Source: an uncultured Bacillota bacterium (GTDB taxonomy: Bacteria; Sysuimicrobiota; Sysuimicrobiia; Sysuimicrobiales; Segetimicrobiaceae). Taken from it: 64,000 bases of DNA. The stretch's first letter is position 1, and the number at the start of each line of letters is the position of its first letter. Shown here piece after piece: positions 1 to 64,000 of this stretch. Where the stretch lies: positions 96,001 to 160,000 of the forward strand of contig CAWDRG010000004.1 in the NCBI GenBank assembly GCA_963804645.1, written 5' to 3'. The translations under genes and the position numbers were made by a program. Below the pieces are notes generated by a model. The model had not been told where the DNA came from. It saw only the letters and a program-made list of their open reading frames with translations, and ran no database searches.

Positions 1-915
1 GACTTCCGCTATTACGAGCAGGCCGCCGCGCAGGCGCCCGCGTGTGAGGTGCTGCGCGCCGGGACGGACGTCGTCGCGGCGCTGGCCGAGGCGGTGCGGT
101 CGCGCGGGGCGCGGCGGGTGGGGTTCGAATCCGAGTTCGTCCCGTTCGCGCACGTGGAGCGCTGGCGCGGCAAATTCGCCGCCAGCGAGCTCGTGCCGCT
201 GGGCGACGTGGACCGGCTGCGGTGGGTGAAGGACGACGCCGAGATCGCCGCGATCCAGCGCGCCGCGGAGCTGGCGGACGCGGGATTCGCCCACATGCTC
301 ACCGTGCTCCGCCCCGGCATCACCGAGCGCTGGGCCGCGGCCGAACTGGAGATCTTTCTGCGGCGCGCGGGCGCGGAGCGCCTGTCGTTCGAGACGGTGT
401 TCGCGAGCGGACCGCGGTCGGCGCTTCCGCACGGCCGGCCCACCGATCGCGTGCTCGCGGCGGGGGATTTTGTGACGATGGACTACGGCCCGGTGATCGA
501 GGGGTACACCGCGGACTGCACGCGGACCGTCGTGCTGGGCGGGCCCGACGCCCGGCAGCGCGAGATCTACGCCCTGGTGCTCGAGGCGCAGCGGGCGGCG
601 CTTGCCGCGGTGCGGGCCGGTGTCTCGTCCCGCGCGGTCGACGCTGCCGCGCGGAGCGTCATCGAGGCCGGCGGATACGGGGACGCCTTTGGGCACGGCC
701 TCGGCCACGGGATCGGCCTCGAGATCCACGAAGGGCCATCGCTATCGCAGCGGATGGACGTGCCCCTCGAGCCCGGCATGGTGATCACCATTGAACCGGG
801 GGTGTACGTCCCGGGGTGGGGCGGCGTGCGGATCGAGGACGACGTGGTGGTGACGTCCGACGGCGGGCGGGTGCTCACGCACGCGCCGAAGGACCTGCGC
901 ATCCTGTCGGCCTGA
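1..915 (+). CDS. Xaa-Pro aminopeptidase (M24B), 5'-truncated by the window edge
   Basis: Frame open from base 1 (DFRYYEQ...). Metal motifs D..G, HGLGHGIGLEIHE, TIEPG, GVRIED. Sits upstream of efp like B. subtilis yqhT. Confidence 0.92.
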   Translation, partial: DFRYYEQAAAQAPACEVLRAGTDVVAALAEAVRSRGARRVGFESEFVPFAHVERWRGKFAASELVPLGDVDRLRWVKDDAEIAAIQRAAELADAGFAHMLTVLRPGITERWAAAELEIFLRRAGAERLSFETVFASGPRSALPHGRPTDRVLAAGDFVTMDYGPVIEGYTADCTRTVVLGGPDARQREIYALVLEAQRAALAAVRAGVSSRAVDAAARSVIEAGGYGDAFGHGLGHGIGLEIHEGPSLSQRMDVPLEPGMVITIEPGVYVPGWGGVRIEDDVVVTSDGGRVLTHAPKDLRILSA

Positions 916-1064
916 CGCCGTTCCCGGCTCGTTCGCGGCGGGATGCCGCGATGCCGCAGCCGCGGCCAGCGCCCGAATCTCGACGGTGATCAAGGCGCCG
1001 CGCGCGATCGTGCGCGCATCGCTCCGGTGTCGCGGTCGCCGGGAGCGATGACCGGCCCCGTTGA

Positions 1065-1094
1065 TTGACAAGCCGCACCGGCGGTCGGTACACT
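1065..1094 (+). promoter_or_regulatory. sigma70-type promoter for efp
   Basis: TTGACA(1065)-N18-TACACT(1089), just upstream of SD GAGGTG and the start. Confidence 0.6.
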
Positions 1095-1112
1095 CGCGTG
1101 AGGTGATGCTTC

Positions 1113-1673
1113 GTGATCTCGAGTAATGATTTCCGCTCCGGCGTCCACTTTCTCCTCGACGGCGACTTGTACGTGGTCGTCGAGCAGCAGCACGTGAAGG
1201 TCGGCCGGGGCCCGGCCTACGTCAAGGCGAAAATCCGCAACACGAAAACCGGCGCCACCACGGAGCGGACGTTCCGTGCCGGCGAGCGAGTGCCGCTGGT
1301 CTATCTTGAGAAGAAGACGATGCAGTATCTCTACGGCAGTGACGACGAGTATGTGGTCATGGACAAGACCAACTTCGAGCAGATCTCGCTCCCGGCCGCG
1401 ATCTTTGGGGACGCGGTGCGGTTCCTGCGTGAAAACATGGACGTGACGGTGGTGTTCCACGAGGACACCCCGATCGGCGCGGAGCTGCCGACCGCGGTCG
1501 ACCTGCGGATTACGGACACCGCGCCGGGCGTCCGCGGCGACACCGTGAGCGGCGGCAGCAAGCCGGCAACCCTGGAGACGGGGGCGGTGGTACAGGTGCC
1601 GCTGTTCGTTGAGACCGGGGAGACGATTCGCGTCGATACCCGCACCGGGACCTACCTCGAACGCGTCCGCTGA
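1113..1673 (+). CDS. efp: translation elongation factor P
   Basis: HVKVGRGPAYV loop (Arg at the tip), PGVRGDT, KPATLETG, VPLFV motifs. Confidence 0.97.
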   Translation: MISSNDFRSGVHFLLDGDLYVVVEQQHVKVGRGPAYVKAKIRNTKTGATTERTFRAGERVPLVYLEKKTMQYLYGSDDEYVVMDKTNFEQISLPAAIFGDAVRFLRENMDVTVVFHEDTPIGAELPTAVDLRITDTAPGVRGDTVSGGSKPATLETGAVVQVPLFVETGETIRVDTRTGTYLERVR

Positions 1674-1825
1674 CGGCCGTCTCAACCCGCGCCGGGCCAG
1701 GGCCGGCGCACCGAACAGGCTAGGGCATAGGTACCGGCTCGCCGGCGAAGTTCCCATTTACCCGGTGCCCCTCCGCGTCTATTCTGAGTGCGAAAGAGGG
1801 TCGAGACAGGGCGGGGGGACTGGCA

Positions 1826-2299
1826 ATGCGGCGGCGGGCGGAGGCAACATCGGCGGAGCGGCAGGCAACCGGGCGCGGATTCCACCTGATCGAGATCCTG
1901 GTGTGCTCCGCGATCCTCGCACTGCTAGTCTCGCTCATGATGCCCGCCTACTTGAATGCCCGGAACAACGCCGCCGTCGACGAGGCCAGCGCCATGGCCC
2001 AGGAGTGGCGGACGCTCGCCTACGGCTGTCACCTCGCACACCCGAACGACCCGACCGCCTGCTTGAGCAACACGCAGATCGGATTCAACGAGTCCGCCGG
2101 GAAGTACTGGAACTGGACGCCCGCGCGGGCCACGTACAAGCTGATCGCGGTCCCCAGCGACGAGGGCGGCACGGACCGCGCGATCGTGGTGTCGTGGCCG
2201 TCGGCCGACGCCGGCATCCTGAACGGCGAGACCTTCATCGTCAGCATGAACTGGAACACCGGACAGGCGGCCACGGCCTGCGTGCCGGTCGGCTGCTAA
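1826..2299 (+). CDS. type IV pilin-like protein (prepilin N-terminal methylation motif)
   Basis: Basic leader, then G|FHLIEILVCSAILALLVSLMMP (G-1, F+1, E+5, hydrophobic helix). C-terminal Cys pair. Confidence 0.8.
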   Translation: MRRRAEATSAERQATGRGFHLIEILVCSAILALLVSLMMPAYLNARNNAAVDEASAMAQEWRTLAYGCHLAHPNDPTACLSNTQIGFNESAGKYWNWTPARATYKLIAVPSDEGGTDRAIVVSWPSADAGILNGETFIVSMNWNTGQAATACVPVGC

Positions 2300-2501
2300 G
2301 AGCCCGGGACGCGGCGCGCCCCGGGGGGAGCGCGACCGCGTCCACCGGGCTCGACGCTCGCGGGTCGGCCCCCGACATTCGCCCGGGTTCGTCCGCTGCT
2401 CGCCCGAGGCGTCGTCCACGCCGCGGTGCGGCTGTCTGCGCCACGGTGCGGATGTCGTGGTGGAGACGCGGGTCCCCGACGGACGGACGGGACGGACGGC
2501 G

Positions 2502-3795
2502 GGTAGTGTACGGTATTGTGTGTAAAAGCAGGAGCCCGAAAAGAGAGGGCGTACCCCGACCTGACCAACCATAAGGAGGGATACGCCCATGGCCAGTGTG
2601 CGACCACTGACCGATCTCACCGTAGCCGATCTCTGGAAGGAGGTCAAGGATGAAGCGACCCTGTGGGGGGATGTCTCCCGAGAGACGCTCCGCACGGTCA
2701 AGCTCTTGCTGGAGAACCGGATGCATGACGAGTTGATCAACCATCTGAATGCCGGCCGGTACACTCGGAATCCGGACCGGCAGGGGTATCGGAATGGCGT
2801 CTACCGCCGCCGCTTGGTGACGACGTGGGGCACCATCCCCGATCTCCATATTCCCCGGGCCCGCCAGAGTGGGTTCCAGCCCTCGGTGCTCGGCCGCTAT
2901 CAGCGCCGCACCAGTGACGTCAACGCGCTCGTCCGCGCGGTCTTCCTCGGCGGCCTCTCCACCCGCCAGGTCGGGCCCGTCCTCGCCAAGCTCCTCGACG
3001 ATGTCGTGAGCCCCACGACCGTCTCGACGATCACCCGGGCCTTGGATCAAGCCGCGGCGGCCTTCCACCACCGGACGCTGGACGATCACTATCAGTATCT
3101 GTTCCTCGACGCCGTCAGCCTCCGGGTGAAAGGGCTCGCGGGGAGCAAGCGCCGCTTGATTCTCGTGGCCTACGGCATTCGGCCGACCGGGCAGCGGGAC
3201 CTGATCGACTTCCGGCTGGCCCGCTACGAGACCCAAACCACCTGGGAAGCCTTTCTCACGACGCTGGCCTGCCGCGGGTTAGTCGGGAAGCAGTTGCAGC
3301 TGATTACGACGGACGGCCAGCGGGGCCTCCATGCCGCCCTCGATTTGGTCTATTCGGACGTCCCGCGCCAAGCGTGCTGGGTCCATGTCCTCCGCAACGT
3401 GGCCAATCGGCTGCGGGTCAAGGACCGGGACGCGTGTCTGCGCATGGCGCGCCGAATCTATCAGGCGCCGACCGCCCACGCCGCGCGCCGCCTCCTGCGC
3501 CAGTGGGTCCAGGCCTGGCAGGCCACCGCCCCCGCGGCGGTCGCCTGTCTGACGCGCGAGGAGGACGCTCTGCTCAGCTTCTATGCCGTCAACGAGGCGG
3601 ACTGGCGCCGGGTGCGCACGACGAACGCGATTGAACGGGTGTTTCGCGAAGTCCGCCGGCGCACGCGCCCCATGACGTGCTTCACGAACGTGGCCAGCTG
3701 TGATCGGATTATCTATGCGATCGTTCAGGCTCTGAATGTCCGGCAGGCGAGGCGCTCTCTCTCACGGGAATTTACACAAAACACTTGACACTACC
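2502..3795 (+). mobile_element. IS256-family insertion sequence, apparently intact
   Basis: Imperfect ~25-bp terminal IRs (GGTAGTGTacgGTaTTgTGTGTAAA vs revcomp GGTAGTGTcaaGTgTTtTGTGTAAA). 9-bp direct repeat CGGACGGCG at 2493-2501 and 3796-3804. Confidence 0.93.
2589..3788 (+). CDS. IS256-family DDE transposase
   Basis: YRNG..R, YLFLDA, ITTDG, QACWVH, RTTNAIERVFREVRRR motifs. Confidence 0.95.
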   Translation: MASVRPLTDLTVADLWKEVKDEATLWGDVSRETLRTVKLLLENRMHDELINHLNAGRYTRNPDRQGYRNGVYRRRLVTTWGTIPDLHIPRARQSGFQPSVLGRYQRRTSDVNALVRAVFLGGLSTRQVGPVLAKLLDDVVSPTTVSTITRALDQAAAAFHHRTLDDHYQYLFLDAVSLRVKGLAGSKRRLILVAYGIRPTGQRDLIDFRLARYETQTTWEAFLTTLACRGLVGKQLQLITTDGQRGLHAALDLVYSDVPRQACWVHVLRNVANRLRVKDRDACLRMARRIYQAPTAHAARRLLRQWVQAWQATAPAAVACLTREEDALLSFYAVNEADWRRVRTTNAIERVFREVRRRTRPMTCFTNVASCDRIIYAIVQALNVRQARRSLSREFTQNT

Positions 3796-3831
3796 CGGAC
3801 GGCGGCGCGTCCGTCGGATGGGATTGTGTTG

Positions 3832-3840
3832 TGGTATAAT
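3832..3840 (+). promoter_or_regulatory. extended -10 promoter of rpsO
   Basis: TGgTATAAT in an AT-rich patch about 80 nt upstream of the rpsO start. Confidence 0.6.
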
Positions 3841-3921
3841 AAAGCGTCGTGAAGCGGGGACATGCGCAGCTCCGGCGGTGTCTCGGCCGATCGTCGTGTC
3901 CTATCTTGGGAGGTGGAGCAC

Positions 3922-4197
3922 ATGAGTACCGAAGGTGAGGGCAGTCCGCACGCGTTGTCGCCCGCAGAGTTCCGGAGGCACCCAAACGACAGTGGCTCCC
4001 CGGACGTGCAGATCGCCCGGCTGACCGAACGCATCAATCACCTCAGCGAGCATCTGAAGATTCACAAGAGCGATTTTCACTCGCGCCGCGGATTGCTCCG
4101 GATGGTCGGGCATCGGCGGCGGCTGCTGACGTACCTGAGCGACCACGACCTCGCGCGCTACCGGGCGATCGTGGAGCGCCTCGGGCTGCGGCGGTAG
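3922..4197 (+). CDS. rpsO: 30S ribosomal protein S15
   Basis: [17 protein letters not shown]...H..D.HSRRGLL; SD GGAGGT; upstream of pnp. Confidence 0.97.
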
Positions 4198-4287
4198 CGC
4201 AGCGGCAGCCGGACGGCGTCCGTCTCGGGGCGACGCCCCGGCCGGCCGAGGGGTGTGGGAGAGCGGGATGAGGAGGGCAGCGCGCGG

Positions 4288-6540
<2,253 letters not shown>

Positions 6541-6564
6541 TCGACGCACGGGAGCCTGGCGTGA

Positions 6565-6590
6565 GAGAAGCCTCCGCGAGGAGGCTTCTC
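6565..6590 (+). terminator. strong hairpin after pnp (terminator or stabiliser)
   Basis: Perfect 11-bp stem GAGAAGCCTCC / GGAGGCTTCTC with GCGA tetraloop; weak U-tract. Confidence 0.6.
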
Positions 6591-6653
6591 GGTTATCGGC
6601 GAGACCGCGCGCAGCGCGCGGATCAGCAGGCGGACGGAGGCGCGGCGGGTCGT

Positions 6654-7949
6654 ATGGTCGTGGATCAGGCGCTGTACAGGCGGACGGAACTGCCGAACGG
6701 CCTCGTGGTGCTCACCGAGCCGATGGATCACGTGCGCACCGCCTCGCTCGGGGTGTGGATCGGCGCGGGCTCGCGCCACGAGCAGCGGGCGCAGATGGGG
6801 ATCTGCCACTTTATCGAGCACGCGTTGTTCAAGGGCACCGCGACCCGGTCCGCGCTCGAGATCGCCCAGGCGATGGACGCGATCGGCGGCCACCTGAACG
6901 CGTTCACGGACAAGGAGCACACCTGCTACTACCTGCGCGTCCTGAGCAACCATCTGGATGACGCGATGGCCGTCCTCGCTGACATGCTGCTGCACCCGGC
7001 GTTCGAGCCGGAGGCGCTCGAGCGCGAGCGGCAGGTCATCCTCGAAGAGATCCACATGTACGAGGATGCGCCCGACGACCTTGTGCACGATCTGTTCGCG
7101 TCGTCGATGTGGCCCGAGCACCCGCTCGGATGGCCGATCGCGGGTATCCACGAGACGGTCGCCCGGCTCAGCCGCGCCGATTTGATGGGGTTCCTGGGCG
7201 CGTACTGCCGGCCGAACGTGTCACTGCTGGCCGCGGCCGGGCGCCTGTCGCACGACGCGATCGTCGAGCTGGCCGAACGCGCGCTCGGCGCCTGGGACGG
7301 CCGGAGCGTCCCGACGGCGGTGTCGCCGCCGGTCACGCGGGCGGAGGTGGCGTTTCGGCACAAGGACATCGAGCAGGTGCACCTGTGTCTCGGCGTCCCG
7401 GGGTTTCCGCAGGCGCACCGCGACCGGTACGCGCTCGCCGTGCTGGACACGATCCTCGGCAGCGGGATGTCCAGCCGGCTGTTCCAGGAGATCCGCGAGG
7501 AGCGCGGGCTCGCGTACTCGATCTCCACGTACCACGCCGCGTACCGGGACGCCGGCGCGTTCGTGGTGTACGCCGGCACGAGCCCGGCGAGCGCGCGCGA
7601 AGTCGTGCACCTCGTGCTCGAGAATCTGGCGCGCGCCCGCGATGGACTCGACGCCGCGGAGATTGCCCGCGCGAAGGAGTCGCTGAAGGGCAGCCTGATG
7701 CTGGATTTGGAAACGCCGGGGAGCCGGATGAGCAAGCTCGCCCGCTCGGAGCAGTACTTCGGGCGGCAGCTCAGCCTCGATGAGATCATCGGCGCGGTGG
7801 ACGCGGTCACCCGCGACGACGTCCGGCGCGTCGCGGGCACGCTGTTCGTCCCCGACCGGGTGACGCTGGCGGCGATCGGGCCGTTCGACGAGCACCCCGG
7901 GCTGGCCGGGAGCCTGGACGCGGAGGTGCGTGCGCATGCCGGAGCATAG
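6654..7949 (+). CDS. M16 family zinc protease
   Basis: HFIEH inverted zincin motif, LNAFT.KE.T, GMSSRLFQEIRE.RGLAY. Confidence 0.93.
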   Translation: MVVDQALYRRTELPNGLVVLTEPMDHVRTASLGVWIGAGSRHEQRAQMGICHFIEHALFKGTATRSALEIAQAMDAIGGHLNAFTDKEHTCYYLRVLSNHLDDAMAVLADMLLHPAFEPEALERERQVILEEIHMYEDAPDDLVHDLFASSMWPEHPLGWPIAGIHETVARLSRADLMGFLGAYCRPNVSLLAAAGRLSHDAIVELAERALGAWDGRSVPTAVSPPVTRAEVAFRHKDIEQVHLCLGVPGFPQAHRDRYALAVLDTILGSGMSSRLFQEIREERGLAYSISTYHAAYRDAGAFVVYAGTSPASAREVVHLVLENLARARDGLDAAEIARAKESLKGSLMLDLETPGSRMSKLARSEQYFGRQLSLDEIIGAVDAVTRDDVRRVAGTLFVPDRVTLAAIGPFDEHPGLAGSLDAEVRAHAGA

Positions 7950-8742
7950 GGTCGTGATCGCCGGCGCGGCCGGCCGGATGGGCCGGGCCGCGGTGCGCGC
8001 GGTCGCGCGGCGGGACGACATGGAGCTCGTGGGGGCGCTCGGCCACACGGCGGCGGTCGGGCAGGACGCGGGCGTCGTCGCCGGGGCCGGTGCGCTCGGC
8101 GTGTCGATTGGCAGCGACCTCACCGCGCTGATGGCGAGCGCGCGTCCGACGGTGCTCGTCGATCTCAGCCGCGGGGAGCCGGCCGCGGCGCACGCCGAGG
8201 TCGCGCTCGCCCGGCGCGTGCCCGTCGTGATCGGCGCGACCGGGCTGCGGGCGGACGATCTCGCCCGGTTGTGCGAGCGAGCCCGCGCCGAGCGCGTCGG
8301 GGTGCTGCTCGCGCCGAACTTTGCCCTCGGGGCGCTCCTGATGATGGAGTTCGCGCAGCGGGCCGCGCGGTTTTTCCCGCACGTGGAGATCACGGAGCTG
8401 CACCACGACCGCAAGCGCGACGCGCCGTCCGGCACGGCCGCGCGCACGGCGCACCTGATTGCGGCCGCCCGCGGCGACGCCCCCGCGCCGGCCGTCGCCG
8501 AGGTCGAGATGGTTCCGGGCGCGCGCGGCGGCGTGATCGACGGGGTGCACGTGCACAGCGTGCGGCTGCCGGGCCTCGTGGCGCACCAGGAGGTGCTGTT
8601 CGGCGGTCCCGGGCAGACGCTCCTGATCCGGCACGACTCGATGAACGAAGAGTCGTTCATGCCGGGCCTCTTGCTCGCCATCGAGCGCGTCGGCGGGCTG
8701 CACGAGTTGGTGGAGGGCCTTGAGCATGTGCTCGACGGGTAG
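7936..8742 (+). CDS. dapB: 4-hydroxy-tetrahydrodipicolinate reductase
   Basis: GAAGRMG, ELHHDRKRDAPSGTA. Confidence 0.95.
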   Translation: MPEHRVVIAGAAGRMGRAAVRAVARRDDMELVGALGHTAAVGQDAGVVAGAGALGVSIGSDLTALMASARPTVLVDLSRGEPAAAHAEVALARRVPVVIGATGLRADDLARLCERARAERVGVLLAPNFALGALLMMEFAQRAARFFPHVEITELHHDRKRDAPSGTAARTAHLIAAARGDAPAPAVAEVEMVPGARGGVIDGVHVHSVRLPGLVAHQEVLFGGPGQTLLIRHDSMNEESFMPGLLLAIERVGGLHELVEGLEHVLDG

Positions 8743-8772
8743 GAGCCGCGGCGCGGACGCAGGAGGTGGAGC

Positions 8773-9798
8773 ATGGCGGGCTATCGGGTAGCGGTCGTGG
8801 GCGCCACGGGCGCCGTGGGACGCGAAGTGTTGGAGATCCTCGAGGCGCGCCACTTCCCCGCGGCCTCGGTGCGGGCGATCGCGTCCGCGCGTTCGGCGGG
8901 GAAGCGGCTCGGCGGGCTCGTCGTCGAGGCGATCGCGCCGTCCGTGTTCGAGGGGATCGACCTGGCGATCTTCGACACGCCGGATGAGGCGGCGCGCGAG
9001 TGGGTGCCCGTGGCCGTGGAGCGGGGGGCGCTCGTCATCGACAACTCGGCGGCGTTTCGGATGGCGCCCGATGTGCCGCTCGTCATCCCCGAAGTGAACC
9101 CGGAGGCGCTGCGCCGCGCGCCGCGGCGGATCATCGCGAACCCGAACTGCACGACGGCGACGATCGCGGTGCCGCTCGCGCCGCTCCACCGCGACGCCGG
9201 GCTCGTCCGCCTGATCGCGTGCTCGTACCAGTCGGTCTCCGGCACGGGGCAGGCGGGGCTTGAGCAGCTGTGGGCCGAGGTGGGGACGGCGGCGCGTACT
9301 GGCGTGCCGCCGGACGCGCCCGGCGGCACGGCGTTTCGGCAGCCGATCGCCATGAACATTCTGCCCGCGGTCGGCTCGTTCCGCGGCGACCACACGAGCG
9401 AGGAGCTGAAGGTGGAGGCGGAACTCCGGAAGATGCTCGACGCCCCGACCCTCGTCGTGGGCGCCACGTGCGTGCGCGTGCCGACGCTCCGCGCGCACGG
9501 GGTCGCGGCCCACGCGGAGTTCGCCCGGCCGCTGTCGGCCGAGCGGGCGCGCGCGCTCCTGGCGGAGGCCCCCGGCGTGGAGGTCGTGGACGCCGCCGGC
9601 GACGGACGCGTCCCGACGGCGCTGCTCGCGGCGGGCACGGACCCGTGTTTCGTCGGCCGGATCCGCGTCGACGGCGCGGGGATGCTCGCGTTCTTCGCGG
9701 TGGCCGACAATCTCCGCAAGGGCGCGGCGCTCAACACCGTGCAGATCGCCGAGGCGGTCGTGCGCGACGGCATCCTGCTCGGTGCCGCGGCGTCGTGA
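8773..9798 (+). CDS. asd: aspartate-semialdehyde dehydrogenase
   Basis: VGATGAVG, NPNCTT, YQSVSG, CVRVP, DNLRKGAALN. Confidence 0.96.
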   Translation: MAGYRVAVVGATGAVGREVLEILEARHFPAASVRAIASARSAGKRLGGLVVEAIAPSVFEGIDLAIFDTPDEAAREWVPVAVERGALVIDNSAAFRMAPDVPLVIPEVNPEALRRAPRRIIANPNCTTATIAVPLAPLHRDAGLVRLIACSYQSVSGTGQAGLEQLWAEVGTAARTGVPPDAPGGTAFRQPIAMNILPAVGSFRGDHTSEELKVEAELRKMLDAPTLVVGATCVRVPTLRAHGVAAHAEFARPLSAERARALLAEAPGVEVVDAAGDGRVPTALLAAGTDPCFVGRIRVDGAGMLAFFAVADNLRKGAALNTVQIAEAVVRDGILLGAAAS

Positions 9799-9918
9799 GC
9801 GCGGCGGCTCGGCAGGAGCGGACGCCGCGCATCCGGAACGTTTGAGGAAGACCCGCGCGCGTCGCGCGGGAAGCCGCGGCGAGTGGGATCGCCGCGAGCG
9901 TGGGGAGGTGGGGAAGCG

Positions 9919-10806
9919 ATGGCCGAGTTCGGACGCGTGATCACCGCCATGGTTACACCCATGGACCGCACCCTTGCGGTGGATTACGACAAGGCGGCGG
10001 CCCTCGCGAAGCGCCTCGTCGAGGGGGGATCCGACGGCCTCGTCGTCGCCGGAACGACGGGCGAGTCGCCCACCCTCACCGATGAGGAGCGGATCCGTCT
10101 GTTCCGGACCGTGAAGGAGGCGGTCGGCGGCGGCACCGCCGTGATCGCCGGCACCGGCACGTACGATACCGCGCACAGCATCCATTTGACGGAAGAGGCC
10201 GAGCGGGCCGGATGCGACGGCATCCTGCTCGTCAACCCGTACTACAACAAGCCGTCACAGGAAGGGCTGTACCAGCACTTCAAGGCGATCGCGGCCCGGA
10301 CGCACCTGCCCGTCATGCTCTACAATATCCAGGGCCGGACGGCGGTGAACTGCGAGCCGCAGACGATCGCGCGGCTGGCCGAGGTCCCGAACATCGTCGC
10401 GGTCAAGGAGGCGAGCGGCAGCCTCGATCAGATGTCGCAGATCCGCAAGCTGACCCCGCCGTCCTTCAAGCTGTACAGCGGCGACGACTCGCTGACGCTG
10501 CCGCTGCTGGCCGTCGGAGGATCGGGCGTCGTGAGCGTCGCCTCGCACGTCGCCGGCCGTGAGATCGGCGAGATGATCGACGCGTTTTTCGCGGGGAACG
10601 TCCGCCGCGCCACCGAGCTGCACCTGCGCCTGTGGCCGCTGTTCAAGGTGCTGTTCATCACCTCGAACCCCACGCCGGTCAAGGCCGCGCTGGCGCTGAC
10701 GGGATTCGACTGCGGCGGCCTGCGGCTGCCGCTCCTCGAGGCGACGCCCAAGGAGCGGGAGCAGATCGCGGCGGTCCTCAAGCAGTTTGCGCTGGTGGCG
10801 GCCTGA
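9919..10806 (+). CDS. dapA: 4-hydroxy-tetrahydrodipicolinate synthase
   Basis: GTTGES, PYYNKP, LYNI.GRT, AVKEASG, SGDD. Confidence 0.96.
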   Translation: MAEFGRVITAMVTPMDRTLAVDYDKAAALAKRLVEGGSDGLVVAGTTGESPTLTDEERIRLFRTVKEAVGGGTAVIAGTGTYDTAHSIHLTEEAERAGCDGILLVNPYYNKPSQEGLYQHFKAIAARTHLPVMLYNIQGRTAVNCEPQTIARLAEVPNIVAVKEASGSLDQMSQIRKLTPPSFKLYSGDDSLTLPLLAVGGSGVVSVASHVAGREIGEMIDAFFAGNVRRATELHLRLWPLFKVLFITSNPTPVKAALALTGFDCGGLRLPLLEATPKEREQIAAVLKQFALVAA

Positions 10807-11405
10807 CCGAACAGCGCGCGCCGTCCACGACCGACCGGCTCGGAGCCCTGCACAGCCGGATCCGCCGGTGCCGCCGCTGCCCGCTGTGGCAGACCCGGAC
10901 GCACGCGGTGCCGGGTGAGGGGCCGGCGCGGGCCCGGGTCGTGTTCGTCGGGGAGGGACCGGGCCGGCAGGAAGACGCGACCGGGCGGCCGTTCGTCGGG
11001 CGGGCCGGGCAGCTGCTCGACGCGCTGCTGCAGCACGCGGGCCTCAATCGGGGCGAGGTGTACATCACGAACGTTCTGAAGGACCGGGCGGCGACACCCG
11101 GATCGCCCCCGCGCGATCGGGCGCCGGCGCCCGCAGAAGTGCGCGCGTGCGCGCCGTGGCTCGATGCGCAGCTGCGGCTGATCCGTCCTCGGATCATCGT
11201 CACGCTCGGCCGGCATTCGCTCGACGCCTTCTTGCCCGGGCTGCGCATCGCGGACGTCCACGGACGTCCCCAGCGGCGCGGCGGGCGCACGATCCTGCCG
11301 CTGTACCATCCGTCGTACGCGCTCCACAATCCGGCGGTCCGCCCGATCCTGTTTCGGGACGTCCGCGCCCTCCGCACGCTGATGCGGGGGCGGGCGAGCC
11401 GCTGA
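10803..11405 (+). CDS. uracil-DNA glycosylase, family 4-like
   Basis: CRRCPL, VGEGPG.QED..GRPFVG.AG, YHPS. Start uncertain (CTG overlapping the dapA stop). Confidence 0.88.
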   Translation: MTEQRAPSTTDRLGALHSRIRRCRRCPLWQTRTHAVPGEGPARARVVFVGEGPGRQEDATGRPFVGRAGQLLDALLQHAGLNRGEVYITNVLKDRAATPGSPPRDRAPAPAEVRACAPWLDAQLRLIRPRIIVTLGRHSLDAFLPGLRIADVHGRPQRRGGRTILPLYHPSYALHNPAVRPILFRDVRALRTLMRGRASR

Positions 11406-13228
11406 TGCCTGCGGCGCCGAACCCCGGGCAGGGCCGCACGGCCCCCGGGTCGTCCGCGCCGTCGCGGCGCCGCGGGCGGACCCGGCGGCCGCGGACCGCG
11501 GACCGTCCGGCCCAGGCGCGTCCCGCTCAAGAGCGTCCGGCTCAGGCGCGTCCGTCTCAAGAGCGTCCGGCTCCGGCGCGCGCGTCGGGACCGACGATGC
11601 AGATCATCCCGCTCGGGGGCCTCGGCGAGATCGGCAAGAATACTACGGCGTTGCGGGTCGGCCAGGACGTCCTCGTCGTCGACGCCGGCCTCTCGTTCCC
11701 GGACGAGGAGATGCCCGGCATCGACCTGGTGATCCCCGACTATCGGTTTCTTGCCTCCGGCGGCACGCTGCACGGGATCGTCCTCACCCACGGCCACGAG
11801 GACCACGTGGGCAGCCTGCCGTTTCTGCTGCAGACCGCCGCGGCGCCGGTCTACGGCACGCCGCTGACACTCGGGCTCGCGCGGCGCCGGGTGCAGGAGT
11901 CGCCGAACACTCCGAAGATGGTCGAGGTCCCGGTGGCGCCGCGCCAGCCCGTGACGATCGGCCCGTTCGAGGTCGAGTTCGTGCACGTGAACCACAGCAT
12001 CCCGCAGTCGAGTTCCGTCGTCGTGCGCACGCGGGCGGGGACCGTGATGTGGACGAGCGATTTCAAGTTCGACCAGACGCCGATCGGCGATCAGCCGACG
12101 GACTTCGCGCGCCTGGCCGAGATCGGGGAGGCTGGCGTCGACGTCCTGCTGATGGACTCGACGAACGTCGAACGTCCGGGCTACGCGCCGTCCGAGCGCA
12201 TGGTCGGGGCGGCCCTCGACGCGATCTTCGCGCGCGTGCCCGGCCGCGTGCTGGTGACCACGTTTGCGAGCAACGTCCACCGCGTGCAGCAGGTGATCAC
12301 GACCTCGGCGCGCCACGACCGGAAGGTCGCGCTGGCCGGGCGCAGCATGGTGGACACCGTCACGATCGCCTCCGAGTTGGGCGCGCTCGACGTGCCCCGC
12401 GGGATCCTGATCCCGCTCGAGGAGGTGCGGAGCCTTCGCGACCGCAACGTGACGATCCTCACCACCGGCAGCCAGGGCGAGCCGCTGTCGGCGCTGACGC
12501 GCATGGCGATGGGCCAGCACCGCACCGTGACGATCAAGACCGGCGACACGGTGATCTTGTCCGCGACCCCGATCCCGGGCAACGAGGGCATGGTGGCGCG
12601 GACGATCGATCATCTCTACCGGCAGGGGGCGGAGGTGATTCACGGCGCCTCCGTGCACGCGTCCGGCCACGCGTGTCAGGAAGAGCTGAAGTTGATGCTG
12701 ACCCTCGTCCGGCCCCACTTCTTCGTCCCGGTCCACGGCGAGTACCGCCACCTCGTGCTCAACCGGCGGCTGGCGGCGACGGTGGGCATCCCGGAGGAAC
12801 GAAGCCTGCTGATGGAGAATGGGCAGGTGGTCGAAGTGGGCAATGGGCGCATGGCGCGGGCCGGGACGGTCGAGCACGGGTCGGTGCTTGTGGACGGGCT
12901 CGGCGGCGTCGGCGCGGTCGTGCTGCGGGATCGCCGGCAGCTGGCGCAGGACGGGGTGCTGATCGCGCTGGTCGCACTCGACCGGCAGTCCGGCGAACTG
13001 CTGATGGATCCGGACATCGTGTCCCGCGGATTCGTGTACATGCGGGAGTCCGGCGAGCTGATCGAGGAGTGCAAGCGGCGGATCAAAGCGGCGGTCGCCC
13101 GCTGTCGGGAACAGGGCACGCCGGACTGGTCCGCGGTGAGAGCGGCGATACGGGAGGTCTTGGGGAAGTACCTGTTTGAAAAGACACGGCGTCAGCCGAT
13201 GATCCTACCGATGCTCGTAGAAGTGTAA
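11405..13228 (+). CDS. rnj: ribonuclease J (alternative start 11597)
   Basis: IIPLGGLGEIGKN, THGHEDH, TGSQGEP, HASGHA, PVHGEYRH. Confidence 0.96.
   Translation: MPAAPNPGQGRTAPGSSAPSRRRGRTRRPRTADRPAQARPAQERPAQARPSQERPAPARASGPTMQIIPLGGLGEIGKNTTALRVGQDVLVVDAGLSFPDEEMPGIDLVIPDYRFLASGGTLHGIVLTHGHEDHVGSLPFLLQTAAAPVYGTPLTLGLARRRVQESPNTPKMVEVPVAPRQPVTIGPFEVEFVHVNHSIPQSSSVVVRTRAGTVMWTSDFKFDQTPIGDQPTDFARLAEIGEAGVDVLLMDSTNVERPGYAPSERMVGAALDAIFARVPGRVLVTTFASNVHRVQQVITTSARHDRKVALAGRSMVDTVTIASELGALDVPRGILIPLEEVRSLRDRNVTILTTGSQGEPLSALTRMAMGQHRTVTIKTGDTVILSATPIPGNEGMVARTIDHLYRQGAEVIHGASVHASGHACQEELKLMLTLVRPHFFVPVHGEYRHLVLNRRLAATVGIPEERSLLMENGQVVEVGNGRMARAGTVEHGSVLVDGLGGVGAVVLRDRRQLAQDGVLIALVALDRQSGELLMDPDIVSRGFVYMRESGELIEECKRRIKAAVARCREQGTPDWSAVRAAIREVLGKYLFEKTRRQPMILPMLVEV
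11504..11578 (+). repeat. 5 x 15-bp imperfect tandem repeat encoding RPAQA/RPAQE units
   Basis: cgtccggcccaggcg / cgtcccgctcaagag / cgtccggctcaggcg / cgtccgtctcaagag / cgtccggctccggcg. Confidence 0.85.
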
Positions 13229-13308
13229 CCGCAGCCGAACGCAGGCGCCCGGAGTTGGCCGACCGGACCAGTAGACGCAGCAACCGATCGCACCAGAGGA
13301 GGACGCAC

Positions 13309-15873
13309 GTGGCCAGACGGAAGCCGTCCCGCGGCGGCTGGGCGTTGCCTCTCGGGGCCGCGATGACCGCGGTCGCCGTGTTGATCGTCGTCAGCCTCGT
13401 TCCACAGCAGCACGCGGTGGTGCCCCGGTGGTTCGCCGCCCGCCTCGGGCAGGCGTTCGGGCTCGGGGTCGACGTGCTTCCCGTGATACTCGGCGTGTTC
13501 GGGCTCTTCTTTGTCATGCGCCGGCAGGTGCGGCTGACGTCCCAGCTGCTCGGCCTGCTCCTCGGGTATGCCGTGCTGCTCACGGCATTCCACCTTCGAT
13601 ATCCCGCCGGCAGCGAGTGGCTTGCGGCGTTCGGACGCAAGGGCGGCGGCTACGTGGGCGCGGCGTTCGCCGTCGCCCTCCGTCGGGCGCTGGGGGAACC
13701 GGGACTCTGGACCGCGGTCGTGCTGGGTGCGGGAGTCAGCCTTGTGTTGCTCTCGGGCGCGTCGTTCCACGACGCTCTGTGGCTCGCGCTCCGGGGACTG
13801 CAAGCGCTCGGGCGCCTCGCCCTCCAGGGACTGTACCGTCTGTCCACCGGCATGGCGGCCGTCTTCGTCTTCCTCTACCGGCGTGGCGGTCCGGCGCTCG
13901 CGTCCGTCGTCCGCCGGGTCGCCCGGGCCGGGTGGGCCGCGAGCGACGCGCTGGCCAGATGGACCGGGGCGGTCGTGCGCGAAGGCGTCCGGCGGATGCT
14001 GGCGGCGCGTCAGGCGCGCCCGCAGACGGCCGGACTGGATCCGATCCTCGCGTCGGCGGGCGGGATCGCGGTCGACGCGCGCCGCCCGGCGTTTGAGGCC
14101 GACACGCACAGCGCCACGCGGGAGGCCGCGGACACTCTCCACCTCCCGCGTCCGTCCGAGGACCGGTCGGCCGCCGCGCCGGAGCCGGGGCCCGAGGATG
14201 TCGGTGAGGACGCGGCGCTCGCGCAGACGCTGGACGCCGAACTCCAGGCGCCGCCGGAGGCGGCAGTCCACGACGCGGAGCCGGAGGAGCCGGTGCCGCC
14301 GGCCGCGGAGATCCCCGTGACTGCCGAGGCGGCCGCGGCGAAAAGCGGAAGGGCGGCGGGTGCGTCGCGGCGCCGGAAGGTCGCGGTCGTGCAGGAGGCG
14401 CTGCCGTTTCCCCCGGCGGCGGCCCGCGCGTATACGCTGCCGGATCTCTCGCTCTTGGACGCGTTCGCGGCGAAGGCCAAGGCCGGCAAGGTGGATCCCG
14501 AGGAGGTCGCGCGCGCCCTCGAGCGGACGCTCCAAAGCTTCGGCGTCGAGGCCAAGGTCATTCGGTGGGAAGCCGGCCCGGTGGTGACGCGCTACGAGCT
14601 GCAGCCCGCGCCCGGGGTCAAAGTCCAGAAGATCACGAGCCTGCAGAACGACATCGCGCTCGCACTCGCGGCGAGCAGCGTGCGCCTGGAGGCCCCGATC
14701 CCGGGGAAGTCCGCGGTCGGCGTTGAGCTGCCGAACGAGCGTGCCAGCCTCGTCCACCTGCGCGAGGTCCTCGCGAGCGACGAGTTCCGCGCGGCGACCT
14801 CGCCGCTCGGCGTCGCGGTCGGCAAGAGCACCTCCGGCGCGCCGGTCGTGGCGGACCTCGTCGCGATGCCGCATCTGTTGATCGCAGGCGCGACCGGCGC
14901 CGGCAAGAGCGTCATGCTGAACGCGATGATCGCGAGCATGCTGTTCCGGTCGACACCCGAGCAGGTGCGGTTCTTGATGATCGACCCGAAGCGGGTGGAG
15001 CTGACGAACTACAACGGGATCCCGCACCTGTTGAGTCCGGTGGTGACCGGGCCGCGGGAGGCGGCGGCGAAGCTGCGCTGGGCGATCCAGGAGATGGAAG
15101 GCCGGTACGAGATGTTTGCCAGCGACGGTGTGCGCAACATCCAGGCGTTCAACGCGCAGCACCCCGACCGCCCCCTCGCGTACATCGTGATCATCGTCGA
15201 CGAGCTCGCCGATCTGATGATGGTCGCGCCAGCGGACTTCGAAGAGATTATCTGCCGGCTGGCGCAGATGACGCGCGCCACCGGGATCCACCTGCTCGTC
15301 GCCACGCAGCGGCCGTCCGTCGACGTGATCACCGGCCTCATCAAGGCCAACATTCCGTCGCGGATCGCGTTCGCGGTGAGCTCGCTCGTGGACAGCCGCA
15401 CGATCCTCGATCACCCCGGGGCGGAGCGGCTTCTCGGGAAGGGCGACATGCTGTTCGCGCCGATCGGCGCGACCCGCCCGATGCGCGTGCAGGGGGCGTT
15501 CATCAGCGACGCCGAAACCGAGCGGCTCGTCGAGTTCTGGCGGGCGCAGGGGGAGCCGGCGTATGTGGAGGCGCTGCTCGCGGCGACCGAGCCGGCGCCC
15601 GCGGAGGAGGGGGCGGGGGACGACGCGCTGCTCGTCGACGCGGCGCGTCTCATCGTGCGGTCCGGGTACGCGTCGGTCTCGCTGCTGCAGCGCAAGATGC
15701 GGATCGGCTACGTCCGGGCGGCCCGTGTCGTCGATCAACTGGAGGAAAAAGGGATCGTAGGGCCGTCGCAAGGCAGCAGCCCCCGCGACGTGTTGGTGGG
15801 GATCGACGACCTGGAACGCGTGCTCCGCAGCGGCGTCCAGCGGCCCGCGGCCGACGGCGACGACGAGGCCTAG
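13309..15873 (+). CDS. ftsK: DNA translocase FtsK/SpoIIIE
   Basis: N-terminal TM segments, PHLLIAGATGAGKS, IVDELADLM, ATQRPS, gamma domain SVSLLQRK.RIGY.RAAR. Confidence 0.96.
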   Translation: MARRKPSRGGWALPLGAAMTAVAVLIVVSLVPQQHAVVPRWFAARLGQAFGLGVDVLPVILGVFGLFFVMRRQVRLTSQLLGLLLGYAVLLTAFHLRYPAGSEWLAAFGRKGGGYVGAAFAVALRRALGEPGLWTAVVLGAGVSLVLLSGASFHDALWLALRGLQALGRLALQGLYRLSTGMAAVFVFLYRRGGPALASVVRRVARAGWAASDALARWTGAVVREGVRRMLAARQARPQTAGLDPILASAGGIAVDARRPAFEADTHSATREAADTLHLPRPSEDRSAAAPEPGPEDVGEDAALAQTLDAELQAPPEAAVHDAEPEEPVPPAAEIPVTAEAAAAKSGRAAGASRRRKVAVVQEALPFPPAAARAYTLPDLSLLDAFAAKAKAGKVDPEEVARALERTLQSFGVEAKVIRWEAGPVVTRYELQPAPGVKVQKITSLQNDIALALAASSVRLEAPIPGKSAVGVELPNERASLVHLREVLASDEFRAATSPLGVAVGKSTSGAPVVADLVAMPHLLIAGATGAGKSVMLNAMIASMLFRSTPEQVRFLMIDPKRVELTNYNGIPHLLSPVVTGPREAAAKLRWAIQEMEGRYEMFASDGVRNIQAFNAQHPDRPLAYIVIIVDELADLMMVAPADFEEIICRLAQMTRATGIHLLVATQRPSVDVITGLIKANIPSRIAFAVSSLVDSRTILDHPGAERLLGKGDMLFAPIGATRPMRVQGAFISDAETERLVEFWRAQGEPAYVEALLAATEPAPAEEGAGDDALLVDAARLIVRSGYASVSLLQRKMRIGYVRAARVVDQLEEKGIVGPSQGSSPRDVLVGIDDLERVLRSGVQRPAADGDDEA

Positions 15874-15927
15874 CGCCGTGGGCGGCTCCGCAGGAACACG
15901 CCGGGCCGTCCAAGAACTGCGCGCGCG

Positions 15928-16899
15928 ATGAGCACCGTGGGCATCGGCGTGCGGTTGAAGAACGCGCGGCAGGCGCGCGGGCTGTCGCTCGAGGACATCG
16001 AGGCCGCGACGCGGATCCGCCGCCGGTACCTAGAGGCACTCGAAGAGGAGGCGTTCGACCGGCTGCCGGCGCCGGTGTACGTCAAGGGCTTCCTCGGCGG
16101 CTACGCCACGTATCTCGGATTCTCGCCGGACGAGATCCAGGAGATGTATCGGGATCTCGAGGGCGAGGTGCATCCGGGAGAGGCCCCGGTCGACGTGCGG
16201 ATCACGCCCGTGACCCCGCACTCGCGGGTCCGGCGCACCGTCCTGATCCTCTCGCTGATCGTGCTCGTCGCGGCGTACTTCTCGTACGTCGCGTACATCC
16301 AGTTCCGGCAGTTCGTCTCCACCCCCGCCGTACAGGCGCCCGCGGCGGTCTCCGGCGTCTCCGCCTCCGCGCCGTCGGCGGCCGCGCCCGTCCTCACCGG
16401 CCAGGTACCGGCGCCCGTGTCCGGGACCACCGCGATTGCCCCGCCGCCGACGGTGTCGGGTAGCGCCGCGGCTGCCGTCCCGTCGACGGTCTCCGGGACC
16501 GCCCCGGCCGCCGGCCCATCCACGCCGTCTGCGAGCGGGCAGGTGCCACCTCCGCCGACCTTCACGGTGACGGTGTCGGGCAGCGCACCGTCTCCCGTGT
16601 CCGCTGACGCGCCGGCGCCGGCCGCGCCCGCGGTGCCGCCGATGGTGGTCGCGGGCCCCGTGGTCGTCATGGTCGACGCATCGGACCGCTCCTGGGTCCG
16701 GGCGGTGGCCGACGGGGTGACGGTCTTCGAGGGGTTTCTCAGCGCGGGGGATCACCAGGTCTGGCAGGCGAACCACCAACTGAGCCTCCGCGTCGGGAAC
16801 GCGAGCGCCGTGACCCTGACCGTCGATGGCCAGTCGGTGGGCCGACTGGGGAATCCCGGAGACGTCGTCGACCGGGTCTTCACCGCCGCGCCGAAGTGA
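15928..16899 (+). CDS. rodZ: RodZ-like HTH membrane protein
   Basis: N-terminal Xre HTH (TRIR..YLEALE, YVKGF), one TM helix, Pro/Ala linker, C-terminal SWV..DG...LRVGNA domain. Confidence 0.85.
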   Translation: MSTVGIGVRLKNARQARGLSLEDIEAATRIRRRYLEALEEEAFDRLPAPVYVKGFLGGYATYLGFSPDEIQEMYRDLEGEVHPGEAPVDVRITPVTPHSRVRRTVLILSLIVLVAAYFSYVAYIQFRQFVSTPAVQAPAAVSGVSASAPSAAAPVLTGQVPAPVSGTTAIAPPPTVSGSAAAAVPSTVSGTAPAAGPSTPSASGQVPPPPTFTVTVSGSAPSPVSADAPAPAAPAVPPMVVAGPVVVMVDASDRSWVRAVADGVTVFEGFLSAGDHQVWQANHQLSLRVGNASAVTLTVDGQSVGRLGNPGDVVDRVFTAAPK

Positions 16900-16955
16900 G
16901 CGTCCCGCCGGGCGCGGGGAGCGCGCCGCCGTCGCGCGCAGAGAGGGAGACTGCG

Positions 16956-18203
16956 ATGATCAAGGCCGAGATCGTGTCGGTGGGGACCGAGCTGCTGCTG
17001 GGGCAGATCGTCGACACCAACGCCCAGTTCATCTCCACCACGCTCGCGGATTTGGGCATCGCGGTCTACTACCGGTCGACGGTCGGCGACAACCTCGGAC
17101 GCGTCCAGGAAGTGTTCATGCAGGCGCTCGGCCGCGTCGACCTCGTCGTCTCGACCGGCGGGCTCGGTCCGACCGACGACGACCTGACGGTGGCGGCCGT
17201 CGCGCAGGCGCTCGGGCTCCCGATGGAGCGCAACGAGGAGGCGTGGGCGCACGTCCAGGAGTTCTTTCGCCGGCGCCACCGCCCGCTGACCGGACAGCAG
17301 ATGAAGCAGGCGATGCTGCCGCACGGCGCGCGGATGATCCCCAACACGCGCGGCAGCGCGCCCGGCGTGATCATCGAGCACGAGGACAAGACGATCGTGT
17401 TCACCCCCGGGGTCCCGCGCGAGATGAAGGGCATGATGACTGATCACGTCGTGCCCTATTTGGTCGAACGCGGCCTGGCCGGAAGCACCGTCATCCGGTC
17501 CCGGGTCGTCCGCATCACCGGGCTCGGCGAGTCCGGGGTCGAGGACCGGCTCCGCGATCTGATGCGCGCCAGCACGAACCCGACGATCGCGCCGTACGCG
17601 CACACCGGCGAGTGCCACGTGCGCCTCACCGCGCACGGGACCGCGGCGGAGGTTGGCCCGCTGCTCGATCGCGTGGAGCAGGAGGTGCGCGAGCGCCTCG
17701 GCGACGCGATCTACGCGGTCGGCGAGGAGACGCTCGACGAGGCCGTGTCCCATCTGCTGGCGCGCCGCGGCGTGTCGATCGCCGTCGCGGAGTCGTGCAC
17801 CGGCGGGCTGATCGCGCACCGGCTGACGCTGACGCCCGGCGCGTCCGCGTACCTGGACGGCGGCGTCGTCGCGTACAGCAATGCCGCGAAGGGACGCTGG
17901 CTCGGGGTCCCCCAGGCGCTGATCGACCGGCACGGCGCGGTCAGCGGGGAGGTCGCGCGGGCCATGGCGGAAGGCGCGCGGACGCAGGCGGGGACCGATC
18001 TCGCGATCTCGACGACCGGCGTCGCCGGGCCCACGGGCGGGACCGAGGCGAAGCCGGTGGGTCTGGTGTTTCTCGCGCTGGCCCACGCGGAGGGCACGGA
18101 GGTGCGGGAGGTGCGGTTCGGCACCGAACCTGGGCGGACCGGCATCCAGTACCTCGCCTCGCAGACCGCCCTCGACATGATCCGCCTGCATCTGCTCCGG
18201 TGA
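16956..18203 (+). CDS. cinA: competence/damage-inducible protein CinA
   Basis: VGTELLLG..VDTN, GGLGPT.DD, AESCTGG, STTGVAGP. Confidence 0.96.
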   Translation: MIKAEIVSVGTELLLGQIVDTNAQFISTTLADLGIAVYYRSTVGDNLGRVQEVFMQALGRVDLVVSTGGLGPTDDDLTVAAVAQALGLPMERNEEAWAHVQEFFRRRHRPLTGQQMKQAMLPHGARMIPNTRGSAPGVIIEHEDKTIVFTPGVPREMKGMMTDHVVPYLVERGLAGSTVIRSRVVRITGLGESGVEDRLRDLMRASTNPTIAPYAHTGECHVRLTAHGTAAEVGPLLDRVEQEVRERLGDAIYAVGEETLDEAVSHLLARRGVSIAVAESCTGGLIAHRLTLTPGASAYLDGGVVAYSNAAKGRWLGVPQALIDRHGAVSGEVARAMAEGARTQAGTDLAISTTGVAGPTGGTEAKPVGLVFLALAHAEGTEVREVRFGTEPGRTGIQYLASQTALDMIRLHLLR

Positions 18204-18209
18204 GCGTCC

Positions 18210-18800
18210 CTGCCGACGACCAACCGGCATCGGATCTTCGTCGCGGTGCCGATCGCCCCGGAGCTGCGCGACGCCGGGGCAGCGCTTCGCGCGGCGCTCG
18301 GCCCGGTCGCGTCGCAGCTGCGGTGGGTGGACCGGGACGGGCTGCACCTCACGCTGCGGTTTCTCGGCGAGATCGCACCCGCGGAGGTGGAGCGTGCCGT
18401 GGACGCGGCGCGCGCGGCCGCGGCGTCGGCCGCTCCGTTTTCGATCGCCTTGGCAGGCGCGGGGGCATTCCCGTCTCTTCGCGAGCCCCGTGTGCTGTGG
18501 GTCGGGATCTCGGAGGGGGCGGCGCCGCTCGTGACGCTCGCGCGCTCGCTGGAGGCCGCGCTGGTCGCGCGGCGGTTTCCGGTTGAGGCGCGTCCGTTTC
18601 AGCCGCATCTCACGGTGGCGCGCGCACGGTCGGCCGGCCGGCCTCCAGATCTGCGCGCCCAGGCGTCCACGCTGTTCGCGCCGGATGCGCCGGTGATCGG
18701 CGTGCAGCGGGTCGAGGCGATCGTCGTCGTCGAGAGCACGCTGGGTCCTAGGGGACCGGCGTATCGGGAGGTATCTCGCGGGGCACTCGGAGGACGGTAA
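18210..18800 (+). CDS. thpR: RNA 2',3'-cyclic phosphodiesterase (2H family)
   Basis: RIFVA, HLTLRFLG and PHLTVAR motifs; start uncertain. Confidence 0.9.
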   Translation: MPTTNRHRIFVAVPIAPELRDAGAALRAALGPVASQLRWVDRDGLHLTLRFLGEIAPAEVERAVDAARAAAASAAPFSIALAGAGAFPSLREPRVLWVGISEGAAPLVTLARSLEAALVARRFPVEARPFQPHLTVARARSAGRPPDLRAQASTLFAPDAPVIGVQRVEAIVVVESTLGPRGPAYREVSRGALGGR

Positions 18801-18860
18801 TCCTGACAGCAATGGGTCTACGTCCGTTGACGTCATGACGTGGCCAATCAACTTAGTGGC

Positions 18861-18889
18861 TTGACAAACGAACATATGTTTGGTAAGTT
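18861..18889 (+). promoter_or_regulatory. recA promoter with overlapping Gram-positive-type LexA (SOS) box
   Basis: TTGACA(18861)-N17-TAAGTT(18884), with CGAAC-ATAT-GTTTG (18869-18882) in the spacer. Confidence 0.85.
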
Positions 18890-18942
18890 TGGACCAACTT
18901 AAACAGCCAAAACCGCTCCATCACAGCGGAAGGAGACGCAGC

Positions 18943-20034
18943 ATGAACGAGCGACAGCGAGCCCTGGATCTCGCCCTGACCCAGATCGAGAAGCAGTTTG
19001 GCAAGGGATCGATCATGAAGCTCGGCGAGCACCAGGCCAAGCTGACCGTGGACATTATCCCGACCGGTGCGCTTGCGCTGGACGTGGCGCTCGGAGTCGG
19101 CGGCGTGCCGCGCGGGCGGGTCGTAGAGATTTACGGGCCTGAGTCCTCGGGGAAGACGACGCTCGGGTATCACATCATCGCGGAGGCGCAGCGGGAGGGC
19201 GGCGTCGCGGCGTTCATCGATGCGGAGCACGCGCTGAATCCCGAGTACGCCCGCAACGTCGGCGTGGACATCGACAACCTCCTGATCTCCCAGCCGGATT
19301 CCGGCGAGCAGGCGCTCGAGATCGCGGAGATGCTCGTGCGCTCGGGCGCGATCGACGTGGTGGTCGTCGATTCCGTCGCGGCCCTTGTGCCCCGGGCGGA
19401 GCTGGAAGGCGAGATGGGCGACGCGCACGTCGGACTGCAGGCGCGCTTGATGTCCCAGGCGCTCCGCAAGCTCGTGGGGGCGATCAACAAATCGCGCACC
19501 ACCGTCATCTTCATCAACCAGCTGCGCGAGAAGGTTGGGGTAATGTTCGGCTCGCCGGAGGTCACGTCCGGCGGCCGGGCGTTGAAGTTTTACGCATCCG
19601 TGCGGCTGGATATCCGGCGCATCGAATCGATCAAGTCGGGCGACCAGGTGCTCGGCCAGCGCGTGCGGGTGAAGGTCGTCAAGAACAAATTGGCCGCCCC
19701 ATTCCGCGACGCCGAGCTGGAGATCATCTTTCCCCGCGGCATCAGCAAGGCGAGTAGCCTGATCGACGTGGCGACGTTGCAGGGGATCATCACCCGGACC
19801 GGCACGTGGTTTTCGTATAAGGATATGCGGCTCGGGCAGGGCCGCGACAACGCGCGCGAATTCTTGGAGAATAATCCCGAGCTGGCGATTGAGATTGAGG
19901 CGCGGACGCGCGAGAAGCTGGGGCTGACCCGTTCCGTCGCATCGGTGAGCGCCGCCGTGGCGGATGCGTCCGAGAACGGGGATGCCGGGACCGCGGCACC
20001 GAAGCCGGGTTCCGCGCGGGCCCAGCGGTCATAG
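18943..20034 (+). CDS. recA: recombinase RecA
   Basis: [39 protein letters not shown]. Confidence 0.99.
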
Positions 20035-20108
20035 ACCCCACGACGAGCAGTCCGGGGGGCGCGAGTCCGGGCGAACGCCGGACCGCGCGACGATGACGAG
20101 GTGCGCTG

Positions 20109-20858
20109 TTGCGTAACGGCAGGCGGGCGCGACCGGCGATCCGATCGGATCGCCGGTTCGTCGCGTCGGGCGATCCGCATCACGAACCCCTGACGGTCGC
20201 CGCGATTCGGGACACCGCGGGGACCGGGGCCGGCGGGGAGTGGCGCGTCGTGGTGCTCTCGGATGGACGGACGCTTCGCGTCGACGGGGAGGAGATCGCC
20301 CGCGCCGGTCTCACGTCCGGCGAGCCGATCGCTTCCGATCTAATCGAGCGTCTTGCGGCGCGGGACGAATACTGGCGAGCGCGGGAGACGGCGGTGCGCC
20401 TGCTGGCCGCGCGCCCCCGCAGCACCGAGGAGCTCCGCGCCCGGTTCCGCCGGGACGGGGTGGCGGACGCGCAGGCGCAGGCGGTGCTGACGGATCTCGC
20501 CGCCTGCGGGTATCTGGACGATCTCGCGTTCGCTCGCGCGTGGATCGAGTCGCGGCTCGGCCGGAATCCGTGCGGGTCCGCACGGCTGCGCGGGGAGCTG
20601 CGTCAGCGTGGCATCGCGCTTGCGGTGATCGAGCAGGCGATCCGGGAGGCCTACGGCGAAGAAGGGACCTCCGTGGGAGAAGAACGAGATGCCGCCGCCG
20701 TCGTGGAGCGCCGCAGCCGCGCCTACGCGTCGCTGCCGCCGGAGGCGCGCGCGCGCCGGCTGGCGCGGTTCCTGGAGCGCCGGGGGTTTGCGCCGGGGAC
20801 GATCGTGCGGGCGCTCGGCACGATGAGCCGCCGCCGTACGGAGCACGCCGATGAGTAA
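20109..20858 (+). CDS. recX: RecX regulatory protein
   Basis: LL..RPRS..EL, GYLDD..FA, L..EL..RG, FLERRGF; follows recA; start uncertain. Confidence 0.85.
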   Translation: MRNGRRARPAIRSDRRFVASGDPHHEPLTVAAIRDTAGTGAGGEWRVVVLSDGRTLRVDGEEIARAGLTSGEPIASDLIERLAARDEYWRARETAVRLLAARPRSTEELRARFRRDGVADAQAQAVLTDLAACGYLDDLAFARAWIESRLGRNPCGSARLRGELRQRGIALAVIEQAIREAYGEEGTSVGEERDAAAVVERRSRAYASLPPEARARRLARFLERRGFAPGTIVRALGTMSRRRTEHADE

Positions 20859-23800
20859 TCGTGGGGCCGCGCGCGGGCCGTTTGATCAGCTCGGCCTCGG
20901 CCTGCCCGTGGATGCCGAGGGTGCGCCGCCGGCGGAGCCCGAGGCCGTTCCCGATACCGCGGATGTGCCGCGCCAGGTCGACACCCGCGTGGAGCGTGCC
21001 GCGCGATTGGCCGGCGTCGCCGTGGCGGAACCGCTGGCACCGTCGGGACGGGACCTGCTCGCGCCCGCCGAGGGGGTGTTGGACGGCCTCACGGAGGAGC
21101 AGCGCGACGCGGTGACCCATGGGGACGGTCCGCTGCTCATCGTGGCCGGCGCCGGAACGGGGAAGACGACCGTCCTGACCCGACGTATCGGCCACTTGAT
21201 CACGACGCGCGCCGCGCGTCCCGAGCAGGTGCTGGCGCTGACGTTCACCGACCGCGCGGCCGCCGAGATGGAGGAGCGGGTCGACCGGCTCGTCCCGTAC
21301 GGTTACACGCAGGCGTGGATCAGCACGTTTCACGCCTTCGGGGACCGGGTGCTGCGCGAGCACGCGCTCGACCTCGGGCTCCCGCCGGACTTTCGCGTGC
21401 TCAACCGGGCCGAGCAGGCGATCTTCATTCGGGAGCGGCTGTTCGAGTTTCCGCTCGATCATTTTCGTCCGCTCGGGGACCCGGCCCGCTACGTCGGCGC
21501 GCTCATCGCGCTGATCAGCCGCGCAAAGGACGAAGACGTCTCGCCGGACGAGTACGCGGTGTACGCGGACCGCCTGACCGCGGAGGCCGCGGCGGCCCCG
21601 GACGACGCGGTGCTCGCGGAGCGCGCCCGGCAGCAGCGGGAGCTCGCCGCGGCGTACCGCACGTACCAGGATCTCTTGGCCAAGGAAGGGCGCCTGGACT
21701 TCGGGGACCTGATCACGCTGACCGTCCGGCTGCTGCGCCAGCACCCGGCGGCGCTTGCGCGCTACCGGGAGCAGTTCCACCACATCCTCGTAGACGAGTT
21801 CCAAGACACCAACTACGCGCAGTTCGAGCTGGTGAAGCTGCTCGCCGGCACCCGGCGCAACCTCACCGTGGTCGCCGACGACGACCAGGCGATCTACCGC
21901 TTCCGCGGCGCGTCCTACAGCAACATCACGTACTTTACCGAGGCATACGCGGACGCGCGGACGGTCGTGCTGACCCGGAACTACCGGTCGACCCAGTTCA
22001 TCCTCGACGCGGCGTACCGGCTGATCCGCCACAACGATCCGGACCGGCTCGAGGTCCGCATCGGGATCGACAAGCGCCTCCACGCCGTCGCGGGGCCCGG
22101 CGTGCTGCCCCGCCACCTGCACTACGACTCGCTCGGCGCGGAGGCCGACGGGGTGGCCGACCGGATCGCGGAGCGCGTCGCCGCGGGCGCCTGGCGGTAC
22201 CGGGATGTCGCGATCCTGGTGCGGGGCAACAAGGACGCCGATCCGTTCCTCCGCGCGCTCAACCTGCGCGGCATCCCGCACCTGTTCTCCGGGACGCGCG
22301 GCCTGTACGACCGCGAGGAGATCCGCCTCGTGACGTCGTTCCTGCGCGCGCTCGCCCATCCCGACGACAGCCTGTCGCTGTACCATCTCAGCGCGTCCGC
22401 GCTGTACGAGTTTCCGTCGGCGGATCTGGCCGCGTGCATGAGCTACGCCAGCCGGAAGCACCGGTCGCTCGGACACGTGTACCGCCACCTCGACCGGATC
22501 GAGGACCTCGGGCTCACGCGCGACGGGCGAGCGGCCGCGGTGAAGATCGTGGACGACCTCGACGCGATGGCCCGCCTCGCGCCGCGCTACCCCACCGGGC
22601 GCGTGCTGTACGAATATTTGGTGAACCGCACGGAGTACATCGGACGGCTCGCGTCGTCCGAACGCCCCGAGGACGAGCAGAAGGTCGCCAACATCGCGAG
22701 GTTCTTCGACATCGTCGCGCGGTTCGGTGATGTGGCGCCGGTCGACCGTGTCCCGGCGTTCGTCGCGTACCTCGACCTCTTGATCGACGCCGGGGACGAT
22801 CCGCCGACCGCCGAGGCCGAATCCGACGCGGACGCGGTGCGGGTGCTCACGATCCACAAGGCCAAGGGCCTGGAGTTTCCTGTGGTGTTCCTCGTCAGCC
22901 TCGTGACCGACAAGTTTCCGTCGCGGGGACGGCGCGATCCGCTGCCGCTGCCGGACGCGCTGATGAAGGACCTGCTGCCGAGCGGGGATTTCCACGTCGA
23001 GGAGGAGCGGCGGCTGTGCTACGTCGGGCTGACGCGCGCCGGGCGGGAGCTGTTTCTGACGAGCGGCACGGACTACGGCGGCGCGCGGCCGCGGAAGGTG
23101 AGCCGGTTCGTGCTGGAAGCGCTCGACGTGCCGCGCGCGGCACCCGAGCCGGTCCGCGCGTCCGCGGTCCAGGCGGTGGAGCGCCATGCGCCTCCGGCGG
23201 AGCCGGACGCGCCCACGCTGATCCCGCTCGACCAGGACGCCGTGCTGCAGCTGTCGTTCCGGCAGGTCGACGACTACATGACCTGCCCCTACAAGTACCG
23301 GTACATCCATCTCCTGCGCGTGCCCGTGCTGCGGAACCACCAGGTCGCCTACGGGTCGGCGCTGCACGAGGCCGTCCAGGAGTACAACCGGCGCAAGGCG
23401 CGGCACCAGCCGGTGACCGCCGATGACCTCGTGGCCCACTTCGAGCGCGCGTGGGTGAACGAGGGGTTTCTCAGCCGGGAGCACGAAGACCAGCGCATGG
23501 AGGCCGGCCGGGAGGCGGTCCGACGGTTCTTCGCGTATCAGGAGGCGAGCGGGACCGTGCCGACCTTCGTCGAGCGCGAGTTCCGGTTCGCGGTCGGCCA
23601 AAACGTCCTGCGGGGGCGGTGGGACCGCGTGGACGTGCGGGGCAGCGAGGTCGTGATCATCGATTTCAAGAGCACCGACGTGCGGGCGGAGCGGGACGCG
23701 GACCGCCGCGCGAAGGACAGCGAGCAGCTGTCGATCTACGCGCTGGCGTACGAGGCGGTGTTCGGGCGGCAGCCGGATCGGGTCGAGCTGCATTTCCTCG

Positions 23801-23985
23801 GGCGCGAGGTGGTTGTGGGGCACGCGCGGAAGACAGAAGCGGACCTCGAGGCCGTGCGCACGATGATCCTCGAGGCCGCGGCCGGGATCCGCGCGCAGCG
23901 GTTCATCGCGACGCCGGATCCATACCGCGCGTGTCCGTACTGTGCGTTCAACCAAATCTGTCCGTTTACGGCGGCGGCCACATGA
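20851..23985 (+). CDS. UvrD/PcrA-type SF1 helicase fused to a C-terminal PD-(D/E)XK nuclease with a 4-Cys motif
   Basis: AGAGTGKT, VDEFQD, NYRS, TIHKAKGLEF, YVGLTRA; then CP, RGRWDRVD..IIDFKS, QLSIY, CPYCAFNQIC. Confidence 0.92.
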   Translation: MSNRGAARGPFDQLGLGLPVDAEGAPPAEPEAVPDTADVPRQVDTRVERAARLAGVAVAEPLAPSGRDLLAPAEGVLDGLTEEQRDAVTHGDGPLLIVAGAGTGKTTVLTRRIGHLITTRAARPEQVLALTFTDRAAAEMEERVDRLVPYGYTQAWISTFHAFGDRVLREHALDLGLPPDFRVLNRAEQAIFIRERLFEFPLDHFRPLGDPARYVGALIALISRAKDEDVSPDEYAVYADRLTAEAAAAPDDAVLAERARQQRELAAAYRTYQDLLAKEGRLDFGDLITLTVRLLRQHPAALARYREQFHHILVDEFQDTNYAQFELVKLLAGTRRNLTVVADDDQAIYRFRGASYSNITYFTEAYADARTVVLTRNYRSTQFILDAAYRLIRHNDPDRLEVRIGIDKRLHAVAGPGVLPRHLHYDSLGAEADGVADRIAERVAAGAWRYRDVAILVRGNKDADPFLRALNLRGIPHLFSGTRGLYDREEIRLVTSFLRALAHPDDSLSLYHLSASALYEFPSADLAACMSYASRKHRSLGHVYRHLDRIEDLGLTRDGRAAAVKIVDDLDAMARLAPRYPTGRVLYEYLVNRTEYIGRLASSERPEDEQKVANIARFFDIVARFGDVAPVDRVPAFVAYLDLLIDAGDDPPTAEAESDADAVRVLTIHKAKGLEFPVVFLVSLVTDKFPSRGRRDPLPLPDALMKDLLPSGDFHVEEERRLCYVGLTRAGRELFLTSGTDYGGARPRKVSRFVLEALDVPRAAPEPVRASAVQAVERHAPPAEPDAPTLIPLDQDAVLQLSFRQVDDYMTCPYKYRYIHLLRVPVLRNHQVAYGSALHEAVQEYNRRKARHQPVTADDLVAHFERAWVNEGFLSREHEDQRMEAGREAVRRFFAYQEASGTVPTFVEREFRFAVGQNVLRGRWDRVDVRGSEVVIIDFKSTDVRAERDADRRAKDSEQLSIYALAYEAVFGRQPDRVELHFLGREVVVGHARKTEADLEAVRTMILEAAAGIRAQRFIATPDPYRACPYCAFNQICPFTAAAT

Positions 23986-25133
23986 GCGTTCGGATCCTGC
24001 ATACCTCAGACGTGCACCTCGGCGCGACGTTCAAAATGCTCGGCGCGCGCGGACGGGAGCAGCACAAGCAGCTCCAGCAGACGTTCGCGAACGTCGTCTC
24101 GCTGGCGATCCAGGAGCGCGTCGACGTGGTGCTGATCGCCGGCGACCTGTTCGACTCCGTCGCCGCGGCCCGCACCGAGGCCGGATTTGCCGGGGCGCAG
24201 TTCGAGCGCCTCGGGGCCGCGGACATTCCGATCTGCGCGATCGCCGGGAACCACGATCCGCTGGACGAGGGCAGCGCCGGGCTGTGGCGCGACCTCGAAG
24301 CGCGCCATCCGCACCTGCGGGTGTTCGGGCCCGATCTCGAGGTGCGGACGCTGCGCGAGCGGGATGTGACGATCGTGGGGCGGTCCGCCGCGCACCGCGT
24401 GTCCGCACGGAGCCCGCTCACCGGCCCGTCGGCTCGGGCGGGCGGCGTCCCGGCGCCTCGGACGACCAAGTACCTGGTCGGGGTATTTCACGGCAGCGTC
24501 CAGCGCCCCGACTTCGAGTCGAAGTTCGGCCTGATCACGCCGGAAGAGATCGCGGCGAGCGGCCTCGACTATCTCGCGCTCGGCGATTGGCACTCGGCGC
24601 TCGACGTCTCGTCGGGCGGCGTTACCGCGTGGTACAGCGGGGCGCCCGAGATGATCGACGTCGATGAGAGCGCGTCCGGCAACGTGCTGCTGGTGACCCT
24701 CAGGGCGCCCGGGCGCGCCGAGGTCGAACGGCGGCGCGTCGGCCGGCGCCGCGCCGCGCGCCTCGATCTCGATCTCGTCACCGCCGGCGGGGCGGCCGGG
24801 GTGGAGCGGGCGATTCGGGAGCGCGCGGATACCGACCTTGCGCTTCAGGTGACGCTGTCGGGGCTGGTCGCCGTCGGGGAGCGGTTCGACGTCGCGCGGC
24901 TGCGGGAGGATCTGCGCTCGGAGTTCTTCCGGCTGGAGATCCGCGACGCCTCCCAAGTGCGCGCGGACGACGCGGATCTCGCGGAGTACCCCGAGGGCAC
25001 CATGCTCGGCCGGTTCGTCCGCCGGATGCGCGACGAGATCGCTGCGCGGCAGGGCGAGGAGCGCACCGTCGCGGAAGACGCGCTCGCCTATGGGGTGGCG
25101 CTGCTGCAGGGTCGGACGGGGGTCCTCGGATGA
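23982..25133 (+). CDS. SbcD/Mre11-like metallophosphoesterase nuclease
   Basis: HTSDVHLG, AGDLFD, GNHD, ALGDWH motifs. Confidence 0.92.
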   Translation: MSVRILHTSDVHLGATFKMLGARGREQHKQLQQTFANVVSLAIQERVDVVLIAGDLFDSVAAARTEAGFAGAQFERLGAADIPICAIAGNHDPLDEGSAGLWRDLEARHPHLRVFGPDLEVRTLRERDVTIVGRSAAHRVSARSPLTGPSARAGGVPAPRTTKYLVGVFHGSVQRPDFESKFGLITPEEIAASGLDYLALGDWHSALDVSSGGVTAWYSGAPEMIDVDESASGNVLLVTLRAPGRAEVERRRVGRRRAARLDLDLVTAGGAAGVERAIRERADTDLALQVTLSGLVAVGERFDVARLREDLRSEFFRLEIRDASQVRADDADLAEYPEGTMLGRFVRRMRDEIAARQGEERTVAEDALAYGVALLQGRTGVLG

Positions 25134-27280
25134 TCATCCGGCGGCTGCGTGTGCGGCGGTTCCGCAAGCTCGTCGACCAGGACTTCGTGTGCGGGCCCGG
25201 ACTGAACGTGGTGCGCGGGCCGAACGACGCCGGAAAATCGACGCTGCACCTGGCGTTCTCCGCCGCGCTGTTCCCGTCGCTGCCGCGGGAAGTGAAGTCC
25301 TACGGACCGTGGGGCGAGGATCATCCCGGCGAGATCTCGGTGGAGTTCGAAAGCGACGGCGACACGTTCCGCCTGCGGAAGGACTTCGCCGGGCGCAAGA
25401 TCGTCCTCGAGAGCAGCCGGGAGACGCTCGAGGTCCCCAAGCTGATCGAGGCGCGCATCGGCGAGCTCGTCGGGGTGTCGAGCGTGAACCTGTTCCGGTC
25501 GACGCTGCACATCGGCCAGTGGGAGCTCAGCGCGCTCGATGAAGGGGCGCAGCGCGAGATCGGCAGCCGGCTCTCGCGGATCGTCACGGGCGGAGACACG
25601 GATGGGGTGCGCGTCCTGAGCGATCTCGAGAAGTACATCGCGGAGCAGGAAGTGGGGCTGACGCGCCCCGCGAAGAACCCCGGGCCCCTGAAGCGCGAGC
25701 ACGACGAACTCGCGAGGCTCGCGGAGCTGCGGTCGCGCCTCTCGGGCGAGGTCCAGGACACGGAGCGGGCGGCCGCCGAGCGCGACCGCCTCGCGGAGCG
25801 CTGCGCCGAGGAGGACAGTCAGGTGCGCGCCGACGAGGCCCTCGCGGAGGCCAACCGGCGCCTGCGCGAGGTCGACCAGCAGTGCGAGGTGCTCTCCCGC
25901 CGCGCCGAGGAACTGCAGGCGGGGCTCGCGCAGGCCGACGCGGCGTCGAACGAGCTGGCCGCGGCGGTGACGGAGGTGGAGTCGCTGGAGCCCGCACCGG
26001 ACCCTGCCGCGGCGGAGGCCCTCCGCGCCGGCGTGGTGCGTGAGAAGCTGCTGCAGGAGGCGATGGACGAGGCCGAAGAGGCGGCGCGGCTCGTGATCGG
26101 GGACCGGCCGGGGCGCAGCGCGCTGGCGTCGTCGGCGCCGCGGCCGGCGTGGGCGGTGTTCGGTTTGGTGGCCGCCGGGGCCGCCATGGCGGTCGGGCTG
26201 ACGCTGCTGCTCACCGGCCACGCGTACTGGGGCACGGCGACCGTCCTCGGCGGGGCGCTGCTTGCGGTCATCATCGGATTCGCGGCATGGGCGAGCGTCA
26301 CCGAGGGCCGGTACCGCGAGCGCGCGGACGCTGCGGAGAAGACACTCGCGGCCAGGCGCCGCGACGTAGAGGATGCGGCCGAGACGACGCGCGCGCAGCT
26401 GATGGCGCTCGGGGCGACGTCGGTGGCCGACGCGCTGGGACGGGCCGCGCGTGCCGAGGAGGCGCGGCAGAAGCGCGACGCCGCCCAGCGGGTGCTCGAA
26501 GGCCTCCAGCGCGGGCGCGACCGCGAGGCCATCACGAAAGAGCTGTCCCAGACCCTCGTCAACCTCGGGGTCGCCCGAACCGTGCGGGAGGACCCGGAGC
26601 TCGCGCTGAAGCGGCTGGATCCCGCGGCCTACCAGCGCCTCGGGGGCGAGGCGAAGCAGCGGCGCGAGGGGTTGGAGCGGATGAAGCGCGACCTCCAGCG
26701 CCTCGAGGGGCGCCTCGCCATGCAGTCCCGGTACTCGGATCTCGCGGCGGTGGAGGAGCAGATCGCCGAGCTCGAGGCGCGCGCCGCGCGCCGGGCGCGC
26801 CAGATGAACGCGCTGCGCTTGGCCCGCAACGTCCTCGACGCCGCCCACCGCGAGACGGTGGTGTCGGGGAAGGCCGTGCTCGAGGAGCACGCCGGCCGCT
26901 ATCTCCGGGAGCTGTCCGGCGGGGCCTACGAGCGCATCCAGGTGGACGAGCAGACGCTGGCTCCTCGGGTGTGGGTCGGCGGGCCGAAGGAGTGGGCGGA
27001 CGTCGAAGCCCGCGAGGTCGGCAGCGCGGGCGTGCACCAGTGCTATCTGGCACTGCGCCTTGCGCTGGTCGACGTGCTCTACGGCGACCGGAAGCCTCCG
27101 CTGTTTCTGGACGATCCGTTCCTGGCGTACGATGCGGACCGCCAGGCCTCCGCGATCACGTGCCTGCAGGCCATCGCGCGCGACCGGCAGATCTTCTTGT
27201 TTACGTGCCGCGACGCGTACGACGCGGCGGCAGACCGTCTGATCGTGCTGGGCGGCGGGGAGCGGGTCCCGGCGGGGTAA
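25130..27280 (+). CDS. Rad50/SbcC-like (YhaN-type) coiled-coil ABC ATPase with two central hydrophobic helices
   Basis: GPNDAGKST Walker A, coiled coils, SAG..Q.YLALRLAL signature region, LFLDDPF Walker B. Confidence 0.85.
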   Translation: MIIRRLRVRRFRKLVDQDFVCGPGLNVVRGPNDAGKSTLHLAFSAALFPSLPREVKSYGPWGEDHPGEISVEFESDGDTFRLRKDFAGRKIVLESSRETLEVPKLIEARIGELVGVSSVNLFRSTLHIGQWELSALDEGAQREIGSRLSRIVTGGDTDGVRVLSDLEKYIAEQEVGLTRPAKNPGPLKREHDELARLAELRSRLSGEVQDTERAAAERDRLAERCAEEDSQVRADEALAEANRRLREVDQQCEVLSRRAEELQAGLAQADAASNELAAAVTEVESLEPAPDPAAAEALRAGVVREKLLQEAMDEAEEAARLVIGDRPGRSALASSAPRPAWAVFGLVAAGAAMAVGLTLLLTGHAYWGTATVLGGALLAVIIGFAAWASVTEGRYRERADAAEKTLAARRRDVEDAAETTRAQLMALGATSVADALGRAARAEEARQKRDAAQRVLEGLQRGRDREAITKELSQTLVNLGVARTVREDPELALKRLDPAAYQRLGGEAKQRREGLERMKRDLQRLEGRLAMQSRYSDLAAVEEQIAELEARAARRARQMNALRLARNVLDAAHRETVVSGKAVLEEHAGRYLRELSGGAYERIQVDEQTLAPRVWVGGPKEWADVEAREVGSAGVHQCYLALRLALVDVLYGDRKPPLFLDDPFLAYDADRQASAITCLQAIARDRQIFLFTCRDAYDAAADRLIVLGGGERVPAG

Positions 27281-27334
27281 CGGCAGCTCCATTCCCGCGC
27301 CGTTTCGGCGCGGTGGAATGACGGACGTCGTTCG

Positions 27335-28060
27335 CTATCGCGAGGCGAGCACCCGGATGTCGGTGACCAGGTCGTTCGGGTCGAAGTTCCCCGGCAGGAA
27401 GAGCGTGATCTTACCCGAGGGATCAATCACGTAGACGATCGCGGTGTGCCCGACCTGGTCGGGTGTGGGCGCGGCCGCGGCCGACGCCGCGGGGTTGACC
27501 TCCTTGGCATCGCTGCCCACGTAATAGTGGGCCCACACCGGCTGAAGCTGGGCGAACGTCCCCCGCAGGTACGTCAGTTCTCCGCGCACGTGGTGGGCGT
27601 CCAAGAACCCCCGCACGGCCTCGGGCGTGTCGCCGTTCGGGTCGACGCTGACCGCGAGGAACGCGGTGTGGGCCGCGGTCGGGCCCAACTGCTCGTAGGT
27701 GTGGTGTAACGCGTCGGCGATCAACGGGCACACGTCCGGGCAGTGCGCGTAGAGAAACGTCATCACGACGACTTTCCCGCGGGAGTCGGAGAGGGAGACC
27801 GCCCGGCCGTCCTGGTCGGGCAGCCGGAAGTCGTACGCCGCGATCGGGGGGTTCAGGAGCGCGCCGGCGAGCGCCGGCGGCGCAAACCGGGACCGCAGGG
27901 TGGCGCCGGTGGCCGCCACCGCGGCCGCGACGACGACCGCCAAGGCGACGTACAGCCAGCGGCTGTCTCGGCGGGGCTCCTGTGCTGCGGGTGGGGTCTC
28001 GGACGGAGCGCCCTCGGGGGCCGCCCCGCCGGGTTCTGGGCCGGTCGACAACGAGATCAC
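27335..28060 (-). CDS. SCO family copper chaperone
   Basis: N-terminal TM helix, CPDVCP (CxxxC), SVDP..DTP, conserved His (GHT). Confidence 0.92.
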   Translation of the reverse strand: MISLSTGPEPGGAAPEGAPSETPPAAQEPRRDSRWLYVALAVVVAAAVAATGATLRSRFAPPALAGALLNPPIAAYDFRLPDQDGRAVSLSDSRGKVVVMTFLYAHCPDVCPLIADALHHTYEQLGPTAAHTAFLAVSVDPNGDTPEAVRGFLDAHHVRGELTYLRGTFAQLQPVWAHYYVGSDAKEVNPAASAAAAPTPDQVGHTAIVYVIDPSGKITLFLPGNFDPNDLVTDIRVLASR

Positions 28061-28202
28061 CTCTTTCTGAGTTCACGCTAACAAGCGTTGCCGCGGGGTG
28101 TCAAGGCGCGGTCGGGCGAGCGGGCCCGTCCGAAACCCACGCCGGTTCGCGGCCTGGCACGAGGCTGGAGCGGTCCGGGAGCCGGCGCCGTTTCCGCCGC
28201 CA

Positions 28203-28232
28203 TTGACCCCCTCCGGTCGCGCAGGATACAAT
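28203..28232 (+). promoter_or_regulatory. sigma70-type promoter for rny
   Basis: TTGACC-N18-TACAAT. A divergent TTGACA for SCO lies at 28099-28104 on the minus strand. Confidence 0.55.
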
Positions 28233-28335
28233 AATGTGTGACATTGTGTTAAATATCGCAGCAGAGAGCCGGCCGGCAATTGCGGGCCGAGACGGAGGGG
28301 TCGCAGAGACGCAGCGGACCTGAGACAAAAGGGAG

Positions 28336-29895
28336 GTGACCACCACGAGCGCCGTAGTGTATGTGCTGGCGGGCGCGGTCGGGTTGGCAGGTTTCCTCCT
28401 TGGTTACTTTCTGCGGAAGTTCGCCGGCGAGGCGAAGATTGGGACGGCGGAGACGGCGGCTCAGCGCATTCTGGAAGACGCGAGGGCCGAGGCGCACAGG
28501 GAGGCAGAACGGCAGCAGCGGGAAGCACTCCTGGAGGCCAAGGACGAGGCGTTTCGCCTCAAGCGGGACGCCGAACGCGAAATTCGGGATCAGCGGGCCG
28601 AAGTGCAGCGCCTGGAACGGCGGCTGGTTCAACGGGAAGAGAACCTCGACCGCAAGTTGGAGGCGCAGGAGAAACGGGAACAGACCCTCGCGCAGCGTGA
28701 GCAGGAGGTCGCCAAGGTTAGGAGCGACATCGAGGAAGTGCACCAAGCGGGTCGCGCGGAGTTGGAACGGGTCAGTGGGTTGACCGCGGAGCAGGCCCGA
28801 GGGGAACTGCTCCAGCGGGTCGAGGCGGAGTCCAGGCACGACGCGCTCCAAACGGCCCGAAAGATCGAAGCGGAAGTCAGAGACGACGCCGAGCGGCGGG
28901 CTCGTGAGATCCTGGCGCTCGCGATTCAGCGGTGCGCGGCGGATCACACCGCCGAAGTGACTGTGTCGGTGATTCCCCTGCCGAACGACGAGATGAAGGG
29001 GCGGATCATCGGACGCGAGGGGCGGAACATTCGTTCGCTCGAGAGCCTGACCGGTGTGGATTTCATCATCGATGACACCCCGGAGTCCGTGACGCTGTCG
29101 TCGTTTGATCCGATCCGGCGTGAGATCGCGAAGATGACGCTGGAGAAGCTGCTGGCCGACGGGCGCATTCACCCGGCCCGGATCGAAGAGATGGTCGAGA
29201 AGTCCCAGCGCGAGGTCGACGGCCGCATCCGGGAGGCCGGCGAGCGGGCGGCATTCGAGGCTGGGGTGCACGGTCTGCATCCCGAGGAGCTGAAGCTGCT
29301 CGGGCGTCTGAACTTCCGGTTCAGCTACGGGCAGAACCTCCTGCAGCATTCGATCGAGGTCGCGCTGCTCGCAGGCTTGATGGCGACGCAGCTGGGCGCC
29401 GATCCGGAGATCGCGCGCCGGGCGGGATTCGTGCACGACATCGGCAAGGCCCTCACCCACGAGGTCGAGGGGACCCACAGCGACATCGGCATGGATATCG
29501 CCCGGCGGTATCACGAGCCGCCCCAGGTGCTCAACGCGATCGCGTATCACCACGGCGACGCGGAGGCGGAGTGCGTGGAGGCGGTCCTCGTGGCGGCCGC
29601 GGACGCGATTTCGGCGTCCCGACCGGGGGCGCGCAAAGAAACCGTGGAGATGTACGTCAAGCGGCTGGAGAACCTGGAGCGGATCGCCACATCGTTCGTC
29701 GGCGTGGAGCGCGCGTACGCGATTCAGGCCGGGCGTGAGATCCGCGTGCTGGTCAGGCCGCTCGAGATCGACGATTCGAGTGCCGCGGTGCTGGCGCGGG
29801 CGATGGCCAAGAAGATCGAGGAAGAGCTCGAATACCCGGGGCAGATCAAGGTCACGGTGCTGCGCGAGACGCGCGCCATCGAATACGCCAAGTAG
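28336..29895 (+). CDS. rny: ribonuclease Y
   Basis: N-terminal TM, coiled coil, KH ([12 protein letters not shown]), HD domain (HDIGKA), SASRPGAR. Confidence 0.98.
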
Positions 29896-29974
29896 TCGGG
29901 CACGGGACGTGCGCGGGCGGGGGATGGGCGGCGGCTCATCCCCCGACGCGTGCGTCGCGGAAAGGGAGCGGATC

Positions 29975-30763
29975 GTGCGGATTCTCTTCATCGGGGACGT
30001 CGTGGGGAAGCCGGGCCGGCGGATCGTCACCGCGCTCCTCCCCGCGCTGCGCCGGGAGGCCGGCGCGGACCTCGTGATCGCGAACGGCGAGAACTCGGCC
30101 GGTGGGTTCGGCATCACCCACGAGACGTTCGAAGACCTGCTCGCCGCGGGTGTCGACGTGGTCACCGGGGGCAACCATACCTGGCACGCCCGGGACAGCG
30201 CGGCGTTGCTCGACAGCGATCCGCGTCTGCTGCGTCCTGCCAACTACCCCGCGGGCACCCCGGGCCGCGGAGCCGGCGTCTTCCACACGAACGGCGTGCC
30301 GCCGGTGCCGGTCGGCGTGCTGAACCTTGAAGGGCGCGTCTTCATGCAGCCGCTCGCGTCGCCGTTCGAGCGGGGACGAGAGGAGGCCGCGCGGCTTCGT
30401 GCCGAGGCGGCGGTGGTGGTCGTCGACTTCCACGCCGAGGCCACGTCGGAGAAGATCGCGCTCGGGTGGTACCTGGACGGCCGCGTCTCGGCGGTGCTCG
30501 GCACGCACACGCACGTCCAGACCGCCGACGAACGGGTCCTGCCGGACGGCACCGCGTTCATCACGGACGTCGGCATGACGGGCCCGCGCGACTCGATCAT
30601 CGGCATGGCCCGGGAGGAAGTGCTTCAGCGGTTTCTGACCCTCCTGCCCGCGCGGTTCGAGGTCGCCGGGGGCCCGGCGCAGCTCAGCGCCGTGGTGGTC
30701 GACGTCAACGAGCAGACCGGCCGGGCGCGCGGGATCGAGCGGGTGAGCCGGACCCAGGCGTAG
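29975..30763 (+). CDS. ymdB: YmdB-like metallophosphoesterase
   Basis: ILFIGDVVG, NGEN, GNH, DFHAEATSEK, GTHTHVQTAD. Confidence 0.95.
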   Translation: MRILFIGDVVGKPGRRIVTALLPALRREAGADLVIANGENSAGGFGITHETFEDLLAAGVDVVTGGNHTWHARDSAALLDSDPRLLRPANYPAGTPGRGAGVFHTNGVPPVPVGVLNLEGRVFMQPLASPFERGREEAARLRAEAAVVVVDFHAEATSEKIALGWYLDGRVSAVLGTHTHVQTADERVLPDGTAFITDVGMTGPRDSIIGMAREEVLQRFLTLLPARFEVAGGPAQLSAVVVDVNEQTGRARGIERVSRTQA

Positions 30764-30858
30764 CCGGGGGCGGGCCGCCCCAGGAAGGGGGGCCGCCGCG
30801 GGGCCGGAGGCGGTGGGGGAGGGGAGGCGGGCATCCCCTCCGGCACGCCCGCCGGGGA

Positions 30859-30883
30859 AGGATTCCTGGAAATGCCCGCGAAG
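30859..30883 (+). promoter_or_regulatory. SigH-like promoter upstream of spoVS
   Basis: AGGA-N17-GAAG, close to the B. subtilis sigma-H consensus AGGA-N17-GAAT. Confidence 0.55.
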
Positions 30884-30957
30884 CAACCCAGTCCACCGGC
30901 GCCCGTGCCGGACAGACGCAGTCACAGCAATGGACGCCCCCGAGGAGGCTTGCGCGC

Positions 30958-31218
30958 ATGGACGTGCTCAAAGTAGCAGCCAAGTCGAACCCAACCGCAG
31001 TGGCCGGAGCCCTGGCCGGTGTCGTACGGGAGAAGGGCACGGCTGAACTCCAGGCGATCGGGGCCGCCGCGATCAACCAGGCCGTGAAGGCGATCGCGAT
31101 CGCGCGCGGCTATGTTGCTCCGGCCGGGATGGACCTGGTCTGCGTTCCCGCCTTTGCGGACGTGCAGATCGACGGGGAGGATCGAACCGCGATCAAGCTG
31201 ATCGTCTCCCCCCGATAG
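30958..31218 (+). CDS. spoVS: stage V sporulation protein S family
   Basis: MDVLKV..KSNP.AVAGA, QAIGA.AINQAVKAIAIARG. Confidence 0.96.
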   Translation: MDVLKVAAKSNPTAVAGALAGVVREKGTAELQAIGAAAINQAVKAIAIARGYVAPAGMDLVCVPAFADVQIDGEDRTAIKLIVSPR

Positions 31219-31228
31219 GAGCCCCCTC

Positions 31229-32113
31229 ACGCGGATCGATCTGCATACGCACAGCACGGCGTCCGACGGCGTGCTGACCCCCGCACGCCTCCTGCAGGAG
31301 GCGCAGGCGCGGGGGGTCCAGGTGCTCGCGCTGACGGACCACGATACCACGGACGGGCTCGCGGAGGCCGCCGCCGCGGGCCGAGCGCGGGGGATCGACG
31401 TAATCCCCGGCGTCGAGATCAACACGGACGTGGGTCCGCACGAGGTGCACATCCTCGGCTACTTCGTCGATCACACCCGCGCCGCGTTTCAAGAGTTTCT
31501 CGGGAGGATGCGGGACGGCCGGATCGCCCGCGCGGAGGAGATGGTGCGCCGGCTCGCCGCGCTCGGCGCGCCCGTGTCGTGGGAGCGCGTCCAGGTCATC
31601 GCGGCGGGGGCCGCGGTCGGTCGACCGCACGTCGCGAGGGCGCTGCTCGAGGCCGGATGGGTCGGCACGAATCAGGAGGCGTTCGCGCGGTACCTCGGGC
31701 GGTCGGGCCCCGCGTACGTCGCACGGCTGAAGCTGACGCCGGAAGGCGCCGTCGAAGAGATTCGCCGGGCCGGCGGCGTGCCGGTCCTGGCGCACCCGGG
31801 CTGGCCGCAGAGCGGCCCAATCATCGAGCGGGTGCCGCAGCTGGTCGCGCACGGGCTGGCCGGAATCGAGGCCTACTATCCGGATCATACCGCCGAGATG
31901 ACTGCGGCCTACCTCGATGTGGCCCGCCGGTATGGGCTTGTGGTGACCGGCGGGACCGATTACCATGGTGGGGGGATCGCGACACGGGTGCCGCTCGGGA
32001 GCGTGGCGCTGCCCCCGGAGGTGGTGCCCGAGTTGCGGGCACGGTGGGCACGGCTGGGGGACGGGGAGGGCGCGCCGAACGCGGCGCCGCCCGGGACGCC
32101 CCCGCGACACTGA
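31229..32113 (+). CDS. PHP-domain phosphoesterase (TrpH/YciV-like)
   Basis: RIDLHTHSTASDG, LTDHD, GVEI, HILGY, GRPH, LAHP, GGTDYHG; apparent ACG start after SD AGGAG. Confidence 0.9.
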   Translation, partial: TRIDLHTHSTASDGVLTPARLLQEAQARGVQVLALTDHDTTDGLAEAAAAGRARGIDVIPGVEINTDVGPHEVHILGYFVDHTRAAFQEFLGRMRDGRIARAEEMVRRLAALGAPVSWERVQVIAAGAAVGRPHVARALLEAGWVGTNQEAFARYLGRSGPAYVARLKLTPEGAVEEIRRAGGVPVLAHPGWPQSGPIIERVPQLVAHGLAGIEAYYPDHTAEMTAAYLDVARRYGLVVTGGTDYHGGGIATRVPLGSVALPPEVVPELRARWARLGDGEGAPNAAPPGTPPRH

Positions 32114-32135
32114 TCCAGGAACGCGGAGGGGAAGG

Positions 32136-32363
32136 ATGCGCTGTCCGAAGTGTGGCACCGAGAACGCCGAAGGCAAGATCCTGTGCCGTACCTGCGGGAC
32201 GCGGCTCCGGCCGCCGTTGAGTGCAAAGGACCGTGCACTCCTGCCGACACGGGAGACCGAGCCGGAGCTGAGACAGCGGGTGACCTACGATCTCATGCGG
32301 GATGTGTGGGTCATCGCCGTGGTGATCGCGGCCGGGCTGGGCCTCGGCGTGCTGCTGAAGTAG
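32136..32363 (+). CDS. small zinc-ribbon membrane protein
   Basis: CPKCG..N....CRTCG plus C-terminal TM helix; SD GGAGG. Confidence 0.75.
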   Translation: MRCPKCGTENAEGKILCRTCGTRLRPPLSAKDRALLPTRETEPELRQRVTYDLMRDVWVIAVVIAAGLGLGVLLK

Positions 32364-32369
32364 CCCCCG

Positions 32370-33797
32370 ATGCGCGGGGACACCGATCGACCCTCGTTTC
32401 GCCGGCTCCCGTCCGTTGAGCGGCTGCTGCAGCGCCTCGCGGCGTCGGGGACGGCCGACCGCCATCCACGACAACTGGTCGTCGCGTGCGTGCGCGAGGT
32501 GGTGGAGCGCGCCCGCCGGCGCCTTCGTGAGGGCCGGACGACGCTCGAGGCCCTGAGCCTCGAGGCGCTCGCGGCCGACGCGCAGGCGCTCCTCGTCGAG
32601 TGGTCGGCGCCGAGCCTGGACCGGGCCGTCAATGCCACCGGCATCATCATCCATACGAACCTCGGCCGGGCGCCGCTGTCGGATGCGGCGCGCGCCGCGC
32701 TCGACGCCGCGTCGGGATACACGCCGCTCGAGGTGGACCGTGCGACCGGCGACCGCGGCTCCCGTCAGGCGCACGTCGGGGAGCTGCTGCGCCAGCTGAC
32801 CGGGGCGGACGCCGCGCTCGTCGTGAACAACAACGCCGGCGCGGTCCTGCTGGCGCTGGCCGCGCTCGCGCGCGGCCGCCAGACGATCATCTCCCGGGGC
32901 GAGCTGGTGGAGATCGGCGGCAGCTTTCGGATGCCGGATGTGATGGCCGCGAGCGGCTGCCAGCTCGTCGAGGTCGGGACGACGAACAAGACGTACCTCG
33001 CCGACTATGAAGCCGCCCTGACCCCGGAGACCGCGCTGCTCGTCAAGGTGCACCGCAGCAACTTCTCGATGCGGGGCTTCGTGCACGACGTGTCGCCGCG
33101 CGAGCTCGCCGTCCTCGGGCAGCGGGCCGGCGTGCCGGTGCTGTTTGACATGGGCAGCGGCGCGTTCGTCGACCTCACCGCGTGCGGTCTTCCTCCCGAG
33201 CCCACGGTGCAGGCGGCCGTGGCGTCCGGCGTGGATCTCGTGACCGCGAGCGGCGATAAGCTGCTCGGCGGGCCTCAGGCGGGCCTGCTCCTCGGGCGGG
33301 CCGAGGCGATCGCCCGGATCGCGGCGCACCCGCTCGCCCGCGCGCTGCGGATCGACAAGCTCGATCTCGCCGCGCTCGAGGCTACCCTTCGCGCCTACCG
33401 GGATCCCGCGCGCGCCTGGGCGGAGATCCCGGTGCTCGAAATGCTCGCGCGCCCGGTCGACGGGCTCGAGCGGGCCGCCGCTGAACTGCTCCCGCGCCTC
33501 GCCGAGGCGGTCGGCGACGCCGCCGATCTGGCGCTGTGCCGGACGGTGACCGAGGCGGGCGGCGGGGCCCTTCCCGGGGTCGAGCTGCCGTCGTGGGCCG
33601 TCTCGGTGGCGCCGCGTCGCGGCGGGGTCGAGGCATGGGAGCGTGCACTTCGCCGGCACCGGCCTCCGGTGTTCGGGCGGATCGCAGACGGCCACCTGCT
33701 CCTCGACTGCCGGACGCTGCGTCCCGAGGACCGCGAGCCGCTCGTCACCGCGCTCGCCGCGGCCGCGCGGGCCACCGACACGGCCGAGCGCGCGTAG
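32370..33797 (+). CDS. selA: L-seryl-tRNA(Sec) selenium transferase
   Basis: [42 protein letters not shown]. Confidence 0.97.
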
Positions 33798-33815
33798 CCC
33801 TCGGGGCCCGGACCG

Positions 33816-35759
33816 GTGGCGCACCTTCCGGCTCCGGCCCGACCCCGCGCCGCCCGGTACACGGTCGTCGGCACCGCCGGGCACATCGACCACGGGAAGA
33901 GCGCGCTCGTGAAGGCGCTCACGGGGACCGATCCCGACCGCCTGAAGGAAGAGCGCCGGCGGGGCATGACGATTGACCTGGGGTTCGCCCACCTGGACCT
34001 GCCAAGCGGGTTGCGCGTCGGGGTCGTCGACGTTCCGGGCCATGAGCGGCTGATCAAGACCATGCTCGCCGGCGCGGCCGGCATCGACCTCGTGCTGTTT
34101 GTCGTCGCGGCCGACGAGGGAATCATGCCGCAGACCCGCGAGCACCTCGACATTCTTCGGTTCCTCCCGGTTGACCGCGGCCTTGTCGTCCTGACCAAGA
34201 TGGACCTGGTCACGGATCCCGAGTGGCTGGCCCTCGTCCGCGAGGATGTGACCGCCCTCGTCGCCGGCTCGTTCCTCGAGCGCGCGCCCGTGATCCCCGT
34301 GTCCGCCCGCACCGGGGAGGGGATCCCGGCGCTCGTGGAGGCGCTCGACCGCGCCCTTCGCGATCTCGCCGCGCCGGACGCGGACGCCCCGGCGCGCCTG
34401 CCAGTGGATCGCAGCTTCACGATGGCGGGATTCGGGACGGTCGTGACCGGGACGCTGTGGACCGGGCGGATACACGCGGGTGACGCGCTCGTCCTGCTGC
34501 CGGAGGGGCGGGAGGTGCGGGTGCGGCAGGTCCAGAGCCACGGGGAGGTCGTCGACGAGGCGCGCGCCGGGCAACGCGCCGCGCTGAATCTCGTCGGGGT
34601 GGCCAAGGACGAGGTCGAGCGCGGCGATGTGCTCGTCGCCCCCGGGACGTACCGGTCGTCCCGTGTGCTCGATGTCCGCCTGCGGATGCTCGGATCAGCT
34701 CCGCCGCTCCGCCACCAGGATCGGATCCGGTTCTACCTCGGCGCGGCGGAGGTGATCGGCCGGATCCGTCTGCTCGACCGCGACCGGCTCGCTCCGGGGG
34801 AGGAGGCAGTCGCACAGGTGCGCCTCGAGCACGAGACCGTGGCGGCGCGCGGCGACGCGTTTGTCATCCGGCGGTACTCGCCGATGGTGACCATCGGCGG
34901 CGGCGAGGTGATCGGCGCGGACGTCCCGCTGCGGCGGCGCGGGCGCGCGACCGTCGAACTCCTGAAGTCCGACGCGGCGTCCGATCTGGACGCGCGGGTC
35001 CTGGCTGTCGTCGAGGCCTCGGGGACCGCCGGCACGACGGTGGAGGCCGTCGCGCCGCCACTCGGACTCGTGCGCGACCGCGCGGTCGAGCTGATGCGTG
35101 TCCTCGTGGAGCGCGGCCAGGTGCGGAGCGTCCGGGGCCGGGTCTTTGCGGCCAATGCCGTCGAGGGCGTCGGCCGGGCCGTGGCCGCGACACTCGCGGG
35201 GTATCACTGCGAAGTGCCGTGGCGGGTCGGCATGCCCCGCGACGAGCTCAAGCGGCGCGCGTTTCCCGCGGGCGACGACCGGCTGTACGGCGATGTGCTG
35301 GAGCGCCTGGCTGCCGCGGGGGAGGTCGTGTTGGAGGGGACGTTCGCGCGGGCACGGGAGTTTGCGCCGGTGCGGACGGCCGAGGAGACCGCGGCCGTCG
35401 AGCGTCTTGACGCGCTGTACCGGCGCGCGCGGTTCACGACGCCGAGCCGTGAGGAGGCGCTCGCCCAAGTCGGCGACCGGAGCGTGGCCGGGCGCATGCT
35501 GCAGGTCCTGCTCGACGAGGGCCGCCTAGTGGATCTGGGCAGCGATATGCTGTTCCACCGCGACGCGGTCGCGGAGGCCGAGATGCTCATCGGCCGGCAG
35601 ATCGAGGCGCACGGGCCGATCACCGTCGCGACGGCTCGGGATCTCATGGCGAGCACCCGGAAGTACGTACTCGCGGTACTCGAGCATCTGGACGCGCGGC
35701 ACGTCACACGCCGCGTCGGTGACACGCGGGTCCTGCTGCGGCAACCCGGCCCGCGGTAA
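33816..35759 (+). CDS. selB: selenocysteine-specific elongation factor
   Basis: [28 protein letters not shown]-terminal winged helix STRKY..LEHLD...TRR.GD. Confidence 0.97.
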
Positions 35760-35858
35760 TGCGACGGCAGGCCGACCGGGATCGGGTGGCGAATGTCCGG
35801 GAACGACCTGTTGGCGGAGTGCCGCGGCGTCGATCGACTCACGAGGTAGGTGGCTCGG

Positions 35859-36419
35859 ATGGCTCAAGCGCATACGGAACGGAGCTTCGCCTCGGCCGAG
35901 ACGCGGTCGGAGCGATGGAGCCGGCTCGTCGCGGAGACGCTGCTGCACCACCGCGTTCATATGATCGGGTACGTGCCGGATGAGGTCAGCGGGCACCTCC
36001 TGGAGCGGCTGCACGCGGATCCGACCAGCACCGTCGTGTGTTATACGCGCGAGGAAGAAGCGGTCGCCGCCGTGGCCGGGGCGTTTCTCGGCGGGAAGCG
36101 CGGCGCGGTCGTGCTGCAGACGAGCGGGCTCGGCAACTCGCTGAACGTGCTTGGGTCGTTCGTCGTCCCGTATCAGATTCCGATGCTGCTCATCGTGAGC
36201 GAGCGCGGCGGGCTGGGCGAGTTTAACCCGGCGCAGGTGCCGTTCGGGCACGCCGTGCCGCGGGTGCTGGACGCGCTCGGCATCCAGACGTTCGCGCTCC
36301 AGTCGGAAGAGGAGATCGCCCCGGTGCTCTCCGGCGCCGCGGAACTCGCGTTCTCGACGCGGATGCCGGTCGCCGTAGTCCTGACGATGCTGCTCACGGG
36401 AGGCAAGACACTCAAATGA
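35859..36419 (+). CDS. TPP-dependent decarboxylase alpha subunit (sulfopyruvate decarboxylase ComD-like)
   Basis: YVPD, TREEEAV, LQTSGLGN.LN, SERG..GE.NPAQ. Confidence 0.8.
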   Translation: MAQAHTERSFASAETRSERWSRLVAETLLHHRVHMIGYVPDEVSGHLLERLHADPTSTVVCYTREEEAVAAVAGAFLGGKRGAVVLQTSGLGNSLNVLGSFVVPYQIPMLLIVSERGGLGEFNPAQVPFGHAVPRVLDALGIQTFALQSEEEIAPVLSGAAELAFSTRMPVAVVLTMLLTGGKTLK

Positions 36420-36985
36420 ACCGGTTGGAGGCGATCCGGCGCATCGTGCCCCACCTTGGGAATGCCGCGGTGATTTCCAACCTGGGGCGGAATACCTACG
36501 ATCTCTATGCGGCGGCGCAGGACCGGCCGGAGAATTTCTACATGTGGGGCGCCATGGGGTCCGCCGCCTCGGTGGGGTTTGGCTTGGCGCTCGCCCAGCC
36601 CGACCGACGGGTCGTCGTGCTCGACGGCGATGGGTCGCTCTTGATGAACCTGGGGTGCCTCGCGACGATCGCGGTCAACCGGCCGTCCAACCTCGTGGTC
36701 GTGGTGTTCGACAACGGCGCCTACGAGACGACCGGAGGGCAGGCGACGCACACCGCGCACGGGGTGAATCTTGAAGCGATCGCCCGCGGCGCCGGGATTA
36801 CCGGGGCCGCGACCGTCGCAGACCTTGACGGGTTTGCCCGAGCGGTCGAGCGCGGTCTTCGCGAGTGCGGGCCGTGGGTCATCGTCGCCAAAGTGGGCCA
36901 GGCGAAGGAGTTTGTTCGGGTGCCGCGGCGGCCGATTTACGTGAAGGACCAGTTTATGCAGGCGCTCGGTACGGTCGACCTGTAG
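36416..36985 (+). CDS. TPP-dependent decarboxylase beta subunit (ComE-like)
   Basis: NFYM.G.MG, DGDGSLLMN...DN TPP motif, TGGQ; ATGA overlap with the alpha gene. Confidence 0.85.
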   Translation: MNRLEAIRRIVPHLGNAAVISNLGRNTYDLYAAAQDRPENFYMWGAMGSAASVGFGLALAQPDRRVVVLDGDGSLLMNLGCLATIAVNRPSNLVVVVFDNGAYETTGGQATHTAHGVNLEAIARGAGITGAATVADLDGFARAVERGLRECGPWVIVAKVGQAKEFVRVPRRPIYVKDQFMQALGTVDL

Positions 36986-37017
36986 CCGAGGCGCGACCGG
37001 CCGCGGCGAGGGCACGC

Positions 37018-37061
37018 GGAGGGGAATGGGTCCTGGTGGGCTTCGCGGTCTTCAAAACTGT
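37018..37061 (+). tRNA. selC: tRNA-Sec (selC), 5' half only (truncated or interrupted)
   Basis: GGAGGGGA acceptor strand, 6-bp D stem GGGTCC/GGGCTT with TGGT loop, anticodon arm GCGGT-CT-TCA-AA-ACTGT. No T arm or 3' acceptor strand follows. Confidence 0.85.
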
Positions 37062-37151
37062 CCGCCCGCAGCGCCGTGCATCACGAGATCACGCTCTGAA
37101 CCGTGTAATACAAGGCTTTGCGCGTATCTACGAACGATGGTTCGCGTTGGC

Positions 37152-37179
37152 TGCACTTGAATTGCACTCATTTTGCACT
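37152..37179 (+). repeat. three TGCACT direct repeats at 11-bp period (integrase arm-type-like sites)
   Basis: TGCACT at 37152, 37163 and 37174 in an AT-rich patch. Confidence 0.7.
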
Positions 37180-37210
37180 TGTTCGCCGCCTAGAAGAGCA
37201 GCAAGCGACT

Positions 37211-37262
37211 CCGCGTGTCCGGTGGTGGGGGGGCAGCGGGGCGACCCCGCTCCCTACTCGAT
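37211..37262 (+). ncRNA. group II intron 3'-end remnant (class C-like DV 3' half plus DVI)
   Basis: CCGCGTGTCCGGTGGTGGGGG..AGCGGGGCGACCCCGCT.CCTACTCGAT, the typical IIC terminus ending in AT. Confidence 0.6.
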
Positions 37263-37472
37263 AAGCGGAAATCCGGTCTCATCGTGTACGTCTGTCCTCG
37301 GCCTCGTGAGATGGCCCCGAACGCGCGAGACGGCCGACGCGATCGACGGGCGAAGAAGCGGAAGGAGATGACGCGGGGTGGACGGCCGCGGATGCCGCGC
37401 CCCGCGGGCGCTGGAGTGATTCGCCATTGTGTGCGGGGGTAGGGACGCGGATACACATGGGGGGTGATCGGC

Positions 37473-38477
37473 ATGGCCATTCGCGTCATGCACTACGGGC
37501 TCGGCCCCATTGGGGTTGGGGTCCTGCGGCAGGTTGCGACTCGAAAGGGCTTCAAGGTCGTGGGCGGCATCGATATCGACCCCGCCAAGGTGGGCAAGGA
37601 CCTGGGCGAGATCGCGGGGCTGGGTCGCACGCTCGGCCTCCGGGTCGTGGCTGATCCCGTCCCGGCGATCAAGAAGGCCAAGCCGGACGTCGTGATACTG
37701 TGCACCCGGAGCTCGCTCCGCGCCGTGATGCCCCAGATCGAGACGGTGCTGAAGCTGCGCGTCCCGATCGTGTCCACCACGGAAGAGCTGGCCTACCCGT
37801 ACCACACGAACCGGGCGCTGGCGAGGAAGATCGACGCACTGGCTACGAAAGCCAAGGTGGCGGTCGTGGGCACTGGCGTCAATCCGGGCTTTGTGATGGA
37901 CGCCCTGCCGATCATGCTGACCGGCGTGTGCGAGCGGGTCGATGCCATCCGGATCGACCGGATCCAGGACGCCAGCGTGCGGCGGCTCCCCTTCCAGCAG
38001 AAGATCGGGGCCGGCCTCACGGTCGCGCAGTTCGAGGAACGGGTGGCTGCGGGCACCGTCCGTCACGTCGGCCTGACGGAGTCCATCGCCATGATCGCCG
38101 ACGCGTTTGGCTGGAAGATGGGCAAGATCACCGATACGATCACGCCCAAGGTGGCCGAGGTCGAGGTGGCCAGCGACTTCCTGACCGTAGGGGCCGGTTT
38201 AGTCTGCGGCCTCCTGCAGGACGGCATCGGCTACACTAAGGACGGCACCCCCGTCATCACGCTGCACATGGAGGCCTACCTGGGCGCGCCGGAATCATAC
38301 GACCAGGTGACCATTACCGGCCATCCGAATATCACCTCGCGAGTCGAGGGCGGGTTTCACGGGGACGTGGCGACGGCATCGATCGCGGTCAACACGATCC
38401 CCAAGATTCTGACGGCGCCTCCGGGCCTGCGCACGATGCGCGACATAGCGTTGCCATCATTCTTCGGCGGGAAGTAA
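37473..38477 (+). CDS. DapB-fold NAD(P)-dependent amine dehydrogenase (2,4-diaminopentanoate dehydrogenase-like)
   Basis: YGLGPIG Rossmann, STTEEL.YP, GTGVNPGFVMD, GD.ATA. Confidence 0.8.
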   Translation: MAIRVMHYGLGPIGVGVLRQVATRKGFKVVGGIDIDPAKVGKDLGEIAGLGRTLGLRVVADPVPAIKKAKPDVVILCTRSSLRAVMPQIETVLKLRVPIVSTTEELAYPYHTNRALARKIDALATKAKVAVVGTGVNPGFVMDALPIMLTGVCERVDAIRIDRIQDASVRRLPFQQKIGAGLTVAQFEERVAAGTVRHVGLTESIAMIADAFGWKMGKITDTITPKVAEVEVASDFLTVGAGLVCGLLQDGIGYTKDGTPVITLHMEAYLGAPESYDQVTITGHPNITSRVEGGFHGDVATASIAVNTIPKILTAPPGLRTMRDIALPSFFGGK

Positions 38478-38798
38478 CGCGCGCCGGAACGGTCCGCCAA
38501 TTCAGCTCGCCCCGATGGACCGTGCGATTTCAGCAAATGAAGGGTTCTGATAGCGCGCCAGGTCCCCAGGAAGATCGAATAGTTTTAGCATGTGGGCCTC
38601 GTTAGACGAATGAGCAGGCAGTCTGTAGACCGGTCGCGCAGCGCCGCCTGGACGGGCCGGTACCAGCGGGAGCGCTCGGGACAGCCGACCAACGCGGCGA
38701 GACCTGTCGCGTCTGACGGCTCGGCGACGGGCATGGAGGGACCCCGAATAGCTCGCGGTCTCGTGACGGGCTAACGACGACGATCGTCGGGACCCTCC

Positions 38799-40421
38799 TC
38801 AGGCTGGCCCGGTAGTCCATTCCAGGCCTCCGCCACCCCGCGGGTCGGCGCCGCCGACGAGGTCTCCGTTCTTGCCGACCATCACCGCGGATACCCGCGC
38901 CGTATAGTCGCTCACCACGATCCGATGGCCCAGCCTCCCAAGCGCCCGTGCAATCCCGGACGGAAAGCTGGACTCCACCATGACCACACCGGCCTCGTGC
39001 TGTGTATGGATGCGTGGCGCGGAGATGGCGGCCTGCAGCGGCAACCCGAACTCGAGCACGCCGAGCAGCACTTGTGTGATGGCGGTCGTTTTCAGCGCGC
39101 CGGCGGGCGACCCGATGGCCATAAACGGTCGATCGTCGCGTAGCAGGATCACGGGGCCGCCGCCGTGCACGGGCACCGCGCGCGGCGCGAGAGAGGCGGG
39201 CCGGTCTGGACGTGGATCAAACATGATCATGTGATCGTTGTGGACGAACCCGAGTCCTGACGTTACCACGCCGGACCCGCTACCACTGCTGTGCACCCAC
39301 GAAACCGCGTTTCCGGTCCGGTCGATGACGGCGAGGTGCGTCGTCCCCTCGCCCGAGGCCGCGCCCGCGCCGGGTTGCGGGAAGGCACCGCTCAGCACGG
39401 CGTCCCGCACCGCTGCGATCCGGGCGGACGTCAACAGCGCCGCCGCGCCGTCCGAGGACCCGGTCCGAAGCACCGTGGCGGCTTCGGCGAATGCCCACTG
39501 CATGGTGCGCGCGACGACGTCAAAGTACGCCGGCGAGTTCCAGCCAAGCGCGCGAAGGTCGAGTTGCTCGCACACCTGCATGATCAGGAGCAGGATCACG
39601 CCGAGGCCGGGTGGTGTATCGGTGACAAGCGTGACCCCGCGATAGAGGGCCGATGTCGGACGCTCCAGTGTCGGGGCGGCCCATCGCAGATCCTCGGTCG
39701 TGAACAGGCCACCGTGGGATTCGAAGTCCCGTCCGATCTGCACACCGATGTCACCGTCGTAGAACACACGGGCCCCCTCATGCCCCACGCGCTCGAGCGT
39801 GCGTGCGAGATCGCGCTGGATCAGGCGCTCGCCGACGCGCAACAGCCGTCCGTCCGGCATGAAAATCTCGCGCGCCAACGGTTCCGCCGCGATCTTCTCG
39901 GCCGGCCGGACGCCCATCGGGTGCGGCCGGTCCGGGTCCCACGTGCGGTACAGATACGGCGTCACGAGCACCCCTTCCCGGGCCAACTCGATCGCTGGCG
40001 CCAGGAGGTCCGCCCACGGCATACTGCCGCACCGGTCGTGCACGACCTCGAGACCGCGCACCAGCGTGGGGATGACCGACGCCGCGTGTGTCCGAAGGTT
40101 CCGGTCGCCCACGACCTTGCGACCGGAGCCGACGATGCCGGGAATCGCATCGTCCCCGGCCGGCGTGTAGGCGCCCGGCACCGCCCGTGATCCCGACACC
40201 GGGGACGCCTGGACGAGCTCGACGCGTCCCGGATTGGCGAGGTACACGAGGCACTGGGCGCAGCCGCCGAGGCTCGCCATCAGCGGGTTCGCGACTGTTT
40301 GGGCGAACGCGGTCGCCACCCCCGCGTCCACAGCGTTTCCCCCGCGCGCGAGGATGCCGGCACCGACCGCCGCGGCAAGGGGCTCGGGGCAGGCTACCAT
40401 ACCGGTCCGGACCTCCGCCAT
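38799..40421 (-). CDS. gamma-glutamyltransferase-family Ntn hydrolase
   Basis: GGNAVDA, SLGG, FY.G.I, G-TTH nucleophile, DPRG; SD AAGGAGG. Confidence 0.9.
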   Translation of the reverse strand: MAEVRTGMVACPEPLAAAVGAGILARGGNAVDAGVATAFAQTVANPLMASLGGCAQCLVYLANPGRVELVQASPVSGSRAVPGAYTPAGDDAIPGIVGSGRKVVGDRNLRTHAASVIPTLVRGLEVVHDRCGSMPWADLLAPAIELAREGVLVTPYLYRTWDPDRPHPMGVRPAEKIAAEPLAREIFMPDGRLLRVGERLIQRDLARTLERVGHEGARVFYDGDIGVQIGRDFESHGGLFTTEDLRWAAPTLERPTSALYRGVTLVTDTPPGLGVILLLIMQVCEQLDLRALGWNSPAYFDVVARTMQWAFAEAATVLRTGSSDGAAALLTSARIAAVRDAVLSGAFPQPGAGAASGEGTTHLAVIDRTGNAVSWVHSSGSGSGVVTSGLGFVHNDHMIMFDPRPDRPASLAPRAVPVHGGGPVILLRDDRPFMAIGSPAGALKTTAITQVLLGVLEFGLPLQAAISAPRIHTQHEAGVVMVESSFPSGIARALGRLGHRIVVSDYTARVSAVMVGKNGDLVGGADPRGGGGLEWTTGPA

Positions 40422-40462
40422 CGATGACGCCTCCTTCAGTGTGTCCCGCGGTCGGCGCGCCG

Positions 40463-41422
40463 TCACGCCTTCGTGACTTCCAGGTACTCGGCAAACAGCT
40501 CTTCCACGGACAGCCGCCTGCCGATCAACCGTTGTGCGACCTGCTCGTCCAGAAAGGCCTCGAGCGGCCCGCGGTTCGCCTCGATGCCGTTCGGATGCCA
40601 GTCCTGGCCCATCAGCCGCGTCGCCTCTTCCACCTCCGCCAGCGTCCACGGCAGTGTGTCGGCGAGAGAGCGCCGGCTCGCCTGCCATACCTGTTTGGAC
40701 TGTTCTAGCGCCTCGTACAGGCTCGCGGCGATCCACGGATCGTACTCGAACACGTCCCGTCGCACACCCACGATGTGCTGCAAGGGATAGATCCCGGTAC
40801 GGCGGTAATAGGCCTGTTCGGCCCGGGGATAGTCCGAAAGCAGCCGCACGATCTTGCTTCCGGGGGCGTAGAATCCGGCCGGCGGGTTCGGGCACATCAG
40901 CGCGTCGAGCTCGCAGTCGAGCAACATGTCGCGCAACGCCCGTCCTGGTGGTGCGGTACGGACAGGCGGCGGCGTGGTTGGCGCGCGCTTCGGTGGCGGA
41001 CCGTCGACGCTGCCGACCCACCACTGAATACGGTCGAGCGCCACCCCAGCGTCCCGGAGAATTGCCCGCGACCAGGTGTTACCCGTGGCCTGCCAATCGT
41101 TCGTGCCGATCCGCGTTCCCTCGAGATCAGGAATGTCGCGTAGGCCGCTATCCCGGCGCACGAAAAAGCAGCGGTGGCGAAAGGCCCGGTAGGGAAATGT
41201 CGGAATGCCTACGAAACTCCGCTCGCCCGAGGCGACCCGCTGGATGTGCTTGCTGAGCGACAGCTCGCCAGCGTGCACCGTGGGGTCCGAGAGCGTACGG
41301 GTCAGGGCCTCGGGCGTGTCGCGCTCGAGCGTCAACGCGATCCGGTCGATCGCGATGTCGCCGCTGGCTAAGGGCGCCAGGTAATCGTAGTTGCGCATCG
41401 CGAGCGTTACGGAACGGCGCAT
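40463..41422 (-). CDS. 4,5-dihydroxyphthalate decarboxylase-like / periplasmic-binding-fold protein
   Basis: NYD..PL..G, ELSLS, P.FP.R.FRH, TGIYP..H, W.PNG.EANR. Confidence 0.75.
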   Translation of the reverse strand: MRRSVTLAMRNYDYLAPLASGDIAIDRIALTLERDTPEALTRTLSDPTVHAGELSLSKHIQRVASGERSFVGIPTFPYRAFRHRCFFVRRDSGLRDIPDLEGTRIGTNDWQATGNTWSRAILRDAGVALDRIQWWVGSVDGPPPKRAPTTPPPVRTAPPGRALRDMLLDCELDALMCPNPPAGFYAPGSKIVRLLSDYPRAEQAYYRRTGIYPLQHIVGVRRDVFEYDPWIAASLYEALEQSKQVWQASRRSLADTLPWTLAEVEEATRLMGQDWHPNGIEANRGPLEAFLDEQVAQRLIGRRLSVEELFAEYLEVTKA

Positions 41423-41640
41423 GCCTGGTCCTCCCAAGCGTCCGGTATCAGACGATCCATCGCCTCGGGGCCGCGCCGTCCGGACGCGCGAGCGCCACGG
41501 CTGATTCCAGTACAACCTACGCGCACGCCCCTGTCAACGACCCGCGACCGCCGCGTCGGCAGGACTCCGAAATGGCCCGTGGAACCGTATCCACGCGGGC
41601 GAGCTGCAAGACACGGCGGCCGGGGCTGGAGGGACGCGCG

Positions 41641-43275
41641 ATGCACAGGCGTGGGACGCTGACGCGGCGGGCACTGCTCGGCGGGCTCGCCGCAGGAGCG
41701 GTGGGAGCGCGCACGGGCTGGTGGCCGTCCGAGGCCGAAGGAGCCGCACCCCAGAAACCGGTCGTCATCGCGCAGGGCACAGACCCGCCCACGCTGGATC
41801 CGCAGTTCGCCGAGTCCGGCGACCTGGCCAACCTTGAGAACGAGCTGTTCAGCCGGCTGATCGCCTATGATAGCCAGATGCGGATCAGCCCGGATCTGGC
41901 CACGTCGTTCCACGTCATGCCCGACCAAGTGACCTGGCAGTTCAAGCTGCGGCCTGGCGTCACCTTTTGGAACGGCGAGCCCGTCGACGCACGGGCCGTC
42001 AAATACACGTTCGACCGGGTCGGGGACCAAGCGCTGCGCAAGCAGGGGCTCGACGATCCGTACTACGGCCGCGTCGGGTTCGATCACCTGACCATTGTGG
42101 ACAACTACACGGTGAATTTCGTCTTGAAGGAACCGTCCATCGTGTTCCCGGTCTACACCACGTTCAACCCGATCTTGGCCCCCGGGTATTACAGCAGCCA
42201 TACGCCCGCGGAGACCGCGATCCAACCGATGGGCAGCGGCCCCTGGATGTTTGACGAGTGGGTGAAGGACGATCACCTGCGCCTGCGTGCCAACCCTCGG
42301 TACTGGCGGGGCAAACCGCAGGTCGACACGCTGATTTTCCGGATTGTGCCGGATGCGTCCACGCGGATGGCGATGCTCGAGACCAGCGAAGTGGACCTCG
42401 TCGCCGACCTCTCACCGGACGATGTTGCGCGGGTCGAGGGGCGCAGCACGCTACGGGTCAGCAAGGCGATCGGCGGACGGCGCGTCAACATCTCGATCCC
42501 GACACAGAACCCAATCTTCAAAGACCGGCGCGTGCGCCAGGCCATGAACCTCGCCGTGGACTTCGACACGATCAACAAAACGCTGCTGCGGGGCGTGGCG
42601 TTTGGTCGGATGGCGGTGCCGGTGAACGGCGTCACGTGGATCGATCCCAAGATCAAGCCGTACCCGTACGATCCGCAACGCGCCAAGGCGCTGCTCGCCG
42701 AGGCCGGCTGGAAGCCTGGGACCGCAGTCACGATCAACTCGACCGCGGGCCGGTACGTGAAGGACAAAGAACTCGCCGAGGCCGTGGCCTCGTACCTCCA
42801 GCAGGTTGGGATGGACGCCAGCGCGCAGGTGCTGGAGTACTCGGTCTTTACCGACAAGGTGCGGCAAGGACAGTTCGATATGCCGTACCTGATCGGATAC
42901 GGGTCGCGCTTCTATGGGCCGGATGACCTCAGCATCTTCATGGTGCCCGGGTTTGAGGGCATCGAGTGGATTACCAACACGGAGAACGGCCCGAAGGCGA
43001 AGCCGTTGTTCGACAAGCTCCTCGTGACGTTCGATCCGAAGCAGCAGCAGGAGCTCACGTGGGAGATCTCGCGCCTGTTTGTCGAGGAGGCGCCGTGGAT
43101 CTTTCTGTGGGACCAGGTGGCGCTGTTCGGCGTCAACCGCCGGATCGACTACCAGGCCGTGGGGAATGGCGAGATCGACTGCTGGCTGACCTGGGGGACG
43201 GGACGTCCGGATTATCGGGTGATGGTACGGGGCGCTGTGCGCCCCGCCGCCGGGGCTAGGATGCGCGACGCGTGA
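41641..43275 (+). CDS. ABC transporter substrate-binding protein (family 5), Tat-type signal
   Basis: LTRRALL twin-arginine motif, TLDP, FKLRPGV.F.NG, GSGPW, VRQAMN.AVD. Confidence 0.92.
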   Translation: MHRRGTLTRRALLGGLAAGAVGARTGWWPSEAEGAAPQKPVVIAQGTDPPTLDPQFAESGDLANLENELFSRLIAYDSQMRISPDLATSFHVMPDQVTWQFKLRPGVTFWNGEPVDARAVKYTFDRVGDQALRKQGLDDPYYGRVGFDHLTIVDNYTVNFVLKEPSIVFPVYTTFNPILAPGYYSSHTPAETAIQPMGSGPWMFDEWVKDDHLRLRANPRYWRGKPQVDTLIFRIVPDASTRMAMLETSEVDLVADLSPDDVARVEGRSTLRVSKAIGGRRVNISIPTQNPIFKDRRVRQAMNLAVDFDTINKTLLRGVAFGRMAVPVNGVTWIDPKIKPYPYDPQRAKALLAEAGWKPGTAVTINSTAGRYVKDKELAEAVASYLQQVGMDASAQVLEYSVFTDKVRQGQFDMPYLIGYGSRFYGPDDLSIFMVPGFEGIEWITNTENGPKAKPLFDKLLVTFDPKQQQELTWEISRLFVEEAPWIFLWDQVALFGVNRRIDYQAVGNGEIDCWLTWGTGRPDYRVMVRGAVRPAAGARMRDA

Positions 43276-44189
43276 CCGGCTACATTGCACGGCGCCTCGT
43301 CCAAACGGTTATTGTCCTCTGGGGCGTGTCGCTCGTGTCGTTCGCCGTCATCTTCCTGGCGGGCGATCCCGCGTTGACGATGGTGGGCGAGGACTGGACC
43401 CCCGCGATGATCCAGGCCTTCCGGCACGACATGGGATTCGATCGCCCCTGGTACGTGCAGTACGGCGCCTTTCTCTCGCACGCCGTCCGCGGAGACTTCG
43501 GGACTTCGCTGCGGCAGCACCAGCCGGCGTTGCGGCTGGTCGCCCAGCGCCTCCCGGCGACGATTGAGCTCGCCGTTGCGGCAACGTGCCTTTCCGTGGT
43601 CATCTCGTTCCCGGTCGGCGTCCTGTCGGCGACCCGCCGCAACTCGTGGTTGGATAACTTCGTGATGCTCGGGGCCCTGATCGGCCAGTCGCTGCCGACG
43701 TTCTACCTCGGGCTCATGCTCATTCTTATTTTCAGCGTGGGACTCGGATGGACGCCGGTTGCGGGGCAGGGCGGGGTGTCGCATCTCATCCTGCCCGCGG
43801 TCACGCTCAGCGCCTTCACGATGGCCCGGAACGCGCGCCTCATCCGGTCGAGTCTCCTGGAAGTGTTGCGCCAGCCGTACATTGCCACCGCGCGGGCGAA
43901 GGGACTCGTGGAGCGCGCGGTCGTGGCCCGGCACGCGATGCGGAACGCCCTGATCCCGGTGATCACCCTGATCGGCGTGGAGTTCGGCGCGCTCCTCGGC
44001 GGGGCCGTGATCACGGAGACGATCTTCGCGTGGCCCGGCGTCGGACGGCTCGTCGTGCAGGCGATCTATGGCCGTGATATCCCGCTGGTGCAGACCGCGG
44101 TCATCGTGCTCGCCACGATGTTTGTGTTCGTGAATCTCGCGGTCGATCTGCTCTATGCTGCGCTGAATCCTCAGATCCGCCTTGGTTGA
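43272..44189 (+). CDS. ABC transporter permease (DppB-like)
   Basis: GDFG.S, TARAKGL, ETIFAWPG.G. Confidence 0.93.
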   Translation: MTGYIARRLVQTVIVLWGVSLVSFAVIFLAGDPALTMVGEDWTPAMIQAFRHDMGFDRPWYVQYGAFLSHAVRGDFGTSLRQHQPALRLVAQRLPATIELAVAATCLSVVISFPVGVLSATRRNSWLDNFVMLGALIGQSLPTFYLGLMLILIFSVGLGWTPVAGQGGVSHLILPAVTLSAFTMARNARLIRSSLLEVLRQPYIATARAKGLVERAVVARHAMRNALIPVITLIGVEFGALLGGAVITETIFAWPGVGRLVVQAIYGRDIPLVQTAVIVLATMFVFVNLAVDLLYAALNPQIRLG

Positions 44190-45063
44190 CGCCATCCCGC
44201 CACGGTCGCCCCGCGGGAGCCGCGCATGGCGGAGTCTCCGGCGCGCCCGGCTCGCGATGGCCGGGGTGGTGATTCTCGTCGTGGTGTTCGGCGCGGCGGT
44301 GTTAGCTCCGGCCATCGCGCCGCGCCGGCCGACCGACGCGCAGTTGATCGATCGTCTGAAACCGCCGGGATCGCGGGACACGGCCGGCCGTGTGTACTAT
44401 CTGGGCACCGATTCGCTCGGCCGGGACGAGCTCAGCCGACTCCTGTTTGGGGCTCGGATCTCGTTGCTGGTCGGCGTAAGCGCGGTCGTGATCGGCGGCG
44501 TGCTAGGCGTGGCGCTCGGCGTGTGCGCCGGGTACTATGGCCGCTGGGCCGATGACCTGATCATGCGGCTCGGGGACATTCAGCTGGCGTTCCCCAGCAT
44601 TCTCTTGTACATTGCCGTGCTGGCGGTCCTGGGGCCTGGCTTGCTCAAGGTGATCGCGATCCTCGGCGTCACGGGTTGGGCCACGTTCGGCCGCGTGACG
44701 CGCGCGCAGGTACTGGCCGTCCGCGAACTCGAGTTCGTCGGCGCGGCCCGCGCGGCCGGTTGCGGCGACGCACGCACCATCGCGCGGCACATCCTGCCGA
44801 ATATTCTCGCGCCGATCATCGTTCTGGGCAGCTTCGCCGTGGCTGCGAACATCATTGCCGAGTCCTCGCTGAGCTTTCTGGGGCTCGGCGTGCCGCCGGC
44901 CATTCCCTCTTGGGGCACGATGCTGTCGGATTCCCAGCAGTATCTCCAGGACGCGTGGTGGCCGGCCGCGTTGCCGGGGCTTGCGATCACGCTCACGGTG
45001 CTCGCCATCAATGCCGTGGGTGACTGGCTACGCGACTACCTGGACCCCGCCCTGCGGGAGTAG
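44182..45063 (+). CDS. ABC transporter permease (DppC-like)
   Basis: LGTD.LGRD, EFV.AARA.G, LSFLGLG, GD.LRD.LDP. Confidence 0.93.
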   Translation: MVDAIPPRSPRGSRAWRSLRRARLAMAGVVILVVVFGAAVLAPAIAPRRPTDAQLIDRLKPPGSRDTAGRVYYLGTDSLGRDELSRLLFGARISLLVGVSAVVIGGVLGVALGVCAGYYGRWADDLIMRLGDIQLAFPSILLYIAVLAVLGPGLLKVIAILGVTGWATFGRVTRAQVLAVRELEFVGAARAAGCGDARTIARHILPNILAPIIVLGSFAVAANIIAESSLSFLGLGVPPAIPSWGTMLSDSQQYLQDAWWPAALPGLAITLTVLAINAVGDWLRDYLDPALRE

Positions 45064-45305
45064 CCGAGCCCGCTTGAGACTCGACGGATGCGCCTCGGCG
45101 GGCGCGTAACAAGGACCCAGCGGCGCCGACGAGTTTCCGGGGTAGGGCCGAGGACTTGGACATCCGGTGCCCCTCCGAGTTCAAGCTGGTCCGCGACTGG
45201 AGCTGCTCGAGCGGATGCGCGAGATGGGGCCGGCCCGGTTTCCGTGGAATGACCGGCTGGACCTGTTTTCCAGGGCTGGACGGGAGTAGATGCTAGGAGG
45301 AATCT

Positions 45306-45331
45306 TGGTCGGGGAGAGGGGACTTGAACCC
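45306..45331 (-). other. tRNA-Pro 3' fragment (att-site scar)
   Basis: Revcomp GGGTTCAAGTCCCCTCTCCCCGACCA: T loop, 3' acceptor strand, G72/A73 Pro identity, CCA; rest of the tRNA absent. Confidence 0.65.
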
Positions 45332-45563
45332 GCGCTTTCCCGTGAAGAAACGCCAGTAATTGCAAGGGTTCTAGCGCACCTGGTCCGTCAACTGGCACGC
45401 CAGCGTCACGTTGCGCGCGGCGGCGAGTCGCGTTGTGGCAGACGAACGCGTCGCCAGCGGCACGTGGTAGATCAGACGATAGCGCGGTGCTGAGCGCAGC
45501 GACGGTACGCAGTGAGACTCAGGAGCCGCACCGCTTCGTCGAACGGACACGGCGCCGGGGAGG

Positions 45564-45857
45564 CTAACGTCTTCTTTTCTGTTTCATCTCCTCCCAGCGA
45601 AGCTCCGCCTCTGCGATGAGGGTTTCGCTGATATAGAGGTAAATGCCGCAGGGAGACGCGGATTCCTCAAGAGCGGCGTCAAGTTCTGCAACGGTTCGGA
45701 CTATGCGGCGTTCACTTGCGCCGGTGCGCATGAGCCAACCGACTTCGGCGTCGTTTCGATACTGAATGTTTCTCGGTTCCCAGGGATCCCAATCGGAGAA
45801 GTCGATGAGGTGCAGGCTGCCAGCAAGGGCTGTGGCCCTGAAAAATTGTTCTGCCAT
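45564..45857 (-). CDS. hypothetical protein (97 aa, lower GC)
   Basis: SD GGGAG 7 nt before ATG; protein-like composition; no recognised family. Confidence 0.55.
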   Translation of the reverse strand: MAEQFFRATALAGSLHLIDFSDWDPWEPRNIQYRNDAEVGWLMRTGASERRIVRTVAELDAALEESASPCGIYLYISETLIAEAELRWEEMKQKRRR

Positions 45858-46037
45858 CGATTATCTCCCGATAACTCTTTGGCGGGTTGGGAACGTTCTC
45901 CTGGTTGGTCCCGGTTTCGCGGAGATAGCGCAGCGACGACGCAAGCCGCGAAGAGGGAGGACCATGGCGCGATGCAAGCAGAGGCGCACCATCGGGGAGG
46001 GAATTCTACAAGGTTTGACCAGACTGGGCCCTGACCG

Positions 46038-46087
46038 GCTGCCTTCTAAGCAGCGGGTCAGGGGTTCGAATCCCTCCGGGCGCGCCA
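46038..46087 (+). other. tRNA-Arg(TCT) 3' half (att-site fragment)
   Basis: GCTGC-CT-TCT-AA-GCAGC anticodon arm, GGTTCGAATCC T arm, CGGGCGCGCCA end; no D arm or 5' acceptor strand upstream. Confidence 0.8.
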
Positions 46088-46246
46088 CACAGAATCGCTT
46101 GAAACACCTGCGCTATATAGCTCCCAGCTTGATTATCAGCTCGATGGACCCGGTCCGGTCCGAGCCCGTCCGGATACGTGTAGGGCGGCCAAGCGATGCC
46201 TAAATAGGACGAAAAATAGGGCGAAAAAATCTGCCTCCGGCACGTG

Positions 46247-46547
46247 TTGTCCGGCGTCTTGAGGAGGTGACTCACAGGACCGAAGCCCGGGCGTACAAGT
46301 CTTGGAGGCCCGGCAGCGATGCCGAGGTCGGTGGCCCCGAAGGCGAGCGATGGATGGAGCCGCAACATTACGGAATCACTGCAGCGTCGAAATGGTGACC
46401 CACTCAGAGCTCCGGCAACGGAGCGCTCAGCGCCACAGTGGGGATGAGGGTGCCAAGTCTGTTTACGGAGGACGATGGCCAGTCCGAGGGAAGCATAGGG
46501 TACCAATGACGGCGACGACAACACAACGCGCCCGAGGGAAGGCTTCC
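46247..46547 (+). ncRNA. degenerate, internally deleted copy of the group II intron at 62167-62962
   Basis: 46247-46480 aligns by eye with 62241-62476; 46502-46547 resembles 62658-62700. Confidence 0.75.
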
Positions 46548-46874
46548 TACGAACATGGGAACGCTGCCGTCCAACGGTGAAATCCGAGATCCCCCGGCAT
46601 AGGCGCCGCCTCTGCGAGGTCGATCGCAGTCGGCATGGTCGTGACCGACGAACCCGGATCTGCGTCCCAGGCCGGTTCGGCATGCGCGTCGAAGATCTCC
46701 TAGTTCTTGCGCAGGGTCCGTGCACGCATTCTGCGCCCGGGCTTAGCTCTGACACTGAGTCCGATGTCAGACGCCGTTCCGTCACGGCTCCGCCGTACGT
46801 TCGACAAGCTCCATCACGCCATTGACGAGTGGTGCGCCCAGGTGGGTAATATCGCCTAAGAAGCTTCATTCATT

Positions 46875-46889
46875 TGGCAACGAAATTGC
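46875..46889 (+). promoter_or_regulatory. sigma54 (-24/-12) promoter candidate
   Basis: TGGCAACGAAATTGC (GG-N10-GC) about 100 nt upstream of the hydantoinase operon. Confidence 0.6.
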
Positions 46890-46991
46890 CGGACAAGCTG
46901 TCTAGGGGGCACGGACGGCGGCGCACGCCGGATCTCAGCGGCCGGCCACGACCGCGTCGACGTCGCGTCGCGAGGGGAGGGATCGGTCATC

Positions 46992-49055
46992 GTGTCGTTT
47001 GAACGAGACGGGTGCCGGATCGCGGTCGACGTGGGAGGTACGTTCACCGATCTCGTCCTGGCACGCGATCGGACCGGAGAAATCCACATCGCGAAGGTGC
47101 GGACCACGCCCGCGGATCCCGCCGAGGGGCTGATCCTCGGCGTGCGGCGCCTGCTCGCGGAGGCGCACGCGGATCCCCGCGACGTCACGCACCTGCTGTT
47201 CGCCAGCACCGTCGCGACCAACGCGGTGCTGCAGTTGAGCGGTGCCCGGATCGGCCTGCTCGTGACGAAGGGGTTCCGGCACATCCTTGAGATCGGCCGC
47301 GCGAACATCCCGGGGCGTCTCACGAACGAACTGACCTACCGACGCCCGGAGCGGCTGGTCCCGTTGGAGCGCATCCAAGAGGTCGATGAGCGCTGCCTCG
47401 CGGACGGGAGTGTCCTCCGGCCGCTGGACGAACGCGCGGCACGCGATGCCATCCGCGCGCTCGTGGTTGCGGACGTGGAGTGCATCGCCGTCTCGCTCCT
47501 CCACTCGTACGTCAATCCCGTCCACGAGCGACGGATCCGCGACCTCGCAGCAGAGCTCGCGCCGCACACGCCGGTAACGCTCTCGTCCGACGTCCTCCCA
47601 GAGTACCGTGAGTACGAGCGTACGATGACGACGGTGCTGAACGCGTATGTGATGCCAGTGATGGCACGTGCCGTGCGCGGCATCGAGTGGCGGCTCCGAG
47701 AGGACGGGCTCGCGCCCGCGCTTGCAGTCGTGCGCTCCGACGGTGGGCTCATGAGCGCGGACGCCGTCGTGCGCCAGCCCGTCAATACCGTGCTGTCGGG
47801 CCCCGCCGCCGGCGTCGGTGGCGCCGCGTTCGTCGCGCGGCTCGCGGGATACCCGAACGCGATCTCGCTCGACATGGGCGGCACGTCGACGGACGTGTCG
47901 CTCGCGGCCGGCGGGACGGCGCGCCTCCGCGCCGAGGCGTCGGTCGGGGAGTACCCGGTCAAGGTGCCGATCACGGACGTCGTGACGATCGGCGCTGGCG
48001 GCGGGTCGATCGCCCACGTGTCGTCGACGGGCGCGCTGCACGTGGGACCGCGCAGCGCGGGGGCGGAACCCGGTCCGGTCTGCTACGACCGGGGCGGCAC
48101 CGAGGTGACGGTAACGGACGCGAACTTGGTGCTTGGGCGCCTCCCCGTGTCGCTCGTCGACGGGACAGTGGCGCTGAACATCGATCGCGCCCACGCCGCG
48201 CTCGCCGCGCTCGCCCGACGCATCGGGATGGATCCCGTGGCCTGCGCTGCGGGGATCCTCCGCATCGCGAACGAGAAGATGCTCGGGGCGCTCCGGGTCG
48301 TCTCGGTGCAGCGCGGCTACGATCCCCGCGATTTCGTCCTGCTCCCGTTCGGCGGGGCGGGCCCGATGCACTCCGGCGATCTCTGCCGCCTACTCGGGAT
48401 CCGCACGGCGGTGATCCCCGCGTCGCCCGGGGTGCTGTCCGCGATGGGGGCCATGGTCTCGGACATCGCGTGCGTGTTCGGCCGGACGCGCATCGAGGCG
48501 GCGGCGCAGCTCACCTTCGATGAGGTCAACGATGTGCTGGCCGCGCTTGCGACCGAGGCCCGGACGTGGCTCGACGCCGAGCGGGTGCCGCCTAGGGATC
48601 AGGCGCTCCTCTCGACCGCGGACCTGCGGTATATCGGGCAGGCGAGCGAAGTCGCCGTGTCCGTGACGACGCCGCTGACGCCCGAGGCGTTGGCGACCGC
48701 GCTGGAGGCATTTCACGCCGAGCACCGGCGCCTCTACGGGTTCGACTGGCGCGCTCAGGTGCCGGTCGAGATGGTCGCACTCAAGGTCACCGGCCGCGGG
48801 CGTGTGGCGCCGCCGCGCCCCGCGGTGCCGGACCGGGAGGCCGGGGAAGCCGAGGCGGCGCGGACCGGGACCCAGTCCGTGTACTTCGATGGCGGCTTCG
48901 TGGAGACGCCGTGGTACCAGCGACGCCGGCTTGCGCCGGGCGCGTCCGTCGCGGGACCGGCGGTCGTCGAGCAACTAGACGCGACCACGGTGATCCTGCC
49001 CGGGCAGGTCGCGCGCGTCGACCGGCACCTCAATCTCATCGTGGAGGAGCGCTAG
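46992..49055 (+). CDS. hydantoinase/5-oxoprolinase A-type subunit
   Basis: DVGGTFTD, STVATNA, SGPAAG, DMGGTSTD, GAGGGS, FGGAG.MH. Confidence 0.93.
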   Translation: MSFERDGCRIAVDVGGTFTDLVLARDRTGEIHIAKVRTTPADPAEGLILGVRRLLAEAHADPRDVTHLLFASTVATNAVLQLSGARIGLLVTKGFRHILEIGRANIPGRLTNELTYRRPERLVPLERIQEVDERCLADGSVLRPLDERAARDAIRALVVADVECIAVSLLHSYVNPVHERRIRDLAAELAPHTPVTLSSDVLPEYREYERTMTTVLNAYVMPVMARAVRGIEWRLREDGLAPALAVVRSDGGLMSADAVVRQPVNTVLSGPAAGVGGAAFVARLAGYPNAISLDMGGTSTDVSLAAGGTARLRAEASVGEYPVKVPITDVVTIGAGGGSIAHVSSTGALHVGPRSAGAEPGPVCYDRGGTEVTVTDANLVLGRLPVSLVDGTVALNIDRAHAALAALARRIGMDPVACAAGILRIANEKMLGALRVVSVQRGYDPRDFVLLPFGGAGPMHSGDLCRLLGIRTAVIPASPGVLSAMGAMVSDIACVFGRTRIEAAAQLTFDEVNDVLAALATEARTWLDAERVPPRDQALLSTADLRYIGQASEVAVSVTTPLTPEALATALEAFHAEHRRLYGFDWRAQVPVEMVALKVTGRGRVAPPRPAVPDREAGEAEAARTGTQSVYFDGGFVETPWYQRRRLAPGASVAGPAVVEQLDATTVILPGQVARVDRHLNLIVEER

Positions 49056-49059
49056 GGCG

Positions 49060-50886
49060 ATGGTGGACCCGATAACCCTGGAGGTCGTGGACAACGCCCT
49101 CTATTCCATGGAAAAGGAGATGGAGGCGACGATCGTCCGGACGGCGATGTCGATCGTCATCCGGGATATCTACGATTTCGGCGTCGCCACCTTCGATGCG
49201 TCGGGGCGCCTGGTCCACGGGTTGCCGATGTCGGGTACGCTCATCCGGGAGGTGTTCCCGCTCGAGCGGATCTTCGAGGGCGACGTCTTCCTGTTCAACG
49301 ACCCCTACTTGTCGCGGGGCGAGATGACCCACCTCGGGGACACGCAGCTGTCCCGGCCGGTCTTCGCGCAGGGGAAGCTCATCGCGTTCGCCGCGGTCTG
49401 GGGGCATCAGATGGACATCGGCGGCATCTCCGTGTCCGGCCTTCCGGCGACCTCACGCGAGATCTTTCACGAAGGGCTCCAGATTCCTCCGATCAAGCTC
49501 TACGAGCGTAACGTGCTGAACGAGGCGGTGCTGCAGATCATGGCCCGCAACTCGCGAACGCCTGAGATGATGATCGGGGATACGCTCGCGCTGGCGGCGG
49601 CGTGCACGATCACCGAGAAGCGCCTGTACGAGCTGATCGCGAAGTTCGGCGTGGACGTGATTCTGGAGTGCTTCAGCGTGTACGCCGATCGCGCGCGGGG
49701 GGCGATGCGCCGGCTGATCGCGGGCATGCCCGCGGGGCGCGTGGAGTTTGAGGACTATCTGGACGACGACGGCGTCCGTGAAGGGCCGGTGCGCCTGCGC
49801 GCCGCCCTCGAGAAGCGCGGCGACCGGCTGCACCTCGATTACTCAGGCACATCGGGCCAGGTCGAGGGTGCGATCAACCTGATTTTGAATCCCAACCGCA
49901 TCAAGCTTGAGATGTGGCGGTATCTGATCAACTGGGTGGGGCCGACGATCGGGATGGACGCCGAGGAGAGCCCGAACCACGGCATCTTCGACGAAATCGA
50001 CGTGACGATTCCCCATCCCAGTCTCCTCTCGCCGGCGTATCCGGCCGCGGTCGGGGCGCGCCACCTGACCGCCTCGCCCATTTACCGCGACGTGTTCCGG
50101 GGCGTGATGAGCCAGCTCTTTCCGGGACGGGTCCCGGCGTGCAGCAATGGGGTCATCCCAACCTACATGTTTCGCGGCGTGCACCCGGTGACGGGCAAAC
50201 TGTATGTGTCGATGGAGTGCATCGCCGGCGGCGGGGGCGGGCGCCCGGACGCCGACGGGCTGGACGCGCTGTGTCCCAATGCGAACCTGATCATCGCGCC
50301 CGCGGAGTTCCTGGAAACCACCTACCCGCTGCTCGTGGAAGAGACCGCGCTCCGGCGGGACACGGCCGGCCCGGGCCGCTTTCGCGGCGGTGCGGGGATC
50401 GTCAGATCGTTTGAGCTGCGCGCCCCTGAAGCCTATCTGTCATGGCTTGACGAACGTCAAACACATCCGGCGTGGGGGTTGCACGGCGGACGGCCGGGGG
50501 TGCCGGGGGACGCGTATCTGGTCCGCGCCGGGCGCACGTTCCGGCTGCCGACCAAGCACGACAACTTGCGCCTCGAGCTGGGCGATCGGATCGTCGTGCG
50601 CACGGGCGGTGGGGGTGGGTTCGGGCCGCCGTGGGAGCGTGCCGCCGGCCTCGTCGCCAGGGATGTGCTGCGCGGGTTCGTATCGGTCGGACAGGCACGG
50701 GCGGAGTACGGCGTTGTGCTCGGTGGACACCTGCCTACCGTGGACGCGGAGGGGACAGACGCACTCCGGCGCACGATGGCGGCCCGACCCTGGGCAGACG
50801 TCGACCGCGGTGTCGTCCGCACTGGGCCACCGCCCGGCCGTCTCGTGGAGGTTGGCGGCATCCCCGATGTGCCGGCCGTCCCGTGA
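49060..50886 (+). CDS. hydantoinase B/oxoprolinase subunit
   Basis: DPITLEV, NDPY...H..D, H..DIGG, EG.QIPP, G.GR.RGG.G, GGGG.G. Confidence 0.92.
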   Translation: MVDPITLEVVDNALYSMEKEMEATIVRTAMSIVIRDIYDFGVATFDASGRLVHGLPMSGTLIREVFPLERIFEGDVFLFNDPYLSRGEMTHLGDTQLSRPVFAQGKLIAFAAVWGHQMDIGGISVSGLPATSREIFHEGLQIPPIKLYERNVLNEAVLQIMARNSRTPEMMIGDTLALAAACTITEKRLYELIAKFGVDVILECFSVYADRARGAMRRLIAGMPAGRVEFEDYLDDDGVREGPVRLRAALEKRGDRLHLDYSGTSGQVEGAINLILNPNRIKLEMWRYLINWVGPTIGMDAEESPNHGIFDEIDVTIPHPSLLSPAYPAAVGARHLTASPIYRDVFRGVMSQLFPGRVPACSNGVIPTYMFRGVHPVTGKLYVSMECIAGGGGGRPDADGLDALCPNANLIIAPAEFLETTYPLLVEETALRRDTAGPGRFRGGAGIVRSFELRAPEAYLSWLDERQTHPAWGLHGGRPGVPGDAYLVRAGRTFRLPTKHDNLRLELGDRIVVRTGGGGGFGPPWERAAGLVARDVLRGFVSVGQARAEYGVVLGGHLPTVDAEGTDALRRTMAARPWADVDRGVVRTGPPPGRLVEVGGIPDVPAVP

Positions 50887-51032
50887 CGGTGCTCCCCGGG
50901 ACCGTCGTGGTCCGGACGGGCGAGGCTCGGATCCGTCCCGCCTAGGAGTTGCCTTCAAGCCCGTGGAATAAGCGGCCCCCAAGGGGTCGTCCGTCCGGTC
51001 GGCCACGGTTATCGCGCAGGGGAGGACATCCA

Positions 51033-52643
51033 ATGCGATTTGTTCGGGCCGGGCTCGTGTGTGGAGTGGTGCTTACGTTTGCGCTGATCAGTTTGCTCCC
51101 GCTCTCGTCTCTCGGCGCCGCCAGCGACGCGAACCAGACGCTCGTGGTGGCGGTTTCCCGCGACATGCAGAACCTCGACCCGACGAACGCTTCCTCGGAT
51201 CCCTTTACGCTCGAGACCCTGACCAACATCTACGCGTGGCTGATCGACTTCAAACTCGTCAAGCAGGCGGATGGCGAGACGATCGGCTCCCCGAACGAGT
51301 TCGTCGGCGGGCTCGCGCAATCGTTCCAGTTCACAGATGGCGGCCGGAAGTTGATGGTGACGCTCCGTTCGAATCTCAAGTTCAGCGACGGCGACCCGCT
51401 GGACGCGAACGCCGTGAAGTTCACGTACGACCGGCTGTTCGATCAGAACGCGACGACCGCGGCGCTCTCCCGCATGGCGAAGATCATGAACAAGGACTCG
51501 GTCAAGGTGATCGACGCCCGGACGGTGGAATTCGACATCAGCGACCCGAACACGCTCGTGCTCGGCAACATGGCCCAGTACGGCCATTCGATCCTGAATC
51601 CGAACGTCGTTCGGCCCCACATGACCGCGGCCGACCCCTACGCGCATCAGTGGCTGCAGTCCAACACCAAGGGGACCGAGTCGGGTCCCTACGTGCTCGC
51701 GTCGTGGCAGCCGGGCGTCGAGTTCGTGTTCGCGCGGAACCCCTACTACTGGGGTCCGCCGGCGAGGATCGCGCGCGTCGTGTTCCGCATCGTGCCGGAT
51801 CCGTCGACCCGCCTTACCCTGCTCAAGAGTGGCGATGTCGATATCGCCCGGGATTTGGCGCCGCTTGACGAGGTAGAGCTTCTGCACGACGCCTCGGTCA
51901 CGGTGCACCGATTCCCGACGCGCATCACCTCGTATCTCGGGATGAATGCCAAGACCGCGCCCTTCGACAATCCCAAGGTGCGCCAGGCGATCTCGTGGGC
52001 AGTGCCGTACAACACGATCATTCACAACGTCATGGTGGGGTTTGCACGGCAGCTGACGAGCCCGGTGCCCGCAGGGATGCCGACCCACACCGATCAGTAC
52101 TTCCACTACCGGACCGATCCCGCGAAGGCCAAGCAGCTGCTGGCGGAGGCCGGATACCCGAACGGGCTCGGCGTCACGTTTACCTCGCGGGCCGACCTCG
52201 CGGAATCCCAAGGCATCGCGGTGTGGCTGAAGAGCGCCTTGGCGACGGCCGGGATCACCGTGACGATCGATGAGATGCAGGGTGCCGCGTTCACGGCCGC
52301 CCTGCAGCGGCATGATCTGGCGTTCTTCCACCAGCCCGGGTGGAACTCGATCAACAACGACCCGTTTTACCACCTGTACTGGTTGTTGCAGAGCGACTGC
52401 TGCGACTACACGAACTACCACAACGCGACCGTGGACGAGCTGATCACCAAGAACATCATCTCGACCGATCTGAAGGCGCGCGACGCGGCGTCCCACCAGA
52501 TTCAGCAGATCGCGATCGATGACGCCGCGTGGATCTTCCTCTACCAGCCGGACTTGGTGCTGGCCACCGGCAAGAACATCGGTGGCGTGATCCTGTACCC
52601 GGCCGACTACCGGTTCCGGTACTACTATATGACCAAGGAGTGA
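51033..52643 (+). CDS. ABC transporter substrate-binding protein (family 5)
   Basis: Signal peptide, NLDP, FSDG, SGPY, PFDN.KVRQA. Confidence 0.92.
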   Translation: MRFVRAGLVCGVVLTFALISLLPLSSLGAASDANQTLVVAVSRDMQNLDPTNASSDPFTLETLTNIYAWLIDFKLVKQADGETIGSPNEFVGGLAQSFQFTDGGRKLMVTLRSNLKFSDGDPLDANAVKFTYDRLFDQNATTAALSRMAKIMNKDSVKVIDARTVEFDISDPNTLVLGNMAQYGHSILNPNVVRPHMTAADPYAHQWLQSNTKGTESGPYVLASWQPGVEFVFARNPYYWGPPARIARVVFRIVPDPSTRLTLLKSGDVDIARDLAPLDEVELLHDASVTVHRFPTRITSYLGMNAKTAPFDNPKVRQAISWAVPYNTIIHNVMVGFARQLTSPVPAGMPTHTDQYFHYRTDPAKAKQLLAEAGYPNGLGVTFTSRADLAESQGIAVWLKSALATAGITVTIDEMQGAAFTAALQRHDLAFFHQPGWNSINNDPFYHLYWLLQSDCCDYTNYHNATVDELITKNIISTDLKARDAASHQIQQIAIDDAAWIFLYQPDLVLATGKNIGGVILYPADYRFRYYYMTKE

Positions 52644-52685
52644 CGGCGCCTCACGCGTCCGCTCCGGCTCGTCGTTCGACGCCTC

Positions 52686-53666
52686 ATGCTCGCGGTCCCC
52701 GTGCTCCTCGGGGTCACGCTGATCACGTTTGTCCTGACGCGTGTCCTCCCGGGTAGCCCGATCGACGCGATCGCCGGGCCGATGGCGACGCCGGCGCAGC
52801 GGCAGGCGCTGCTGGTGCAGTACGGCCTGAACCGCCCGCTGTGGGTTCAGTACGTCGCCTATCTCGGCGGCCTCGCGCACGGCGACCTCGGTAGTTCGTT
52901 CGTCACGAGCCATCCGGTCGCGTCCGACCTTGCCGCGTTCTTCCCGGCCACGATGGAGTTGACGACGTGGGCGATCATCGTGGCCGTCCTCGTCGGCGTG
53001 CCCCTCGGCGTGTGGGGAGCCGTGCGCCAGGGGTCATGGATCGATCACCTCACGCGCGTGCTCTCCGTCGCCGGCGTCGGACTCCCCGTGTTCTGGGTGA
53101 GCCTGGTGTTGATCTACCTGTGTTTTTATCGCTGGCACCTGGTGCCGCCCCCGATGGGGCGCCTCAGCCCCGAAATCACTCCCCCGCCGTCCGTCACCGG
53201 CTTCCTCGTGATCGACACGGCGCTCGCGGGTGACTGGCGCGCGTTCAGCGACGCGGTCCGGCAGCTGATCCTGCCGGTGGCCGTGCTGGCGTTCGCCGCC
53301 GTCGCGCCGCTCGCCCGGATGACGCGGACCAGCATGCTCGACGTGCTCGGGAGCGCGCACACGCGCGCCACGCGCGCGCTCGGGCTCCCGCCGCGCAGCG
53401 TCGTCTGGACGTACGCGTTCCGCAACGCGATCCTGCCCGTGCTCACGATGCTCGCGATCGTCTACGGCTTCCTGCTGGGGGGCTCCGTGCTCGTCGAGAC
53501 GCTGTTCGCGTGGCCGGGGATGGGCCGGTACGCGTTCAACGCGATCAGCGGCAACGACTACCCGGCCGTGCAGGGCTTCATCTTATACGCCACGGGCGTG
53601 TACCTCGCGATCTTTGTCGCGGTCGACGTCGTTTCGGCGCTGCTGGATCCCCGGATCGAGACATGA
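52686..53666 (+). CDS. ABC transporter permease (DppB-like)
   Basis: GDLG.S, PAT.EL, ETLFAWPG.G; true start may be slightly upstream. Confidence 0.92.
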   Translation: MLAVPVLLGVTLITFVLTRVLPGSPIDAIAGPMATPAQRQALLVQYGLNRPLWVQYVAYLGGLAHGDLGSSFVTSHPVASDLAAFFPATMELTTWAIIVAVLVGVPLGVWGAVRQGSWIDHLTRVLSVAGVGLPVFWVSLVLIYLCFYRWHLVPPPMGRLSPEITPPPSVTGFLVIDTALAGDWRAFSDAVRQLILPVAVLAFAAVAPLARMTRTSMLDVLGSAHTRATRALGLPPRSVVWTYAFRNAILPVLTMLAIVYGFLLGGSVLVETLFAWPGMGRYAFNAISGNDYPAVQGFILYATGVYLAIFVAVDVVSALLDPRIET

Positions 53667-54529
53667 GCGCGTCCAGCGAGGCGCGGGCGCACCCCCCACT
53701 CGGCGACGCCGTCTACCTGCTGCGCCGGAACCCGATCACGCTCGCCGGGATCGCGCTCATCGCGCTGATCGCACTCGCGGGCGTCGCGGCGCCGCTCATC
53801 GCGCCGGCGTCGCCGCTCGCCACGGATCCCTCGGCCGCGTTCCAGCCACCCAGCGTGCGCCACCTGATGGGGACCGACGAGTTTGGAGAGGACATCTGGT
53901 CGCGCGTGCTGTGGGGGGCCCGGGTCGATCTCACCATCGCGTTCGGCGCGGTGGCGATCGCGCTCGTCCTGGGTTGTGCGCTCGGGGCCGCTGCGGGGTT
54001 CTCGGGCCGCTGGACCGACGAGCTCGTCATGCGCGGGATGGACGTGCTGCAGGCGTTTCCCTCGTTCATCCTCGCGATGGGGATCGCCGCCGCGCTCGGG
54101 CCGAGCCTCCGCAACCTGATCATCTCCGTGGCGCTGATCAACGTCGCGGTGTACGCGCGGTTGATGCGCACGCGCCTCCTCGTCGTCAAGCAGGCGCTGT
54201 ACGCGACGGCGGCCCGGGGCGCCGGCAACCCCCCGTGGCGGGTGCTCGTGGTGCACCTGATCCCGAACTGTCTCACCCCGATCTTCGTGCAGTCGAGCTT
54301 GCAGTCCGGCTACGCGATTCTGACCGCGGCCGGGCTGTCCTTCATCGGGTTGGGCGTGCGGGTGCCCACGCCCGAGTGGGGCGTCATGGTGGCGATGGGC
54401 GTCGCCCGCATCACCATCGGCGCGTGGTGGGTGTCGTTCTTCCCGGGGATGTGCATCGGGCTCGCGGTGATGGCGTTCAACCTGATCGGCGACGGTCTCT
54501 CCGACCTGCTCGATCCCCAGCGGCGGTGA
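53663..54529 (+). CDS. ABC transporter permease (DppC-like)
   Basis: HLMGTD.FG.D, LSFIGLG, PEWG, GD.L.D.LDP. Confidence 0.92.
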   Translation: MSASSEARAHPPLGDAVYLLRRNPITLAGIALIALIALAGVAAPLIAPASPLATDPSAAFQPPSVRHLMGTDEFGEDIWSRVLWGARVDLTIAFGAVAIALVLGCALGAAAGFSGRWTDELVMRGMDVLQAFPSFILAMGIAAALGPSLRNLIISVALINVAVYARLMRTRLLVVKQALYATAARGAGNPPWRVLVVHLIPNCLTPIFVQSSLQSGYAILTAAGLSFIGLGVRVPTPEWGVMVAMGVARITIGAWWVSFFPGMCIGLAVMAFNLIGDGLSDLLDPQRR

Positions 54530-54532
54530 TCC

Positions 54533-55495
54533 GTGCTGACGGTCGACGCTCTGCGGGTGACGTTGCGGACGCGGCAGGGCGCTGTGCCGGCGCTGCACGG
54601 GGTCACCATGACCCTTGCGGAGGGTGCGGTGACGGGGCTGGTCGGGGAAAGCGGATGCGGGAAGACGCTTACCGCGCTCGCGATCATGCGCCTGCTGCCC
54701 GCGCCCGGGGAGATCTCCGGCGGGCACGTGTGGCTCGACGGCCGCGATCTGCTGACCCTTCCCGATCGGGCGATGGATCGCGTGCGCGGCGCCGAGATCG
54801 CGATGATCTTCCAGCAGCCGCGCGCCTCGCTCAATCCGGTGTTCCCGATCGCGTTCCAGCTCATCCACGTGCTGCGTCTGCACCGCGGGCTCTCGGCGCG
54901 CGCCGCGCGGGCCGAGGGCGAAGCGCTGCTGGCCCGTGTCGGCCTGCCCCGGCCCGACGCCGTGATGCGCGCGTATCCGCACCACCTGTCCGGGGGCATG
55001 TGCCAGCGGGTGATGATCGCGCTGGCGCTTGCGTGCCGATCACGGGTGCTCGTGGCGGACGAGCCCACGACCGCGCTCGATGTCACGGTCCAGTTGCAGA
55101 TCGTCGATCTGTTGCGCGGGTTGCAGCGTGAGCTCGGGCTCACCATCCTGCTGATCACGCACGACCTCGGGCTCGTCGCGGAGATGTGCGACCATGTCAA
55201 CGTGATGTACGCCGGGCGCATCGTCGAATCCGCACCCGTATCCCGGCTGTTTCGGCGGCCGGCGCATCCGTATACGCGGGGACTGATGGCGTCTCGGGTG
55301 CGCACCGGCAGCCGCGCGCTGCCGGTCGGCATTCCGGGACGGGTGCCGGAGCTCGCCCAGATGCCGACGGGGTGCCCGTTCCATCCCCGCTGTCCCTTGG
55401 TCGGCCCGGAGTGCGTGGAGCGGGACGCCGTCCCGGAACTGGTCGAGGACGGGCATGTCGTTCGGTGTCACCGCTGGCGGAGCGGAGCGGCGTAG
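54533..55495 (+). CDS. ABC transporter ATP-binding protein (DppD-like)
   Basis: GESGCGKT, LSGGM.QR, ADEPTTALD, HPYT, CPFHPRC. Confidence 0.95.
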   Translation: MLTVDALRVTLRTRQGAVPALHGVTMTLAEGAVTGLVGESGCGKTLTALAIMRLLPAPGEISGGHVWLDGRDLLTLPDRAMDRVRGAEIAMIFQQPRASLNPVFPIAFQLIHVLRLHRGLSARAARAEGEALLARVGLPRPDAVMRAYPHHLSGGMCQRVMIALALACRSRVLVADEPTTALDVTVQLQIVDLLRGLQRELGLTILLITHDLGLVAEMCDHVNVMYAGRIVESAPVSRLFRRPAHPYTRGLMASRVRTGSRALPVGIPGRVPELAQMPTGCPFHPRCPLVGPECVERDAVPELVEDGHVVRCHRWRSGAA

Positions 55496-56500
55496 GTGCT
55501 GCGGGTTGACGGCCTCGTCAAGCTGTACCCGGCGCGTGCGGCGGTTGGTCGCAGAGCGTCCGTGCTGCACGCCGTCGATCGTGTCGACCTGGAGATCGCG
55601 CCCGGGGAGACGCTCGGTTTGGTGGGCGAGTCGGGGAGTGGCAAGTCGACCACCGGGCGTTGCATTCTGCGGCTCGAGGAGCCCACCGCGGGCGAGGTGG
55701 TCCTGGACGGAACGTCGGTGACGCACGCCGCCTCCAGGCCGCTTCGCGCGCTGCGGCGCAGGATGCAGATGGTCTACCAGGACCCGCTCGATTCCCTTAA
55801 CCCCCGCATGCCCGTGGGCCGTCAAATCGCCGAGCCGATCTGGCTGTTCGGCCTCGCGCCGCGGCGGGGCGTCGAGCGCCGGGTCGCCGAGCTGCTCGGC
55901 CTCGTCGGCCTGTCGGCGGACGTGGCCCATCGGTATCCACACCAACTGTCGGGGGGGCAGCAGCAGCGCGTCGCGATCGCCCGCGCGCTCGCCCCCGAGC
56001 CGAACCTGCTGGTGCTCGACGAGCCAACGGCGTCACTGGACGTCTCCGTCCAGGCGCAGATCGTCCAGTTGCTGGCCGAGATCCAATCGCGCCGCGGTCT
56101 GGCGTATCTGCTGATCTCGCACGACCTGCCGCTTGTCAGCGTGCTTGCGCACCGCGTCGCCGTGATGTACCTGGGACAGATCGTCGAGGTCGCGACGGTA
56201 GAGGAGATCTTCCGGGCGCCCGCGCACCCGTACACGCGCGCGCTGCTGAGCGCCACCCCGAAGGACACGCCGGAACAGGACAAAGCCCGCATCCTGCTGC
56301 GCGGCGAGCCGACCTCGGCGATCGATCCGCCCGACACGTGCCGCCTCCATCCGCGCTGCCCGTTCGCCGCGGCGTCGTGTCTCGCCCGCCCGGCCGCGCT
56401 CGGCACCTACGCGCCGGGCCGGGCGGTCCGCTGCGTCCGCTTTCTCGACGAGCATCGGGACGGCGCGTGGGCGCCGACGCCGACCGTCCCCCCGGTCTAG
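55496..56500 (+). CDS. ABC transporter ATP-binding protein (DppF-like)
   Basis: GESGSGKST, LSGGQQQR, LDEP, HPYT. Confidence 0.95.
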   Translation: MLRVDGLVKLYPARAAVGRRASVLHAVDRVDLEIAPGETLGLVGESGSGKSTTGRCILRLEEPTAGEVVLDGTSVTHAASRPLRALRRRMQMVYQDPLDSLNPRMPVGRQIAEPIWLFGLAPRRGVERRVAELLGLVGLSADVAHRYPHQLSGGQQQRVAIARALAPEPNLLVLDEPTASLDVSVQAQIVQLLAEIQSRRGLAYLLISHDLPLVSVLAHRVAVMYLGQIVEVATVEEIFRAPAHPYTRALLSATPKDTPEQDKARILLRGEPTSAIDPPDTCRLHPRCPFAAASCLARPAALGTYAPGRAVRCVRFLDEHRDGAWAPTPTVPPV

Positions 56501-56892
56501 CGAGTCCCCGCGCCCAGGCGTTCGGGCCGCGCCCGCCCACGCGACCGGCCCCCGGGAGCGGTTCGGCCGCGCGCGTAATCAGATCGTGCACGTACCTGCA
56601 AGCGCACACCGCCGGGAGGTGCATCGATGCGCTGTCGTCCGTCCTCGAGTTTGTGACCGAACAGGCGCCGCTCCTCACGGAGTTGCGTGACCGCCTCTGG
56701 GACATGCCGGGTCAGAAGTCCGCAGGTAGTCGCCGCGGGATCGTCCACGCCGCCGCGCGCTGCGGCCGATCGGGACCGGACGCGGGAGGGCCTGACGGCT
56801 CGGCGGCGAACGAAACCGTGCGACCGGCTTCCCCTCCAGGCGGGGTCCCGCTGCTCTGCCGGACCGCCACCCCAGCGTACGTAGGGGGCGTC

Positions 56893-59019
56893 ATGTCGAC
56901 GGCTCCATATCGGATCGGACTGGACATCGGCGGCACGTTCACGGATCTCGTGCTGATCCATCCGTCCGGGACCCTGCGCGGCCACAAGATCCTCACGACA
57001 CCGCACGACCCTGCCGACGGGGCGCTGCGCGGCGTGCGCGAGCTGTGCGCGGCCGCCGGCATCACGCTCGGGGACGTCGGCGTCGTCATCCACGCCACCA
57101 CGCTCGTGACCAACGCGATCATCGAGCGTACCGGGGCGCGCACGGCGATGCTGTGTACCGACGGCTTCCGCGACATCTTGGAGATGGGCCGCGAGCAGCG
57201 CTACGATATCTACGACTTGTTTCTCCCGTACCCGGAGCCGGCGGCGCCCCGCCGCTGGCGCGTCGAAGTGCGCGAGCGCATCACCCGGGACGGCGACGTG
57301 CGCGTCCCGCTCGACCTGGACGGCCTCAGGACACAGGTGTCCCGGCTGGTCGCGCAGGGGGTCGAGGCGATCGCGGTGTGCTTCCTGCACGCCTACAAGA
57401 ATCCCGCGCACGAGCGCGCCGCGAAGGCGCTGATCGAGGCGGAGTTCCCGGACATTGCGGTGTCGATCAGCAGCGAGGTCAGCCCCGAAATCCGCGAGTA
57501 CGAGCGCGCGACGACGACGGCCCTGAACGCGTACGTGCAGCCGCTGCTGGCCCGCTACCTGGCCCACCTCGAGACCGCGCTCGCCGCCGGCGGCTTCGCC
57601 GGACAGTTTCTGCTGATGCTCTCCTCCGGGACGCTCACGACGGTGGAGGTGGCGCGCCGCTTTCCGGTGCGGCTGCTGGAGTCCGGCCCGGCCGCGGGGG
57701 CGCTCGTCGCGGGCTACCTCGGGGCGCGGATCGGCCGCCCGGACCTCGTCGCGTTTGACATGGGGGGCACCACCGCCAAGATCTCGCTCGTGCAGGACGG
57801 GCGGCCGCGCATCACCCCGATGATCGAGGTCGCGCGCACGCACCGGTTCAAGCCGGGCTCGGGCCTCCCGGTGCGGTCCACCGTCGTCGACATGATCGAG
57901 ATCGGAGCGGGCGGCGGCTCGATCGCGGACGTGGGGACGCTCGGGCAGTTGCGTGTCGGGCCGCAGAGCGCCGGCGCGGATCCGGGTCCGGCCTGCTACC
58001 GGCTGGGGGGGACGAGGGCGACGGTCACCGACGCGTGCGTGGTGCTGGGCTACTTCGACCCGCAGGCGTTCCTCGGCGGTACCATGCCGCTCGATGCGAC
58101 GGCGGCGCGCGACGCGGTGGCGCGCGCGGGCGAGCCGCTCGGGCTGGACGTCGTCGGGACCGCGTGGGGCATGTTCTTGATCGTTTGCGAGAATATGGCG
58201 CAGGCGGCGCGGCTGTACCTGATCGAACGCGGGCAGGACCCGCGGCGGTTCGCCCTGATGGGATTCGGCGGGGCCGGCCCGGCGACCGCGGCGCGCGTGG
58301 GCCGGCTGCTCGGGATGTCGGAGGTGCTCATCCCTCCAGCCTCCGGCCTCGCGTCGGCCCTCGGCCTGCTGGTCGCGCCGCCCGGGTTCGACTTCGGCCA
58401 GTCGCTCGCCGGAGGCCTCGAGGACCTCGACTATCCGGCGGTGGAGGCCCTGCTGGCCGAGATGGAAACGCGGGGCCGGGAGATGGCGGTCGCGGCGGGC
58501 GCACCGCCGCACGCGATCCGCCAGGAGCGCCGCGCCGAGATGCGCTACGCGGGGCAGTTCCAGGACATCGAGATCCCGGTCCCCCGGCCGCTCGCTCAGG
58601 ACGCCGCGGCGCGGCTGAAGGCGAACTTTGACCGCGGCTACACAGCGTCGTATGGTCTGTCCCTCGAGGGATATCCGGTGGAGGCGCTGAACTGGCGGGT
58701 GCTCGTCATGGGCCCCGCGCCGAACGTGGACCTGCGCGCCGGCTTCGGGCCGAGCGGCGGCGCCGATGTCCCGAAGGGACGGCGGCGGATCTACCTGCCG
58801 GACACGCGGGAGTTCGCCGAGGTGCCAGTGTACGATCGCGCCCGGCTGCACGCCCGGAGTGCCGTGGACGGCCCCGTGATCGTCCAGGAGCCCGAGGCGA
58901 CGACCGTGGTGTGGCCGGGTGACCGGCTCACCGTCGACCCGCACGGAAATCTCGTCATTCGCATCGGCGGCACCGCCGGGGCTCCCCCGGGGGCGCCGGG
59001 ACCGGAGGCGCCTCGATGA
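56893..59019 (+). CDS. hydantoinase/5-oxoprolinase A-type subunit (second copy)
   Basis: DIGGTFTD, HATTL.TNA, ESGPAAG, DMGGTTAK, GAGGGS. Confidence 0.93.
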   Translation: MSTAPYRIGLDIGGTFTDLVLIHPSGTLRGHKILTTPHDPADGALRGVRELCAAAGITLGDVGVVIHATTLVTNAIIERTGARTAMLCTDGFRDILEMGREQRYDIYDLFLPYPEPAAPRRWRVEVRERITRDGDVRVPLDLDGLRTQVSRLVAQGVEAIAVCFLHAYKNPAHERAAKALIEAEFPDIAVSISSEVSPEIREYERATTTALNAYVQPLLARYLAHLETALAAGGFAGQFLLMLSSGTLTTVEVARRFPVRLLESGPAAGALVAGYLGARIGRPDLVAFDMGGTTAKISLVQDGRPRITPMIEVARTHRFKPGSGLPVRSTVVDMIEIGAGGGSIADVGTLGQLRVGPQSAGADPGPACYRLGGTRATVTDACVVLGYFDPQAFLGGTMPLDATAARDAVARAGEPLGLDVVGTAWGMFLIVCENMAQAARLYLIERGQDPRRFALMGFGGAGPATAARVGRLLGMSEVLIPPASGLASALGLLVAPPGFDFGQSLAGGLEDLDYPAVEALLAEMETRGREMAVAAGAPPHAIRQERRAEMRYAGQFQDIEIPVPRPLAQDAAARLKANFDRGYTASYGLSLEGYPVEALNWRVLVMGPAPNVDLRAGFGPSGGADVPKGRRRIYLPDTREFAEVPVYDRARLHARSAVDGPVIVQEPEATTVVWPGDRLTVDPHGNLVIRIGGTAGAPPGAPGPEAPR

Positions 59020-60899
59020 CCGCGTTCGACCCGGTGTCGCTCGAGATCATGTGGAGCCGGCTCATCAACATCGTCGAGGAGTGCTGGGTCACGCTGTGGC
59101 GGACGTCGTTCTCCACGATCATCGGCGAGGTTAACGACTTCGGGTGCCAGCTGATGGACGCCCGTGGGAACTCCATCGTGCACTCGCCGCGCTCGATGCC
59201 GGTGTTCAACCTCGTGATGCCGGGCATGGCCAAGATGCTGCTGGGTGTCTTCCCGCCGGAGACGATGTGCGACGGGGACGTGTTCATCTGCAACGACCCG
59301 TGGGTTGGCCCCGGCCACCTCTTCGATATCGCCGTCGTGACGCCGGCGTTCCGAGCGGGACGGCTCGCCGCGCTGGTGGGGTCGATGGCGCACTGCTCCG
59401 ACATCGGCGGGACTAAGGACTCGGGGCAGGCGCGCGAGATCTACGACGAGGGCCTGCAGATCCCGCCGCTCCGGTTGTACCGCGCCGGGCAGCTGAACGA
59501 GGACCTCACGCAGCTGATCGGCCGGAACGTCCGCAACCCCGCGATGGTGCTGGGGGACATCCAAGCTCAGGTCAGCAGCAACCGCGTGGGCGCGCGGCGG
59601 CTGCCCGAGTTCATGGACGAGTATGGGCTCGCCTCGCTCGCGCCGCTCGCCCACGAGGTGCAGACTCGGTCCGAACGGGCGATGCGGCAGGCCATCGCGG
59701 CGATTCCGGACGGGGTCTACCGCAGCGAGGTCGACGTCCCCGTCGCGGGCGAGCGCCTGCGGCTCCCCTGCGCCGTGCGCGTCGAGGGCGACGACCTGAC
59801 CGTCGATTTCGAGGGCGCGCCGCCCCAGGCGCCGCGGGGAGCGGTGAACTGCACCCTGACCTACACCACCGCCCACAGCGTCTATGCGGTGAAATCGATC
59901 CTGACGCCCGAGACGCCGTCGAACGCCGACTGCTTCGGCCCGCTGCACGTGCGCGCACCCGAGGGCAGCATTCTGAACTGCCGGTATCCGGCCGCCGTGA
60001 ACCAGCGGACGATGGTGGGTTGGTTCTGCGGGCCGGCGGTGTTTCGGGCGCTCGCGCCGGTGCTGCCGCGCAGGGTCCAGGCGTTCACCGGGCTGCCCGC
60101 GGTGTTCAGCGCGTACGGGCGGGACCGCGCCGGCCGGGTCTTCAACAGCCACTACATGTTCGGGGGCGGCCAGGGCGCGAGCCACCACGGCGACGGCCGC
60201 TCCGCCTGGATGTACCCGACCTCGGCGTGCAACGCGGCCGTCGAGGTGTTCGAGCAGCGCACACCGGTCCTGATCGAACGGAAGGATCTGATCCCGGATT
60301 CGGGTGGCGACGGACACCACCGCGGCGGAGCTGGGCAGCGGATGGTGATCCGAAAACTGTACAACGACGGCCTCTCGGTGTTCCTGAATGTGCTGCCCCA
60401 CGCGACCGGGTGGGGCATGCAGGGGCTGCTCGGGGGCGGTGCCGGCCGCGACGGGGGCTGCTACCGGAACGAGATCCCGGTGGACGCGAAACTCGGGATG
60501 AGTGTGTTCTTGGAGCTGCGGGACCCGAAGGATACGGTCGCGGTGGAGGCGAGCGGAGGCAGCGGCTACGGGGACCCAACAACGCGTCCCCTTGACCTCA
60601 TCCGGCGGGACCGTGAAGAAGGATACGTGCAGGCACCGGAGGCGTCCGGGAGCGCCGCCGAGCCGGTGCTGTCGGCGAGTACGAAGGGACGGGCTGCGCG
60701 CACGGCCGCCGACTCAGACCCGCGAAGACGAACGCCTCCAGACGAATGCGGCGGTCGGGGCGCTGATCCGGAATCGCCCGGACACGGGGGGACGCACTCC
60801 GCGCTAGAGAACGAAACAAACCAGTGTACGATGCCACCCGGCGTGCAGGGCGCGCGGGTGTGCGAGCGCGTCCCACACCGGGGCGCCCGCCCACGGTGA
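59016..60899 (+). CDS. hydantoinase B/oxoprolinase subunit (second copy; C-terminal tail may run into IS-derived DNA)
   Basis: DP.SLEIMWSRL, NDPW..GHL.D, H..DIGG, EGLQIPP; the typical D..EGYV end is followed by about 90 extra residues. Confidence 0.9.
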   Translation: MTAFDPVSLEIMWSRLINIVEECWVTLWRTSFSTIIGEVNDFGCQLMDARGNSIVHSPRSMPVFNLVMPGMAKMLLGVFPPETMCDGDVFICNDPWVGPGHLFDIAVVTPAFRAGRLAALVGSMAHCSDIGGTKDSGQAREIYDEGLQIPPLRLYRAGQLNEDLTQLIGRNVRNPAMVLGDIQAQVSSNRVGARRLPEFMDEYGLASLAPLAHEVQTRSERAMRQAIAAIPDGVYRSEVDVPVAGERLRLPCAVRVEGDDLTVDFEGAPPQAPRGAVNCTLTYTTAHSVYAVKSILTPETPSNADCFGPLHVRAPEGSILNCRYPAAVNQRTMVGWFCGPAVFRALAPVLPRRVQAFTGLPAVFSAYGRDRAGRVFNSHYMFGGGQGASHHGDGRSAWMYPTSACNAAVEVFEQRTPVLIERKDLIPDSGGDGHHRGGAGQRMVIRKLYNDGLSVFLNVLPHATGWGMQGLLGGGAGRDGGCYRNEIPVDAKLGMSVFLELRDPKDTVAVEASGGSGYGDPTTRPLDLIRRDREEGYVQAPEASGSAAEPVLSASTKGRAARTAADSDPRRRTPPDECGGRGADPESPGHGGTHSALENETNQCTMPPGVQGARVCERVPHRGARPR

Positions 60900-61380
60900 C
60901 GGGCCGCAGCGGCAGACGCTCACCCGCTGGATCCTCCGCGGCCCACAGGCATTCGGCTATCCCACGGCCCTCTGGACCTGTCGTCGGATCATGCAACTCA
61001 TTCGGGACCGCTTCCACGTCGTGTATCATCCGGATCATGTGGCCCGGCTCCTCCGAGCCTGCGGGTTCACCCCACAACGCCCCCAACGTACGGCCAAGGA
61101 GCGCGTCGATCAACGGATTCGGTTCTGGCTCCAGCACGACTGGGTCCAGGCTAAAAGACTTTCCCGGCTCCGCGCGCGACTGATCTGCTTGGATGAAACG
61201 GGCTTCTTGATGGCGCCGCTGCTCCGCCGCACGTGGGTGCTCCGTGGAAACACCCCCATGTTGCCGCTCCGGACGCGCGCCCACGAGAAGGTCTCCGCGA
61301 TCGGCGCGCTCGTGGCCTCGCCCCGCCGCCAGATCACCTCGTGTCTGGCCCTTGATCCCGGTTTATACAGTATTCAATAA
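60805..61380 (+). pseudogene. IS630-family transposase remnant
   Basis: LWT...QLI..RF.V.YH..HV.RLL...GF.PQRP winged helix, then LDETGF...RRTW...G.TP; truncated before the rest of the DDE. Confidence 0.75.
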
Positions 61381-61479
61381 CATCCGCGAGCACGGTTGCG
61401 GACCTTACGACACGCGAAAACCAGCCAAGGTTCGTCTCGTAAATCCGAAGCGTCGCTGCTGAACATCCGTGTTGTTGGT

Positions 61480-62059
61480 TGGATCTTCCGAGGCTGGACT
61501 GGCGTCGTGGCCCATGCGTCGCAATCCGCCGACAGCGACGCGAAGGGCCTCCCGATGACCAAGGCCGAACCGAAGCGCGTGAAGCTCGCGCTCTATCAAG
61601 CTGCGGCGATTGCCCGGCAATGGGATCCGCAACTGGCCAAGGTCTACTACGATCAGATGGTTCACAGAGGTAATTCACATTACAAAGCGGTGGGTGCCGT
61701 GATGAGCCATCTCGCCTCACGTATTCACGCAGTGCTCAGTGAACAGCGCGACTACGCTTTAAAGGATGTCGACTGGCGCGAGGTCAGCGTGCGCGACGCG
61801 CGGGCCATCATCCTGACACAGTACCAGGTGCCTGAGGAGATCCGGGCTGCGCGCCGAGCAAGCAGAGGGCGGAAGAGATCGGCAGCTGCTCATCGAGGCA
61901 GCTCAGAGCGCCTCTTACGGCGATCGCCCACTTTCTCCCGCGCACATTCTGCTCGGCCCCAGGAGGTGGATCAAACCGGACCGGTGACGATCGCGCGCTG
62001 ATGACGTCATCTGAACGACCAAAATTGGTCCTGGGGGGTTGTTGACATGCATTAGGAAA
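61480..62059 (+). pseudogene. IS110-family transposase C-terminal remnant with right end
   Basis: MTK.....LALYQAA..AR..DP.L...Y.....RG..H.KA..AV...L..RI.AVL; ends GTTGACATGCATTAGGAAAT. Confidence 0.7.
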
Positions 62060-62166
62060 TGTATCTTAGATATGGAGCGTCCTCTTCAGCACGGTTTATG
62101 GACTTGTCCGCAAACAATCCATTCACCATGCCGGGGGCCGCTCTCCTATTTCTCGACCGACTCTAA

Positions 62167-62962
62167 GTGCAGCCCGCAACACCATGCACCCAGCCGGTGA
62201 GAGTCCGGTCCGGGGAGTTGCCCATCTTGCCCCGGTAGCGTTGCCCGGCGTCTTGAGGAGGTGACTCACAAGGCGAAAGCCCGGGCGTACAGGTCTCGGA
62301 GGCCCAGCAGCGATGCTGAGGTCGGTGGCCCAGGAGGCTTGCGACGGATGGGGCCGCAACATAACGGAATCACTGCAGCGCCGTAACGTTGACCCCACTT
62401 AGAGCTCCGAAGATGGAGTGCTCAGCGCCACGGTGGGGAGAGAAGGTGCCAAGCCCCTTTAGAGTGGGCGATGGCCGATGCAGAGGCGGAAGAAGGTGGG
62501 CAAACGCACGCTTCTGACCTTCCGGCGTAGGGGTGGCGGCAACATTCGAAGGGTGGATGGTCAAAGCGGGGAAGGTCTTCCGCTCGTGAGGCCGGCGCTA
62601 TAACCGGAGACGGGAAATGCGCGGGTGAGCGAAAGACTGGCGCATGGGGTCGTAGGAGCAATGATGGCGGTAACAACACACCGCCGGAGCAAAGGGCCCC
62701 TGGGAGCAGGGGCGATGAGGGGACACACGGCCGGCACACAGAGGCTGGGGTTCCGTGACTACAGGATCTCATCGCGGTAGGCGGGAGCAAACTGGTTGTT
62801 GCCTTGGGTCAGTCCAAGGATGACGAGGAAGGCTGCCGTTGAGGACCTGCTCTTCCAACCGGATTCGGGAAAACCGACCGTCCGGGATGAGGGTGGAGCG
62901 GGGAGGAAACGTGATCAGGCTCCTTGACGGTAACCTGACGGCGCGCCTCCTCGCTACCCGAC
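62167..62962 (+). ncRNA. ORF-less group II intron
   Basis: 5' GTGCAG...GGTGAGAGTCC; DV-like AACCGGATTCGG-GAAA-ACCGACCGTCCGG at 62857-62885; DVI ending ..CTACCCGAC; no RT ORF inside. Confidence 0.75.
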
Positions 62963-63054
62963 CACATACTCGGGCAGACGGTCGCATTGCTGAAGTAGTC
63001 TCGACACGCTCCGCATCCAGCCCCGGGCACCGGCGCCGCGCGTGCGCGGACGCG

Positions 63055-64000
63055 GTGACCCACATCCTCGGCGGTCGTCCCGCTCTCCGCCCCATCCTCT
63101 TCTCGGTCGGCGCACTCGCGGTGGTCGGCGGCGGTGTCCTGTGGGCGTTCCCTGGGCAGCGGCCCGAGTTTACGGTGGGCCTGATCGTCGTGTTTGCGCT
63201 CGCGGCGTGGTTCCACCCTGTTGTCGACGGGGTGGTGAGCCCCTATCTGCCGCTGGTGCTTGTGACGGTGTTGTTCTGGCGTCCGGCCGAAGTGTTGCTC
63301 GGCGTTGGGCTCGGCACGCTGATCGGTGTCGTGGGGCAGGGCCAGCCAGTGGGGCGCGCCGCGCCGATCGCGCTGGCGTCTGCCGCACCAGCGACCGTCG
63401 CATCGGCCGCGGTCGTCCTGCTCGCGGCGCACCTCCCCACGGTCGACCCCGTCATCGCCGTGATGCTCGGGCTCGTGCCGGCCGCGGTGATCTACCGGAT
63501 GCTGCACACCGCGCTCGTGCTCAGGATGCGGCGCGAGCGGTTCGAGGCGGGGTTCCTCAACGACTGGCGCGCGGCCCTGACCGCGAATCCGTCGGGACAG
63601 GGGACCGGACTGCTGCTCGGGGCGCTCCTTGCTGGTATTGCGCAGATTCACAACGACAGCCTCAATCTGATGGTGGCTGCCGTCGCGGCGTTGGCCTTAC
63701 CGCTGGCGCGGCAGACCATGCTCGCCTACCAACGCAACCGCGAGATGCTCGAGGAGCGGGTTGCGGCCACGATTGCCCGCCTCGACGCCGCCAACCCGGG
63801 GGCGCGCGCGCATGCGGAGCGGGTGAGCGCGCTGGCCGTCGCGACGGGCCGGCGCCTGGACATGCCCGACCAGGCGCTCGAGCTCCTTCGCGTGGCGGCA
63901 TGGCTGCACGACGTCAACATCCTGACCGATCCGCGCGAGGCCGTCACCGTCCCCGCGGCGACAGCGGCCGCGACGTCGTGGGAGACGCCCAGAACTGTGC
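63055..64000 (+). CDS. multi-TM protein with HD/HD-GYP-like domain, 3'-truncated by the window edge
   Basis: Open frame with several hydrophobic helices, then HAERVSALA...GRRL...LRVAAWLHDV. Confidence 0.75.
   Translation, partial: MTHILGGRPALRPILFSVGALAVVGGGVLWAFPGQRPEFTVGLIVVFALAAWFHPVVDGVVSPYLPLVLVTVLFWRPAEVLLGVGLGTLIGVVGQGQPVGRAAPIALASAAPATVASAAVVLLAAHLPTVDPVIAVMLGLVPAAVIYRMLHTALVLRMRRERFEAGFLNDWRAALTANPSGQGTGLLLGALLAGIAQIHNDSLNLMVAAVAALALPLARQTMLAYQRNREMLEERVAATIARLDAANPGARAHAERVSALAVATGRRLDMPDQALELLRVAAWLHDVNILTDPREAVTVPAATAAATSWETPRTV

Follow-up and report, generated by a model that had tools for sequence, protein, structure and literature searches.

A displaced selC 5' fragment beside intact selA and selB, probably one end of a gene-restoring island, in an uncultured Segetimicrobiaceae genome

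Background

In Escherichia coli and its relatives, the gene for the selenocysteine tRNA (selC) is an integration hot spot for islands with P4-like integrases and variable cargo. These islands insert at the 3' end of selC, and the integrase lies downstream of it. Elements of the kind exemplified by skin in sigK do not restore the interrupted gene while they are inserted. The Islander study (Hudson, Lau and Williams 2015, PMC4383910) counts 3919 islands, of which a minority of 159 have a 5' tDNA fragment and 3760 a 3' fragment. No selC island of the 5'-fragment type was found in the literature searched, which is no proof of its absence in print.

The window analysed here is a 64,000-nt stretch of DNA (positions 96001-160000 of contig C4) from the genome assembly G000, which comprises 5.3 Mb in 22 contigs and is 96.8% complete. 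We consider it likely that positions 37018-37062 of the window are the attL fragment of a gene-restoring selC island, the integrase-selC end of which is missing from the assembly. As in Escherichia coli, selC would be the target of integrase-bearing islands with variable cargo; compared by geometry, the two systems differ in that the integrase of the present family lies upstream of selC and co-oriented with it, and that the 5' 45 nt of selC are duplicated. The arrangement resembles skin in sigK in having a mobile element inside a gene, with a non-functional gene piece at the native flank; unlike skin, the selC island family carries the missing part, and a complete selC stands at the other end.

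The family shares with the 5'-fragment class of Islander islands (PMC4383910) a tyrosine integrase, an attP tDNA piece that restores the gene on integration, and a tDNA and a co-oriented end fragment as marks of the island ends. It differs in its target, selC, in its uncultured soil/peat lineage, and in the selC upstream spacer that travels along. Taken alone, G000 would fail the Islander filters for integrase and tDNA, with only the fragment end assembled.

Results and discussion

A tRNA-Sec 5' fragment follows intact selA and selB

The genes at the left of the putative island and the fragment itself are as follows.

32370..33797, + strand: selA (L-seryl-tRNA(Sec) selenium transferase), 475 aa, apparently intact
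33816..35759, + strand: selB (Sec-specific elongation factor), 647 aa, apparently intact
35850..36985, + strand: two overlapping TPP-enzyme genes for the N- and C-terminal TPP-binding halves, comDE-like (Pfam TPP_enzyme_N, TPP_enzyme_C)
37018..37062, + strand: displaced tRNA-Sec 5' fragment, nt 1-45, the presumed core side of attL

The TPP-enzyme genes are the last block that is syntenic with G001, G002, G003, G005, G006, G009, and G011, and this synteny ends at about 36970-36987. The second TPP-enzyme gene ends at 36985, and 32 nt after its stop codon the fragment begins. Read directly, the letters of the fragment are GGAGGGGA-AT-GGGTCC-TGGT-GGGCTT-C-GCGGT-CTTCAAA-ACTGT-C, in which an acceptor 5' strand of 8 nt is followed by a D stem of 6 bp (4-nt loop, TGGT) and by an anticodon arm containing UCA. 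The same layout of arms is found in 9 intact tRNA-Sec genes of relatives. The fragment aligns (blastn-short) to the intact tRNA-Sec of G008 with 43/45 identities (E 2.4e-14 against the whole genome); its private bases are A8, C24, T25, and G30. Among the 41 related genomes that were searched, many have this 5' part as well. The resemblance of the fragment to tRNA-Sec is far beyond chance, and the selC 5' half that the original prediction had placed after a selA-selB-comDE-like cluster is real.

The likeness to the tRNA-Sec genes of relatives stops after nt 45, which is the border of the variable arm, and the letters that follow are unrelated to the 3' halves of those genes. As predicted, no T arm and no complementary 3' acceptor strand follow nt 45, nor does a long variable arm; the T arm and acceptor 3' strand are missing from the rest of the assembly as well. 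The Rfam tRNA-Sec model (RF01852) gives 21.4 bits on the fragment (E 0.28), below its gathering cut-off of 47 bits, and ARAGORN calls no tRNA gene anywhere in the window (0 genes). The 3' anticodon strand ACTGT had been described as degenerate, which it is not: in its pairing with GCGGT, three pairs are Watson-Crick and two are G-U, and the same strand is present in the working tRNA-Sec genes of relatives, whose anticodon stem is GCAGT/ACTGT.

The remainder of the selenocysteine machinery appears complete. The selA product matches the Pfam SelA profile over positions 2-366 of 367 (4e-140) and also contains Se-cys_synth_N; the selB product has the Pfam domains GTP_EFTU, Beta-barrel_SelB, SelB-wing_2, and SelB-wing_3. 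Both genes are full length, so that selA and selB do stand intact beside a broken native selC, as had been claimed. The genome also keeps two genes with an in-frame TGA. The selD gene on contig C10 has a single in-frame TGA (..VACAG*ASKLSP..), as does a gene for a formate-dehydrogenase-type molybdopterin enzyme on contig C17 (..SCNRT*HAPSV..), in both cases at what is the catalytic position in SelD and FdhF/FdhA. Since selA and selB are full length and both selD and the formate dehydrogenase gene bear a TGA, the organism would still need selC.

The assembly lacks a complete selC and a 3' half

No tRNA-Sec was among the 51 tRNAs and one tmRNA that ARAGORN identified on all 22 contigs. The Rfam tRNA-Sec model produced 26 matches in the whole genome at E values up to 10, and the eight best loci are ordinary tRNAs only. 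The sole match above the cut-off (C9:195497, 49.4 bits) was rejected as tRNA-Sec because ARAGORN calls it tRNA-Ser(tga). A pattern for a complementary acceptor strand behind a T arm matched six times in the assembly, never on C4, and none of these matches was shown to be a tRNA 3' half. When the 3' halves of eight relatives were used as queries (blastn-short), the 5.3 Mb yielded no 3' half, with matches of only 12-23 nt at E values of at least 0.03. One of 15 nt at C4:168338 was rejected because it does not continue into a T arm or an acceptor strand. An intact selC elsewhere in the genome, which would have weighed against the original prediction if no matching 3' half or integrase stood at a distal boundary, was not found in the 5.3-Mb assembly by either the ARAGORN or the Rfam search. 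Among the 41 related genomes (a number that includes G034), 36 have a tRNA-Sec match of at least 65 bits; those without one are G000, G004 (65% complete), G025, G038, and G039.

These searches bear on two other explanations of the fragment. It is scarcely credible that it belongs to a working non-canonical or split tRNA-Sec, with a 3' half encoded elsewhere and joined to it as RNA. In its favour, every pair of the D and anticodon stems is still allowed. Against it, the assembly contains no 3' half (best matches 15-23 nt, E 0.03 or worse), the match on C4 lacks the T arm and the acceptor continuation, and the DNA flanking the fragment is an island arm common to other att sites, as described below.

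The second explanation is loss. The island may have decayed, with a deletion or rearrangement by the arm removing its integrase-selC end, so that the strain has truly lost selC and its selD and fdhA genes are freshly orphaned. In favour of this, an assembly that is 96.8% complete has neither an intact selC nor a 3' half nor a cognate integrase. Yet the reading frames of selA, selB, SelD(Sec), and FdhA(Sec) are otherwise open and full-length, which argues for continuing selection, and tRNA and integrase junctions are often missing from draft assemblies. We regard loss of selC as unlikely, and the preferred reading remains an attL fragment whose partner end was not assembled.

The fragment adjoins an island arm shared with other att sites

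Three features follow the fragment directly.

37063..37190, + strand: putative integrase-distal island arm of the att site adjoining the fragment, by homology to arms in relatives
37150..37185, + strand: three 11-nt TGCAC direct repeats (CTGCACTTGAA / TTGCACTCATT / TTGCACTTGTT)
37205..37262, + strand: probable remnant of a group II intron that has lost its 5' part and keeps domain VI and the 3' strand of domain V

The arm at 37063-37190 is homologous to the DNA after the fragment in G002 (contig C24) and G007 (C103) and in the metagenome contigs L126, L127, and L128, which were retrieved with a gapped pattern. The mean column identity of the arm in the six-way alignment of att sites is 74%, and the TGCAC repeats are its most conserved block across all 6. 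Within the G000 assembly the arm is single copy, with no second copy found. The arm-like repeats that had been noted after the fragment are thus real, as three 11-nt TGCAC units at 37150-37185, and we regard them as candidate arm-type sites that may bind protein. A pattern consisting of the anticodon loop, 85-115 nt, and the repeat core was found in 3 of the 94 genomes of the class (G000, G002, and G007; the 94 include G034), and the control with the reversed pattern was found in 0 of the 94.

An exact 29-mer of the fragment had 0 matches in the metagenome scan. Four IMG/VR matches to the 17-nt repeat core lie in AT-rich, unrelated DNA with no nearby tRNA or integrase and were set aside as chance. 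The same repeat core also occurs on G015:C159, beside a reverse-strand tRNA-like 3' end (tmRNA model, only 14.6 bits).

Relatives carry the integrase beside a complete selC

The original prediction looked to the corresponding locus in relatives, where an integrase is found directly upstream of an intact selC in G002 and G007. In G002 a 398-aa tyrosine integrase (PF00589, PF14659) precedes an intact tRNA-Sec on the same strand, with 55 nt between the two. The integrase of G007 is 64% identical to that of G002, is cut by the contig end, and lies 104 nt upstream of an intact tRNA-Sec. With a frameshifted integrase copy in G014 and a 60-aa remnant in G009, both before tRNA-Sec, an integrase gene or remnant is present at 4 of the 30 tRNA-Sec loci examined. 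The intact tRNA-Sec of G002 is on a different contig from its fragment and arm, and the same is true of G007.

The two copies delimit the repeat. Comparison of attL and attR in G002 shows that exactly tRNA nt 1-45 are common (45/45 nt identical), with nothing shared on either side, and the fragment and the intact gene of G007 have tRNA nt 1-43 in common (43 nt identical). G000 has the end fragment and no complete selC in its assembly for comparison, and the integrase beside a regenerated tDNA, present in G002 and G007, is absent from that assembly. On the left side, G002 has selA, selB, the TPP genes, the fragment, and the arm joined on a 27-kb contig, and in L126 the fragment, followed by the arm, has selB (62% identity, 627 aa) directly upstream. 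The prediction that selC is cut by an integrase-type element is supported by these relatives that share the arm, with the cut just past the anticodon arm.

On the metagenome contig L127 (1264 nt), the C-terminus of an integrase (62% identity) is followed by a spacer of 75 nt, then tRNA nt 1-44, and then the arm. This is an attP-type junction, of either a free element or a tandem array, with the tDNA piece between both island arms. Because L127 joins the integrase end, tRNA nt 1-44, and the arm, the element family brings its own selC 5' part.

These junctions suggest the following course of events. The attP site would consist of the integrase 3' end, the upstream spacer, selC nt 1-44/45, and the TGCAC-repeat arm. 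The tyrosine integrase would recombine the island with selC inside the common 45 nt, probably in the anticodon loop. After integration, the native place (attL) would hold the upstream genes, the old 5' fragment, and the arm, and the other island end (attR) would hold the integrase and then a complete selC composed of the island 5' part and the chromosomal 3' part. A working selC would be kept while the island is inserted, and no excision would be needed. We infer both the crossover position and the presence of a rebuilt selC in this organism; the far end in G000 is modelled on relatives because the assembly contains no integrase, 3' half or intact selC. The earlier suggestion that selC is rebuilt at the far end, in the 5'-fragment geometry, thus holds in relatives with the same arm, and in the G000 assembly that end is absent.

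The alternative put forward originally was an excision switch: an inserted element would leave selC broken, and only its excision would bring back selenocysteine decoding, as with skin in sigK. Intact selA and selB beside a selC that is only a 5' fragment in the assembly would be expected from such a switch. Contrary to it, the attP of L127 holds selC nt 1-44, and G002 and G007 have a complete selC beside the integrase, a pattern typical of an island that restores its target gene and not of one that gates it. Moreover, SelD is itself Sec-dependent, which would make the pathway hard to restart without selC. We consider the switch very improbable, and further evidence on it comes from the metagenome runs.

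Both junction forms are present in public metagenomes

Four public runs, labelled as peat metagenomes, contain 36-65% of the sampled words and were examined as k=31 contigs; they may be the source of the assembly and would then not be independent of it. Record 4 of run X1 (163 nt, 1 mismatch) crosses 37063 as assembled, with its left 35 nt inside the repeat. Record 12 of X2 covers the arm end, the intron remnant, and the downstream DNA with 0 mismatches. Further, one contig each of X1 and X4 departs from the window after 37062 into GGCGGGCCCTTGGGTTCGCGGTGCGTTCGA, which is a tRNA-Sec variable arm and T arm (3' half) resembling those of relatives. Record 28 of X4 (372 nt) has the TPP gene joined to a complete tRNA-Sec and is the sole contig of this kind among the 32 contig pieces listed. 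Over 257 nt it shows 4 mismatches, so that it may come from a second strain with an empty site. Gaps in the coverage of individual runs, such as that of X4 at 37113-37415, were left out as evidence. The community contains a complete selC that includes the 5' part of the fragment, and it is polymorphic at the site. Both junction forms are seen in k=31 contigs, which cannot phase the 45-nt repeat.

In these runs a 3' half of tRNA-Sec continues the 5' part of the fragment, which speaks against the loss of selC considered above. For the excision switch the runs point both ways: the two junction forms occur within one metagenome, but the contig with the intact tRNA differs at 4/257 positions, which suggests strain polymorphism, not excision. 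Gating of selenocysteine decoding by excision is unsupported, since the family carries the restoring 5' part and the runs show the 3' half at 37062.

The mixture of strains also raises the question of whether the junction in G000 is an assembly artefact, in which the selAB-TPP flank of an empty site was misjoined, through the 45-nt repeat, to a foreign piece with a 5' part and arm (from an attP or another strain). At least two strains are present at this locus in the metagenome, as seen from variant positions and from record 28 of X4, and among the 32 contig pieces listed of 116, none spans from the unique left to the unique right flank. This explanation has to contend with the same join in independent assemblies (the 27-kb contig of G002 and L126). 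The only sensible left partner of the arm is the host region upstream of selC, and contigs of X1 and X2 (records 4, 5, 6, and 12) tile the DNA on the right-hand side of the arm, which belongs to the genus. We judge a misjoin to be improbable and return to the reading of 37018-37062 as a probable island end.

The DNA to the right of the fragment is a mosaic

The intron remnant at 37205-37262 begins within 15 nt of the arm end. It matches G022:C423 with 86% identity over 55 nt (E 3e-10), and the matching stretch of G022 is recognized by Rfam as Intron_gpII (RF00029; 44.6 bits versus a cut-off of 40). Rfam gives no Intron_gpII match on the window piece 37150-37300 itself, and by comparison with G022 we regard 37205-37262 as a probable 5'-truncated group II intron remnant. 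The possibility that 37063-37262 as a whole is a group II intron inside the tRNA gene was rejected: the DNA that starts at 37263 does not read as a tRNA 3' half, and the stretch 37063-37190 is the att arm. With a truncated group II intron directly against the arm, the island may have been rearranged or broken here. The position of the remnant directly after the arm, together with core-like synteny 10 kb rightward, would fit the loss of selC through decay of the island, as would the decayed islands of relatives (integrase remnants in G009 and G014, and G001/G006 without a 5' fragment).

No integrase was identified in the window or elsewhere on contig C4, which extends 64 kb past the fragment. 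There are 11 PF00589 matches in G000, none of them on C4, and the G002 protein matches only C-terminal pieces of 49-74 aa, leaving the assembly with no cognate integrase. The integrase expected next to the far end is accordingly missing from C4 and, as a cognate copy, from the assembly.

The contents of the right side are summarized by one annotated block.

37464..47000, no strand assigned: patchily distributed, cargo-like genes for a DAP_DH_C-type dehydrogenase, a gamma-glutamyltranspeptidase, and parts of a peptide ABC transporter (Pfam)

These genes may be members of the putative island. The DAP_DH_C dehydrogenase has DNA matches (85% and 82%) in only 2 of 22 relatives, compared with 72-80% for core synteny, and the gamma-glutamyltranspeptidase has a paralogue on contig C2. 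The next block, at 47.0-56.5 kb, consists of hydantoinase and ABC-transporter genes. It does not look like island cargo because it is syntenic with three genomes of the same genus (G002, G001, and G005) at a core-like 76-79%. Right of 56.5 kb there are an IS110-type fragment and a group II intron, and the last 37 kb of C4 are mostly non-syntenic, with insertion-sequence copies. Of the roughly 27 kb of accessory DNA in the original prediction, the part at 37.4-47 kb is indeed patchy among relatives, but the part at 47.0-56.5 kb is syntenic, and no boundary was found. Synteny of the selC flanks in G001, G002, G003, G006, G009, and G011 pointed to no consistent site for the far end, as these flanks are mosaic and lead to scattered G000 contigs. 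Cargo on the attL side varies by genome and includes HORMA/AAA defence-like genes, a copper P-type ATPase, and, in G000, metabolic genes.

The selC integrases are a flipped branch of a tRNA-targeting clade

Homologues of the G002 integrase are present in 32 of the 94 genomes of the class (including G034). We compared 30 loci, which fall into four arrangements.

16/30 loci: integrase 3' end facing a convergent tRNA or tmRNA gene, the classical way of replacing the 3' end
2/30 loci: integrase co-directional with the tRNA 5' end, both at tRNA-Sec
1/30 loci: one integrase of each orientation around a single tRNA-Ala (L113)
11/30 loci: no tRNA within 400 nt of the integrase 3' end

The selC integrases resemble their sisters in the same class, which are found at tRNA-Val, other tRNAs, and tmRNA, in being 30-75% identical to them and in having a 3' end that abuts the att site. 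They differ in orientation: 16 of the 30 loci are convergent, and co-directional integrases are seen only at the two tRNA-Sec loci, plus one at L113. Since the closest full-length homologue of the G002 integrase (58% identity) sits at tRNA-Val in the classical arrangement, the selC-specific branch is a flipped form of an otherwise ordinary clade of tRNA-targeting integrases. The 5'-fragment geometry is already known; the modest peculiarity here is a selC-specific, flipped integrase branch that would replace the 5' part of the gene and bring its upstream spacer.

For genome annotation, half a selC beside intact selA and selB in a draft genome is not to be taken as loss or gating of selenocysteine decoding.

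The selC upstream spacer travels with the island

The DNA upstream of intact selC genes retains traces of the island. When the 130 nt 5' of intact selC were compared with the integrase end and spacer of G007, 123/137 positions were alike in G014, 116/137 in G009, and 99/137 in G008; the DNA 5' of the tRNA part in the attP contig L127 agrees with the same G007 sequence at 90/138 positions. Several relatives carry integrase remnants before selC, and selC in Segetimicrobiaceae therefore appears to have been overwritten repeatedly by this island lineage.

It is conceivable, and in our view doubtful, that selC in this lineage has become largely the property of the island (its 5' 45 nt, the spacer, and probably the promoter) and that, in the genome studied here, the island is broken at the intron scar, with the integrase-selC end unlinked or lost. 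If so, selenocysteine decoding, including that of the Sec-dependent SelD, which makes the selenium donor, would depend on a copy of selC that is mobile and may be absent. This would be a natural case of an essential recoding tRNA that was captured and then endangered by a mobile element.

A promoter within the spacer is suggested by a conserved TGTAGTAGGAT-like motif located 10-20 nt before selC in G001, G002, G003, G005, G006, and G011. The motif is a putative promoter element; consensus scans for sigma-70 promoters and for terminators gave 0 sites each around the fragment and around the integrase-selC spacer of G002. About 14 kb separate selC from the TPP genes in G001 and G006, neither of which retains a 5' fragment, an arrangement that looks like old, decayed islands. 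Upstream of selC, G002 and G006 are alike at 88/137 positions.

Possible related integration sites and recombinases

The repeat core TTGCACTCATTTTGCAC of the island arm beside the selC 5' fragment is also present in a related genome at L082 2843-2965 (G015:C159), where the 3' end of a tRNA-like or tmRNA-like sequence (..TTCAAATCTCCCCCCCTCCGCCA) lies on the reverse strand roughly 50 nt away. An island of the same kind, but in the classical 3'-fragment geometry, possibly occupies this site. The same locus contains a cobalamin riboswitch (796-1016, minus strand, 96.1 bits) with no relation to the selC island finding. In another relative (L113, G028:C46), integrase homologues flank both sides of a single tRNA-Ala (2490-2565), one convergent and one co-directional with it, which makes this locus a candidate for another integration on the 5' side. 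In the source assembly (G000), three tyrosine-recombinase matches inside 6 kb near a contig start (G000:C15:9628-15449) possibly constitute a recombinase-trio element.

Genes beside attL in relatives and features of the window

In two relatives, the following genes are located just inside attL, the island end with the displaced 5' fragment and arm:

L052 9936-11827 (G002:C24), fusion of a bacterial HORMA domain with an AAA ATPase, then a Cap17-like N-terminal piece
L081 422-3964 (G007:C103), copper-type P-type ATPase of 1180 aa with HMA and cupredoxin domains

The HORMA-AAA and Cap17-like genes of G002 are defence-like (CBASS-associated). An AMP-binding enzyme that follows them is apparently split over frames.

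Three further regions were annotated in the window:

37205-37262, probable group II intron remnant, 5'-truncated, immediately following the arm of the island
47017-60899, two pairs of hydantoinase A/B genes, both accompanied by genes for ABC transporters of the peptide type
61396-62001 and 62191-62364, onward to 64000, IS110-family transposase fragment, then group II intron

The remnant retains the domain V 3' strand and domain VI, and no second copy of this intron type was found in the G000 assembly. The group II intron after the IS110 fragment matches Rfam D1-D4-4 (67.5 bits); it and the fragment each have several copies elsewhere in G000 (75-86%). The first hydantoinase/ABC block is syntenic within the genus, and the second hydantoinase pair (about 56.9-60.3 kb) has a ~70% match to other loci.

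Selenocysteine-dependent genes

Two G000 genes contain one in-frame TGA each, at the catalytic Sec/Cys position:

G000:C10:1957-2877, minus strand, SelD
G000:C17:799711-800982, plus strand, formate-dehydrogenase-type molybdopterin enzyme

Given a TGA at its catalytic position, SelD itself needs tRNA-Sec. Elsewhere in this assembly ARAGORN calls a 98-nt tRNA with a four-base anticodon (ggcg), to which it assigns no identity (G000:C22:22618-22715, minus strand).
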